Source: Amphiscolops sp. MND2022 (lineage: Eukaryota). Taken from it: a stretch of 64,000 nucleotides of DNA. The notes below the pieces were generated by a model. The model worked only from the letters and a program-made list of their open reading frames with translations. It had not been told where the DNA came from and did not search any database. Positions 1-64,000 of the stretch are shown one piece after another. The DNA is taken from the NCBI GenBank assembly GCA_964187785.1, contig OZ076409.1, forward strand, positions 69,814,001 through 69,878,000. Direction: 5' to 3'. The translations under genes were made by a program, and so were the position numbers. Positions within the stretch are counted from its first letter, which is position 1. Each line of letters starts with the position of its first letter.

Positions 1-195
1 ACCAACATCAAGCGTAGTGAATGTAGAACATCAACCAAACATTGGACATGAGGCTATTCAAGATCCAGTCACCCCGAAGACTAGTAACGCTGATAACTTG
101 AGTCCGGTGCTTACCGAAGAACATACCGCAGTGACCAATGATAGACAGAAACGATTACGAACCCAAACCCAGAAGTATCAAGCAGGATTCGCATG
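1..195 (+). mobile_element. 3' end of an LTR-retrotransposon pol ORF (integrase C-terminal tail), truncated by the window edge
   Basis: Open frame from nt 2 (PTSSVVNVEH...DRQKRLRTQTQKYQAGFA*) ends in a basic R-x-R...Y tail and is followed by a purine run AAAAAAGGGGA (204-214). An LTR-like stretch continues to about 385. Confidence 0.5.
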
Positions 196-567
196 AGGCA
201 ATTAAAAAAGGGGATTCGGTGACGTCATCGTCACTTTCTGTTATTCGGTAAACATCTACCGTTCGTTACCGAAGAAGCTACTTCAATTTCATTGGTTCCG
301 AGGTTCGGTTATATAACACCGAAGAATGGAAACTTTCAATATGCTTTACCGATGACCGGTGAAAGAACTCAAGTAAACTCTTACATAATAGACTTGTATA
401 TTAACTGGTATCAACTATTATTTTGAATATTATTTAACTGTTTTGTACGGACCATAAAGAAATAAAACGAAAACCTGAATTGAACTGAGTTTAAAACAAA
501 ATCTTTTCAAACCACTTTACGACACTATTTGAAAGTTCTCATTTTTCATTTTTTTTTCGAAAATTAT

Positions 568-1322
568 TGTAACGTCCGGCTAGCGGCGCACATCTAGGAA
601 GAGGGACAATGCCTAGGATGCTTAAACAGGAGACCGTTGTCTTACTACATACCTAGACACTAGTTTTTGATCCCAAAATGGTCTCCAAGGGGGACTTTTC
701 TAACGTCTAAGGAGGCTCCTCTAGTTAGAGCTCCGAAGCGACGTGCCGGCACTCTCAAAGTCCGGACACGCCCCACAAGCCTGTAAAAACGTATCCTAAG
801 GTTTCTAGCGCGTTCCTGCTATCTCCTACATACTTCCGAGGTCCAAAAAGGTGTCTAGCTGAAATACATTATATTGGTGAATAAGGACTAAAATGAGGCC
901 CTAGTAGGTCAAACATTATCCAAATACGCTATAAACAGTCAAAGTAGGTGGGGATAGGCCCCAATAAAGTATACAGTTACAGTTCGGTGGCGATCATCGG
1001 CTTCCTGCCTCTGGCATCATTCCTCATCTTCGGGGCACAATGGTCTCATTTGGCACTTTTCTGCCAAAACCCTGTCTTTTTGCTGTCAGATGGCCGAATT
1101 CCTGATTCTCACGCCTTCTGGGTGATGACATCTCGGACATTCTCGTTCCTGGGTGGTGGGTTGGGTCTTTTTTGGGCGTGTTTTTTCTTTTTTTTTGCTT
1201 CCTCTACGGTTCTCGTACCTGCTGGGTCGGCCATCTTGAATGTGCTTGTTTGATGTCGCTTATTTCGAATTTTTGATCGAAATTTTCAAAAACTTCTGCA
1301 ACGCCGACTGCCGGACGTTACA
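568..1322 (-). repeat. 3' LTR (755 bp)
   Basis: TG...CA ends, adjacent to the PPT, near-identical to 5296-6049. Confidence 0.93.
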
Positions 1323-4029
1323 TCCTCCCCGGGCCGTAGTTTGTCGTCCTCGACAAACGAGAGAGGACGTTCACATCTTGGTTGCCACCATCCAGTGATC
1401 CAGTGATACTGTTGCAACATGGTACTTCAGGAATCTAAATGGAAGTCGTTGCCCAAAAACACGTTATTGCCCAAAAACATGAGTTTTTGCCAGCCTAGCA
1501 GGTTTCCTTGGATTCCACACCAACAACGGGTTCTTGCACTGGAAAAATATTAGCAACTTTAGACACTTAGCCTTATTTTCAAAACAAATTCAAACTTTTA
1601 ATTTCGCACCAAGATTTCAAAATTTCTAGCACCTTATTGCATCTGCATAATAAGCACTCATCACAATAGGTTTGGCACTGACCTGGGGTCCGCCTGATAG
1701 GTTAGGTTTTATAACATGCACGATAGCACTTGAAAAGCGAAAAATAAAAGTAACAGCTGTGGTCTTGCAAAGTTCATGGCCAACAGAAACTGCACAATAA
1801 CTAGCACTAATGGTGAAATAGGCCTCAAAAAATCAAAAATATCACAAAAAATGCGGAACTATTCAATCTATTGTGTCAGCAATGTACGCCCAGTTAAAGC
1901 TATTGTCTAGGTAGTACAAGCACCAGTGTATATGCAAGAGATGGAAACAAACTACTTCTCAAGAGGGGACAATGTCACTAACGATGATAGAGCAGAACCA
2001 ATAAAAGTCAAAAATCAGGCATGATAGATCATGAAAACAGTCTTCGGCATTAAAAACAAGTTCCAGAGCAATCATTCGGGTTCTAAAAGCACGGCCGCTG
2101 GCCAAGCAGTTCTCAGAGCTTCGAAGCTCTAGGTGTTTCATCATGCTTGGTGTTGACTTCTCTCGGGAGAGTATGGGTACTCCCCGGGCCAATCTCTTGT
2201 CCGGTGTTTTCACATCGACATGGTTCATGCAACTGTGGTACCGAGTACCGAGGTTCACTTTACGCATGAATCGAGCAACGAACATTGATTTTTTGAGAAG
2301 CCTGCTTGGCTACAGACGTTAGATTGTCTGAAAAGTCGTTTTGTCACTCATGCTGCCCTGTTTCTGGAGAGCATAAGAAAAAACAAAAATGTGATTAGGG
2401 ACTAGGGGTAGACCTTGGGGGTGAGTAGGACAATGGACACTGAGATTGAAGTGCTTTCTTGCCTTACGATCGTAGCACGATCAGAAAAAGCGTTCTTTTT
2501 CGACTATGGTAGTCGCTACTGCACTTGTTGTCCTGTTTTGAGACGCACTGCGTACAAAGTCTAAACTTCTAAAAGTGCCTATAAACGCGCTCCAGCACCC
2601 GTAGGGCCCGTGGGGCACTGAGTATGCGTAATCTCAATGAACAGATTGCACTCAAGTGACTTTGATAGCAGCCGGGAGGCGAATTTCCATTTTCGGTTTT
2701 TCACCTCCATGTCTCATAGATCGGTTTTCTCAGAGACCCGAGATCTTAGGGTCAGCTTAGCACTATTCAAAGTGATTCAAGAAGACGTCCTGAGGGCGCT
2801 CGGTATGCTAATTGGGTCGTCTTGGCCCTCACTGGCATGTACACTGAGAAAAACTATGTGATTTTTTGCAAAAATGCCCAAAATCAACAATTTTTTCGTC
2901 AACATGCACCTCCGGGGAAGGTGAAAATCACTTGTAGCGCTGCTAGCGACTTGAAAATTTCACACCGTCTAATACACTGGTTGAATCGTGAGGAATGAAC
3001 CTCCGATTGCGTCAAAATTGATCCTGTGGGTGTCACGGCCACTTAACAATGTTCACTGTAAAATTGACTATGTCGCGAAATTCACAAAAAGTGGTCAAAC
3101 TCGCCTTCGAGGCGTCCCAGCCACCTGAAATTTTGCCTGCGAGCGTAACTTTTGCCTACGTAACAGAAAAATAGAGCGGCGAGGTGCCTTGATCAACATC
3201 TGGCGATATGAAGTGACAAAACCTTGATGTACCAGAGGTACCGCTTTTTCGGGTCAAAAATCACAAAAATGTCAATTTCTCAGCTTTGGCTAGTAGCCGG
3301 CTGCTCAAATTGCACAAATCGTCGTGATCCAGTGCCGTGTGCACGAAAATGCAAGAATTTTAGTGTTGGGGTACCTGCGAGGTATTGTACCATGCTCAAC
3401 TAAAATTCAATTTTTTCGACATTTTCGGATCATTTTTGAGCAAAACTGCGGCTAAGATTTCTCAATCACTAGTAACAGTAGCGTTACGAAAATTACACCA
3501 CTAACGTAACTTTTTGCGGTCTACACGATGGTGCAATCCGTTTTGGGCTACTCCTGCTAGGAGAGATTTCGACCTTTCTTTGAAACACTATTTCAATGTT
3601 CCGATAATGTCGCAAAAATAGCACGTTTTGGGCTATTTCTCAACAACCACTGGTTGGAATCACTCGCGGTTTTCTGCGTTTGTAACGTTACACTCTATAA
3701 TAACAGAAAATAGGCAAGCGAAACCTGGTAGGTTCCAAATAAGGTCTCTCAAAAAATTCTCATGTTACACCTTTTACATTCTGGGAACAATGTGAAAAAT
3801 ACGTATTTTCCCTAGGAACTTTTTATTTCTCGGTTCCCAGATGTTCGGGATAGTTCTAAACGTAACGTAATAAGGTGTAATAACTTTATTCACGGGACTG
3901 GGATTGTTTCACTTATTAGTTTTGATGTTATAACTCTCAGGTCGATGGGGTCCTCCACTCAGGTCTATGTACAACAATAGAACGTCAAGGGTTAAACTAT
4001 CAATTTATATTGGGGAAGGGTAAAAAACG

Positions 4030-4700
4030 TCTTGGCAGTAGTGTTTTGTACCACCAAGCTCGGGAACAATGTTTTTGGGCAGCTCTGAAAGCTTTGGAAC
4101 AAACGCTCAAGGCTTCGCCCTCACCACATTTTGTCTGTTAGGCCAATTTTGGGTCTTCACAAACAAAAATCGCTAATTTTTTTTGTTTTCAAGTAAATTA
4201 GCGGGTTAAAAAGTTTTGTTCCTAGCCTGATAGGTCTAGTGGAACGTTTTTATTGTATTGCCACTGGCCGTACCCTCTTCTGAAAAATTTTGGCTTTTGT
4301 AACTAATGATGACCAATAAGTAGCTATTGTATGAAAATTAAAATTGGCTGGTAACTTATTCAATATTTCATTGGAGGGCCTCAAAAAACTGCTTGACGAT
4401 AACGTTTTCTAATATCTGGCTCGGGAAAAAGAATTTTAGGTGGCTCGCAATGCTCTGAGAAAAACGAACAGGGCTTCGCCCTCACCATTTTTCGTCTCAA
4501 AGTCCAAAGTTGACGTTTTCAAACAAAAATCGCTAAAGTTTTCGGTGTTTTTGACAATTTAGCTAAACAAATTTTTCTGTTCCTGACCTGATAGGTCTAA
4601 TGGAACGTTTTTATTGTATTCCCATTGGTCCTACTATCTTCTGAAAAATTTCGACTTTTAAAAGTAACCAAATCGAAACTAGAGCTATATAGGGTGTTAT
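4030..4700. repeat. Two diverged ~360-bp tandem units inside the LTR element
   Basis: GGCTTCGCCCTCACCA, AAACAAAAATCGCTA and CCTGATAGGTCTA-TGGAACGTTTTTATTGTATT each recur at an offset of about 360 nt. Confidence 0.8.
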
Positions 4701-5295
4701 GGTTAGCTCGCTATATTTTTTCAGAAAACAATCGGAATACCCAGTGGGTATTTTTCTCAGTTAGTTTATGCAAAAACAGGCCTGGGAATACTAATTTGGG
4801 GCTAGAAAACGTAAAGGGAACGAAATAACCCAGCTGTCTTCGGTGAATCGGCACCAGGTGGGGAGGAAGAGGCTATGACGTGAAGCACCTGTAGTCCTGC
4901 ACTCAGCTAGCTCGGGTCTTCACAAACCGTCCTCGCAGTCCCTGTACATTGCCAATTAGCTGAAAAGAAGCTGGAAAACCCGTTAAAACACGTTCCGGAT
5001 AAGCCGGAATAGCTTTTTTAACAAGTACAGATAAGGTACAAGGGGGTACACCGTCTCAAACTGTCTTTTTCAGGCTTGAGACCTCGGAAACATGCAGGAA
5101 ACGCAGGAAAAACACTAATACAAGGCCCAAAGGGCTAGAATAAAGCAGTAAAAACAATCTAGGACTCTCCCAAAAGCTTCTCCTAGATCCAGACCTTTCA
5201 GGGCCGGAAAGCAGGAGTTGCTCCTCGCAGGACGCGGTAAGGAAAAATATCCTTGAAAAATATCCCTCTGTGGTCGCCATAAAAACTATTCCAGA

Positions 5296-6049
5296 TGTAA
5301 CGTCCGGCTAGCGGCGCACATCTAGGAAGAGGGACAATGCCTAGGATGCTTAAACAGGAGACCGTTGTCTTACTACATACCTAGACACTAGTTTTTGATC
5401 CCAAAATGGTCTCCAAGGGGGACTTTTCTAACGTCTAAGGAGGCTCCTCTAGTTAGAGCTCCGAAGCGACGTGCCGGCACTCTCAAAGTCCGGACACGCC
5501 CCACAAGCCTGTAAAAACGTATCCTAAGGTTTCTAGCGCGTTCCTGCTATCTCCTACATACTTCCGAGGTCCAAAAAGGTGTCTAGCTGAAATACATTAT
5601 ATTGGTGAATAAGGACTAAAATGAGGCCCTAGTAGGTCAAACATTATCCAAATACGCTATAAACAGTCAAAGTAGGTGGGGATAGGCCCCAATAAAGTAT
5701 ACAGTTACAGTTCGGTGGCGATCATCGGCTTCCTGCCTCTGGCATCATTCCTCATCTTCGGGGCACAATGGTCTCATTTGGCACTTTTCTGCCAAAACCC
5801 TGTCTTTTTGCTGTCAGATGGCCGAATTCCTGATTCTCACGCCTTCTGGGTGATGACATCTCGGACATTCTCGTTCCTGGGTGGTGGGTTGGGTCTTTTT
5901 TGGGCGTGTTTTTTCTTTTTTTTGCTTCCTCTACGGTTCTCGTACCTGCCGGGTCGGCCATCTTGAATGTGCTTGTTTGATGTCGCACATTTCGAATTTT
6001 TGATCGAAATTTTCAAAAACTTCTGCAACGCCGACTGCCGGACGTTACA
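5296..6049 (-). repeat. 5' LTR (754 bp)
   Basis: TG...CA ends; PBS lies 16 nt downstream on the minus strand. Confidence 0.93.
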
Positions 6050-9000
6050 TATTTAATGTCTCCAAAGGGTCCCCCTTAATTTTTTTCGATCTTTTGCAAC
6101 AAACTGGATTTTATTAATTATTTAATTGTTTATTGTCTCCAAAGGGTCCCCCTTAATGTTTTTCGATCTTTTGCAACAAACTGGATTTTCAAAAAGCCCA
6201 AAGGTCCTCCTCTTACAATTTTCAAAACTTTAGCTTTTTGAACCTTAGATATAGCGCCGACTTAGACGTTCCCGTCTTGTTTACCTTTGAACCCTAAGTT
6301 CTTCTAATCGGCATTCGAAATACGTTACCATATTAACAGGAATATGGACTTTTTCCCTTGAATTTTCGGTTTTAAAAAGTTTTAATTGCAAACTTTTTTG
6401 ACAAAACAACTTGAAGAATTAGGGCGAAGATAATTTTTATCAAGTTTAGAGTTCTTCTTAAAATGATATATTTCAGCGAAATAAGAAAACTAAGGATTAT
6501 AGTTATTTATATTTATTTTTCTTGAAAACAGATTTATAGAAACTTATTCGTAGACAGGATTCATTTGTAAAAGAAAAGGTAAACTTGCCGAATAAAATGT
6601 TGGTAATTACTTTTCGACATAGCGTGCTCCGAGCTCATACAATACATTCTTCCCGAATTACGAAAACTAAAAAATGAGTGGGCTGTCTCTCATTTTTCTG
6701 CGTCATGAAATTGATGTCAATTAGGAGAAAAAAATGATTTTTTTTTCAATTGCATGTATAATCCCACGAAATGTATGCCTAAATTGATCAGTGTGACGTA
6801 AGAACAATGAAAATTTGACCAAATTAGAAAATCATGTCGTTTCAAGGTCAATCAATCAGCAGAAGTAGTCTGATAAAATCATGCATTTTACGTCATTGGG
6901 TGTTATAACTACATTTGCAACAACCTTGGTGCTTATAAAACTTACAAAACAATAAAAGCAATCTTTTCTCGAATAGAAACACTGATTGCAGCTCACAGTC
7001 GTGAATTGAGAGTTAATCTTGGGCGGGGATATAAATATATTACATTATACTTGCATTTACTCTATCAATTTATTGATAAAAATCAACAACAGACTCTGAT
7101 TTTGATGAATTGCTGTCATCCTCAGCTGTCAAATCATTCCACCGGCTACTTGTAAACCTAATATTTTATTTATATTACAATCATACAGTTTAATGTAGTT
7201 ACAAATTATATTCTTATTAACTTTGGCACAGCATAGTGTACATTTAGCCAACTTCTTCGTAACAACATTTGGGAATTTTTACCTGAATAAAGGCACTATT
7301 AAAAGGCCAGTGGATTTCATGCATTTTGAATTAGTCGCAATATCAGCATGGATGCAACAATCAATTTTCAACAGAATCAGGAAACCAATATCCGCTTCTA
7401 GGTGTACCATTATTGCGACTACTTCTTTATATCTGCATGCACATTGTTGCGACATATGAAAACCCCTTCAAGAATAAGTAATAAGTACTAGCAGAGCGCG
7501 AGGTTGATTTGAAAAAGCTAAAAAAACAGTCGGACCTTGATTCCTTGTATTGGAGTATTAATTGCACAATAGTGGGTGGTCAATCCAATTCGAGACGGAT
7601 ATACTAAGCTACTAAGATAGGGATACTGACTTCATTCCATTTCCTTCTTTTCATTCCTGATTTCGCTCCCAATTCGATGCAAACAAAAGGACAAAAGGTG
7701 ATGGTCTCAATTTAGGATCGTATATTGTTGGCAAAAATTACAAGCATAACACCACTGTAAATTCAGTATATATACTTGTATATTGTTATATTTATATTGC
7801 CAATCTATCCTTCAAATTTGTACTTGTAGGCGGTGCTACTTGCTGTGTGGCATTGCATAACAACTCTCCGTTTCTTCTCCATATTACGTAACACCACTTC
7901 ACCTCCTTTCTTAAATCCTCGTCTTTGTTCTCACGTCTCCTTGGCGCAAAACAACGCAGCCCCTTTTTTGAATTGCCACCACTTAACCCCCCACATAAAC
8001 TTCCTCATTTTCCATATTTTCCCACCCCGTCGAAGGTCCCGTCGCGTTCGCTGCAGTCTTCGCTGCGATGGTGTCTTTCAGTTATATTTTTTAATTCTTT
8101 CCGTTTGAACGCCGTTTCCTAATTCACACCAGGCATCAATATTTGAAACTCTCAAAGTGGAGATTTGAAAAATTTATAAGCTCGGTCCCTTGTCCTGTTT
8201 TATAGATTTAACACGTTTTGTTACTTCATTTCTTGCTTGGAGTTGGAAACTGACAATTCAAATGGTCTTTTTTTAAAATTGCTCAGTCAATTTTGGAGTC
8301 TTTTTGAATTAGGAGGATTGGTAAAAACTCGTTTACGCTGAATCAAAGACAACAAACAATTATTCTAAGAATACGCGAATGAATTATTGACAGAAAAAAA
8401 AACGAAAAAACTACCACAGATTCACAAAAAAAAGAAAATACAAAACAGTTGAGTATTTTTAGCAGCAGTGTTGTTTACAAAAAAACTTCGTAATGAACAA
8501 CTATCAGGCTCGTAAATTGAGATTCATTTGATATAATGCTTGTAAATATGAGTCATGAAATATTTACGCACAATACTTTCAAGCTGAAATTCCAACCCAA
8601 AAAGGCCATTTTTTTTTACTTTATCTCACATTAAAGTGGCCGATGACTATCAAACTTTTTGAACGGAATTCGTTGCCAAATTTTTCAATAATTTGAAACC
8701 TTTCGCAGATATTTTTAACTTCTTCGAATACTTTGAGTGTTTGCTTTAGAAATCTAGCACAGTTTAAGCTCGAAATTTTCTCAAATACGGCGACTTTTCG
8801 TTCGGAGAAACGCCGAAAATCGCATGCTTATATGATTCTTATAAAATTTGCAAAATTCATCGAAAATCTGCCTGGTCCCAGACTTGCTAATAAAATTCAG
8901 ACAAATATGTAGATTTTCTGTGATCAAAGGAAAAGAAAATACAACATTTTTTTCGCCGAATTAGAGACCAATTCCACCAATATGGTACTACGTAGGACAC

Positions 9001-10854
9001 GTTGCAGAAATCAATAACGGCCAGCCACGCCTGAAGTTTAGCACCCTAATATCACCCCACAAGAATGAAGAAAATTGGCGCCGAAGTTGATGCAACTAAA
9101 TCAAAATGTGAATTTTTTTATCCACGCATAATCAGCATTTCACGTGTTTTGATATATCCGGCCAATAAACATTCATCTGTGCGACTGCACTTCAAAGGGA
9201 ATAAAAACGGGTCGTAAAATTTTTGAGTTCAAGTTGACTAAGTTGATCCCCCTTCTCTCCTCTCTTTCCAAATTTTTCCATCATTTTCCCCCTCGCTCCC
9301 GTTGAAGAGCATTGAACTACTCATGACCTGTGAATTTATTCCCTTCAGAGCGCAAGAACCAAATTTATACTTTTTCTCCACATTTTTTCTGTTTTTTCCC
9401 AGTACTCTTGGGGAGACTAAAAAATGGGAAACAAGAACTAGATGGATGAAGACGAGCCTCTTGGCGCCAAAGTCACGTGATTTGTTTGGGTGATATATGT
9501 TATGAACAGGAAGATACGGAATGTGAACAAGATTATTAATTATTCACGCCCCGTTTTGGTAAATAATGGAAAATAGATAACTCCTATGACTAGTATTAAA
9601 TATTTCACTAACCAACCAGCGCTATTTCACGGATATTACATCCTTTGAATTGCCCTTTTCCATAGAATAATCCTCCCTTGGCGTCCTGTTCCTTCCGTTG
9701 TTTACTTTGTTTATTTGTCTACGAATTGATGAAAAGCGGGAAAACGGTTTTTTGTTATTCCAAAGATGGTTCTTCGATTGAAGTTGATACCTGATACTTC
9801 ACATGGTGTTATTTTTGCCTTATCGGTTAATGAACTTAACGATTGATTATAACATAGAGTGCAAATTTTATTACTGTTTATCGCCAATTCATTGGAACCC
9901 CAGCTGTGTTTGACCAGTCAGTCAATGTGAAAAAATGGGGAAAAAATTATTATCAGTATTGCCATGTACATGTATTACCATTCAAATATTACATGGCAAC
10001 CATCACTGTTTGAATTATCATTCCATATTCCCCCATACTATATATTAAAATCAACCTGATTTTTATCGTAGTTTTATTCGGAATATAAATTTCTTTTGAT
10101 GTTAATAGCAACGAAAAAAACTCAATATGTTTATATGTGACTAGATATCGGCTCTGATTCCAGAAATCCTAATGAAAAATTCCGTCCAATAATTTCAACT
10201 AGGCTTTCTTGATTATCTCACTTTCTTAGATCGTAATTATCGGCTTCTCCGTTTTGCCGCCAAACGTCAGCTTCGGATGTCTGATGCAGATTCGACATCT
10301 GAGAAAACGTGTCATAACATCGATGTGCTTACATGTACATCGATGCGCCAGTTTATCAAAAAAAGAAAGCTTCGCTCCTTGGTTAAACTTTTATTTTTTG
10401 ACTGCAAAATTTCAGCGCCATGTTGGCTTACCGCTTTATTGGAAACGGCACAGTATCGACTACAACCATGGAACCGGCATTTTAATTGCTTTCCACACGA
10501 AAAAAGCTTTGAGAACTTGCGCGCAATTCCTAACATGTTGAGCGTGAATCGAAAGAAAAGCAGTTTTATGAAAAGTGGTCCTTTAATCTCGATACTTTTT
10601 ATCTCTCAATAATGTTCAAACACAACCGAGTACTATCCCCTAGTAAAGTGCCAATGGTAAGTTTAGCATTATCAGACGCCTCAGCTTAAAATTTTTGTAC
10701 AACAAAATTACTCCAAGCCAACCAGCAATAGTTTTAAAAAGAATAAGATCATCTGTAATAATTTAAATTTTTTTGCTTATAAAAAGTCTGCTTTTATTTT
10801 TACTCCCAAGGTGACTCATCGTATTACATAACTTTATCGGGGTTTATGTTACAG

Positions 10855-10956
10855 GTCGGCAGAAGTCCCATTCACGTAGCTGCCCAGAACAACCACCTAG
10901 ATGTACTCAGGACTCTCATTTTACCTGGTCATGATTGGTTATCCAGTGTCGACGCG
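10855..10956 (+). CDS. ANKRD6: Ankyrin-repeat exon (VGRSPIHVAAQNNHLDVLRTLILPGHDWLSSVDA) of ANKRD6/Diversin-like gene
   Basis: TTACAG acceptor, GTAAGT donor, 102 nt, phase 0, ankyrin G-x-S-P-I-H-x-A-A motif. Confidence 0.82.
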
Positions 10957-11380
10957 GTAAGTCTGTTCTCATTGTTGAATCATCCAATTCCACGGAATTT
11001 CTTGGATATTCGAATGAAATGGTAGTTTCCTAGCTTTTAAAATTGCGAAAACATCGAACCACTGTTTTGACATTTTTTAAAGTGTGAGACAGAAAAACTT
11101 TTTTAGAAAATGTTAAACTTTTAATTTTACTTCTTATCATTTTGGTTACTATTTCTCATCCCTCTATTGAGGCAAACGCTCAGTTTTGACGGTACTATGC
11201 AAACTTTTAGGCTATTATCTTTTCCTCGGACGTAAAGCTACTTTCCCCGTTTTCTCAAATTGTTTTACTTAAGTGAAGTTTTCCAGGCCTTTTAACTTTT
11301 GAAAAATTCTACTCATTCCCTTTCAAACACTGTCAGACTAAATATATTTTTTTAAAACTGTCAGGTTGGCGGTTCTTGTA

Positions 11381-13859
11381 ACAGGTGACAAAACAATGCA
11401 CTGATATGAAAGTGCATTCACGGTGGAAACTGTCAGTCATTTCCGTTTTTTGGTATCAATGTTTAGCCAATTCACTTTTCTCAAAGAATTAGTTTTAACT
11501 ATGGCTCCCACTCCTGAAAAGAAGAATCTTGCCAAAAGCAAGAAATGGCCCAATAGCTCGTTGAGAAATTCTATCAGGAAAACGAGGAGATGTCCAAATC
11601 TGAATTCGCAAAGAACTTCAAAAATTGGGCCTGAACCTATTGTATCTTGGCTAACACTCATCAAAAAAGTTTTATGCTTCGGAAGAAACGCAATGACCAC
11701 AAAGCAAAAATCTTGATTCATGCAAAGAAGCAAAAACTCAAAGACTTCTCTGAATATAAGTCATGAGTTTCGCAACGATCTGACATCGAAATTCGTACGT
11801 GAACAGCAGTATTCCTTACGCTAACTTGGTATCACTTACTGTAAGAAAAAGAATGTTCCATTGATAGCAGACCAGTAGTCCCTGGCAAAAACTTAATCTG
11901 TGTCTGCTAAGCTGGGAAAACGTGTTTTCAAGGCGACAGCTCGGGTTCAAAGTGCCATGGATGATGAATCTTATTTCTCAATTCAAATTGACAATGTGCC
12001 AGGCAACGACGGGTTAAAAATATCTGGTGGCTCAAAGACAACCCATAGATGTTATAAACACACTGGGAACCAAAATTTGTTTTAAAATTTTTCGTTTGGA
12101 TGGCCAATTGTCCAAAGGTGTGTTTGATATGGTCTTGAGAGAGAGAGAAGATTATCAACTCAAGTTTTGATCTTGAAAAATTGAAGAACGGTCTTCTTTG
12201 ATTTCGTGGACAAGCCCTTTACAAAGTGCGATCAATTCTGGATTTGGTTTTAAGTTGCAAACGCTTTATGTGGCCAAATATGTTGTAGATTGGTTGAATG
12301 ATCAAACTTTCAATTTCTTGAGAAAGATGAGAACCCGGCTACCAGTGCTCAGTTAACGCCAATCAAAAATAACTGGTGTTTAGTTAAACATGAAGTCTTT
12401 GCATGAGGTTGGAGAGCAATGTGTGTCACAAATTTGATTTATCGCATCAAGTTTAAAGCTCGTACATTGGATGAAAGTGTGAACTAAAAACTTTTCGAAA
12501 ACCTGCCAAACAATTTGGCAGGCTGAAACTAGAGGACTAAATCAATTGATGAAATGAACAAAACTACTCACAAGAATTCAATCTAAGTGTATGCTATTTT
12601 TCATTTTTAATCGGCTCTTCATGAAGTGAAACGCGACTATTATAAAGACTCTTTTTTTTCTATCCACACGAACTGACCAAAATAGTTCTTAAAAATTCTA
12701 CAAAAAATTATTGCACCAAATTGCACTATTCGGCCTAGCGAACTGAATCAAAAAGGTTTTTCCTGTTTTTCCGCGTAACAAACCATACGGGGCGAGACCA
12801 AAGACTCCCCCCTTTCATTTTTTTCGGCACTGCGAGACTTTTTTTTCGAAAAAAAAAATTTCCCCAAAGGGTCCCCCCTGCATTTTTTTGATGTTTTGCG
12901 ACAGAATGGATGTTGAACCAGAGTCGCATATGCGGTAAAGGAGTCGGCTTAAGTCTTTTTCCTTCTGACTCGCTTTCGTTCGAATCGTATGAACAGTTTG
13001 TGAGAAAATCGAAAAAATCGAAAAATGACTGTTTTTTGGCCATTTTTGGGCTAATTTTGGCTATGTTTCTCACATCCCAGCCATACGATTTTGATGCCAC
13101 TGCACATATGGGACTCTAATATGGTGTAGAATAACTGTAGAAAATTTCGTTCGAATCGTATGGACAGTTTTTGAGAAAATCGAAAAAAGTCGAAAAATGG
13201 CTGTTTCTTGGCCATTTTTGGGCTAATTTTGGCTATGTTTTTCACATCCAGGCCATACGATTTTGATGCCTTTGCACACGCAGGGGCCCCTTTGGGTGTA
13301 GAATGACTGTGCAAAATTTCGTGAAAATCGTATGGACAGTTTTTGAGAAATTTGAAATTTTCATGAAAAGGTCGGGAGAAAAAAAAACAAAAAAAACAGC
13401 ACGATTGCATAAGTAGTCGAAAATTTTTTTCCGACTCCTAAAAATCCCAAAGGGTCCCCCCTTTCAGATTTTTTCGGCATTGTGAGATTTTTTCCCGAAG
13501 ATGAAAATTTTTGTTTTTTTTCAATTTTTTCATGTTTTGCGACAGAATGGATGTTGAAAAACCTCAAATTGTCCTCCCTTTCAGTTTTTCGGCATTGTGA
13601 GACTTTAGCGCGCCAGGGGCTCGCGCTAGCGGGCCCCGGCGCGCCACTCGGTCCATTTTTTTGAGTATGTAAGTTTTCGAAAAAAATTTTTCAAAAAATT
13701 TTGATTTTCGAGTACTGTAAAAGAGTACTTGACACTTGGAAGTCTTTTTGCTATTTTTGAGCCTTAGATATGGCGCCGACTTGGGCCGGTCCCGGCTTGT
13801 TTTAGCTTCCGTATTTAAATCTTCAATCAAGTTGCTGCAAAATTTTGTTTGTCACCCGT
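11381..13859 (+). mobile_element. Decayed Tc1/mariner (ITm, DD37E-like) transposon interrupted by a dispersed repeat
   Basis: TA-flanked imperfect TIRs ACAGGTGACAAAACAA / TTGTTTGTCACCCGT. Transposase remnants MDDESYF (~11957) and NPATSAQLTPIKNNW (~12332, a degenerate NP-NSPQLRPIEN-W). Frameshifts and stops throughout. Confidence 0.65.
12610..13801 (-). mobile_element. Copy of an abundant dispersed repeat family (DINE-1/Helentron-like non-autonomous element)
   Basis: Terminal motif ACAAG...AAGTCGGCGCCATATCTAAGGCTCAAAA and internal CGGCA-TG-GAGACT and AAGGGTCCCC units are shared with ~500-567+6050-6282, 20305-20445, 28080-29168, 30240-31320, 37972-38450, 55212-56076 and 57524-58060. The class assignment is inference. 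Confidence 0.6.
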
Positions 13860-14029
13860 TAATTTTATTGAAAGTTTACTAGAGTCTTGTCGTGTCATTG
13901 ACCATGCGTAAGAACGCACGGAATGTCTATGAATTGTGTAATCGTGTTATCAACTCTCGAGAACCTTAAGTTCACCTTAAGTTCAAAGACTTCTTCACAA
14001 TAAGCAAGAACTGAACTGCGCTGATTTCA

Positions 14030-14745
14030 ACCCTAGCCGAGATTGCCTGAACTTTTTACATGCTGCATGGAAACATGCAGGCTAATTTTTTATAAAACAT
14101 GGAAATTCCGGGACCGTGCATGGAAACATTTTGTAGGATTACAATGCAGGCTTCACTATTTGAACTAAAACTGAAAACAATTCCACTTCTTCGCCGCAGC
14201 GATCACTTTGTTTTCACGCGTAAGTTTCTCGAGTAAGTACCTTATGTAATCACCGTTAGTCAAATAGCACGCTGAATATGGAGTTAGTTTGAAACTTATA
14301 AAGTGACTGAAGTTTATTTGCATTGAAACTGCGGTAAATTTAATGAAGTTCTCAGCTGCTTTCAAAATTAGAACGCCGTCCTAATGAAACCTGCAAAACA
14401 TTTTGCGGCGCAGAATTACCGCCAAAATTTAGTATGCATCTCATAGGCAGCTTGATAAAATTAAATTGATTCAGTGAAATTTTGATCCATGGAAGTCTCC
14501 TGAAGTTTATTTGCATTGAAACTGCGGTAAAACTGATTAGGGTCTCGGTTGCTTTTAAAATTAGAACGGCGTCTTCATGAAACCTGCAAAACTTCGCGGC
14601 TCGGAATTGCCGCCAAATTTAGGATGCACCTTATAGACAGCTTGATAAATTCAAATCGAATCAGTGAAGATTCAATGCATGGACATTTTTTTGAGAACTG
14701 TATGAAATCATGGAAAATTAGCTTGGTAACCTACAAAAACATGTA
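14030..14745. repeat. Dispersed repeat, second copy at 47028-47552; this copy has an internal ~190-bp duplication
   Basis: AACCCTAG-CGAGATTGC-TGAACTTTTTACATGCTGCATGG... is collinear at both loci. Confidence 0.85.
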
Positions 14746-14862
14746 AAAAGTTCAAGCAGTTCCAACCAGGGAAGTGAAACTAGCTTTAAGCGTTTTGAAA
14801 TATAAAAATTTCTGAAAACAGTAGTATTTCGATCGACTTCACAACAATGAAATAAACCGGTT

Positions 14863-15947
14863 CTCCTGACTAAGTGTGGTCCTTATTTTATAAGTGTGGT
14901 CTCTGCATATTTTGTCGATTACCAGAAATTTCGTCGTCGGAAATTTCGTCGTCAGAAATTTCGTCGCCAGAAATATCGTCGACGGAAATTTCGTCGTCAG
15001 AAATTTCGTCGTCAGAAATTTCGTCGTCGAAAATTACGCTCTATAAAACGTTGCATTTTGTCTAAGCTATTAGGAATTGTCTAATGGTATTGATGTCTTA
15101 AAATTATCGAGTATTGATAATTATCTAAATAATTATCGGTAATTGTGCAATTATTGCTATTATTGACTTTTAGTAATGGTTTTAACCGAAAAAGTTTCGG
15201 ACCATGTTCCTTATCGCTCCCACCCCAGATACACAATGTTTCTTGTCCCCCCCAACACGAATTTGTTTCGACACTTGAAGCAAAAATTCCCCGGAATTTT
15301 CGACAGTTTTTCGACAAAAAAACGAATACAATGCAAATTTTCTCCGTCATAAATTAAATTGGCTAGTATGGTGTGAATCACCATACACCGGTACAATGGT
15401 TCAGGACTGAAAATATACCATTGCTCAATAAGCGTCTTGATGAATTGATTGAATGCAATTATTTTTTTGACTCAGTTGTGGTGTCAAAATGAAACTTGTT
15501 AAGATCTCTCATTTTAATAATTAAATAATTGAATAATTCAAATAAGCTCTTTTCGCGAACGCTGTTACTTTTTATCAATACGACGAAATTTCCGACGACG
15601 AAATTTCCGACGACGAAATTTCTGACGACGAAATTTCTGTATTTGCTAATACGACGAAATTTCCTGCAACGAAATTTCTGACGACGAAATTTCTGGCGAC
15701 GAAATTTCCGCCTCCCATTTTGTCGGAAGTATTATTATAACGTCGTCAGCTATGTTCACATAACCCTAGTGCCCTAAATGCACGAGCGACGTGCCATATG
15801 GCCATGCCTCAATGTCGCTACTTGGCGAAGAGAGCGAAGCGACCGAGCCATACAACAAATATGCTAACCTCTTCTAGGGACCACGCTTAGTCAGGAGATT
15901 TCGGGCCGGCTGCATAAATTTTGTAAGGACCACACTTAGTCAGGCGT
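14863..15947. mobile_element. Small TIR element (MITE) hosting a foldback insertion
   Basis: CCTGACTAAGTGTGGTCCTTA at the left; inverted copies at 15879-15898 and 15925-15945. Confidence 0.65.
14918..15716. mobile_element. Foldback (Mutator-like) non-autonomous element with 9-bp TSD
   Basis: About 7 tandem 15-mers (AGAAATTTCGTCGTC) on the left and their reverse complements at 15581-15710. TSD ATTTTGTCG at 14909-14917 and 15717-15725. Confidence 0.82.
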
Positions 15948-18900
15948 ACCAATTCAACTTTGCACCTTTTATCTTGATGGAAATTTTTACAACTTTGATT
16001 GAATCTAAATTGAAATTTTTTTCTCCATTGAATGTTCATTTCTCTTTTTCCTCATTTGATGGACGTGTAAATGTGTTCGCAAAACAATTAACAAGTACTA
16101 AGTAAGTGTTAACGGACAGTTAACATCCTCTCAAACCACCGCAGTCATTTTCACATTGCGGTAATTGCTCTGTTCAATCATGATGTGCAATTTTATAAAA
16201 ATTGGGCCAATTTAGATGCTTTTTCCATAGTGTTTTCCCAAAAATCACTTTTCCCATAATTTTTACAAGGTTCCAAATGGTAAAGTTGAACAACCTTTAA
16301 AAGTAATCCTCTTAACTTATGACCAATTAAGTGAGATTACATCTGCATATTTATCACCTGAGGAGGTGGATTATTGGTCCCTTTATTACAGCTTGTAATA
16401 CTAAAAATGACAATAAAAAGACCGGGACGAAGCAATCAATCACCCGACAGAGACTAATAATCTGTATACCCAATAATTAAATTACAGTAACCCCTGTTAA
16501 ATAAAGTGTGTAACTTATATTTGAATTAAATTGGATTGTGCCCGAAGAAAGAAATCAAGAAGTTGATTATAACACCTGCGAGATCTAAATTTGGAAGAAA
16601 AATTGAGAATTAGTTTTCCGGAACCTTTAGAAAACTTATCACAATAGAAAAAATTCCTTTGTTTGCAAAAAATGATTAAATTTTTGTAACAATATGGATG
16701 GTAGTGAAAAATTTTTATATATGTTTTCTTGGTGATTAGTAGATTTAATGATGATATTAGGAAAATGATTTTTTAATCTTGGCTAATGTTAAAACTTGAT
16801 GAAGCGTGAACGTTTTTAAGGCGTTGTTTTGCACCGATGCTGCAAATGTGAACGAACTGCAAATGATGATGAGGACTCGAACCCTCGAGCTTGGATTATT
16901 TTTGAACTAACTAATGGGAAATGCTTTCAGCCGTCCATCTCAAAACCAATTAACGTAAAGTGATTTTTATGGATTGCGCAATTTTCAAAAGTTGCTACTG
17001 GTCCACAGGACTACTGGTACTACAAGTCTACTGCTACACTTAATTGATTGAAATTGGCTCCTTGAATACTTTCAAAACTCGTCATATTTTATGGGAACTT
17101 TCAATATTCCCAGTAACATGAAATGTTTTGTAATTTCAAAGGACTATTTGATCCAGGAACATTGGGATGAATTTTTCCTGAAGATGTTGTTATAAACATA
17201 AAGCAGTAATGCTTTAATACAAGATTTCATCAATACTTTTTTTCCTGAAAATTTCAATTTTCACGGAATGAAGTTTTTTTGAAACAACCTATTTCGGCGA
17301 TAACTGCACGGCAATCTATGCGAATATTAAAGTACAAAATCCCTGGTTGCTTGTAAAAAAAACTTCACCGTGAACAATTGCGACCTTTTTTTAAAATAAA
17401 AAATTGCTTTGAAGCCCCTCACTTCGATTATCGGGGACAGGCAAAAAATGTTCTTTTTAACCGGAAGCTTAAACGGTTTTTCGGAGCTAACAAACCCCGG
17501 GAAAAGGTGCGGTTTCTCAGAGTTTCCCTGTTGCCACCTTATTTATGGAATAGCGAAATAGAAAACTCCTATCGATTTTATTCTTAATTGCAACTTTGTC
17601 GGTTTATGAAAAACTTTGCCAAAATTGCAGTCGTAACATGAATAAATAATGAAAAATATTTACTGAGTTTTCTTCACCTTCTAAAACACTTTATTGGAGC
17701 CAGAAATTTGTCGAAATTTTAGTTGTCAGCATTTTCTTTTGATCTTCCGTGAAAGGCTGTGATTGGTCGGTTTCACATATTGATTAGGTTTCCTAAATAT
17801 CAAAATTCGGCGCCACAAGTCGAATCTCCAAATGACGTCATCACGTTTTTATTCTCATTTAGATCTCAAACTGGTATTGAAAACGTCACATTGGTTGAAA
17901 TTCTATACTAGCGTTTCGATTGTCATTTTGAGTTTAATGAGAAACAAGAAGTGAATGATTCGAAGCTTTATGAAAATTGTCAAGAAGTAGAAATACCCGA
18001 AAAGACTTTCAAAACTCTTAAAAACCATATCCTATTATTTTATGTGTACAATTTGTAAATTTCATTCTGTTCCATTTTCATCAGACGAAAACTTAGATTT
18101 ACAAACTACAGCTTACCCATGAAAATATCAAAATGCGGAAATCTAGTCGGCTGTTTGATAAAACTGTTCTTAAAGAACGCAAAATTGTCCCCATGGCTTT
18201 TGATCAAATTCTTACGCGATAATTGTTCCTCGACTATTGTATCCAGAACAATGCTATCTTATCTCAAGAAATACACCCCGAGGTCATATGCAATTTTGAG
18301 AGTAAGACGCTGATAACCCGCTCGCCGTGGTGCACAGTGGCCACAGTAGGATCGGTAAAAGTTTCGTCAAAACATAGGCAGCCCTGAGAAATTTTGACGC
18401 TGTGAGAACAAATTTACCAACAAAAACAACAGTAGGTTAGTGTTTGTTCCTGAATGAGAAACAAAATTTCCTTTTGAAGGCCTAAAAATGGCAAAATTTG
18501 AAGCATTAGCAAATTTTATTCATACAGTATTATATCTAGTATCATATCCGACTGCGATTATTTTCATCGTACGTTAGCAAAAAGTTTATAAAGTATCATC
18601 GGATAAGCATTAATGTCAGCTAAAACTTTCGACTTACAACAGGTGAGTACATTTTCGAATGCTGAAAAAAAATAGAATCTACAAGGTTTAGAAAAAAAAA
18701 ACAAAAAACTTCTACAAGAAAGCTAGCAATTTGTTGTTGGAGAAAGATTAGAAAACCGCGCACTCTTGGACACTGTGGAACTGAAAAAATAACTTTTTTG
18801 AGAAGTTTTTAATTTTTTGAATTTTTGTTATTTTTACTGTTCTCTGTAGAAATATAAGTCATTCCAGATTCGAAAATCCAATCGTTGTGAATTTTGGAAC

Positions 18901-21231
18901 CATGGGATTAATGAGAACAAGGGTTCCTTGTTTTACAGACGACTTTTTTCTTCTCGATTTATCTGGAATTATGGAATTACTTTTTCTTCATAGGAGTTGT
19001 TTCGAAATTGTAGGCTAAGACAACTTCGAGATCTGTATGTTTAAGATGTCAATTCAGTTCAAGCGAAATTTCGTTATCACAATATGTGTGGTACCTTTTT
19101 ATACGGAGAGCGGAACAATATCTAAGGAAATGTAAAACGGGAATATAATGAGGATACCTAAAATGAGCACGAAGTCTGCGGGAACCATAGAATTTATATC
19201 TATACACGAAAACAATTAAAATATATATTTAGATACCCTAGAACCGATAAATTATGAATATAATGAAACCATAATATTTACTCCTTGAAAAATTAGCAAG
19301 AATACCTCCAAAAACGAAAGTTCGAAACCTATCTGGCGACTTCAGGAAACGCGGTGCCGAAACGCGTCCTTAATGCTACCCGGAACATTAAGGTAACCCA
19401 TATAACAGAACAGAAACAACGGTATAAAAGAGAACATTGATGAAATGATTCATGAATGCGCGCCGATTTCCAATGATAACCACTAGGTGATAATCGAATT
19501 TTTGGAAATTTTTTTTCAAACATGTTCAAGCATACTGTGATCATAGTCACCGACATGCTTTTCATAATATGACCATACTATGATCATGGTATGATTCATC
19601 ATTTCCGAATATGCCGGTCAACTTGGGTTATCAAAAACGACATTATTATAGCTCAGTTTGAGAAAATACAGAAGTTCGACACTAGTTTGATGAGAAACAA
19701 GTCCAGGAGAAAAGTGTTTAAATACGGAGAAAAACCCAAAAAGAGAGAACCTTCCATGCTGAAAAAGGGTTTTAACTGAAAAAAAAACAAAATCACGAAA
19801 ACAAACCCACTTTTGAAATGAAGGGTTTTTCTATCAATATCGAGCCGTCTCAAAATAAACCCAAGGGAGACAATTTAGCTTTATACAGTTTCCTTATTCA
19901 GTTAAAATTCTACAAGTTTTTCTCTTGAAACTCTTGGCAAGATCTTGCAAGATCGCACATATTATTGGCGCTTCTGATAAGAATCTTGCCAAGATTGATT
20001 CCTACCAAGGGTTTCACGAAAATGTATGATTCTTATCAAGAATTTCCAGAGTTTTCTCACTGGGTAGCTAGATTTGATTTCTAGCAAAAAAAAACAACCA
20101 ACGATGTTGGATTCGAATCCAAATCGAGCGCTGAATCCGAATTCTGCTTGTTATTTTTGGATTTTTTACTTTGATGTGTTTGATCAAACAATCCGGCATG
20201 ATCCAAGTTGGCGCTTCATTAGACTATCCTGCTTCTGTCAGAATTTTCTACCTGAGAAAACTTCTTTTCAACAACAATAGAGCAAATTCTACGAGGAAAG
20301 AAACCAAGCCGGGAAAGCCATAAGTCGGCGCCATATCTAAGGCTCAAAAATAGCAAAATGACTTCAAAATATCAAGTGTTCTCTTTTACAGTACCCGAAA
20401 AACCCAAAAGTTGGATCGAATTGGCGCGCTAAGGGGGGGGGGGGCAGAGTGTCTTTGGGCGTATTGTCCGGACACCATTTCCAGGTAAACAATCAAATGG
20501 GATTTTCGTTTTTTTTTCTGTTACTTTGAAGTTTCAAATTTTCATAAATTCTCCATTGTCTGAAAGAACGGAACCGATTTGTTGCTTTTAAAGCTTCTGC
20601 GCACTGATTATTCCGTAAAGTCATTTTGAAAATAAGAAAGATCTTTAAAAAAACAAAAAGAGAGTCTTTTTGCAGTGCTTTTATTAGGTTTGAGCTGCAG
20701 ACAACCGATGAAATCTTCAAAGAACGAGACCAATATTTATCTAATTCAGTCAATTTAGAACTCTTTGAAATCGACATGAAGCGATAGACATGAATTAGAC
20801 TGTTTCATGAACATCAACTGGAAAATTCAATTGCCTTGACTAATCGTCATTATTGAAAGCTTTCAAAAGATATCTTCCGTGCCTTTGAAATTTTTCATAC
20901 CTACTTATTTCAGGAAAAGCTGTTCACTTCTGCCATAAGACGATTCTTGACAGGGGCTAATTAGGCGGGATTTCAATTTTCCACTACGGTGACTTTCAGG
21001 AAACGCGTTAACCTGAAATTTCCTCGTTTTCCACGAAAGTGTAGCTCCGGTTTGAACAAACACAGTTGGTCTTTTTATCTTTGGCTGTATCCTTTCTGGA
21101 TTGACTGACCCTAGCCTGGGAATTTATTTTATCCCGTTTTTTTTACTATTTTCCATTGACACCTCCATTGGTGCGTAAGTGGTTGTCATTGGTAATGGAG
21201 CTCTTCCTTCCTTCACCCCTGTGTGTTACAG

Positions 21232-21330
21232 CTCGGGTGTACCCCCCTTCATCTGGCAGCAGTGCATGGACATCTAGAAGCAGCCAAACTCCTCATTAAA
21301 GAAGGATGTCCAGTCAACTTCAAAAATCAG
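21232..21330 (+). CDS. ANKRD6: Ankyrin-repeat exon (LGCTPLHLAAVHGHLEAAKLLIKEGCPVNFKNQ)
   Basis: AG/GT boundaries, 99 nt, phase 0, TPLH consensus; LI-x-EGC as recalled for ANKRD6. Confidence 0.88.
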
Positions 21331-21548
21331 GTAAAAATTGTTTCTAGTATCAGAGTTTCAGCGCCCAATAAAAAATCAAAAACAGAGCTTTTTAATGAAA
21401 AAAAAAACGAAAGTTGGAAAAATGATTAGGTAGCAGTCAAAGAAGTTGAACTAAATCTATATAATTTTAAAGAGAAATTGATCGAAGATTCGTAGAAAAT
21501 CTTTGGTTTTTTGTCATCAAATTATTTTCAATTTTTTGGATGTTTCAG

Positions 21549-21647
21549 TTCGGAAATACAGCTCTACACGAAGCATGTTACAGAGGCAATGCAAAAGTAG
21601 TCAAATATCTACTGCAGAGAAAAGCTGACAGAATCATTCAAAATCAG
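21549..21647 (+). CDS. ANKRD6: Ankyrin-repeat exon (FGNTALHEACYRGNAKVVKYLLQRKADRIIQNQ)
   Basis: TTTCAG/GTATGT boundaries, 99 nt; GNTALHEA motif. Confidence 0.88.
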
Positions 21648-24600
21648 GTATGTTTAACCAATGTTTCATCAGAAAACAATTCGCGATGCTATAATCCTCT
21701 AAGAAAACTTCAATTTATGCACAGTTGGAGCATTAGAAGTCAAACGCTTTTGAGAGTATAAAATCAACCAAGACGTTCACTGCGTATTAACGAGTCCCTA
21801 GATTTTATGCATGTTCACATAGACAACTACTCATTGGAAAATTTTTGAAATTGAAAATGTTTGAACAAATTTGAAAGCAAGTGAATAAATCGATACATTA
21901 CGACTTAGAATATCAAGCCATAAATAATTGGCATTGACGAAGTAACATCATAGCATTAATTTTGACTATATTTATGCATATGTACTTCCAAAGCAGCTAT
22001 TAAAAATCGTCGAAAATGTGGTAAGGTTTTGAAGTATAATACCCAAACTATCATTCTTAGAGAAAAAGCTGAAGTGTTTTTTTTCAAAGCAATTCTATAT
22101 TGTTTGTTCTATGCATCAGTCAGCGTGAACTAAGTAGCTCACTTAGCACCAAGGAAGTTGTTCAACTGTGAATAGCATCTGCGTTCAAAAGCAACCTTCA
22201 AAATTCGAAACTCTGAAAAATTCAGCTAGGATGTTAAAAGTTTTTTCAAGCCGTTGCAAGTTCATTACAAGCTTGAGCAAGTCAAAGATATGCTATAACA
22301 GACATTGTGCAATATGTTGCGTTTCTATTATCTGAAAGTGAGGTCGAAAAAACTCCATGGTTTTTATAGTAGAGGCACGAAAATTTACTGTAGCTACTTT
22401 GAATAATTTTACCGTAGAAAAAATTTCAAGCGGGAACGGATTCGAGTCCATTTAAGGAAGTAGCTTTCGGTTAGTGTAAGAAAGTAATGACGCTCCATTC
22501 AGTTGCAAACATTTCACAGTAGCAGGCCAGTTAAATAATACCAGACGTTTGAGAGCGTTTTTCTCCGTCTTTGGAATCGACAGGAGTGATGTTACAAGTT
22601 TTTAAAAGCCCTTGAAATGAGCTTTCATTTGGTACATTCGCATTTCTCAATCTTAATCAGGTGAGGAATTATTAGGATTCTCGTCAGAATTTTGGAAGCC
22701 AGAATATGTTATCGTCATTTTTCGCAAATTTTTGCATGCAAATTTGTTTCAACAGGTTGAAGCATTTTGATTATGAAAACGAGTAGAAATAGTCGTTGTT
22801 GGGTGAAATGAGCCTTTATATTGAGTCTCGACTGCTTTTATCGAACGTATAGTGTTTTTTGCAATTTCAAAATTTTGTCCATTGTGATAAAATACGATCT
22901 TGGAACAATGTAATATCTTAGTAAGATCTTAATGAGAATCTTGCCATGGGATCCATGGTTGCTAAGATGTAGTAAGAATTTGGCGAGATCTTGCCAAGAC
23001 AGCCAAGATGCTAGTAAGAGGGCCAACCCGGGTGCGTCTTATTCCGCGTACCGAATATGTCGCAGCCGTTTACACTGCCAACCAAGCTATCAGAACTTGA
23101 ATTTAAAACTTTAAAGTACTTTGAATACAAAAAATTTGCTACAACATATAACCAACACTTCTAAGGATGATAATGTAGTTGGCAGTGTGATAAGCAGGAA
23201 AGTTATTTATTTACTCTGACCAAGATTCCTGTAAGGAAATTCAAGAGATTCGTGTGTAACGAGAAGAAACAAGATCTTTTCAAAGCCTTCAAGAGGAAAC
23301 GGGATTTTGTAAGAATATGCAAGATCTTGAAAACCGTTTGTGCACTAGGAAGAGCTACCGTTGAGCAAGTTGCTCAGGTAAATGATATAACCTCCCTGAA
23401 ACGATTCGTTCAATTCTCTTAGTCCCAGAAAGAGAGCATTGAGGATGTAATTGAGCACTGGGGCGGTATTAAGTTCGAATCTTTCTCCATTCACCATTAG
23501 CGGGCCTTGAGCAGCCTTGAGCAATATTCCTAACTACAACAGAGAACGCGAAGAACCTGTAAAAACTGAATAGCCTAAATTCCAAAGTTTAGCTTTGTGC
23601 TTTAATGACAAAAATTAGTTACACCGTAAACCGATGTAAAAACTTCAGCAACTTTATTAAAAGCAATTTAGCGTCCCTTTACGCTTTTTTGTGCGTAACT
23701 GCAATTGCACCAGTTAAGAGTCCTATGTGTGAAAAGCATGTGATCGAGAGAGTAGCGAAGTGGGAAAATCTCTTATATCTATTGCCAATTTCGGGAAATA
23801 ATGACAGTTCAAACTCGTTATGTTTCTTGAAAATGAGAAAATGATATGAAACCGTTTCGAGATCTTGAGTTTTTGGTATCATTTGGGTTGATGCGTCATG
23901 CTGGTACTTCTAAAATATATTTCCGCCAGGAAATATTTCAAGAGTTCTTTTGCAACTCCCAAGAACAGGTGCTCTCTAAAGCAGGAAATTTGTGTGAATT
24001 CGAAATGAAAGTATAACTACATTTGATTTAACCGTGTTGAAAAACTTCCTGGTATTTGTCACAATTGTAAACGTCAAAATTTATCAGCTAAGTTATAAAT
24101 CATGGCTTCTTTATCATGTTCTGTAGTTACTACGGCACCTTCAGCTTGTTACAAGTTCCGAAAATCCGGTTTTGACTGGTTTTGGCTTCATTATTTTGTA
24201 TGGCAACGCTGGACGCCTCTCTGAACAGCTGCTTATCAATGGAATACTTTCAACCGGCGCCTTTATTAAGAACTCTAATTTGAGATTATCTGCTATGTCA
24301 CACAAGAAAGTGGCAGTAATAAGATTTTCATTATTCTACTGCAAGCATCTTTACGAAACCGCCCCTCAATTGGTGCTTTTATGATATGCATTGTTACTCC
24401 CTATAAAGCCAAGCCTCGATAAGCAAGTCAAGAAGAGTCTCCCGAATTATTGCACCCATGTTGTATTATTTATAAACAGGGTATTAAGTATATTACCAAT
24501 CACACCTAATAGGAGTAGCTCTTTATATAAAAATGCCTCCTCTTAGGTTCCACTTGAAGAATCAAAGCTTATAACGATATTTCATATCCTGTTATAACAA

Positions 24601-25014
24601 TATATTTTCAGTATTTGATTCTATTGTCTAGACTTCTTGAATTATTTTGTCCAGAAAATTGGTTATCATTGACATAGATTCTAATCTATAAATTATTCAA
24701 GTTTTAGCCATGCTTGAATAGCGAGAGTTTGGCGGTGTATTACAAAACAACTGAGTTTTTCCTCTTTGATAATTTGGGACCTTTATAAGTCCGTAGACTT
24801 CCCCGCCAAGAAGAATACCTAATTGGCGCCAAATTTAAGGTCACGTGATGTACCACGTGACTTTTTCAAAGGAGACGTTTTTCAGAAATATTACCTCCCC
24901 TGGTATTGATTTGTGGGAAAACGCTAATCAATAATGCCCTTTTAAGTACTACTGATCAAACGAAAGTGCTTGGTAGTAATACTCGAGTTAGTTTTTCAAC
25001 AACCAATTTTTCAG

Positions 25015-25113
25015 GATGGAAATCAATGCCTGCACTTAGCCTGTCAAAGTGGCCACGCTGAAGTTATCAAATTACTCCTCAAAGCCGGAGCTGATCCCAA
25101 TTCCAAAAATTTG
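25015..25113 (+). CDS. ANKRD6: Ankyrin-repeat exon (DGNQCLHLACQSGHAEVIKLLLKAGADPNSKNL)
   Basis: TTTCAG/GTTAGT boundaries, 99 nt; LHLACQ motif. Confidence 0.88.
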
Positions 25114-26518
25114 GTTAGTTCATATTTGGACTTTTGTTTAAGCTGGCGACACTAATTGGCGCCATTGTGTTGACATCTTAAGTAAAGATTTCAGTTTCTT
25201 GAAAGGATGCCTCAATTGCTAATAGATATGGTCCTGTTGTAAAAATTCAATGGGAAACTTGGATGTGGGCTCTGTTCAATCAGTAATATTATTTCTGACA
25301 TATGCTTACTCTGAGCTTGCTCTAGAAGTCTATTTAACGTAGCTACAACGACCGGGAAAACCTGAAAAATCATTATCGTCCAGAATTTCGAAACATTAAA
25401 CGTTTAAGGCACATTGCCCAGAAACAAGTTTTTTTTTGTTTTAACGTTTTAACGCTTTACATGCTACAAGCCCGAATGCTGGGAAATTTTATTTAAAAAA
25501 CCTAAAAATTCAGAAAGCTTCCGGTAGTAAATTTGTGGGATTACACTGCAGATTCGACTAATGCCATTAAAATTGATAATTTTTCCCGCTTCGTTACCGA
25601 CACTGTCACCTCCTTTTCTCAACTATTCGTCGAACTTAATCACCGCTTCTCCAATAGCACGCGCAGAAGACGACGCTAGTTTGCAGTTTTTAACATGATT
25701 GAAGTTATATTAGAATGAAAGGGCACCAAAATGGATGACGTCTCAGCTGCATTTAAAAATGGAACTCCCAGCTTGACAACCATGGCCCATTCTTGGCTTT
25801 TCATCCATGATCAAGGCTTTTTCATAGCATTAAATTCGAACTATGACTAATCATCGCAGACGATTATTATTGCATTCGAGTCATGGTTTGTCATTCGTGG
25901 TGATTTTGTGATCATGGCTATGATGGGAACCCATGATTCCCCCATGAAGATCTATGACAAAAAGCTAAATGTTCTATTAACCATGAAAGTTTTTGACAAA
26001 ACTGTGAAAATTATTCCATTTCAGTAGAAACCAATCAGGAGGGTTTGAAGAGAACGAATTTTGTTTACTAAATGATTCCTTTAAAAATGTAGGAAAGCAA
26101 CAAAGTATAAAGCCGTACAATCTCATCGTTTAATATTAGAGATTGAACTACTTCTTTAAATTCACTAATTGTCTACTCTAGTGTTGTGTAAGAGCATCAT
26201 TATTACAAAATAAAAGAGGTTCTAGGCAATTCCATCCTCCAATTCATGGTTTCATTCATGATCATAGTATAATTCTCGGCATGGCGAACCCATGAATCAT
26301 GGATGATTCATTGATGGAAAGCCACGACTTGTGAACCTGAACCTAGAACCTTTTGTTTATTTCAATTACGTTTCGAAAGAACCCAATTGAACGGTTAACG
26401 AAACGTCCAAGAGGCATACTAAAATTTAATATTTCGCGCAACTCTTCGACAAATATTGAAGTTATATGGAAGCCAGTGAAAGTCCAATTAAACAAACAAT
26501 TATTCAAAAACTGTCCAT

Positions 26519-27199
26519 TCAAACTCGATCCAGTGTAAGATGCATATCATGCATACTGTCGTGATTTTGATCATCGTTATATGATTCAATTGAACTATCT
26601 CTAGACCTTTGTCTACAATTCAGTTGGCTTGAGAGTGTTTTAGGGCGCTTTTCCCAAGCTCTCAACACATTTTCAGCTTCGGGGTTCCGGTGTCGCTCAC
26701 TAGACTTTAGGTCCTCAGTGTTAGAATTTACAGTCCTCAAGCTGGGATGTAGCTCATTGGACCCTCGATCCACTACGGTCAAATCTGTTCTCCCCTGCTT
26801 CTCTATCGTATTATGGATAGAAGGAAGTACCTTTTCAGTAATCGCGTTGTTAATTGCATCTTGTATTTGGAAGTTCAGGCTAGTCTTAATTTCATTCAAC
26901 TTTCTTGACATTTGATTTAAAATTTCTTTACTAATCATTCTTGTGGTCTCAATAGCAATATCACTATTTTCTCTACTATTGGTGTTAAGTAAAGACTTGA
27001 AATCTTCCCCTACTAGATTTGAATTTTGTTGGGGTCTACTTGGACCTGAGTCTAAATTCACTTCGTTTTCGCTGCCATCATTTTCATTCTCATCTCTTGA
27101 GTAACTTCCTAACATAATATCTACATTTTCAACATCAGACATCAAGTCCATTTGTCTAGATCGGCGTTCTTTAGCCTTCTGTTTTCTCGTACAAGGCAT
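26519..27199 (-). CDS. LTR-encoded ORF (226 aa, about 214 codons inside the LTR); probable N-terminus of a retrotransposon ORF1/gag
   Basis: ATG lies about 135 nt downstream of the TATA box. The frame stays open through the LTR end. Basic N-terminus and an amphipathic helical segment. Confidence 0.55.
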   Translation of the reverse strand: MPCTRKQKAKERRSRQMDLMSDVENVDIMLGSYSRDENENDGSENEVNLDSGPSRPQQNSNLVGEDFKSLLNTNSRENSDIAIETTRMISKEILNQMSRKLNEIKTSLNFQIQDAINNAITEKVLPSIHNTIEKQGRTDLTVVDRGSNELHPSLRTVNSNTEDLKSSERHRNPEAENVLRAWEKRPKTLSSQLNCRQRSRDSSIESYNDDQNHDSMHDMHLTLDRV

Positions 27200-28076
27200 C
27201 AGAGAATATGTTCATTCAACAATCAATTCACAGTGTAATACAGAGCAAATCAACTTTCACAACGTAAACAATGGTCAACTTGTTTGTATCAAAGTTATAT
27301 TCAAAGTCGATCCCCTGCCTTCTCGTCCCTCCTATTTATAGTTGGACGAGAGGTGAAAGGTATAATTACGCGTGTTATGTAGTTAAATATAGGACACAAT
27401 CATCTAAAAATAGCTCCTTCAGCCTTTTCGTCATAGTGACGTCACTGGTCTAGGTTACATCAAAGGAGGATTAAACAATATGTCTACAAAATCCAACATC
27501 AATGTTCTACAACTAAGTATTTCATTCTCATGTTTCTAACTAAATAGCAACTTTGCATGAAGTGGATCTTTGGTAACATCATCAACATTTTGGTTGAATA
27601 GACATTCAGTCCAATTAGCTATAGCAACGCATTTGAATGGTAGCGTAATGTATGTCACGTGACTGGTTTCCGCTGTGGACTTTAAGTCCACGCGGCGACA
27701 GCAATGTAAGTATAAAAGAAGCACCGTGATTGGTTAATATTCTTTGGACTGAGCGTACATTGAGCAAGAGGAAAAGCACATTTGAACTCGTTTCCTTGTA
27801 TTAATCACTAGTATTGCTTTCTCATTTACATTGATTTCCAAATCAACTCATCACATTGGTAATCAGTCAACATCAATTGACAACACAGGCACAAAATGAA
27901 TAATTAAAACATAATATTAACTAAGTTTGTTTGTACTATCATTAATTTTGTTGTGGCTCAGAGGACTGCAAATCTTTTAAGTTTAGATAGGAAGTACACC
28001 AGGTGGAGGGGGTTAGTGTTATCCCCTTCAATCAGTGTTTGGTAGTAATTACCGTCAGAGGCGGCAGCCTGCGACA
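26557..28076 (-). mobile_element. Solo LTR (1520 bp) with 5-bp TSD
   Basis: TGTCG...CGACA termini; TSD CATAC at 26552-26556 and 28077-28081; minus-strand TATAAATA at about 27333-27340. Confidence 0.8.
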
Positions 28077-31000
28077 CATACCGACGGAATTTTTTTCCTA
28101 AAACCTCTTGTTGCTCAGAATTTTTGAGGAAAGCCGAACAACAAATTTTTTATTTATGCAAAGAGACAATGTTGTGTAAAGTTTATCAAATTTACAGAAC
28201 TGCAAAATTCTTGAAGGAATGCCCATAAGACCCGAGAAGCGCTCTTCCCCAACTTGAAACATCAAAAACTGAATTTTTTAATTTAAAAATTCAATTTTCC
28301 AAAAAAAATTTATCAGGCATAGTGCCGAAACGAAAACGGAGCTTTAAGCACGCCAAATGTCGCAGAGTGTCGAAAAAACCGTTGGTCTTTTCCACAAGTT
28401 TTTAGACAACTCATCGGTTCTCCGGGATCGAAAAACTTTTCGTGTCTCATGGCGCCAAAAATTTTACAGAAAGGACCCTTTGGACTTTTTATCATCCAGT
28501 TTATTGCAAAAAATCAAAATAACCAAAGAGGGGACCTTTGGCGGCACCAAGACATTTTGGAAAAAAATCTCACAATGCTGAAAAAAGCAATAAAACCTTC
28601 TGAGATGTCTAGTAACAACAAAAGCTTTAACCAGACGGGATCGTCTCAAGTCAGCGCCATATCTAAGGTTCAAAATTATTCAAAGAACAACTATTGGAAA
28701 CAATTGGAAAAATTATTTTTTTTTCAAAAAAACAAATTGAATTTTTTTTTTCGAAAAAAAGTATTTTTTAAAAAATCGCACAATGCCGAAAAACTCAAAA
28801 AGAGGCCATTCAGGCTCATTAAACGTTTTTACAAACCGAAAACTTCAAAAAAAATGCAAGGGGTTACCCTTTGAAAGAATCCGAAAATTTTCGAAAAAAA
28901 GTCGCATAGTGCCGAAAAAAAACGAAAAAAATCAAACGAAAGAAAACCTTTGGTCTCGCATCTACTTTTGGAAGCATAAAAATTTTGGGGTTTAGTGCGA
29001 GAATCGAACCCACGATCTCCGGCTTCTCAGAAAATTAGTTGAACAAATGGACAAAGATTGTAAGAAAAGTGGACCATTCAGAGTGAGATTGTAGGCTGAA
29101 AAAGAAAAAAACTACCCACTGTAATAGTCGGGCTTTTTTCCTTGAGGGAAAAGGCACCGACTAAAAACGATGGTAGCCAAAGGCCGTACGCTTTGGATGC
29201 ACCAGAGATTGCTTATTAGTAAGCTAAGAAGGCCTAGAGAATTTCTGTAAAAAGTGGAAATTTCAGCGTGAGTTTTGCTTTCACTTTTCAACATCAGACA
29301 TCAAGTCCATTTGTCTAGATCGGCGTTCTTTAGCCTTCTGTTTTCTCGTAGAAGGCATCAGAGAATATGTTCATTCAACAATCAATTCACAGTGTAATAC
29401 AGAGCAAATCAACTTTCACAACGTAACAATGGTCAACTTGTTTGTATCAAAGTTTTATTCAAAATCGATCCCCTGCCTTCTTGTCCCTCCTATTTATAGT
29501 TGGACGAGAGGTGACAGGCATAATTACGCGTGTCATGTAGTTAAATATAGAACACAATCATCTAAAAATAGCTCCTTCAGCCTTTTCGTCATAGTGACGT
29601 CACTGGTCTAGGTTACATCAAAGGAGGATTAAACAATAGGTCTACAAAATCCAACATCAATGTTCTACAACTAAGTATTTCATTTTCATGTTTCTAACTA
29701 AATAGCAACTTTGCATGAAGTGGATCTTTGGTAACATCATCAACATTTTGGTTGAATAGACATTCAGTCCAATTTGCTATAGCAACGCATTTGAATGGTA
29801 GCGTAATGTATGTCACGTGACTGGTTTTTGCTGTGAACTTTAAGTCCACGCGGCGACAGCAATGTAAGTATAAAAGAAGCACCGTGATTGGTTAATATTC
29901 TTTGGACTGAGCGTACATTGAGCGAGAGGAAAAGCACATTTGAACTCGTTTCCTTGTATTAATTACTAGTATTGCTTTCTCATTTACATTGATTTCCAAA
30001 TCAACTCATCACATTGGTAATCAGTCAACATCAATTGACAACACAGGCACAAAATGAATAATTAAAACATAATATTAACTAAGTTTGTTTGTATTATCAT
30101 TAATTTTGTTGTGGCTCAGAGGACTGCAAATCTTTTAAGTTTAGATAGGAAGTACACCAGGTGGAGGGGGTTAGTGTTATCCCCTTCAATCAGTATTTGG
30201 TAGTAATTACCGTCACAGGCGGCAGCCTGCGACACATACCGACGGAATTTTTTTCCTAAAACTTCTTGTTGCTCAGAATTTTTGAGGAAAGCCGAACAAC
30301 AAATTTTTATTTATGGAAAGAGACAATGTTGTGTAAAGTTTATCAAATTTACAGAGCTGAAAAATTCTTGAAGGAATGCCCATAAGACAAGAGAAGCGCT
30401 CTTCCCCAACTTGAAACATCAAAAACTGAATTTTTAAATTTAAAAATTCAATTTTCCAAAAAAAATTTATCAGGCATAGTGCCGAAACGAAAACGGAGCT
30501 TTAAGCACGCCAAATCTCGCAGAGTGTCGAAAAAACCGTTGGTCTTTTCCACAAGTTTTGAGACAACTCATCGGTTCTCCGGGATCGAAAAACTTTTCGT
30601 GTCTCACGGCGCCAAAAATTTTACAGAAAGGACCCTTTGGACTTTTTATCATCCAGTTTATTGCAAAAAATCAAAATAACCAAAGAGGGGACCTTTGGAG
30701 ACACCAAGACTTTTTGGAAAAAAAATCTCACAATGCTGAAAAAAGCAATAAAACCTTCTGAGATGTCTAGTAACGACGAAAGCTTTAACCAGACGGGATC
30801 GTCTCAAGTCGGCGCCATATCTAAGGTTCAAAAATATTCAAAGAACAACTATTGGAAACAATTGGAAAAATTATTTTTTTCAAAAAAAATAAATTGAAAA
30901 TTTTTTTCGAAAAAAAGTATTTTTTAGAAAGTCGCACAATGCCGAAAAACTCAAAAAGAGGCCATTCAGGCTCATTAAACGTTTTTACAAACCGAAAACT

Positions 31001-31433
31001 TCAAAAAAAATGCAAGGGGTTACCCTTTGAAAGAATCCGAAAATTTTCGAAAAAAAGTCGCATAGTGCCGAAAAAAAAACGAAAAAAATCAAACGAAAGA
31101 AAACCTTTGGTCTCGCATCTACTTTTGGAAGCATAAAAATTTTGTGGTTTAGTGCGAGAATCGAACCCATGATCTCCGGCTTCTCAGAAAATTAGTTGAA
31201 CAAATGAACAAAGATTGTAAGAAAAGTGGACCATTCAGAGTGAGATTGTAGGCTGAAAAAGAAAAAAAACTACCCACTGTAATAGTCTTCCCACTTAAGG
31301 GAAAAGGCACCGACTAAAAACGATGGTAGCCAAAGGCCGTAGCCTTTGGATGCACCAGAGATTGCTTATTAGTAAGCTAAGAAGGCCTAGAGAAATTCTG
31401 TAAAAAGTGGAAGTTTCAGCGTGAGTTTTGCTT
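27126..31433. repeat. Tandem duplication, unit about 2.16 kb (27126-29284 / 29285-31433)
   Basis: Collinear sequence at offset ~2159 with scattered substitutions. The unit is part of the solo LTR plus its TSD and the flanking dispersed repeat. Confidence 0.93.
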
Positions 31434-31642
31434 CCAGTGAAAAAGGTCACTGTAAGAGTCGCTCAATTTTTTGCACAAACAGTGCTTACTAAAAATGAGG
31501 AAATCTAATACCCGACCGTAAAGCAAGCGTCATTAACTTAATACTCACATTAATTACTTCTTCGTTTGCAGTCATGAAAACTGGGAATGTTAAACCCAGA
31601 ACCTCACTTATCGGCTATTTCCCCGCAATTGATGCTTGTAGA

Positions 31643-32086
31643 CAGGGTTGGTCATTTGTTTGTTTTTCATCAAATAAAACAAACAAACAGTTTTTAATGC
31701 AAATAAACAAGTTTTTTATTGTTTTTTATAAGTTTTCCACTTCAAACTGAGAAAAACTGATAGTATTGTTTCTTTATCTTCAACTACATTAAATGTAAAT
31801 AAAATAAACTTTCTTGTTTAATTGGCGATACATAAAGCAGAGTTCGGCTGCCTTTTCGTTATCCAGTTGGCATCTCAGCTTTCCATAAATGATTTTTTAA
31901 CATAAACAATATATCACTTTCAAAAAGTAGGTGATGAAAACAATCGAGAATAAAAAAAAACAATAAATTATCTTATTCAAATCCCAAAATGTTTAATAAA
32001 AATTTTTTAAAACGTTTTTTATTGATGTTTTAGAACGTTTTTTATTGACGTGTTTCAAAACATTGTTTTAAAACAGGCCAATCCTG
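31643..32086. mobile_element. hAT-type MITE
   Basis: TIRs CAGGGTTGG / CCAATCCTG; 8-bp TSD CTTGTAGA at 31635-31642 and 32087-32094. Confidence 0.85.
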
Positions 32087-33188
32087 CTTGTAGATAGCTT
32101 CACTGACATACGAAATCCTGAATTGTTCAATTGGCAGTACCGCATAAATGGAGCCTTTGAAAAAATCGCTTTGTTCATAAGATTCAGTTGGATTGAGCAG
32201 TAAGCAAATACCGAGTTGGTTTGGTTACTTCAATCAGTGTTTAAAATGAAAATAGAAACAGCAGCAGAACCTGAGAGTATCATACTTGCTTGAAATATTG
32301 GAATCAATATTCCAGCTTTGCAGAAAATTGATTGAAAGTACCGAAAGATCACATAAGTCTGTTACAGTGCAGTGGGTACTGTACCTTCCATTTCAGAAGG
32401 AAAGGAAACAATTGGCTTTTTTTCAAGCATAAAAACGATGTTCTTCTTCAACAAACACCTTGTTCACCAGAAGAAATTTTCAAATGTTGATCATCACAGT
32501 ATTTCCACCGTTAGAAAAACGATTGAAAACGGACTTTTGCCGCTGCTCCTAAAACTCTCTCCGTAGCTCCGTTACGTTAGACTTTCAGACTGACAATGAA
32601 TGTCCGAAAAGCTCTTGGTGACGTCGAGAATATTAATTTTGTGCTTTTCCTGCAGATGTTACGTGGTCTGTTTGTTAAAAAGAGACTGGTTGTTTGATGG
32701 TTTTCTCCCAGTTCTTTACAGGCGGGACTTATCAAAGACAATTTTTTTTGCAGATTTATTTTTTTATGAACTTTTTGCATACTGCATTTTATTGGATGAA
32801 ATGATAACAGGAAACATAGGTAGTTTTTTGTGTCGTTTATGAGAGAAAGTAATTTTAACAACGTTTCGAATATAATGCAGTGTGGCCAGTTGATTTTGCC
32901 AAAAACTGATCATGCATTACAGCAAACTGAGATTTAGTTGACAATATCTTTAAATAATTCAAATAAAACCATAACTACATAAAATGGCATCTAAGTTCCT
33001 GGGTATTTCAAATTTCTACCTCAAATGGTCTTTGAGGAATAGCTTTTTTGGCAAGCTCAAATAGCCAAAGCTACTCTGTACTACAGTTAGTCTCGAATCT
33101 CGTATTGAAATGTGGCATTTAAATGCAAGTTCGACGTAATTGACAAAAGTAGCCAATTCTTCAATTAAAAACACTTTTGAGAAAATAC

Positions 33189-36100
33189 TGTTATATTCTA
33201 CTACTCTAACTAGAATTGAGAAAAGAGTAAAAAATATTTCACTAGTTGTAACGGCAAGCTCTGGTACAGCAATATCAACCGATTTTGCAACTTTGACATG
33301 TTCAGAAATTTTGTCAAAAATTCTAATCCGATGTGTGACGTGGCACTGAGCATGTGATTGCTCTTTTCGCTGTTTCCACGAAATTGGCAGGTACTTCGAC
33401 AACAAAGAGCAAGAACGAGCAAAAACACGGGCGCGCCGCCATGAAAAAAGCCAGAGACGGCAAGAACATCCGAAAATAGACTCTTTTTGAGGTGCTAACA
33501 CCGGTTTTATCGATTTTCAGCATTATGCTACCCTATGTAGCGGAAACCGTAAAAATGAGTCTTTTCGCCTAAAGATCCTTGTTTGGTGCTTGGAGCCCCT
33601 GCGCCCCAGCTTTTTAGCTGTGTGGTTTGCCATATTCGTGCCTGTTTTCATGTATTTTCAGTGATTTTGGCTGTATTCAGTAGCGTTAGCGCTAGTTTAG
33701 ATCTTATTCCCCAATTTTAGATCTTATTCACATCTATCTCATCTATCAGTCGGATGGAATGTGGTTCAACCATCAACTTCACCTCTCGTACATAAGTGCA
33801 AATCACTGAAAACAGCTAGAAAAACCTGTTAAACACCAGTAGCGACGTGCTACTGTCCACTACGCTTCTAAAAAGAGGACCCGCTGATGGGAACCTTACA
33901 ATTTTAGACGATATCTGTCAACAAGTACCTGTTATCGAAATATACCAAAGCTACTCGGAAAAATCCCCCGAAAGACTGGAAAAATACCAAAATATAATGT
34001 CATATCATCTAAAAAATTTGGAAAAACTCTGGGTAAACGTCTCCTTCCAGAGTCCAATCGTTCTTGGCGTCCAATACCAGGGGGTCGGAAATTTCAAAAC
34101 CATATAATAGGGCAGTAATCGGAAGCGATCCCTCTGTGGTCGCCAAAAAATGAGGTCTCATGTAACGGCAAGCAATTATCGGTCGCTTAACACATTAACA
34201 GAGGTGGAGGAACCTGCAGGAATGGGTGATTCGCTCGGGACAGGCGCCCATCGCCACAGATCCATTTTGCCTCCAGGGGTGAAATACGTCCCGGGGCCGC
34301 GGGTGCTTCGACGAATACTGTCCAACCGGTCCTAGTCTTTGATTGCTAATAGTAACGGGCATCTTTCTGGCTCTCTAAAGACCACCGCTTAACTAGCATA
34401 TAAAAACAATGCCAAGAATAAAGTAAATTTCCAGTTCCAGGGTGACATGTGAATAAGATCTAAAATTGGGGAATAAGATCTAAACTAGCGCTAGCGCTAC
34501 TGAATACAGCCAAAATCACTGAAAATACATGAAAACAGGCACGAATATGGCAAACCACACAGCTAAAAAGCTGGGGCGCAGGGGCTCCAAGCACCAAACA
34601 AGGATCTTTGGGCGAAAAGACTCATTTTTACGGTTTCCGCTACATAGGGTAGCATAATGCTGAAAATCGATAAAACCGGTGTTAGCACCTCAAAAAGAGT
34701 CTATTTTCGGATGTTCTTGCCGTCTCTGGTTTCTGTCATGGCGGCGCGCCCGTATTTTTGCTCGTTCTTGCTCTTTGTTGTCGAAGTACCTGTCAATTTC
34801 GTGGAAACAGCGAAAAGAGCAATCACATGCTCAGTGCCACGTCACACATCGGATTAGAATTTTTGACAAAATTTCTGAACATGTCAAAGTTGCAAAATCG
34901 GTTGATATTGCTGTACCAGAGCTTGCCGTTACAAGTTCTAGACTGTTTTCTATATAACACAATTGTAGTAATGTATCATATGCAATTTAATATAGGTGGA
35001 GTTTGTTTGTATACAACTCTGGTTTCTAGATACTAGACAGTCTGTGAGTTTATAGACCGAAGCTCGGTAGAGGCCATGTAAACCGGATTGAACCGAATAT
35101 GACATTTCTCCCCCTATTCTTTTCTCGTATTCTTCTTTTAGTTTCGATTGGAGGGGCCTGGTGGTGTAACTTCTTCGGGAAGGAAGTCCGCTGGTTTCTG
35201 TACCGTTTCCGGCTTGGGTGTTCCCTTGTGTCTATTCCACACAGTACCCGTTATTTCGCTGTCGGTATGCAGTTGTAGTGCGTCCTCTTCCGGATTTGTC
35301 CGTATTGGCACAAATCTTCCGTCTTTCTCGGACGTGTCATATATGATTGGTGTTCCAGTTTCTTCCGGCATTTCTTCATCGTCTTCATCGTCGTCATCAT
35401 CGTCGGTATCGCTTTCTGCCCGCTTTTTGTTCTGGACGATTTTTAGTTTGCCGTTTAGGATGTCCCGGAGGATTTCATCCAGTCGGCCGTACTTCCCGTC
35501 CAGTCCTCGTAGGCAGTGTCGGTTTTTTGCATTTCTTTCTCCGGTTGTGTTTAGTGCCGGTTGTCTTCTGCTCTTTCTTTCGGTCGAATTCTTCTTCTTC
35601 GGTGATTTCGGTCCCTCGGCGAGGTGTTTATCCTCTGTTTTTGTCCTTGCCATCACAATATGATTTGTGATGTCCCCATCCGCGTCGCGGCCCACGTATA
35701 TGGGGATTTTGGGTCTGTTTGTTGCTGATGCGAGGCAGGCTGTACAGTATTTCACCTTGTTTTCAATGTCCTGCTTCTTTTCGGGCCACCAGAATGTGCG
35801 TGCTTCCGATATCATCTTCGTTATGCCGGAATGACCGAAGTGGAAAATAACCAGAAGTCTTCGTCTTAGATCGATGGGTACCACAATTTGGTCGTCGACG
35901 AAAACTAATCCCCATCTTATCGATAGCTTGTCGAATACAGTCCGGTAGCCATCCGGAATTGTTTCCCGATCTTCTCTTCTCATGCTATTTCTGACACGAG
36001 TTAGCTCCGGGTCGATTGCTGTTTTGGCGATCAATGTTTTCAAGTCCATCATGAACTCGAATTCCGCTTTCTTTATGTGTTCTTCCGTTATTTTCTTGTT

Positions 36101-37655
36101 GCTTGTTAGTTTCCCGCCGATGTGGTTAATTTGTATGTATTTGGCTTTTTTCCGTCCGTGTTGTATTTGCTGAGGTCTACTATCGGTAGATTGTCGCCCC
36201 GCATTATGACACTGTCTTCTTCCGTTTCGGCGTTTTCAATTTCCAGTTCCCCTTCTTCCCGTATTTCTTCCGGCTCGTCTTGTTCCTCAATCGATGGTTG
36301 GTATCCGCCGCCCAGTCGATTTGCTCTTCTCATTATTTCTGCGTCGATCTGCGCATTTTCCTCTCTGCTTCGTTTATTCGGTCTTGATGGAGCGAATACT
36401 GTCTGTTGAGTGTAGTGGTCATATCGACGTCTCAATGTTCCCGGTCGGGATAGTTCATTTCTTTGATCTATCAGCCGGTGTGTTTCCGGGCTATTGTTGC
36501 GCCTGCGGATGATCTCCATTATTTCGCGTGTGGCGCCATTTTCACGGTCCATTTCGGTAATTTCCGTTTTTAATTTCCGAGTTTTTGGATCTTGTTTTGA
36601 ACTTTTAATTTCTTTCGTTGAACAAATTGATTCTAGCGTGCTAATTTTGGACTGCCCGGATGTGGTTTTTCCGTTTCGTTGGTCTTTGTTCACGCTGTTT
36701 TTGTTCTCGAATGTTCTATTCGTTTGTGATTGCTTAGTGCGGTTCTCATTTTGTTCTTCAGATGTATCTTTTTTTGTTTTGGTTATTGGTTTCTCGCGTT
36801 TTGATTGGTCGGCGAATATTGGTCCGTATTTCATATTCAATTTTGCTTGTTCGGCTAATATGTTAATGACGTATTCCTCGTCGTAGGTTTATTCCGGTGT
36901 GGCTCCCCCTACCGGATTTCTACTGAGGTAGTCGGTAAATTTCAAGTTATTACCTGCGATATGCTGTATTGATATATCGAAGTGAGTTAAGCGATCTAAC
37001 CATCTCGTTAGTCGTGCGCTATATTGTTTATTACTCCGGTTCCTTTTGATTAATGGTTCCAATGCTTGGTGGTCGGTATATAAGTATATACCTTCTTTCA
37101 TTATAAATAAAATCGGAAATTTTCAAGTCCCCATACTACTGCTACAATTGTAGTTCACCGATAGAATATTTCTTTTCGGTATCGTTCAAGTATCTGCTTC
37201 CGAATGCTATCGGTTTTGTGTTTCCATCATCTTGTTTTTGCCATAATGTTATTCCGAGTCCGGTGGTGCTTGCGTCCGTCGTTACTATATTATCTTTGTC
37301 TTTTGCGTAATGTGTTAAGCACGGACCCTCGGTTAGCATTCGTTTTATTTCTTCAAAGTCTTTCTGCTGTTCTTCTCCCCATTTCCATGGTTCATTCTTT
37401 TTCAGTAGTTTCCGTAGTCGGTCGGTTTGTTCCGAAAGTTTCGGTAGAAATTTTGCCATGTATTGTAATGCCCCGAAAAATAAATTCAGTTCTTTGGTAT
37501 TTTCCGGTGGTTTTAATTTCAGTATTGCTTCCACTTTCTCTTCGTTCGGTTTAATCCCGTTTTCGTCGATTTCATGTCCCAACCATTTTATTCGGTTCAT
37601 TAAAACTTCTGACTTCTTTTCACTTGCTCGGTATCCAGCTTTTTCCAATTTATTT
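33189..37655 (-). mobile_element. Decayed, 5'-truncated Ty3/Gypsy element (RT end, RNase H, internally deleted integrase, PPT, split 3' LTR)
   Basis: Motifs WLGHEI, TTDASTTGLG, YTDHQAL, DYLSRNP, FHFGHSG...CTAC. PPT AGGGGGAGAAA at 35105-35115. The 3' LTR (TGTCATATTC...GAATATAACA) lies at 34934-35104 plus 33189-33246. Confidence 0.88.
33247..34933 (-). mobile_element. Rearranged (foldback) LTR element of the 3-bp-TSD group
   Basis: Complete LTR at 34161-34933 (TGTAACGGCAAGC...GCTTGCCGTTACA), PBS at 34128-34145, and 487-bp inverted arms at 33247-33733 and 34447-34933. Flanks are AGT/AGT. Confidence 0.9.
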
Positions 37656-37971
37656 AGGAAAAACTCAGTCAGTAAAAAATGATATTACCAAAAACATCCT
37701 TTTCTCTTGTAGAATTAAACTGTCGTCATTTGAATAATGTTTAGCAGACAAAAAGATTCTTTCTGAATTTTTTAATGTTTGGTTGCCGTCTCGAAATCAG
37801 GAACACCTTATCATCTTTATTTTGGTTAATTTCTTATGACATTGCACGTGTTTTGATTTTCTGAAGTTTTTCATCATAATCAGTTATTTATTTAATTGTG
37901 GCTTCTTGCCAACAACCACAATTGACGCTGTCTGAACTTATTAACTGCTGGAAACATTTTCCCAAGGATTG

Positions 37972-38450
37972 AACAAGACGAGAATGTCTAAAGTTGGCGC
38001 TATATCTAAGGCTCAAAAAGCGCAAAACATTTTTTTGGAGAAAAAACTTGAATTTTTTTGAAATTATTTTCTTTTGAAAAATGTCGCATAGTGCCGAAAA
38101 ATGTAAAAGGGGGACCCTTTTGGATTTATTAACATACGTCCTGTTGCAAAATATCAAAAAACTTGAAGGAGGACCCTTTGTGGACATTAAAAGTTTTTTG
38201 AAAAAAAAAGTCGCACAGTGCCGAAAAAATCCAAAGGGGACCCTTTAGGCACGTCCAGTTTTGTAGGTTTCCTTGAAAAGTAGAAAAAATGGATGGGGGA
38301 CTCTTTGGATTAAGTTTGCCTTGGCCAGATTTGGCCTTAGGTGGTTTCAGGATTGTTTCTAAAAAGTGGACCGATCAGTGTGAGGATTTTAGTCTGAAAA
38401 AAAAGGTCACTGCTATAGTCGGGCATAGTCGGAAAACGCGCCGACTAAAA
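37972..38450 (+). mobile_element. Compact copy of the DINE-1/Helentron-like repeat
   Basis: Starts AACAAGACG...GGCGCTATATCTAAGGCTCAAAA and ends in the hairpin TAGTCGG...CCGACTAAAAA. Confidence 0.6.
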
Positions 38451-40266
38451 ACATTTAGTGGAATATTTGATTATCAATAATTTCCATGATTCTGTCATGA
38501 TTTACGATAATGTATCATAGTAGTCAATTTTTTGCCCTAATTGCTACGTTTTGAATACTCTCACATTCTTGTAAATTTATTACACGGAGCAAGAAACTTC
38601 TAAACGTATTTCAGTAGCTCCAATCTTTTTCCGACGCAAGATATGTTCGAAAGATCGGTTCAATGTGACGAAAAAGTGTCTGCTTTTTGCAACATTAAAA
38701 TCATCTTTAAAGAAATCACCAAATTTGCAAAACAGTTTCTCAACAGAGGGATTCTGGAAATACAAAAACCAATCAGGCTGGTTTTTCCAACAACTATGAA
38801 CATTTTTGGCGGCTTCTAAATTTTTCAGACTGTTTTCTGTCTCCAGCTACTGAAAGCTGTCCGTCCTTCGAACCCAAGTACTCAACGGTTTTACTTTTCC
38901 TCAAACGTATTGCGCTCTCCACTCGTTTCCAATTCAATTGAGGAACCAAAATCTGTCTGAAGCATCGATGGTGATCCTCTTGTATGACGTATTCCCTGTG
39001 ACATGCCTGGTGCATGCATGAATCATTGATGAGCCAGTTCGGTTCAATTAGAAGCGCATATCTGAGTGCACTCCTTTCATTAATTCAATAGTGACCAACC
39101 TGTCAAAATTGTACAACCTTTTTCCGAAATTCTTTCATCTTGGCGGGACATTGTTGCAGGTATGTCACTGCTTTTCTATTCTTTATATAGCCTGCTTGTT
39201 TGTGCGCATTCAACTAGAGCCTTTTCCCAACCTTGTGAACAATGAAAAAATCCAACTTCAAATTTTTTGCCTATGTCTTTCAAATTTTTATATTTGCCAT
39301 AACTGCCCCCTTAGTATTTTACAGTCTTTCTACAAGGCGTGCATTTTACTCAGAAAAAATTATATGTAATTCTTTTAATAAAGAGCTGAATCTTAGACCA
39401 ACAGTTACAAGAAACGCCTAGAAATTCAAGAGGCATATTTAAATAGGCCTGGCCTTTAAATTATTGATTCTTGTGTTAATTCATGGCAATTTTTGATTCC
39501 ATAGCTATTTTTCCTGGCTATGCCAGCGGGTTTTATGCGTAATGGGCAAATCTTGAAAGAAAACTTGTATTAACGAACGATTTTTCTTCTTATCCTTGTG
39601 GCAAAATTGAATAAATCACAGGTATCTTTCATTCCACGTTGAATTAAAAGAAACTGAAATATCCAAAAATCCAATATTATACCATCGCATTATTTTCATC
39701 CATGGCTAAAATTCTCACCACTGGAGTGTCTCTGTTCTTGATAATCGAGCGAGCATCCAAAGTAAACAAAGATTAAAATTTTCGCTCTGCCTTTGTTACG
39801 AATAATTAATCATAGGTGGACATTTTTATCTTTTTTGTTGTTATTTTTTTCACTTCAGCGCTTTCGTTTTGCCAATTTGAGAGATTAATTCTCCGCCGAC
39901 TTGAGCGGCCGAAAGTTCCAAGTAAATATTTTAATGGATTAATTTTTAATATAATTTCTCTTCTCTGTTATTTTTTACACCTTTGTTGAAATTTTTATCA
40001 ATAGCAGTAGTTTAACAGAAGTAACTGGATTACTTCTTGAGCGCTAGCGTTCGTTAATTGAATTCGCTTCAATCGATAAAACTAAATGTGGTATCGCGTG
40101 TTATGTTTCGTTTTGGAAGAAGTTTTATGAATGGTTAGCAATATAAACACCTGGAATTTTGGATATACAGCTCGTAAGCATCTATTGCAGTTTCTTTCAA
40201 TTTTTTTCAGTAAAAATATTCCCTCCTATTTACTTGAATATCTCAACTTGAAACATTGTTTGAGGT

Positions 40267-43200
40267 TGTGGCATGAAATGGCTAAACGAACCATACTGCC
40301 AAAATGGACAGTGAACTACCTGCCACTTTTATGATGTCATGTAACACTGATGCGTATATAGAAAAACTGAGATCATACATACAACTTAGATTTGCTTAGA
40401 TCGATACGCACTTGCTTTTAATACATTGTATTTATCCTCCTGTTTCTCCAAGTTACTTCATGGCGCAGTCAGCATCTTGAACAAAAAGAAAAAACAATGG
40501 ATAATAACAACACTGACCTCAATTCCACGGAGGACAGACCGATGTCTTCGGAACAGACAACACGGACAACCAACAATCAAACGATGTCAGAAAGAGCGGA
40601 AAAAAGCAAATACAAGATTCCCATTTTGTCTGATAGAGAAACTGATCTTACCAAAGCCAACCCAAAGATGTGGTGGGAACAAATTTCAGAATACATTCTT
40701 CTGACCTACAACCGAAACTTGGACGAAATTACCGATGAAGGAGTAGAATACATGGACCCCCACACGGTATACCATATAAAAGGTGACGTTATTTGGGCTT
40801 TAGGCCCAAAAGCCAAACATGAGATCATGAGAGGACAATGGGGCCGAGAAATAAAAGATGTCAAATTGCCCGAACTATTGACACTATTCAAAAAAACATT
40901 TCTCCCGGTAAGAAACGTCTTCCACAGCAGGGCCCAATTTTTCAACATGAAGCAAGACGATAACGAAACTTTAGATGAATATTGGAAGAGGCTAGTGGAC
41001 ATCGAGAGAAAGTGTGAATTTGGGAACATAACGGCAGAAGAAATCATCACGTACAAATTTGCAGCCACAATTAAAGATAAACGAGCCCGGGACAAATTCA
41101 TAAAGGGCCCTCTGAAAATACAACTGGTATTGGAGACCATAGAGCTCGACAATTACAACAGAAAGTACGGTGATAAAAAATCCAAAACCAAAAAAGCCAA
41201 GAGAGATTCCACAAGTAGCTCAACAAGCACCGAACTAATCGGACATACGAACCAATTACGGAAGCGGAGGACACAACACAACGAAAAAAAGAAATCAACG
41301 AACAAAAACTGTCGCTTTTGCGGAAAACCAAACTGGTCCATGGAACATATTTGTCCGGCACGGAGAGCACAATGCAATATTTGTAAAAAGATGGGACACT
41401 TTGCCAAGGTATGCAAATCCAAGACCGTAAGCCGGATAGCCGAAACGGTTTCATCGGACAGTAACACCGAATCATGGCCGGAAGTGGACCATATTCAATC
41501 CGTGAACGGTATCAACCGAGTTGATTTCTACAAAACCGTCCTATTGGTCCACGGCCAGCCAATAGAATTCATTATCGATACCGGCTCTCCAGTCACAATT
41601 ATTCCGCCAATTATTGATTTGACCGAAATGAAGAAAACGACAAAAACATTTGTGGATGTAAACAAGAACCCAATAAAGTTCAAGGGGGAAGCCATGGTTG
41701 AAGTGAAAACAGAAAAAAGCAGAGAGATATTACCTATCTTAATAACAGAAAATAAAAATACTCAACCATTATTGGGCTTGGACTGGCTTGATAAATTGGA
41801 AATTGGATTACAAGGCAGCAAGAAAACAAATGTTATTCGTCATGTGACAGAAGACGAAAGAAGAAAAAGAATCCTCAACGAATACGAAGACCTATTCAAA
41901 AACAATCACACTATCAAAGACCTTACCATCGACATTCAGTTGAAGAAAGACGCCAAGCCAATCCAGCAAAAGGGACGGCCAGTCCCTATCCATTTCCAGA
42001 AAATCGTCCGTGAAGAGTTAGAAAAACTAATAGACAAAGGACATCTGGAAAAGGCCGACAGAACAACTGAAAATTGCTTTGTATCACCCGCAGTCATCAC
42101 CATCAAAAAGGACAAATCTGTCAAAATAGCTTTGGATTCACGAAAACTGAACGACGCATGCATAAAAAGAAAAGCTGCAATGCCGAACATGGAAGAATTG
42201 ATCAGCAAAATTTCCGCAAAAATTACCAAAGGAAATGGGGATATTTGGATGTCCAAAATTGATCTAGATTATGCATACGGACAAGCGAAATTGTCGAAAG
42301 AAGCCGCAAGACATTGCGTATTTTCCATCATTGGGGGAGAATTCACCGGACACTACCGGTTCAAGAAAGGTTTCTACGGCCTATCCGACATTCCTACGGT
42401 ATTCCAAGAACACATCGACTCCGTGTTGGAATTCAAAACACCGGTCTGGCTAGACGACATCATATGCGTGACTAATGGTGACATCGAAGATCACGAAAAA
42501 GAACTGCGAGAAGTTTTGTCAAAACTGCAAGACGCCGGCTACCGGGCAAGTGAAAAGAAAACAGAATTATTCAAAAGAGAATTAACCTGGCTTGGCTACT
42601 ATATCAACCAAAACGGTGTCAAACCAATCAAGGACAAAACGGAAGCAATAACTAAATTAGAAGCCCCGAAGAACGTGAAAGAACTGAAATCATTCCTGGG
42701 ATCAATACAGCATTTATCAAAGTTTATCAACAATCTATCGAAGAAAACCGATGAAATGAGGAAACTCTTGAGAAAGGATACCAAATGGGAGTGGACACCC
42801 GAGATAGATGAAGACTTTGAAAAGCTGAAGAAAGAGATTACAGAGGCTCCATGCCTAGCACATTTCGATCCACAGAAGGAAAACTATATCACCACAGACG
42901 CATGCAACACCGGACTGGGCGCAACACTATGGCAGAAAGAAGGTGAAATTTTCAGACCCGTAGCATTCGCAAGTAGATTTTTAACTGATTGTGAAAAGAA
43001 ATACGCAATTAATGAATTAGAATTACTAGGGGCTCTGTGGGGTTTAGAATACTTCAGGTATTTTGTGTACGGAAAAAGAGTAAATTTGTTAACAGATCAC
43101 CAGGCGTTACAACCGCTGTTAAAAAAGAACCGAGCTCATAAACAATACAGCGCACGATTAACACGCTGGCTGGATAGGTTGAGCCATTTCGATGTTAATG

Positions 43201-46182
43201 TCCAATACACGGCCGGTAAAAACATTCCGCTGACGGACTATTTGAGCCGTCATCCGATTATACCATCCGAGACCACCGAACTAGAAAACAAAGCGGACGG
43301 ATTAATCGAAGCGGAAGCCGAAGAAGAGTTCGTCATTAATCAAATATACGGCTTATTAGAATTCAACCAAAAACGCGGCAGCATAAAACGATTCACTGAA
43401 CAAAACGACACGACAGAAAAATTCAACCAATCACAACGCGGTTTCAACACACGCGAACGGAACCAAAATACTCATTTGCTTAAAGCCTCACCGTTACCAA
43501 ACAGCAGCATTCTAAACTCATTCAAAACTTTACCGCCGCCAAGCAATAAAATGGACAAAGTCAACGGAATCGATATGGATTTCATATTTAAAAAGAGGGG
43601 CCACTCACCAGAAACGAAACGTTTATGGATTGAAAGAAATCATATCCTAAAACCGGACAAAACACGAATAGTGGGCAAGGGCAAAGAAAGCGAGAGAATT
43701 CAAGAATACAGGCCCAATCAAGCGGGGCGAAAACGAATTGCGGAATTAAACATTGAAATTTATAACCGTTTCTTCCACTATTGCGAAACATTAAACACGA
43801 CCCCTCTACAAGAATTCCAACAGGACAACAATGAATCCTGGATCAACAGCAATCAGTCCGATGGAGAAAGCCAGACGAGCCGAATAAAGCAAGACAAATG
43901 CCCCACCAACGCATTGAGACGGTTCAAGAAGCACGAAACGGTCAATCTCATTAGACTGAAACAGACGGCCAAACTGAACACGCTAGAGCCAGAGCAAAAC
44001 GAAAATACCGCTAACGTACTGAAGAAAGCTGAGAAGGATTTTGCACTGGACTTGCCTCTACTAGTGGAGGAGACAGCACGCGATATCAAAATTCTAAACA
44101 CAATTGCCGCAATTGAACAGCAACAATTGGAGAGTATATTCTATCCATACCGCCCCCACCGCCTACATCTATCAACCAGATTCGGACTGCTATTCTATAA
44201 CGACAGAATAGTCATACCGGAAAACATGCGGTCGACAATCATCGCTATGCTGCATCACGGCCATGTCTCCAAAAATAAAATGGAACAACTTGCAGAAGCC
44301 TTCTGGTGGCCCGGCCTGAACCGAGACGTGCACGAAAAAGCGGAAACATGCCCGAGTTGTAGAGCCGCAGGTAAGAACATCATTACACAAATTCCGTCAA
44401 CGGAGAAAAATAATTTAGAAATTCTAACCGAGCCGAATCAAGAGATTCAATTGGATTTCGCCGGTCCAATCAAATCAAAATCACGCGGTGACGTTTACAT
44501 TTTAGTAGCAGTAGACCGTTTTAGTAAGTGGCCCACCGCACAAGTATGTAAAAGTGCGGATACTCGGACCGTTTTGAAATTTTTAACCGAATATTTCACG
44601 AACAACGGGACACCACAGTGCATTAGAACCGATAACGGCAGCTGCTTCAAAAGCAGCGAATTTAAAAAATTTTGCGCGGATGAAAACATAAAACGAATAA
44701 GATGCACTCCGAACTTACATACCGGCACTGGTCTAGTCGAGCGTACGATACGGACAATTAAGTCATTAACTAGAGCAAATATGGCCGACGGATTAAAATT
44801 TGAAGACAGCATCCAATTAGCAATCAAAACAATCAGACAAACTCCACACAGTAGATTAAATATGACGCCATTTCAAATGCACTTAGGCAGAAAGCCAAGA
44901 ACTGCACTTATCAACATAATCGGTAAACCTGAATGTCTGTTATCCAATTGGAAGAATACACTAACTAATTACATTTCAGCACAACCAACAGAGTTACAAG
45001 TAGTCACCATCAACGATGCTGAAGGGGAAATGGCTGACTACCTGGTGCTCAACGATACTCGAAAAAGAAGTCGTACGGTAAGCCGGAAATTCAAAAACTA
45101 TCAATTTTTAGAAAAAGAAAGCAGACCCAATTCAATGAAATGTGGTTTCAAAACGGATAAAATTTTAACGGCAACAAAAGAAACCGACCATACTGTCACT
45201 ACCTCTGACGGCAGAATAATACACAAAAAACTTGCCTCTAAACCTTTAAAATTTCAGACCCAAAGGAAACCAGACGAACCGAAGAAGGCCATCACCCGAT
45301 GCAAAAGATGTGGAAAATTCAGCAGCGACAGATACTGCGAAACACACCGACAATTAGACAACAACAACAACGATGCCGAGGAAGGACCGAGCACCAGCCG
45401 CAATTTCCCGACAATGCCCGCAAAGAAAAAATACAAACGGGTAATCGTTTACGATTCGTCCAACACCACCGACCACAGCTCAGGAGAAGATAACCCAAAC
45501 TCCGATAGAGAAGAAGAAGATCCGGAAGAGGCAGACCTCAGAGCCGAGATCGGACGTGAAATTGAAAGACTGCGGGAACAGACACCGGCACCCACAACAC
45601 AAGTCGGATGTAGCACCGGACGGGCCAATACTCCACCACAGCCGGATGTTCAGGGCACACCGATACACCGCCAAACAACGCTCGACACTGGAATCGAAAT
45701 CGCCGAACCAGGAGACGGGATAACAGGTAAAATTAGGACGGATCAAAACTCTTACTTTGAAAAAAATCAAATAAAATCAGAACCCGAACCGCGTAGATCC
45801 GAAAGGATAAAATCAGCACGAAGAGTAGTGAAACTAGGTGGGGTAGAATATTTTTAAAACCTTTACGTTTAGGAGACACCTACACTTTCACCACTCCAGC
45901 TCGATTCCCGTTCACTCCATTTCCACGAATCAAGAAAGGCACTACACGACAACAGTGGTTCCCTTAGAAGGTCCCGGAAGAAGGGGAATGTGGCATGAAA
46001 TGGCTAAACGAACCATACTGCCAAAATGGACAGTGAACTACCTGCCACTTTTATGATGTCATGTAACACTGATGCGTATATAGAAAAACTGAGATCATAC
46101 ATACAACTTAGATTTGCTTAGATCGATACGCACTTGCTTTTAATACATTGTATTTATCCTCCTGTTTCTCCAAGTTACTTCA
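40267..46182 (+). mobile_element. Intact full-length Ty3/Gypsy LTR retrotransposon (Mag-like)
   Basis: Identical 194-bp LTRs (40267-40460, 45989-46182), TSD GAGGT, PBS TGGCGCAGTCAGC (tRNA-Ser type) directly after the 5' LTR, PPT GGAAGAAGGGGAA. Confidence 0.97.
40497..45857 (+). CDS. Single gag-pol polyprotein, 1786 aa (gag with two Zn knuckles, protease, RT, RNase H, integrase)
   Basis: CRFC..H.C and CNICKKMGHFAKVC; IIDTGS; KIDL...WLDDI; TDAC...ELE...TDHQAL; H..H..CPSC; LDFAG/TDNG/GLVER. Domain order PR-RT-RH-IN. Confidence 0.97.
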   Translation: MDNNNTDLNSTEDRPMSSEQTTRTTNNQTMSERAEKSKYKIPILSDRETDLTKANPKMWWEQISEYILLTYNRNLDEITDEGVEYMDPHTVYHIKGDVIWALGPKAKHEIMRGQWGREIKDVKLPELLTLFKKTFLPVRNVFHSRAQFFNMKQDDNETLDEYWKRLVDIERKCEFGNITAEEIITYKFAATIKDKRARDKFIKGPLKIQLVLETIELDNYNRKYGDKKSKTKKAKRDSTSSSTSTELIGHTNQLRKRRTQHNEKKKSTNKNCRFCGKPNWSMEHICPARRAQCNICKKMGHFAKVCKSKTVSRIAETVSSDSNTESWPEVDHIQSVNGINRVDFYKTVLLVHGQPIEFIIDTGSPVTIIPPIIDLTEMKKTTKTFVDVNKNPIKFKGEAMVEVKTEKSREILPILITENKNTQPLLGLDWLDKLEIGLQGSKKTNVIRHVTEDERRKRILNEYEDLFKNNHTIKDLTIDIQLKKDAKPIQQKGRPVPIHFQKIVREELEKLIDKGHLEKADRTTENCFVSPAVITIKKDKSVKIALDSRKLNDACIKRKAAMPNMEELISKISAKITKGNGDIWMSKIDLDYAYGQAKLSKEAARHCVFSIIGGEFTGHYRFKKGFYGLSDIPTVFQEHIDSVLEFKTPVWLDDIICVTNGDIEDHEKELREVLSKLQDAGYRASEKKTELFKRELTWLGYYINQNGVKPIKDKTEAITKLEAPKNVKELKSFLGSIQHLSKFINNLSKKTDEMRKLLRKDTKWEWTPEIDEDFEKLKKEITEAPCLAHFDPQKENYITTDACNTGLGATLWQKEGEIFRPVAFASRFLTDCEKKYAINELELLGALWGLEYFRYFVYGKRVNLLTDHQALQPLLKKNRAHKQYSARLTRWLDRLSHFDVNVQYTAGKNIPLTDYLSRHPIIPSETTELENKADGLIEAEAEEEFVINQIYGLLEFNQKRGSIKRFTEQNDTTEKFNQSQRGFNTRERNQNTHLLKASPLPNSSILNSFKTLPPPSNKMDKVNGIDMDFIFKKRGHSPETKRLWIERNHILKPDKTRIVGKGKESERIQEYRPNQAGRKRIAELNIEIYNRFFHYCETLNTTPLQEFQQDNNESWINSNQSDGESQTSRIKQDKCPTNALRRFKKHETVNLIRLKQTAKLNTLEPEQNENTANVLKKAEKDFALDLPLLVEETARDIKILNTIAAIEQQQLESIFYPYRPHRLHLSTRFGLLFYNDRIVIPENMRSTIIAMLHHGHVSKNKMEQLAEAFWWPGLNRDVHEKAETCPSCRAAGKNIITQIPSTEKNNLEILTEPNQEIQLDFAGPIKSKSRGDVYILVAVDRFSKWPTAQVCKSADTRTVLKFLTEYFTNNGTPQCIRTDNGSCFKSSEFKKFCADENIKRIRCTPNLHTGTGLVERTIRTIKSLTRANMADGLKFEDSIQLAIKTIRQTPHSRLNMTPFQMHLGRKPRTALINIIGKPECLLSNWKNTLTNYISAQPTELQVVTINDAEGEMADYLVLNDTRKRSRTVSRKFKNYQFLEKESRPNSMKCGFKTDKILTATKETDHTVTTSDGRIIHKKLASKPLKFQTQRKPDEPKKAITRCKRCGKFSSDRYCETHRQLDNNNNDAEEGPSTSRNFPTMPAKKKYKRVIVYDSSNTTDHSSGEDNPNSDREEEDPEEADLRAEIGREIERLREQTPAPTTQVGCSTGRANTPPQPDVQGTPIHRQTTLDTGIEIAEPGDGITGKIRTDQNSYFEKNQIKSEPEPRRSERIKSARRVVKLGGVEYF

Positions 46183-46644
46183 GAGGTGAGTTGAAGATTT
46201 GAACTAACGCGTTGGAAAAAGTTAAAAGTTTTAGTCATTTTCAGTCTCCCGATTAGTTTTTACAGAAACACTTTCGGAAATTATTATTCAGACAGAAAAA
46301 ATCAACAAAAACTGAAAAAAACGTGAAAATAGTGGAAAACGTGTAGAATACTTTAATCCATCTGGAATCAGTATCGTCAAAATTCTGCACCAAATTATGA
46401 AAAATTGTTACTTGTGAGATCAAACACACAGCGTTTTTCTGATTTTTTTTGAAAAATTCTTGAGAGTAATGACTTATCCCCTATTTTTGGAAACATTATT
46501 GCCTGAACTTGCGCAAATTCAAAATTTGTGGTGTGGTTTATGGTGGAGATCAGATGGTGCGATACTTGGCAGCAGAATTGAGAAAGTTTCAATTCCTCCC
46601 ACGGACTAAAAATTATGCATTAAACTATACTAACGATGTATTCT

Positions 46645-46824
46645 CAGAGTTGAAACCGCGCCGGGCTCGGGCCGGTCTGGGCCCGTGTTTCAGTAGGCGT
46701 AGAACAAAAAAGGTCCGAATTAAATCAATTTTCTGTCTATTAGTAGGAGTTTCAAAACATTGACCGGGCCTTGACGGGCCGGGCCGGGCCTGGGTCTGGA
46801 TATTTAGGCCCGCTTCCAACTCTG
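46645..46824. mobile_element. GC-rich MITE with CAGAGTTG termini and GGGCC subterminal repeats (hAT-like)
   Basis: CAGAGTTG...CAACTCTG; TATTCT on both flanks (6 bp evident, not a clean 8 bp). Confidence 0.65.
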
Positions 46825-47027
46825 TATTCTGATATGATGAAATTAAACAATTCGTATAGAAAAAACGCAACAACACAAAAACGCAAGACAGGGTGCGAAT
46901 TTTTCTTGGTTTTTACGTTGTTGTGACTTGTACCTTCGTGGTTGAAAACAGATGACAGTGTAGCTTCAATTTACTAGCTTATTGTCAGTACTGCGGATTT
47001 TTAAGTGGTGAAACAGGGTTGGTGTAA

Positions 47028-47552
47028 ACCCTAGTCGAGATTGCTTGAACTTTTTACATGCTGCATGGAAACATGCAGGATAATTTTTTACAAAACATGG
47101 AAAATTCCGGGAGCCTGCATGGAAACATTTTGTAGGATTACAATGCAGCCTCCACTATTTCAATTAAAACTGAAAACATTTCCACTTCTTCACCGCCGCG
47201 ATCATTTTGTTTTCACGCGTAAGTTTCTCAAGTAAGTTCCTTGTGTACCTTATGTAATCACCGTTAGTCAAATAGCACGCTGAATATGACACTACTTTGA
47301 AACTTGTATTGGGACTGAAGTTTATTTGCATTGAAAACGCGGTAAAATTGATGACGGTCTCAGCTGCTTTCAAAATTAGAACGGCGTCTTAATGCAACCT
47401 GCAAAACTTTGCGGCGCAAAATTGCCGCCAAATTTAGGATGCATCTTATAGGCAGCTTGATAAAATTAAATCGAATCAGTGAAGTTTTGTTGCATGGACT
47501 TTTTTTTGAGAATTTTAAAAAATCATGGAAAATTAGCTTTGTAACTTCTAAA
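47028..47552. repeat. Dispersed repeat, paralog of 14030-14745
   Basis: Direct sequence similarity; the ORF track shows the same spurious peptides at both loci. Confidence 0.85.
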
Positions 47553-50164
47553 AATTGATTCCAAGCAACATGAAAACTTGCAACTAAAAACGTTTTATGA
47601 GCAACATTGTTTTAACCTTAAATCTCCCGAATTATTTTGTCCCAAGTCATGAAAAACCTTGGCTACTTTTTTTCTTGGTAAGCTTACTAGAAAAACTGAA
47701 AATTAAAAAAAAACAGTTGCTGAAAAACAAAGTTTTGTTTTTTGGTGTTAACTAACATCTTAACCGAATGTGTTATTTTCGAACACGTTATAATAATGAA
47801 CGATAAAACCCACTACGATACTATGATACATTCGGTTTTGCTTTTGAGCAATATTTCAGAATTGAAAAGTTTTTCCTTCAAATGAAGTTGAAAATATTTC
47901 CTCCTACTGAAAGGTTTATTCGTCCTCTAGCAAGAAGAAGTACAGTAATGTAATGAAAATGCATTCATAGAGCTAAAGATTGACCATATTGTTTGGCTTG
48001 AAAAGAAAAATGCTTCTTGGAATCCTCTTGTGTGACCTTGAAAACATCACCGGAAAATATGAAGATTTCTATTTAAATGTACATTGTATTGTCCCCACAA
48101 AGAATATATGTGTATTTTTTGCCTGGTAGGCGTTGCTTTTTTGTACAATCGCAGTAGACGCGCTGCCTTTTCTGAGTCGACCTTGATTGACATGTTTCTT
48201 TTCATTCTTTTGTCTAAAATCAGTCAGTCAAGCAGACATGAACACATTTACTTTCTCGAGACAATGGAAAGGAACCTTTTCGACAAAAAGACAATGAAAT
48301 AAAACCAAGTGGTTCCCAAGGCCTTGTCTAAAATTACACAATTTCCCAAGACCACTTGTGTGAAATTGTTTCTGACGTATCTGGTCGGGCAAAGTCTATG
48401 AAGAAAATCAAGCCTAAATTGGGCTAATTTAATTTGCACTGAGTTTCGGAACAGTGGAATTCGACATCATGAAAGAACACAAAAAGGCCATTCAGTCAAT
48501 TTATATCTCCTTGAAAACAGTGATCATTTTGATCCAAAAAAAAGCAGATCAGGTCAAAAAGATAACCCAGTGAATCAACCTATTTTTTTCGATTAGATTC
48601 GATAAAGATATTGAAAATAAAACCATAAAACCAATGCCGTTTTCTGGTCGATGAAAGTTCTTTGTCGGTTCAATCCGTATCAGACAGTCCGCTTCTATGA
48701 AATGGTCGTGTGGAATGACTTCCCAATACTTGTGTTTTTTTTTTAAAAAAAAAGTACCAGACCTTTGCACAAATTTGGACCAACGTTACAAAATTCACAG
48801 GAAAAAGCACACTTCATATTTAAAATCTCAGTAAAAAATCAAAAAATGAAAACTTCGCCGCCAGGCCATTATTTTCTCCCGCCATTCAGTAAATTGAATT
48901 TGTTGTATACATGTATTACAATGTATTAAAATTAAATTACAATTACAATTAAATGCATTACGCAATTATTTAGTGGCGTTATTTAGTTGCACTATATTGT
49001 TGACGTAAGCATCAAAAAAGAAGTTACTAAGCCAAGGACGTTCTTCCAAGAGATGGTTTCAGGTGGAAAGATGAACTAAAGTGTACCTACCATGTCTGCT
49101 TTCCCTAGAGTATAGGAATACAAGTATTCTTTGATCCCTGGGAAAAAATTTTCCGCAATATGCTTAATAATAGGAAAATATATTGCTTGTTTGTTGTCAA
49201 GAAGCCTTCAGAGTAAGTATTTACTTCAAAAGCTTCAAAATTAGACGTAAATAAAATGAAAATGAAGTAAAGGTTTATTTTAAAAATATTTATTGTAAGT
49301 TATTGGCGCTGCAAAGAACAAAAACTGCAACGAATATTTTCAAAGTCAAGTTTTTTTTGAAGAATCTCGATTTCAAAAAAGAACACGTTACCATCAATAA
49401 AAGCGACCTTTATAAATTTTCACTTTATTCATTACTTTTGCAAAGAGTAAATCAAAAACATAATTCGGAGTTTTAAACAAGACAATAATATTCCATTCCC
49501 TTTTAAGAACAAAAATTTGGAATTAGATGAAGAGAAAATCCATCTCGAAATTTCTAGCTCATTTCACAATTTCTCAATGGGTTTTCTTGGAGTGTCACAC
49601 GGATGTCTATGTCACTAATGAGTAGCATTTTATCTGTCTGCGCTTTGAATGCTGCCATGAATGAATATTGGAAAATCAGACAAAATTCTTACAGGAATAC
49701 TTGTTTCTCCTTTTTTGTATGTAACGTCTTGAGTCTCAATGAAATTGCTTCGGCGTGAAGAACTAATGGCAAAATTGTAATTCTGAAGGTGTTGTTTTCA
49801 CACAACCCCCCATTTCTATTCTAGGTACAGTGTTCATGTCATTTCCTCTGAAATATTGATCACTGGGTTATAAACTTAATGATTACTAGTTAATGAATAC
49901 AGTGTGGGGTATCACCTGGGGTTATTGAGGATTACATCAGCACCTCATATCCGCCTGTAACTGCCCGAAATATACATGTACCTACTTCATCTTATTTACT
50001 TGTTTGCTATTTGCTTGTTTGTTTCAATTACTCCATTTACCTCGAAAGCACCCACCCCTCAAATTTCAAAAAGACAGCCTGAAAATACCTCTCCACGGAA
50101 TTTCTTACCCTGACAATCCATTGTTGAGCTTTCTATTGTTTATTTTTGTTTTTTCTTCATTTAG

Positions 50165-50266
50165 ATAGGAGATTCCTGCATCCATGTCTGCGTGAGGTAC
50201 AATCAGTTTGCGTCATACAGACTTCTTTCAACATCGGCTTACTGCAAATTTGAAGAACCCAACTCG
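50165..50266 (+). CDS. ANKRD6: Ankyrin-repeat exon (IGDSCIHVCVRYNQFASYRLLSTSAYCKFEEPNS)
   Basis: Pyrimidine tract plus TTAG acceptor, GTGAGT donor, 102 nt. GD-x-C-x-HV-xx-RYN...RLL...A-x-C matches the fifth repeat of this run in ANKRD6 as recalled. Not present in the ORF track. Confidence 0.85.
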
Positions 50267-52046
50267 GTGAGTGCATAACTACACTGGAATCGCAAAAACA
50301 AGTAGTTTCTTAAGGCACATAAGGTCATAACTCATAGTGTTTTTGGCATATAATTGCTGAATGACGTCATAGAAATGTTATCTTGTTCAATAGAATTCTG
50401 TCTGCACCTGAAGTATCATCAGCCTTCTAAGTGTGTACAGCGTTTCAACTAACCAAGTATTAAAAAAACAATCCCAATTGTAACTCCTTGTAAAGATATT
50501 AGAAGCCTCCAATTCTTCTGCAAAATATTCTTTGATCATCTCATTACCATAAACTTCAAAACTTCAATTATGGACATTTTAGTTTAAAATTACCAGCTGT
50601 AGTTTTTTCAAAAGTCTTTTCCCAACGATCTGACAGCTTATGAAGCCGAATTACAGAATCCGTAGGCAATGTAGGTAGCACAACAACGTGCAGCATAGGC
50701 TTGTAGAGAACGGAACTATCGACACTATAGTCTTATAAAAAAGCGAAAATATAACTTTCTGTCGTAATCTGAAAAGAAAGAAGGCTGTTTTAAACTTGAG
50801 TACTGTACAACTTAAAAATAACAAAACTACCACCCATCAATTTAACCTGAACAAAAGTTTTTCAATCTATTCATTCAAACACGATCACCGTTTTCATTGA
50901 AAAATTCCAATCTTTTTTAACCTCTTTCGGCCATTGCATAACTTCACAGAGAATAGAAAGCAGGTCTTTTTGCATTCTTGTACTGCCAACCAAACTCATA
51001 GGTTTTTGGATACAACTTTATTTGTCAGGCCCAATTGGAGCCTGCTTTCCAAATCAAGAAATTAATTTCGGGCCATCTGATTGCTTTCTAGTCAGTGCAC
51101 GAGAAATTTACTAAACAACCGGTCCCAGCATCAAGGAAAACAAACTTTCCATACCTTGCTTCATTCAGCCACTCCATAATGATTTTCCCCACTGATACAA
51201 ATCAGTCCATTTATCTGTCCAAATGTCCAATCTTTGTACAGTTTTTCAAGATTTTGGTCTATATCTGTTTTTATTTTCATGAAAGTGATTTCTTTCGATT
51301 GGGATTTTTTTTGCATTATTTCGACAGCAGTCATTGGTTTCTCCAAAATAAAGCAATCGCTTTTCCAACTGATTTGTCGTCTTCAAATTGTGGTTGCCAT
51401 TACCCATATATTGATCTGAATCTCAATGTTTTTCAGCGGCACTATTTTTCGCTGAGATATCAACAGTAAAACTCCTGGAATCTCTTTGAACTTATTAATT
51501 TCCGCCCGCATATAATGGGGGAGGAAAATCATAACCTGTGTTGCGTTTTTTTCCAAATTCTGCCAAATCTCCACGATCTCCATCCACTTGACTATTTTAG
51601 ATACTTGATTATTTTAGCTATTTGACTATTTCAGTTATATTGCGTTTAACCAAGGACGAGGCAGAGGTTAGAAAACAAGCGCTCCCATTTGTCCCAGCAC
51701 GCTATATCCGATTTACCGTTATATCCGAAATTGATTGTGTTTTACTACGGAGGAAGCGGAGTATTGCACTATATCCAAATATTGACGTTATATCCAAAGA
51801 AAATAGCGTTTTACCACGGACGTAAAGTTTCGGTTAAGTGTCTATTGTTACCCAATTCAAGGCGGAAAATATCCCGATGCATAGCGGGCGTCTTGTTGTG
51901 ATGTAATTCCTTACGATGAATCTCGAGCGTGAGCATCCTCCTCAACTGATGTTGTCGCGAACATGTTGTGGCTGAAATTATAGCGATTGCATTTCGTTAA
52001 ATGTTGTATTAGTTTTTCTATTCCGCTGCTGTCAAAAACACGACAC

Positions 52047-52841
52047 GTCAAAACTTTCTGGACCACTTTAAAACTTGCCAGTTCACATACAGATTAAGTT
52101 TATGTTAAATGTTACAAAATGAACTCCAAAGAGATGATAAACATTGTCAAAGAAAATCCATCAGCGGAAAACCTTGAAAAAATTATGCATTGGATCTGAT
52201 TTTGGGTAATACAACTGTTTCTTTTATGGCAAAAAACAATTATGGCGGTAAAATGGACATCAGGTGAGACCCCGAAACATTACCAAAGTGGATCATTTGC
52301 GGATGATACGAGAATTTGCCCGATTCAAGCAACATCAAGAAGGCCAGAAAAATGGTGGTGGTTTGATAATTTGGGGCATAGTTCTTCCCAATGGTTCGCT
52401 TTTTGTAAAAACGGTTTCACGCAGAGTGAATTCCATGGAATGCCGGTCAACTTTATCTGGATTTGTTGTGTCCGGGATTGGGGTAGCATGGGTAATAATC
52501 ATTTTCTCCAATAGGACAATTGTGCTATTCACATTGCCCGTTCATAAATTGTGAAATTTGGTGTATGACGCCAGCAACGCGGATATGTGGAAAAATAAAA
52601 GATCGCATCAAAAACGTTGTTACGGACATAAATTTGAGTTGTTCTGGTCAATTGGTTAAGTTATTTGACTCTATGGTGTCTCGTATTGCTTACAATATTA
52701 AGACAAAGCCTGATAAAAGTCCTCATTAAACTATTTCCGATGTTTCCTTTATGGCCGTCGAAACAATTTTGACGCATTCAGCGTCAACGAGCTCGAATTG
52801 CATGATTGAGATTGGTCCAAAAAGTTTTGACTCACAGCATA
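52047..52841 (+). mobile_element. Decayed Tc1-like transposon
   Basis: TIR core GTCAAAACTTT-TGGACCA / TGGTCCAAAAAGTTTTGAC; remnants GGGLIIWG and Q*DNCAIH. Confidence 0.65.
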
Positions 52842-53111
52842 CGTGCATTGTCGTCAGTTTGAGTCAGAACACTGCTGGACATTTTTGAATGCAATAAATA
52901 CTGTATGGGTTGCATTTTTGTTCAAAGAATTCAGTTATACTAATAGTTCATTTGTTAGTTCATTTGCTGCTGACTAATTGACCTGGTCACCACCGTTGAA
53001 GATTTTTCGACAAGCCAACCGAACGACTTTGAGAAGTGGAGCGAAAATATTCAGTTGCCAACTGAGCATCTTGTTAGGGCATTTACTTATTGTTGTCGAA
53101 CACTCTGTTGT

Positions 53112-53378
53112 AAAAAGTATTTTAAAGTTTCCTGATTAAGAAAAAGAAATTTCTACATTTTCCCGAGTCTTCGATAAGTTTCAACTCTTTACAACTTTAC
53201 TTACAAAAAAGTATTTTAAAGTTTCCTGATTAGGAAAAAGAAATTTCTACATTTTCCCGAGTCTTCGATAAGTTTCAACTCTTTACAACTTTACTTACAA
53301 AAAAGTATTTTAAAGTTTCCTGATTAGGAAAAAGAAATTTCTACATTTTCCCGGGTCTTCGATAAGTTTCAACTCTTT
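53112..53378. repeat. 94-bp tandem repeat, about 2.85 copies
   Basis: GTATTTTAAAGTTTCCTGATTA starts at 53117, 53211 and 53305; copies nearly identical. Confidence 0.93.
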
Positions 53379-54185
53379 CTATAGTATTGACCTTAGGGTT
53401 CACTGCCGCTTCTAATAGATATTCGATATGCAAATCTAACCTTCATCAGAGATGCCATTTTTGGCGAATTTAGTACCAGTATTCGGGGTTTTTGAACTTC
53501 GTTCTGATGACCGCTTCTTCTTTGTTCGACGCTCGAAAACAAACAATTCCCTAATTTTAGCAAAAAAAAACTTGAAAAAAAACTTTTTTCCTGGATTTTC
53601 TTAACCTTCACATAGCTCGCACAAAGCTGCATAATACCATCAGATGAACAAATCTGTATTGATGATACACCGCATTTGCTGCCTCCGTAACTGTTTTTTC
53701 CTTGTTTTTCTTTCCCATCCGGGCAGCAAATAGTCCCGACTATCCCCTAAGGCGGCAATAATCAATATCTGTGTCGCTTATTGATCTCAGCATGTTTAGG
53801 TAAGGTACGAAAATCAAAAAATCGGGGGAAAATGGGAAAAAATGTAGTGTATTAGGGTACAAAGACAGCTAAAGGCAGAAGATCGAACGAAATGACGTAA
53901 AATCTAAATTGTAAGAAAAGCCTTCAAAGTAGATCATAAATGTTCCTCATTACGACATCAAATGAAATGATTTCTCTTTTTTTTTCCTGAATACCTACCT
54001 GTACACATTGATAGCTGTTGCTCGGAATACCCAAAAAGTTGCAACACTAGGTTAAGTTACCACGATGTTAATAACTGTTACCTTTGTACAAAACTACAGT
54101 AGCACCCTGGTTTTATCTTTGAAGAGCTATTTGGAGGTATTTTGATTGTTTCTCAAAGAATTTTACATGCTGTTGGGTTTTGCAG

Positions 54186-54287
54186 GAAAGGAACACCCCT
54201 TTACATATTGCTGTGCAGTACAATAGACAAGAGTTTGCACACGCCCTATTGGACCTGGGAGTGAACCCCAACTCTGTCAGAAACTTG
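54186..54287 (+). CDS. ANKRD6: Ankyrin-repeat exon (ERNTPLHIAVQYNRQEFAHALLDLGVNPNSVRNL)
   Basis: TTGCAG/GTGAGT boundaries, 102 nt, phase 0, TPLH motif. Confidence 0.87.
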
Positions 54288-56513
54288 GTGAGTCATCATT
54301 TTGTTCATTTCTTTCGGCCAGTCAACTATTCGTATTACGCCATTACTGTGCATGGACCAATAAAAATTTGAAAACTTTTCGAATTTATCCAGGTTGAGTA
54401 GCTTTTGGAGATTTTTAGAAACTACAAATTTTGTTCAATGTATGTTACTTCAGCAAAAGCAAACGTTTCTAGAAATTTCCTTAAATCACAAAACTCTCTT
54501 TTTAACCTTTTTAGTCTTGTTTTTGATATCTTGGAAAATATATCAAACATTGGAGCCGAAACAGATCACTTGTACCTTGTAACATGCCGATATCTTTTGA
54601 AGTTCCACTTTTCTGAAATTATTTCACAACAGTTCTCAAAGCATTCGAGTCTGATGTTATGTCACTGCGATAAAAGTACAGCAAAAAACTTCTCTTCGAT
54701 TGCTGTCTCGGATCAAATTTATCTCAAAAATGAAATTTCAATAGAATCTCATGTTTTATTGAGATATTTCGACCATATAATTTTTCTCTTCCTTATTTCT
54801 AAACATGGATGGAGTGAGCGGATCGGCTACAAACTGCCTTTTCTCCGGTTATGTTTGCAGTCGCTTTGAAATGGCTCTAAAGCTTCAATATGAAAACTAA
54901 TTTACTCTGTTTGCCAGACTGAACAAAGTCTACAAACGCCAATTTCCGGACCTCCCAATAGCGCAAATAAAAAAAACAGTTCCTCAGCCGTTGCTTATCC
55001 GTCACGGAAGGTATGATATTTTGCCACTTTTAGCCAGTTTTTGATCCTTCGGCGCTACTTGAGTGTCATTATGACCTAATGATTCAAAACGTCCGCTATC
55101 CTCGGATATAATACTCGCCCTGAATTTTTGTATCAACGTACATTCATAAAAATTGGGTTCTTATGAACAATAGACCCCCCACGCCCCAGCAGACACTCTT
55201 CGTGTTAGAAACATATCAATTAGTAGCCATTTTTAGTCGGCACATTTTCTCTTAAAGAAAAAAGCCCGACTATTACAGTGACTAGTTCGTTTTTTTTTCG
55301 TCAGATAACAGAATGTATGCGTAGTGGACACTTTTTACAAAAACTACTAAACTACTGTACCGGCCAATTCTGGCCAGCGAAAACGCATCTAAGGTAATGC
55401 AGAGGGTCTCCTTTTTTCCTTTTTTAACGTAACATACAAAACCAAACGATACTAAAGTGTCCCCTTTTGACTGTATTTTTGGAACTGAAACTTTTTTCGA
55501 AAATTTTCAAGTCACCAAAGTTCGGTCCCCACTTCAATTTTTGTGATATTTCGAAACAAAATGGATGTCAAAAGAATCCCAACGTGTCCCACCATATAGA
55601 TTTTTGGCACTATGAGACTGTTCAAAATTCTGATTTTTTGGTCTGATAATAGGTGCTCTCAACATATATCCACCAAATAATTTTTTCAATACTGCCCGAA
55701 TTTTGAAGGTGGAGATTCGGAAAAATTGGGCTACATCCGAATTTTCAACGTTACAACCGAACTATATTGCGTTTTACTAAGGAGGAAGCGAAGGTGCGAA
55801 AACAACCGCTCCCATTTGTCCCAGCACGCTTTGGACGTTGTATCCGAAGTAATTTGCGTTTAACTGAGGAGGAGCCGTAGGATCAAAAAAGAGCTCGTAT
55901 TTGTCTTAGCACGCTATATCCGAAATTCTGAAGCGTTTTCCAACCACAAAAGGCACCCTTTTGGTGTTTCAAAATTTTTTGTAATTTTTTTTTCATAAAC
56001 GTCCTGAGCATATTTTCAAAACTTTACGCTTTTTGAGCCTTAGATTTAGCGCCATCTTTAGAAATTCCCTTCTTGTTAGCTTTAAAAAGCACTGCTTGGG
56101 CCCGAGAACGAGAGAATTTCGTCATTTATAAGATCCAAAAATTCTTCAAAACATCCACAAAAAGTCGAAAAAAAATGTTTTCGTTTTGCCATTTTCCTAT
56201 TTTTGGCAATTCTTCAAAAAATTCATGTATGCTACGAGCCCCATTTTTTTAAAAAATCGTAGGACATGGAAGGCTACTTTCATGGAACGGCTTATCTTTT
56301 CAGCATATAATTTAATTTCGGTAAAATTCTTTATTCTATTCAATGCTCGGACACAGAATATGGGCGAAAGTCAACAACTTTTTAACGAAAATTGTTTTGC
56401 GAAATGAGAAAACATTTTAAAATCAACTACTAATTGCCCAGGTTTTTTCATCGCTTCCTAATGGAATACCCTTCTTGATAATGGTTGTTTGGACAGTCTC
56501 GTGAGTCATGTAT

Positions 56514-57353
56514 TGTAACAGCCAGCAGTTTTCCGTCGCTTAACACACTACCGAAGGTGGAGGAAGCTGTAGAATGGGAATATCGTCAGAGACTAGATAC
56601 TGTAACGACAAGCACTTAATGTTCAGCCGGAACAAGAGGTGGAGGATATCATGGCTATAGATCCAGGACTGACCACCATGGCATTAGTCCATTTGGCCTC
56701 CTAAGAGTTGCCTGTCCCGAGGAGAGGGAATCGTCCTAAAGGATGCTCTCCGGCCTGATTCCAGTCTTTAACTGCTGCAAATAACGGGCATACGTCTCGG
56801 ACTTTCGCCTCGGACCACCGTTTAGACCGCTTTCAAAAACAATGTCAAGAATATTCGGTGGTAATTTCCACCTGAGTGTGATATGGGAATAGTATCTAAA
56901 ATTGCCAAAACTAGCTCTCGCGCTAGCAAATACAGCTAAAAGCAGTGAAAATACATCAAAGCAAGCATAAATTTGGCAAGCCACACAGCTACAAGCTGGG
57001 GTGCCGTGGCTCCAAGTACCAAACAAAGACTTTTAGGCGAAAAACTCATTTCTCCGGTTCGAACTACTTAATGTAGCATAAAGCTGAAAATCGGCAAAAA
57101 CCGGGGTTAGCACCTCCGAAAGAATTTTCTATGAGTCTTTAGGTCTCTGGGAGCTCTCAGGCTATCTGTTCTCCGTGTTCCCGCTCGGTCTGCTCTCGTC
57201 TTCGTTTTGCATCGAAAATGGCGAAAACAGCGAAAAGAGCCATCACAAGCTTAATGCCACGTCAAACATCGAATTAGAATTTTTGCCCGGATTTCTGAAC
57301 ATGTCCAAGTTCCAAAATCAACTCATTTTGCTGTACCAGAAGGTTCAGTTACA
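56514..57353 (-). mobile_element. Diverged solo LTR related to 34161-34933, with further fragments at ~57375-57490 and ~58095-58490
   Basis: TGTAAC...GTTACA ends; shared blocks CGCTTAACAC..GGTGGAGGAA, GCTGAAAATCG, CAGCGAAAAGAGC and ATTAGAATTTTTG. Flanks TAT/AAA do not form a TSD. Confidence 0.75.
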
Positions 57354-58947
57354 AAATAATTGTCAGAAATTCATTTTGCCGCAAGGTTGAAATACGTCCC
57401 GTGGGGTCGTGGGGGAGTTCCCGCTTCAGGCGATACTTACCGACTGGTCCTAGTCCTTGATTGCCATACGTAACTGGCATCTTTTTGCTCCAGGAAATCT
57501 ACGAACAACCGGTCAAATAAAGCTAACAAGATGGAAACGTCTAAATTGGGCGCTATATCTAAGGCTCAAACAGCGCGAAGTGTAAAAAGTGTAAAAGGGG
57601 GACCCTTTGGGCTTTTTGAAAATCCAGTTTGTTGCAAAATATCAAACAAATGAAGGGTTCCCTTTGAAAACATTGAAAAAAATTTTCGAAGAAAAAACGA
57701 AAATGAGAATTTGGGACAGCCTCATAGTGCCGAAAAGTTAAAGGGTCCTTTGGACTTTTTGACCATCCATTCAGTTGCAAAACATAAAAAAATTAGAGGG
57801 GACGCTTTGGAGGCATCAAATAGTTTTCGAAAACAAGTCTCGCAAAGCCGAAAAGAGGGCGGGTAAAGTCTCATAGTGCCAAAAAATTGAAATGGGGAGA
57901 CTTCGGATGCGTTCAAATTAAGTACTGAGTACTTATGGTAAAAGTGCATATTGCGCAAAAAGTGGTGTTTACAGGTGAGCTCTTTGGTTTGAGGAAAAAA
58001 GAGGAAAGACTGGCCATTTTAGTAGTCGGGCACTTTTAACTAGAAAAGTGTTGACTAAAAACAGAACCACGAATGAGGTAAATTTTCAATTCCAGTGTGA
58101 CAGGGGATATACAAAGGTAGCTCCCAAGATAGAAAATATAGATATAAAAATAGATAATCATACAACCATACATCGAATTAGCAAACCACACAACTAAAAC
58201 CTGGGGCCCCAAGTACAAAACAGATATCGATGCAAAAAGACACATTTTTCGGTTTCGCTAACCTCAGATCGCATCTTGCTAAAATACATCAAAACCGTAG
58301 GTTAGCAAGCACCTGTAATAAGAGTCCTTTTGCAGCCTCTTTCAGTTCTTTGTCTCGGCCTGCCATTTAGGATCTCTCGGTCTCTCTGTCTGCTTTCGTC
58401 TATTGTTTTTCATCCAAATGACGGAAACTGCGAAATGAGCAATCACATGCCAATGCCACGTCAAAATCCGAATTAGAACTTTTCACCAACTTCGGCAGAC
58501 CATCACTTTCATTATCTACCATCGTCATAATCATTAGCGGGTAACGCCATACAACATTAGAGGGTGATGTTGCAAATAATCAAGGTTGATATCATTGCTT
58601 GATTCAATCTATGATAAGCCATGATTCATCATTGATTAACCCATGAAATTCCGTGATACATTACTGAGTAAAACGTTTTCAGCAGAGATCCAAATTTGTC
58701 ATGTTTCACAAAGCCCACACCAGAAGGCCATCTACGTTTTCCAAAACAATGTTTACTGTAGTTTTGCAAAAAATTGCATTCTGTTGAAAAATGGTTTCAA
58801 AATTAACTTGAAGTGCGTTTCAAATAACAATAGGCTTGATTTATTCCACAATAATCACTTGGAAACAGAGAAAGTCATCTTTTAACAGTATTTCTTATTT
58901 GTAATACACAATTTCCAGTTTTCCTTCTCGTTTTCCCCTCCGTCTAG

Positions 58948-59147
58948 NNNNNNNNNNNNNNNNNNNNNNNNNNNNNNNNNNNNNNNNNNNNNNNNNNNNN
59001 NNNNNNNNNNNNNNNNNNNNNNNNNNNNNNNNNNNNNNNNNNNNNNNNNNNNNNNNNNNNNNNNNNNNNNNNNNNNNNNNNNNNNNNNNNNNNNNNNNNN
59101 NNNNNNNNNNNNNNNNNNNNNNNNNNNNNNNNNNNNNNNNNNNNNNN
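58948..59147. other. Assembly gap (200 N)
   Basis: Run of N. Confidence 1.
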
Positions 59148-61595
59148 CGGGTTTGTTAATGGCGTATTTGTTTTTCGTGTCCGACAAAAAACAACTCGAG
59201 AAGCCTATCGGATTTAATGTTCCGTCGGGCTGTTCTTGCAATAGGGTCGCCTCAAGCTTTTTGTGCTTGCGTCGGTGGTTATCACAATTAAAAAATCGGA
59301 GTTAAAATGTGCCAGAAACGGTCTTTCTGTGATTTTTTGATTTTTGTTTCAAGTTTTCCGTCCATATACATTTATTGTTGTTATTCCGTAACTGTAACAA
59401 GCTGTTTGGGCGCAAAGATTGTCAATGTACTTTGACAAATATTGGATGGCCCTCAGAAAACATTTTAATTCTTGTTCGTTGTTCGGTTGCTCTGAGTATT
59501 TTATTGCTAGAAACTTGTCATGCAATGCTTCGATTCCGACCTGGTTATTTATGGAGCCGATCCATTCAATTTCTGTTTCGAAGAACGGATTTAGTTTCGC
59601 TCAGTCTATATACGGCCTTTTCTAACTTAGTTAGGACATCGATTAGTTCTTTCATGTGCTCTTTATTTGAGCCTTTTGGTACTACAATGATATCATCTAA
59701 CCATGTTGGGTGTTTTTATTCCAGTGTCTGGTTATTCTTTTCGTAGAAGATTGTCGGTATATTTGCTCACCCGTAGAACCCTTTAAGGAAACGGTAGTAA
59801 CCGGTGAAGTTCCCCCGGTTACGGATAATATGCACATGTCTCTGGCTTCTCTCGAACGTAGTAACTGACCTTATGTATATTCCAGATCGAATTTTGAAAT
59901 CCAAATTTCGTCTGCTGGAGCGTCTGCTATTTTTTACTGTGTGGTTTTCGTTGAAAAGTTTCTTGAATTTCGTTTTTAGTCTCTTTACATCCGGGTCTTC
60001 TTTCACTTGATAGGTTTGTTGGACGATTTTACCGGTCTCCAGCATTTTTCTCAGTCTTCCATCTAGTCCAAGCCTAGTAAAGGGTGTGTTTTCTTTTGTA
60101 CTAAAATTTCCATTGCTTTTTGTGTTCCGTTAATTCCCACTTTTGCAGTTGTTTTTGATTCAAATTGTATCCGATTGTCATTTATGCCCTGTATTTTGTT
60201 TCCAAAGGGTGTACTGGTGTTATTCTGTTGAACTGGGTCTTCGGTATTTGCGTAAACGCTGAACCTTGTCTAAAATGAATTTAATTGGTCGGTTGTTAAC
60301 CAATGCGGTGATTGTGAAGAATTCCGGACCATTGCTATTTATTAAACTTGTTGAATGTTTTTTTCTGTTTCACTGAATGTATTGTGTTCGGTGTCCAGTC
60401 ATCTTCACCTACTTCTTTCGCTTTCCATTGATTGGTTTACTTCTCTGTTTGCGCGGCAGCATTCGGCAAAATGGCCGATTTTTCCACACGTTGCACATTT
60501 CTTTCCTCGGGCAGGACATTCATGTTGTCGTGACAAGTTCGGTTCTCCTCAACGGTTGCAATTTATTTTCTTGAATTTCGTCGGGTTTTCCGGTTGCTTT
60601 TCGTAGATCTTGTCTATCATTTATTTAGATTATTTTTCTTCCTCGGTTTCCGGTGAGTCATTCTGTTTTCCATACATGTATTCGGCACTGCATCGGTTAT
60701 TGCTTCTACCGACATATCCATTTTTCTAATATTTTTCTTCAAGTCGTTATCAAGCGTTGATTTACCGATAAGGGACAGAAATTTTGATGCCAGAAGTTCT
60801 GCTGCAGTTATTGTTTCAATTTCGGGGTTCTTTTTTCTTCTACTATCCGTTTCCACACGTCTGCTACGGTTTCGCCGTCTTCCCATTTCAAATCGTAAGA
60901 ATCGGCTCTACTGTGATGTACGTTCCTTTCTGGAGTTAAATGTAGTCGGAAATGCGTGGACAATTTGTATAGAGGTAGTGTGCTCGGTTCTCTTTCCCTG
61001 CCCGTTTTTGGCATCTCCGTGATAGCATTTTATCCAGTAGCCCATATAAAAATGTCTTTTGTATCTGTTTCAAGTTAATCACGGTATTGTGGTAGTATCT
61101 CTTTGCTGTCCGTGATGGTTGATAGATTGATGTCCTCCGTCATTTTTATGTACTGGACAAACTTTCTCCACCACATACTCGCATTGGATTGGTCTTGCTT
61201 CTCTAAAGTGGGAATTGTGAGCTTCTGGGTACAGGTCTGGTCTGCCGTCCTCTTCATTGTATCATATGATAACATTTGTCCACTATGCCGTGTTCCCGCT
61301 GACATCACTGTATTTTCTCCATCTCTTGAGGTTTCCTCAATGTCGGCTGTTGACTTCGATGGTGGTCACGTAAATATTTGAGGATTACGCTGACTGCGCC
61401 ATGTTGTATTATAGCTCATAAGTAAAAGAGATTGTTTCATTCAAACTCAACTGTTTTCTATCTTGTTCTGACTCTATGTGGTCAAAATATCATCTGCACT
61501 AAGTGGGCAGGTATTTAATAAAAGAACATCATATAAATAGAATAACATGACAACAAAAGCAGACTAATTAATGTAGATTGTCTGAGTCCTCTACA
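59148..61595 (-). mobile_element. Decayed Mag-like Gypsy element, 5' part (LTR, PBS, gag, PR, RT, RH start)
   Basis: PBS TGGCGCAGTCAGCG at 61389-61402, putative LTR 61403-61595, WWRKFVQYI gag motif, Zn knuckles near 60460-60560, GYYRFLKGFYG, WLDD. Many frameshifts. Confidence 0.85.
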
Positions 61596-61622
61596 GGGTT
61601 AATCATATTGTTCGAACTGAAA

Positions 61623-61840
61623 TACTTCGAATATATAATTTACACGCGAGTCTTTTTCCCGAAGTGACACCGAATTGTATCGCTTCTTGTTGCTAAAAAA
61701 TTGTTAACAAATTTCCTTCAATTGTTAGCAATTGCTTACAATTGAAGGAAAATTGTTAACAACTTTTTAGCAGCAAGAAGCTATACTATTCGGTGTCTCT
61801 TTGGGAGGAAGACTCTAGTGTAAGTTATATTTTCGAAGTA
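61623..61840. mobile_element. Palindromic TA-flanked MITE-like hairpin (218 bp)
   Basis: TACTTCGAA...TTCGAAGTA; arms pair imperfectly to the centre AGCAATTGCT with no spacer. Confidence 0.8.
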
Positions 61841-62584
61841 CCTGTCTCTTTAAACAACCACTGCATAGTTGAACAACATTGAGTATCATTGATTCAAACA
61901 TTCACATTTTTTCACGGCTCTTGAACGTTTTTCCAGAGGACAAAAATTAACCCGAGCTAATCCGGCAACTTCCTCATGGTGAATTACAACTGAAAAAAAA
62001 TTTTGCCGATGGTTGAAGTATTAAAACCAAAACCATTCTTTGTTGAACGCTTTTGGGATAAAAATACGCCTGTTTTAACAGTTATTGAAAACAGTTATCG
62101 CCTTTTGCATATTCTTTCTAAAATATACTCAATTTCCATACTTTTCCCGAAAACAATGTAACCCCACTCATATTTAGAATAAGTCAGTATGAAGTAAACT
62201 CAATTTACTATTGAAGAGACCGCTTTATAGAAGTGGCAGGTTTCAATATGTACAAATACCGATAAGCTAATTAACCTAAATCTAAATTGATTGGCGGTCT
62301 ATGTGCCGTCATTGATACTCTTCATTTCTATCCTTGTCTGAAGTCTGAGGCAGGTTGGAGCGATACAAATGGCTTTACCCATATAGTGGCGAAGTACGGA
62401 CGTTTTTGTGACGCCGGTCATTGGACACGTTATGGTTTTTCACAATTGGCTGGTGTTTGCAGTTTGTAGTTTATCAGAATATGCACAAGGTTTGATTTTC
62501 TAGGGTTCTTTTCGAAGAGTTGTTATTGACACTTTTTGTGGAATGTCTTTTCGGCTTCGCGAGAAGGTTTTCTATCTAGGTTCA

Positions 62585-64000
62585 AACATCGCGATCCCCC
62601 AATCTTGTCGACACCGGCTCTCCGGTCACCATCATGCCCAACAATCTGACCCTGTTCAAATCAGCAGACATCCGACCATTGAAAGAAAGATACCAAGATG
62701 TGAACAAAAACGAGTTCAAACTCCTGGGGAATATATGGGTAAAATATGAAAACAAAAACACACATATCAAATTACCGCATATCAAATTGGGTAAAGCAAC
62801 TTCCAATCACCATCAACAGAATTTCATTGGATAAAGAAATCAAACAATCAGAGATGGCGATCCACACAAAATTCAAGAAACTATTTGAAACAAATCACAC
62901 AATCAAAAACACCGAAGTGAAAATACAGACCAAGCCGAGGTGTTACCGAAAACAACAGAAAGCACGACCAATACCGTACCACATACAAGACGATGTAAAA
63001 ATGAATTAGACCGAATAATAAAATCCGGACATCTGGAAAGACTAGAGACAATCGAAGAAGATTGTTTTGTATCCCCGGTAGTAATTACGGTGAAAAAAAG
63101 ACAAGACATTCAAAATCGCGCTTGATGCCCGTAACTTAAGCGATAGTTGCATCAAAAACAGACCACATATGCCAAAACATGGACGAACTACTTAACCAAA
63201 TTTCATCCAAACTGTCGAAAAAACGAGCTATATCCAATCTGGATATCAGTAAGAGATCTGGACTATGATTACGAATGAATGAAACTAGCTCCGGAAACAA
63301 GCAATCATTCCAATTTTGCCATTAAGGGAGAGAAAATAAACGGATATTACCTATTCTTGAAGTGATTTTACGGACCAACAGACTTACCGACCACCTTTCA
63401 AAAAAAAGATAGAACGAGCACTCGGCCACCAAGTATCTGTGTGGCTAGACGATATATTTATTGTGACACGCGGCGCAAAAGAGCAGCATACACAAAAACT
63501 GGAAGCAGTCCTAACAAAATTAGAAAACCAAGGATACAAAGCCAGGTAAAAAAGTCAAAATTCTACCACAATGAAAGAGTCTGGCTGGGACACACCATCT
63601 CGCAAGATGGAAACAGACCAAACAAAGGAAAAACAGACGCAATGAACAAACTGAACCCATCGACAAATACCAAAACAATTAAATTATTCCTCGGAGCAAT
63701 ACAATATGAAGTTCATAGCAAACTTACCCAAAGAGACGGACAACATGAGACAATACTTAAAAAGAGTAAAAAATGGCAATGGACGGAAGAACGAAACACA
63801 GACTTCAAAACTTTGAAAAAAAACTAACAACACAACCGTGTGTAGCACACTATAACGGCCACAAAGACAAGACAACATTGTCACAACCGACGCATGGAAC
63901 ATCAGTTTAGGAATAGCATTATGACAACGACAAAATGACAGTGAACTAAAACCAATTGCCTTTGCTAGCTTAATGATGCAGAAAAAAATACTCCGTCGAT
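62585..64000 (+). mobile_element. Decayed Mag-like Gypsy pol fragment (PR-RT-RH), running off the window
   Basis: VDTGSPVTI, CFVSPVVITVKK, WLDDI, WLGHTIS, TTDA; frameshifted. Confidence 0.87.

Follow-up and report, generated by a model that had tools for sequence, protein, structure and literature searches.

We analysed a 64,000-nt stretch of the genome of Amphiscolops sp. MND2022 (GCA_964187785.1, contig OZ076409.1, 69,814,001-69,878,000 of the forward strand), hereafter the window, whose coordinates are used throughout. It carries two insertions, E1 (568-6049) and E2 (33247-34933). E1 has the build of an LTR retrotransposon, with two direct LTRs and TG...CA ends. Read on the minus strand, an orientation that we infer from the primer site and the purine tract, it comprises a 5′ LTR of 754 bp (5296-6049), a 16-nt spacer (5280-5295), a primer-binding-site-like 18-mer (5262-5279), a non-coding internal region (1331-5261), an 8-nt purine tract that is likely the PPT (1323-1330) and, abutting this tract, a 3′ LTR of 755 bp (568-1322) with a 13-bp terminal inverted repeat. 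The two LTRs are 99.5% identical, with 3 substitutions and 1 indel, which agrees with the young age proposed in a preliminary description of this DNA. A short ORF called from a diverged relative (P0236) stops at the junction of the purine tract and the 3′ LTR. The 18-mer is complementary to a tRNA-like 3′ end that includes CCA; we call the motif tRNA-3′-end-like because the last 16 bases of two phage tRNA genes match it. The internal region contains a direct repeat of 290 bp (4022-4306 and 4383-4667, 74%), and the leader folds no better than shuffled sequences (z -1.25). Pairs of TATAAA and AATAAA lie on the plus strand of both the E1 and the E2 LTRs, at non-homologous places, and this strand runs counter to the orientation given by the primer site and the purine tract. 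A composite DNA transposon made of two 755-bp MITEs was rejected, as neither E1 LTR has a flank repeat of its own (TAT/TCC and AGA/TAT).

Searches for coding capacity bore out the view that E1 is non-coding and that the window holds no gag/pol source that could act as its helper. The six frames of E1, with stops written as X, contained no retro Pfam family, and none of 219 Gypsy-type proteins matched E1. Pfam searches with 11 short frames revealed no helper, and a phmmer search with one of the six E1 frames returned 45 short called ORFs (45-228 aa), none of them above the Pfam cut-off. An 83-aa frame at the primer site found a longer protein in 0 of 907 candidates, in what was a weak search, and the ESM Atlas (best 0.76) yielded no helper. 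Pattern scans with the primer site gave 16 metagenome and 20 viral loci, none of which was homologous to the window beyond the motif or had an RT match to P0001. No tRNA was found in the window, and no Rfam match came near the gathering score. Many diverged non-coding relatives of E1 exist. A search for sequencing runs listed one run with a low share of matching sequence and no RNA data set. Contigs from this run that fall on window positions 1-5290 (27 contigs at a depth of about 2-5, reaching 24 of 30 bins) were in 15 of 27 cases less than 90% alike; joints were absent, and of 29 loose ends the 6 examined all lay away from LTR ends. E1 is a young, gene-less LTR element of a large and diverse family.

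E2 is organised differently. The preliminary description took it for an element bounded by two LTRs; instead, it consists of one complete LTR, a primer site and an inverted copy of an LTR end. The single LTR (34161-34933, minus strand) spans 773 bp, with TG...CA ends and a 13-bp terminal inverted repeat. At 15 nt from it lies the primer-binding-site-like 18-mer (34128-34145, minus strand), followed by a 394-nt leader (33734-34127, minus strand) that is cut off by a 487-bp inverted copy of the LTR's outer end, on the U3 side (33247-33733, plus strand). These inverted ends, and the primer offset of 15-16 nt in both elements, were absent from the earlier reading. The two arms differ at 7 of 487 positions, more than the LTRs of E1 differ from each other, and both ends of E2 stop exactly at the LTR terminus. 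An inverted duplication of the flank was ruled out, as the flanks are not reverse complements. No second copy with the inverted layout was seen in the window, where two other relatives are of LTR type and not inverted.

Next we compared the two elements. Their LTRs are colinear from end to end, with 387 identities in 783 columns (49%), and this alignment score was reached by none of 200 simulated and none of 68 real control stretches. Both carry the identical 18-nt primer site at 15-16 nt from the LTR; with this site removed, the leaders are weakly alike (10 of 200 simulations score as high). The proposal of two distinct LTR families within one lineage therefore stands, the LTRs being distant homologues. 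An older, solo-LTR-like relative of the E2 LTR (56601-57353, minus strand, 753 bp; 72% over 631 columns) sits nested within a decayed LTR that belongs to the same family. Its flanks are TAC and AAA, with no repeat of 3-6 bp, and a net gain of 4 aligns marginally better than one of 3 (scores 242 and 240). The termini TGTAAC...GTTACA are shared by all three. Other matches listed in a window scan for TG...CA elements were mostly noise.

We then examined the insertion sites. E1 is flanked by TAT (565-567 and 6050-6052, plus strand, the right copy followed by the remainder of the interrupted host repeat) and E2 by AGT (33244-33246 and 34934-34936, plus strand), as had been claimed. With the TG...CA ends fixed, k=3 is the sole matching flank length for both elements among k=2-8, and hence the 4-6-bp duplication typical of Gypsy, BEL and Copia is absent at these boundaries (no match for k=4-8). 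A 3-bp match arises by chance with a probability of 0.022 (400,000 draws of random host positions) and two of two with 4.9e-4, so that the repeats are beyond chance, while the observation itself comes from n=2 insertions. The earlier statement that no 4-6-bp duplication fits holds at the intact TG...CA ends but fails when the left boundary is moved one base inward, which gives exact 4-bp repeats (TATT/TATT for E1, AGTT/AGTT for E2). Likewise, the two sites represent independent insertions but not independent lineages, since the elements are related. The host sequence does rejoin at E1: removal of three bases leaves a 14-nt spacer, the length found in 6 of 9 intact copies of the host repeat in the window (12 nt in two copies, 16 nt in one), or in 4 of 7 when a tandem duplication is counted once. 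This spacing is consistent with a net gain of 3 bp and is equally compatible with the 3-bp and the 4-bp parse, as the empty site is identical under both. The E2 flank has no second copy within the 64-kb window. An intact Gypsy-type element in the window has a primer site that directly adjoins its LTR, an unbroken 1811-aa frame and a cleanly matching 5-bp flank repeat; the assembly therefore renders ordinary junctions well, and a homopolymer slip at both junctions was rejected in view of the intact 5.4-kb frame nearby.

The assignment to a Troyka type was not borne out. Troyka elements (Kojima 2025, PMC12440569), also named Kuafuorterviruses (PMC11673190), are described with CG...CG ends (CGCCA...TGGCG), LTRs of 100-400 bp and 3-bp duplications, all 603 tabulated LTRs starting with C, and PMC12440569 no longer treats them as the Gypsy group that the preliminary description had assumed. 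At the protein level, Troyka is marked by RT, RH and IN sequences that form a clade of their own, by a CX2CX8-10HX4C knuckle and by the lack of a GPF/Y motif. E1 and E2 share with them the 3-bp duplication (subject to the shifted 4-bp parse), the occurrence of non-autonomous members and, for E1, an internal length inside the Troyka range of 1.5-7.7 kb (PMC12440569). In contrast, their termini are TG...CA rather than CG...CG and their LTRs are long, at 755 and 754 bp in E1, 773 bp in E2 and 753 bp in the nested relative. Because CG...CG ends and short LTRs define Troyka, E1 and E2 are, by their sequence, not Troyka elements as defined; their helper is likely non-Troyka as well, as judged from the LTR ends, since no helper was found. 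According to PMC12440569, 3-bp duplications among LTR retrotransposons are unique to CG-ended elements; its main-text description does not include primer sites, and the main texts of the Odin and Kuafuorter papers give no target-site or primer data. In searches of the open-licence literature we found nothing on TG...CA LTR elements with 3-bp duplications, nor on inverted LTRs.

LARDs are long, non-coding LTR elements described in plants. E1 resembles LARD-type elements (a name taken from PMC10741241) in its long LTRs, its primer site and purine tract, an internal region of about 4 kb that lacks retro-protein remnants, and its many diverged subfamilies; it differs in the 3-bp repeat and the 15-16-nt primer offset. 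Like E1, Gypsy, BEL and Copia elements have TG...CA ends with short inverted repeats at the termini, a primer site of tRNA type and a purine tract adjoining the 3′ LTR; in contrast, they make 4-6-bp duplications and their integrase removes 2 nt (PMC5408687, PMC3276498, PMC2790888). In LTRdigest runs their primer sites lie 0-5 nt from the LTR, a range that may be limited by the tool (PMC5408687, PMC3276498, PMC2790888); the 15-16 nt of E1 and E2 greatly exceed the usual distance. TRIMp3 elements (Helenus, Ajax and Cassandra) are under 1 kb, with tRNA- or 5S-derived sequence in the LTR (PMC10886601), and were rejected, E1 being 5.5 kb with neither a tRNA nor an Rfam match near the gathering score.

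We favour, with a probability of about 0.52, the reading that E1 and E2 belong to a young, gene-less TG...CA lineage with a 3-bp repeat, moved by a non-Troyka helper that cuts with a 3-bp stagger and trims 15-16 nt, E2 being a faulty product. The RNA of E1 would have minus-strand orientation and would be packaged by the helper, and a tRNA would prime 16 nt outside the LTR, giving linear DNA with a long overhang beyond the CA. As this overhang is absent from the host junction, it would have to be cut away: the lineage's putative integrase likely trims the 15-16 extra bases from the primer-side end and cuts the target at positions staggered by 3 bp, so that strand transfer at this distance would produce the flanking repeat. 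E2 likely arose by an error of reverse transcription whose product was nonetheless integrated. Its plus strand may have stalled 394 nt past the primer site, jumped onto plus-strand strong-stop DNA and copied back to the LTR start; the molecule would then have two U3-type TG...CA ends, which the same integrase could insert in one step. Ty3 particles accumulate dead-end plus strong-stop DNA (PMC5371799), a precedent for the template that E2 needs. Weighing against the favoured reading are the two-insertion sample, the 4-bp parse, the relative lacking a repeat, the three of nine host copies with other spacers, the strand of the TATAAA and AATAAA pairs, and the weakly alike leaders.

The shifted parse raises the alternative of a Gypsy-like lineage with a lopsided end: the actual duplications would be the 4-bp TATT and AGTT, and each element would have been joined a base short at one of its ends. 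Moving the left boundary yields exact 4-bp repeats at both sites and leaves the empty site unchanged, Gypsy elements of Drosophila normally make 4-bp duplications (PMC3276498), and the nested relative marginally favours a net gain of 4. However, a T in that place at both sites is expected by chance with a probability of about 0.1, because T makes up 32% of the host DNA. The short end would be of U5 type in E1 but of U3 type in E2, whose two ends are identical in sequence, and a single rule would therefore fail to yield both; joining would also have to occur at a C rather than at the CA end that retroviral-type integrases use (PMC5408687). We hold this account to be unlikely, though it keeps an appreciable share of our belief. 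Slightly smaller is the share that we give to a helper that is a stem or sister relative of Troyka, with the 3-bp cut shared by descent and TG...CA ends kept or regained. Troyka is the sole LTR group described with 3-bp duplications, it has many non-autonomous members, and the ends are relaxed in some of its lineages, including one whose 3′ end is TAACG (PMC12440569). Against this descent, all 603 of the Troyka LTRs start with C and span 100-400 bp (PMC12440569) as opposed to TGTAAC and 754-773 bp here, and no protein remnant ties E1 to any group.

The elements could also come from an ordinary 4-6-bp lineage, with E1 as a rare off-mode event and E2 as two opposed copies fused by deletion, its AGT/AGT flanks matching by chance. 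In Drosophila, off-mode lengths make up 1.8% of predicted duplications, mostly by one base in either direction, and the Copia family Dm88 has a single 3-bp site (PMC3276498); the 7 differences in 487 bp between the E2 arms, above the divergence of the E1 LTRs, and the absence of a duplication at the nested relative would fit as well. At a rate of 1.8%, two of two 3-bp sites from a 4-bp family are unlikely (PMC3276498), and the fusion account requires an off-mode event to coincide with a chance match of probability 0.022, while both ends of E2 terminate precisely at the LTR terminus; we consider it improbable. Furthermore, E2 might be a member of a self-propagating, MITE- or Ginger-like inverted-repeat family that stems from the LTR and spreads as DNA by means of either the helper's integrase or a Ginger transposase. 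Its 487-bp inverted ends start with TGT and have a direct flank repeat, and a long primer-side overhang implies an enzyme able to cut inside DNA. Ginger1 and Ginger2 have Gypsy-like TGTNR ends, comparable to the TGT...ACA ends of E2, and use Gypsy-type integrase chemistry, but their terminal inverted repeats are about 40-300 bp, their duplications 4-5 bp, and they lack an LTR and a primer site (PMC2836005). With its 487-bp arms and 3-bp repeat E2 falls outside these ranges, it retains a full LTR and primer site, and the window offers LTR-type relatives but no second inverted copy, which makes this the least probable account, and very improbable.

If the 4-bp or the chance readings hold, the insertions would belong to an ordinary non-autonomous family in which one copy is rearranged in an odd way. 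If the favoured reading is true, the 3-bp duplication is uncoupled from CG ends, as opposed to the description in PMC12440569, and the lineage would offer a natural comparison for what sets integrase stagger. A long overhang on the primer side implies that the ends are processed differently than by retroviral integrases, which trim 2 bases, and annotation tools that require a 4-6-bp duplication and expect the primer site only a few bases from the LTR would miss the whole family. More tentatively, and at odds that we place well below even, these elements may represent a second LTR-retrotransposon group with a 3-bp cut, characterised by TG...CA ends, long LTRs and a primer site 15-16 nt outside the LTR, whose integrase would cut deep into its DNA end like a DNA transposase and could thereby integrate fold-back molecules whose two ends are identical, such as E2. 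Such a group would imply either that the 3-bp stagger arose independently or that the group is sister to Troyka and kept the ancestral ends, and it might link LTR elements to inverted-repeat transposons of the Ginger kind.

We found that the gene-less LTR element E1 (568-6049) is flanked by TAT/TAT and the related insertion E2 (33247-34933) by AGT/AGT, as a preliminary description had claimed, and that with boundaries at TG...CA a flank length of k = 3 is the sole one among k = 2-8 that matches in both. Two host positions drawn at random share a 3-base match with a probability of 0.022, giving 4.9e-4 for two of two sites (5.3e-4 if any equal length of 3-6 is permitted). The 3-bp repeats are real sequence features and unlikely to be due to chance. 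The LTRs of E1 (568-1322 and 5296-6049) start with TGTAAC, end with GTTACA and have terminal inverted repeats of 13 bp; their claimed identity of about 99.5% was reproduced, the differences being three substitutions and one base within a T run.

E1 is inserted in a host repeat with further copies within the window, which were found by two patterns (8 copies each, 7 common to both). With three bases removed from the E1 junction, two anchor motifs lie 14 nt apart, the commonest spacing in intact copies (14 nt in 6/9, 12 nt in 2/9, 16 nt in 1/9), and this bears out the claimed rejoining of host sequence across E1. Four of the six form two pairs within a tandem duplication, so that 14 nt is found in 4 of 7 independent copies. 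By ungapped identity to eight host copies, the best k was 3 in five, 4 in one and 5 in two. The E2 flank has no second copy within the window. A tandem duplication of about 2157 bp (units 89-99% alike) occupies 27126-31436.

The structure of E2 had been misread as a two-LTR element: only one LTR is present (773 bp, 34161-34933), whose outer 487 bp recur inverted, with 7 differences, as the left end of the insertion (33247-33733). Such a structure probably arose when plus-strand synthesis halted 394 nt past the primer site, restarted on plus strong-stop DNA and copied back to the LTR start, which would yield a molecule with two U3-type ends. Dead-end plus strong-stop DNA is described as building up in Ty3 particles (PMC5371799). 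A fusion of two opposed copies is also a possible origin, and membership in a DNA-mobile inverted-repeat family is very unlikely. About 200 bp from E2 lies a truncated Gypsy-type remnant (35138-37684, minus strand) with an RT end, RNase H and an integrase zinc finger, its frame broken by frameshifts and stops.

Both insertions carry the same minus-strand 18-mer starting with TGG, 16 nt past the LTR's CA in E1 (5262-5279) and 15 nt past it in E2 (34128-34145). Because two phage tRNA genes, tRNA-Arg (viral locus L026) and tRNA-Trp (L020), end in a sequence complementary to its first 16 bases, it looks like a primer-binding site; the priming tRNA may be an arginine tRNA. Eight purines adjoin the other LTR of E1, and P0236, a short called ORF of a diverged relative, extends to the same purine-tract/LTR junction. 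The LTRs of E1 and E2 can be aligned over their full length (387/783 columns identical), with a score reached by 0/200 simulated sequences and 0/68 host stretches, also with termini trimmed. The two distinct LTR families described earlier are therefore deeply split families of one lineage. The leaders are weakly alike without the 18-mer (10/200 simulations score as high). In both LTRs the plus strand has TATAAA followed by AATAAA (930-968 in E1, 34399-34422 in E2), against the primer-site orientation; these pairs occupy non-homologous positions, are absent from a third relative at 56601-57353, and could be an antisense promoter or chance.

Consistent with the claim that E1 is non-coding, no retroelement Pfam family was found in six frames of 568-5295 (X at stops), and none of 219 Gypsy-type proteins matched. 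We take its layout to be that of a LARD-type element. A phmmer search with one E1 frame returned 45 short called ORFs (45-228 aa, 33-80% identity), none passing a Pfam cut-off, and neither it nor a search of longer proteins returned a long protein. With 15 cluster members, these ORFs jointly tile most of the internal region, 21 of the 60 having matches to the window in two or more frames (internal-repeat matches included). The 10 looked up all come from ENA contigs, one cluster having 17 members, and low-depth contigs of sequencing run X1 match 24/30 bins at mixed identity. These short ORFs are spurious predictions, made on a non-coding family that is both large and diverse.

The intact Gypsy-type element at 40267-46182 (plus strand; identical 194-bp LTRs, 5-bp repeat GAGGT) shows that the assembly renders ordinary junctions well. 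Its 1811-aa frame contains protease, RT, RNase H and integrase; a long insert separates RNase H from integrase, and the element's primer site lies directly at the LTR; relatives in ENA contigs are 86-89% identical, in clusters of up to 215 members. Given its different primer site and cut, it is unlikely to be the helper, the putative autonomous partner of E1 and E2. A possible Ginger-like DNA element is the 6.7-kb segment at 13716-20390, which has TGT...ACA inverted repeats at its edges and GTAC as a 4-bp repeat; an inverted-repeat element with tandem units of 15 bp is nested inside it near 14875-15934. A near-perfect palindrome without spacer (61623-61840, 109-nt arms) sits between opposed decayed Gypsy-type remnants (59152-61428, minus; 62604-63978, plus), and an assembly gap of 200 N (58948-59147) is distant from both E1 and E2.

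A T follows the right-hand repeat at both sites (chance about 0.1), so the flanks also parse as 4-bp TATT and AGTT if the element lacks its initial T. The claim that no 4-6-bp duplication fits thus stands with TG...CA boundaries but fails under this shifted parse, and host spacing accommodates both since the empty site is identical; we consider the shifted parse rather unlikely. The third relative, a solo-LTR-like sequence 72% identical to the E2 LTR, has no target-site duplication (flanks TAC/AAA), and a net gain of 4 gives it a marginally better fit than one of 3 (242 vs 240); it counts against a 3-bp rule, despite its age and decayed terminal repeat. It lies within a decayed LTR of its own family (56514-58500), which is interrupted first by this relative and then by a host repeat, so that one LTR has landed in another of its kind.

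As defined by Kojima 2025 (PMC12440569), Troyka has CG...CG ends, 3-bp TSDs and LTRs of 100-400 bp and forms an RT branch of its own, C being the first base in all 603 LTRs tabulated, and other LTR elements are described there as having 4-6-bp TSDs. E1 and E2 share the 3-bp cut geometry but differ in end sequence and LTR length, so they are not members and the earlier Troyka-type label is wrong by this definition; that they are a sister group is unlikely. In Drosophila, Gypsy families are reported with 4-bp and Pao with 5-bp TSDs, off-mode lengths amounting to 1.8% and the Copia family Dm88 having a single 3-bp site (PMC3276498); an off-mode duplication combined with chance is a distinctly improbable account of our two sites. 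Neither Helenus/Ajax nor Ginger fits. Our search of open-licence literature turned up no published TG...CA elements with 3-bp repeats, which is weak evidence for novelty.

At a probability of about one half (0.52), we favour a separate lineage that has TG...CA ends, a cut of 3 bp and a long overhang on the primer side. Drawn from two sites and a putative helper, this 3-bp lineage is a good lead. E1 RNA would be packaged by the helper, and tRNA priming 16 nt outside the LTR would give linear DNA reaching well beyond CA on the primer side. Reported primer offsets are 0-5 nt, a range possibly capped by the prediction tool (PMC2790888). As the extra bases are absent from the host junction, they would have to be cut away, and strand transfer 3 bp apart would then produce the 3-bp repeat. 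Retroviral-type integrases are described as trimming 2 bases (PMC5408687), whereas E1 would need a much longer primer-side removal.

Follow-up and report, generated by a model that had tools for sequence, protein, structure and literature searches.

A foldback copy of an LTR retroelement with two U3 ends and a 3-bp target duplication inside a Gypsy LTR

The unit at positions 33247–34933 of the window (the whole 64-kb stretch of DNA analysed here) carries two U3 ends of one LTR in opposite orientation and is flanked by the same trinucleotide on both sides. This foldback structure is real in the assembly, and every part of it is of LTR-element ancestry. The best explanation, to which we assign a probability of roughly 45%, is a one-off accident in which one template switch during plus-strand synthesis would have given a cDNA with two U3 ends that was inserted once by integrase.

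The window looks like animal DNA; it carries ankyrin-repeat exons and a number of Gypsy elements. There are four ankyrin-repeat stretches, all on the plus strand and all matching Pfam Ank, and the foldback unit lies between an upstream exon at 25021–25119 and a downstream exon at 54186–54287 of a gene for which ANKRD6 is a putative name; a search with the ankyrin exon returned no candidate. The Gypsy element at 40267–46182 (plus strand) is very young, with identical 194-bp LTRs and a single 1811-codon frame that contains gag, RT, RNase H and integrase domains (with ∼340 residues between the last two); its closest database relatives are 87–89% identical, and a database search with Gypsy pol gave 73 matches at E 1e-60 or better, of which the three that carry a name are at 31% identity. 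Two decayed Gypsy elements of opposite orientation (59155–61428, minus strand; 62604–63978, plus strand) have between them a palindrome at 61623–61840 (109-bp arms, 87% complementary, no spacer) that adjoins an LTR ending at ∼61402; an assembly gap of 200 N (58948–59147) adjoins a decayed Gypsy element. Other repeats include a ∼2.16-kb tandem duplication (27126–29283 and 29285–31436, 96.9% identical), a 94-bp unit in three tandem copies (53112–53393), a dispersed repeat (14029–14739 and 47027–47554, 87–88% identical to each other) and a segment at 14867–15942 that resembles a foldback-type DNA element, with terminal inverted repeats of 19 bp and 15-bp units arranged in inverted arrays (14910–15049 and 15562–15738). 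A 230-codon frame at 26519–27211 (minus strand) has no Pfam match; presumably it is the start of a retroelement ORF.

The two arms of the foldback unit (33247–33733, plus strand, and 34447–34933) are 487 bp long and align without gaps; they differ at only seven sites (98.6% identity), six of them transitions, in agreement with the handful of differences seen previously. Read on the minus strand, the unit starts with a complete 773-bp LTR (34933→34161), continues with a 15-nt spacer, a PBS-like site and a leader that extends to 33734, and ends with LTR positions 487→1 in inverted orientation, that is, with a second U3 end. The same 13-bp terminal word is found at 33247, at 34161 and, reversed, at 34921, which defines a 773-bp LTR with a 13-bp terminal inverted repeat; its termini are TG...CA. 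The internal stretch between the LTR and the inverted arm (33734–34160, minus strand) is cut at 427 bp. The layout proposed in the earlier note (5′ LTR, PBS, about 400 bp of leader, inverted 487 bp) is confirmed, the PBS as a PBS-like site.

The PBS-like site starts at 34145 (minus strand), 15 nt past the LTR, and its motif begins with TGG, which we take to resemble the 3′ end of tRNA-Arg. No direct-orientation 3′ LTR, PPT or long ORF was found in the unit, whose longest reading frame has 95 codons, and its loop contains no internal complementary region, the only match being the 13-bp LTR end. Rfam returned no match over 32900–35300 at E up to 1, ARAGORN found no tRNA in the whole window, and a comparison of three LTRs revealed no conserved TATA or poly(A) signal.

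At the foldback junction (33733/33734) an internal position of the LTR, 487, is joined to the internal leader, with no LTR end on either side. An 8-bp direct repeat (33731–33747) has one copy across the junction (33731–33738) and the other in the leader (33740–33747); its probability by chance was 0.049 over 1500 random window positions and 0.018 over 1020 element positions.

The TG...CA LTR unit recurs, as in integrase-type LTR retroelements, in two places in the window (56601–57353; 568–1322 and 5296–6049) and in a contig of an independent sequencing run. The better preserved relative, at 568–6049 (minus strand), is a non-coding 5.5-kb element without any frame of at least 120 codons. Two direct LTRs with a PPT before the 3′ LTR, a structure that the foldback unit does not have, are present in this element: its LTRs (568–1322 and 5296–6049; 755 and 754 bp) show 4 differences (99.5% identity) and have a 13-bp terminal inverted repeat, and a purine tract precedes the 3′ LTR. 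It has the same PBS region, 16 nt from the LTR, and 22 of the 23 nt that make up the PBS-like site and its adjoining bases in the foldback unit (34128–34150, minus strand) are the same as at 5262–5284. The element also holds a 291-bp internal duplication (4022–4306 and 4383–4667).

Alignment of its LTR with that of the foldback unit scored −34.5, against −187.7 ± 17.2 for 100 shuffles, and the 427 bp of the foldback unit scored −8.5 against its 5′ internal sequence (shuffles, −91.5 ± 12.7). In local comparisons of the leader, three of five sense-strand segments gave colinear matches that equalled or exceeded the best of 40 shuffles, and these extended to about nt 373; none of five antisense segments exceeded the shuffles. 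Two older LTR relatives are found at 56514–58492 (minus strand), where a 753-bp solo-like copy (56601–57353) lies inside a fragmented older copy. The solo-like copy is a closer, though older, relative of the foldback LTR than 568–6049 is, with 548 of 734 aligned columns identical (75%). By these homologies the 773-bp unit is a true LTR and the loop a truncated leader. No coding partner was found for the family: a tblastn search with the window's Gypsy pol returned no match in 568–6049 or in the foldback unit.

The foldback unit sits within sequence of another element. On the right it is bordered by the first part of a Gypsy 3′ LTR (34937–35104, minus strand), which adjoins a purine tract (∼35105–35125) and follows broken pol pieces (35138–37684, minus strand; RNase H and integrase zinc finger, with the 5′ part missing). 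The first 10 nt of this LTR, counted from 35104, recur in inverted form in the left flank, where 9 of 10 match at 33189 (0.026 expected in the 550 nt scanned); this would mark the end of the last part of the same LTR (33189–33243, minus strand). No second copy of this LTR exists in the 64-kb window. A 12-nt motif in common with another Gypsy LTR is located 8 nt from the boundary. Beyond it, the spacing was compared with that of a related LTR in a weak test, in which the predicted offset scored 11 of 20, no better than one other offset. Local alignments of the two halves to two other Gypsy LTRs did not rise above shuffles in any of five cases. The rejoining of the two halves described in the earlier note is supported indirectly, by the terminal inverted match: it places the end of the LTR and gives one 226-bp host Gypsy LTR split by the foldback insertion.

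The trinucleotide AGT is found on both sides of the unit (33244–33246 and 34934–34936, plus strand). Among lengths from 2 to 7 only a 3-bp duplication fits, and the chance of such a match is 0.021 (random position pairs in the window); the AGT duplication reported before thus stands. The earlier note had inferred that the element integrated in foldback form. The intact TSD shows that there was a single insertion site, not that integration took place in this form: the 13 bases beside the TSD are identical for U3 and U5 ends, so that the TSD does not discriminate between mechanisms and would equally survive if the 3′ LTR were inverted where it stood or if a template switch occurred later.

The earlier note recognized AGT but overlooked that the related normal element in the same window also has a 3-bp duplication. 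Element 568–6049 is flanked by TAT on both sides, a trinucleotide different from AGT, and the probability of two 3-bp flank matches by chance is 4e-4. A 3-bp TSD is therefore seen in two of the three insertions of this family group that have both ends. The third is the old solo-like copy 56601–57353, whose flanking triplets mismatch and where no duplication fits (its length surplus is ∼3 nt). The intact Gypsy element at 40267–46182 has an ordinary 5-bp duplication. In the foldback unit and in 568–6049 alike, the following base of the flank would also allow a duplication of 4 bp, provided that one terminal base is assigned to the target. The 3-bp footprint thus seems to be a family trait, judging from two insertions.

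LTR finders usually expect 4–6-bp TSDs, and TG...CA elements with 3-bp duplications would escape those that do. Most LTR retrotransposons have 4–6-bp TSDs and TG...CA ends, and Troyka elements combine 3-bp TSDs with CG...CG ends and LTRs of 100–400 bp, as described by Kojima (2025; PMC12440569). We lean slightly towards the view that the parent family represents a lineage in which TG...CA ends, long LTRs and 3-bp TSDs go together; the Troyka paper lists no such combination. If so, integrases with a 3-bp stagger would belong to two lineages, Troyka and this one, and the parent family may matter more than the foldback copy itself. Our literature searches, with Repbase and supplements outside their scope, found no description of TG...CA elements with 3-bp TSDs; this is a weak negative, as the Troyka paper was missed too. 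No TSD data were found for Kuafuorterviruses in the first part of PMC11673190, and the Odin paper contains neither 'TSD' nor 'target site'.

A search of public runs returned one run (X1, share 0.17) and no RNA data set. Independent data came from the contigs of this run, which were compared with 31500–34446, a segment that holds one arm only. Three contigs matched, two of them being short matches to more distant relatives. The third, 745 bp long and a single collapsed path with a depth of 5.45, runs through 34190–34446 and then through 33733–33247 on the opposite strand; it represents a normal LTR, colinear through position 487/488, and stops at the first base of the LTR. It differs from the left arm at three sites, at all of which it has the letter of the right arm, and from the right arm at the other four, so that at none of the seven mismatch sites do both arms differ from it. 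Four further letters differ in the 257 bp outside the arm; thus, the contig is not simply the foldback locus. If it is the majority sequence of the family, the probability of seeing no shared changes is 0.26, 0.059 or 0.004 for an arm copied at 0.3, 0.5 or 0.7 of the element's age, respectively, and on that assumption the arms have diverged independently since about the time of insertion. In exact-pattern scans, the LTR end combined with the PBS had no match among contigs of viral, metagenome or prokaryotic genome origin, and the first 24 nt of the LTR had none among those of viral or metagenome origin; an animal genome is not expected in these collections.

One template switch is favoured as the most economical explanation because it accounts for the deletion and the inversion together. 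After the second strand transfer, the plus strand would have copied the LTR, the PBS and ∼400 nt of leader; at LTR position 487 it would then have moved to a second plus-strand strong-stop DNA and used it as template as far as the 5′ end of that molecule. Through this single switch the rest of the internal region would be lost, and both ends of the product would be double-stranded U3 ends that terminate in CA. An integrase supplied in trans could have taken both ends, the U3 and U5 ends having 13 bp in common, and inserted the molecule into the Gypsy LTR, after which host repair would have closed the branched middle. Template switching has been proposed as a source of complex integrated plant elements (Sabot and Schulman, 2007; PMC1950507), and movement of strong-stop DNA between two co-packaged genomes has been proposed for asymmetric HIV LTRs (PMC9278108). 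We found no description of the foldback structure or of this exact route in the literature, again a weak negative with Repbase and supplements outside the scope.

Several further observations speak for the template switch. The junction is internal-to-internal; the TSD has the same length as that of the normal relative 568–6049, which fits concerted integration of the regular kind (according to PMC2857682, duplications are aberrant when integration is uncoordinated); the matching ends of the host LTR point to one site; and each arm appears to have gathered its own changes since roughly the moment of insertion. On the other side, neither an intermediate nor an intact parent element was seen. Against it stands also the 8-bp junction repeat, which would favour the repair-based alternatives, although polymerase slippage can produce such a repeat too. 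In our judgement the repeat resembles the product of synthesis-dependent end joining. Of the two origins that the earlier note offered for an aberrant cDNA, template switching is thus the leading model. Simple autointegration is rejected: it would join an LTR end to its target, and the junction here joins LTR position 487 to the leader.

It is rather unlikely, in our view, that a normal element was inserted and rearranged only later, either through a flip of its 3′ LTR between the 13-bp inverted ends plus a central deletion, or through a repair or replication switch that used the 13-bp identity and put the 5′ LTR, copied in inverted orientation, in place of the 3′ part. Such a course of events requires two rare events, although the terminal identity would preserve the TSD at no cost and the 8-bp junction repeat is like an end-joining scar. 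The arm divergence of 1.4% is also an ordinary value for an LTR pair (compare 4 differences in 755 in the relative). Zero shared arm changes, the count observed, is what would be expected if the original 3′ LTR had been inverted, whereas the same count disfavours late copying of an arm (0.059 at half age, 0.004 at 0.7).

Two cDNAs might instead have entered one site in opposite orientation, through concerted use of their U3 ends or through a second insertion into the duplication made by the first, with the centre lost later by end joining or deletion. We assume that the junction repeat and the asymmetric centre would fit the repair of the resulting long palindrome. Double insertions that produce inverted LTR tandems do exist, in the Rover element of Drosophila (PMC5932611), but this explanation needs two or more events, and neither a third copy of the TSD nor the U5 end of a second element remains. 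Different templates could have added differences, yet each arm is only 3–4 changes away from another copy of the LTR, the X1 contig; we consider such a double insertion unlikely.

The earlier note also raised the possibility of a multicopy, LTR-derived element mobilized in foldback form. Such an element would be moved as DNA by the family integrase, in an LTR-to-TIR conversion. In form the unit does resemble a TIR element, its ends being TGT and its TSD clean, and Ginger1 TIRs may derive from two oppositely oriented LTRs (Bao et al., 2010; PMC2836005). Nothing was found in support of mobilization, which appears quite improbable: the one LTR contig available passes 487/488 in normal colinear order, there is no second foldback in the 64 kb, where the other family members have direct LTRs or are solo copies, there is no integrase ORF (the longest frame is 95 aa), and seven arm mismatches suggest no recent mobilization.

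A foldback chimera created in assembly is very improbable. The X1 contigs do not cover the junction, the leader or the flanks, which in a comparison restricted to 31500–34446 is not evidence of absence, but the arms differ at seven sites, split 3/4 against the independent contig, and a chimera would not break off exactly at an LTR end, with the second half of the host LTR following behind a 3-bp duplication. Least probable of all are two unrelated opposite insertions with an intervening deletion and AGT by chance, against which stand the TSD chance of 0.021 and the host-LTR end match of 0.026, or a DIRS-like element, whose pattern is indeed one of inverted LTRs with a flanking trinucleotide (PMC7192593), but the relative has direct LTRs, a PBS, a purine tract and a different trinucleotide, and no internal complementary region exists beyond the 13-bp LTR end.

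Retrotransposition needs a direct 3′ LTR and a PPT. Because it has no direct 3′ LTR, PPT or ORF, the foldback copy appears to be dead and should not retrotranspose again. RNA folding of 33247–34933 paired 483 of the 487 arm positions in register, with perfect runs of up to 140 bp, and a predicted intron transcript would carry both arms because the unit sits between two ankyrin exons (called from ankyrin motifs only). Transcription from the element itself, which the earlier note had expected to give ∼490 bp of dsRNA in the intron, would include both arms only if it started within the first 487 nt of the LTR; of that expectation, the predicted duplex and the position between ankyrin exons hold. 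The sole likely activity of the unit is thus the predicted 487-bp hairpin, if the intron is transcribed, and a near-perfect hairpin of this kind is a possible source of small RNAs against its own family.

As a single copy, the unit is a readable scar of a retrotransposition error. Given the identical 13-bp ends, we infer that integrase may use a U3 end in place of a U5 end, and the foldback suggests that it can use two U3 ends when the LTR ends are symmetric. The unit also shows one step through which long terminal inverted repeats can arise in an LTR element; in the proposed origin of Ginger1 this is the step that had been left open. The multicopy reading, if true, would make it a living LTR-to-Ginger conversion, something merely hypothesized by Bao et al. 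(2010; PMC2836005).

Comparison with known systems puts the foldback unit among elements that it resembles only in part. The closest class, as we see it, is that of the non-autonomous LTR retrotransposons of the LARD/TRIM type. Like these, the family has a TG...CA LTR, a PBS-like site, a purine tract (in the relative), no long ORF and a short TSD; unlike them, the foldback has a second LTR that is partial and inverted, the PBS-like site of the two related elements lies 15–16 nt from the LTR, and the 3-bp TSD is shorter than the 4–6 bp given for most LTR elements (PMC12440569). Troyka elements share the 3-bp TSD, the animal host and the occurrence of non-autonomous members, but two of their defining features, the CG...CG termini and LTRs of 100–400 bp (PMC12440569), are at odds with the TG...CA ends and 754–773-bp LTRs found here, and assignment of the foldback or of 568–6049 to Troyka is rejected.

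Ginger1 and Ginger2 have inverted TGT ends, and the foldback has TGTNR termini as they do; these transposons are described with TIRs of 40–270 bp, 4-bp TSDs (5-bp in TDD) and an integrase-like transposase (Bao et al., 2010; PMC2836005). The foldback unit, with 487-bp arms, a 3-bp TSD, no ORF and a retained PBS, differs in TSD and arm length and apparently in transposase (no frame above 95 aa and no second copy in the window), and assignment to Ginger is rejected. The same authors suggest that the TIRs of Ginger1 may have originated from inverted LTRs and regard the course of events as unclear (PMC2836005).

Complex elements formed by template switching (PMC1950507) and HIV proviruses with asymmetric LTRs (PMC9278108) are similar in that the product of abnormal reverse transcription was still integrated. 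As described there, they are fusions or deletions in direct orientation, whereas the second end of the foldback is an inverted LTR start. The inverted LTR tandems of Rover in Drosophila also have two opposite element ends at one site, but they keep both elements and a target motif at the junction (PMC5932611); the foldback has lost its centre. Retrotransposons of the DIRS1 type, which encode a tyrosine recombinase, have inverted LTRs and a trinucleotide at both flanks (PMC7192593). The foldback, in contrast, has neither an ICR nor a recombinase, and its relatives have direct LTRs, a PBS and a purine tract; with no ICR, and with direct LTRs as the normal structure of the family, it is not a DIRS element. 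Penelope-type inverted pseudo-LTRs have no PBS and no TG...CA ends and are rejected on these features. In function, the foldback unit behaves like a dead aberrant LTR insertion, and it is a TIR element in looks only.
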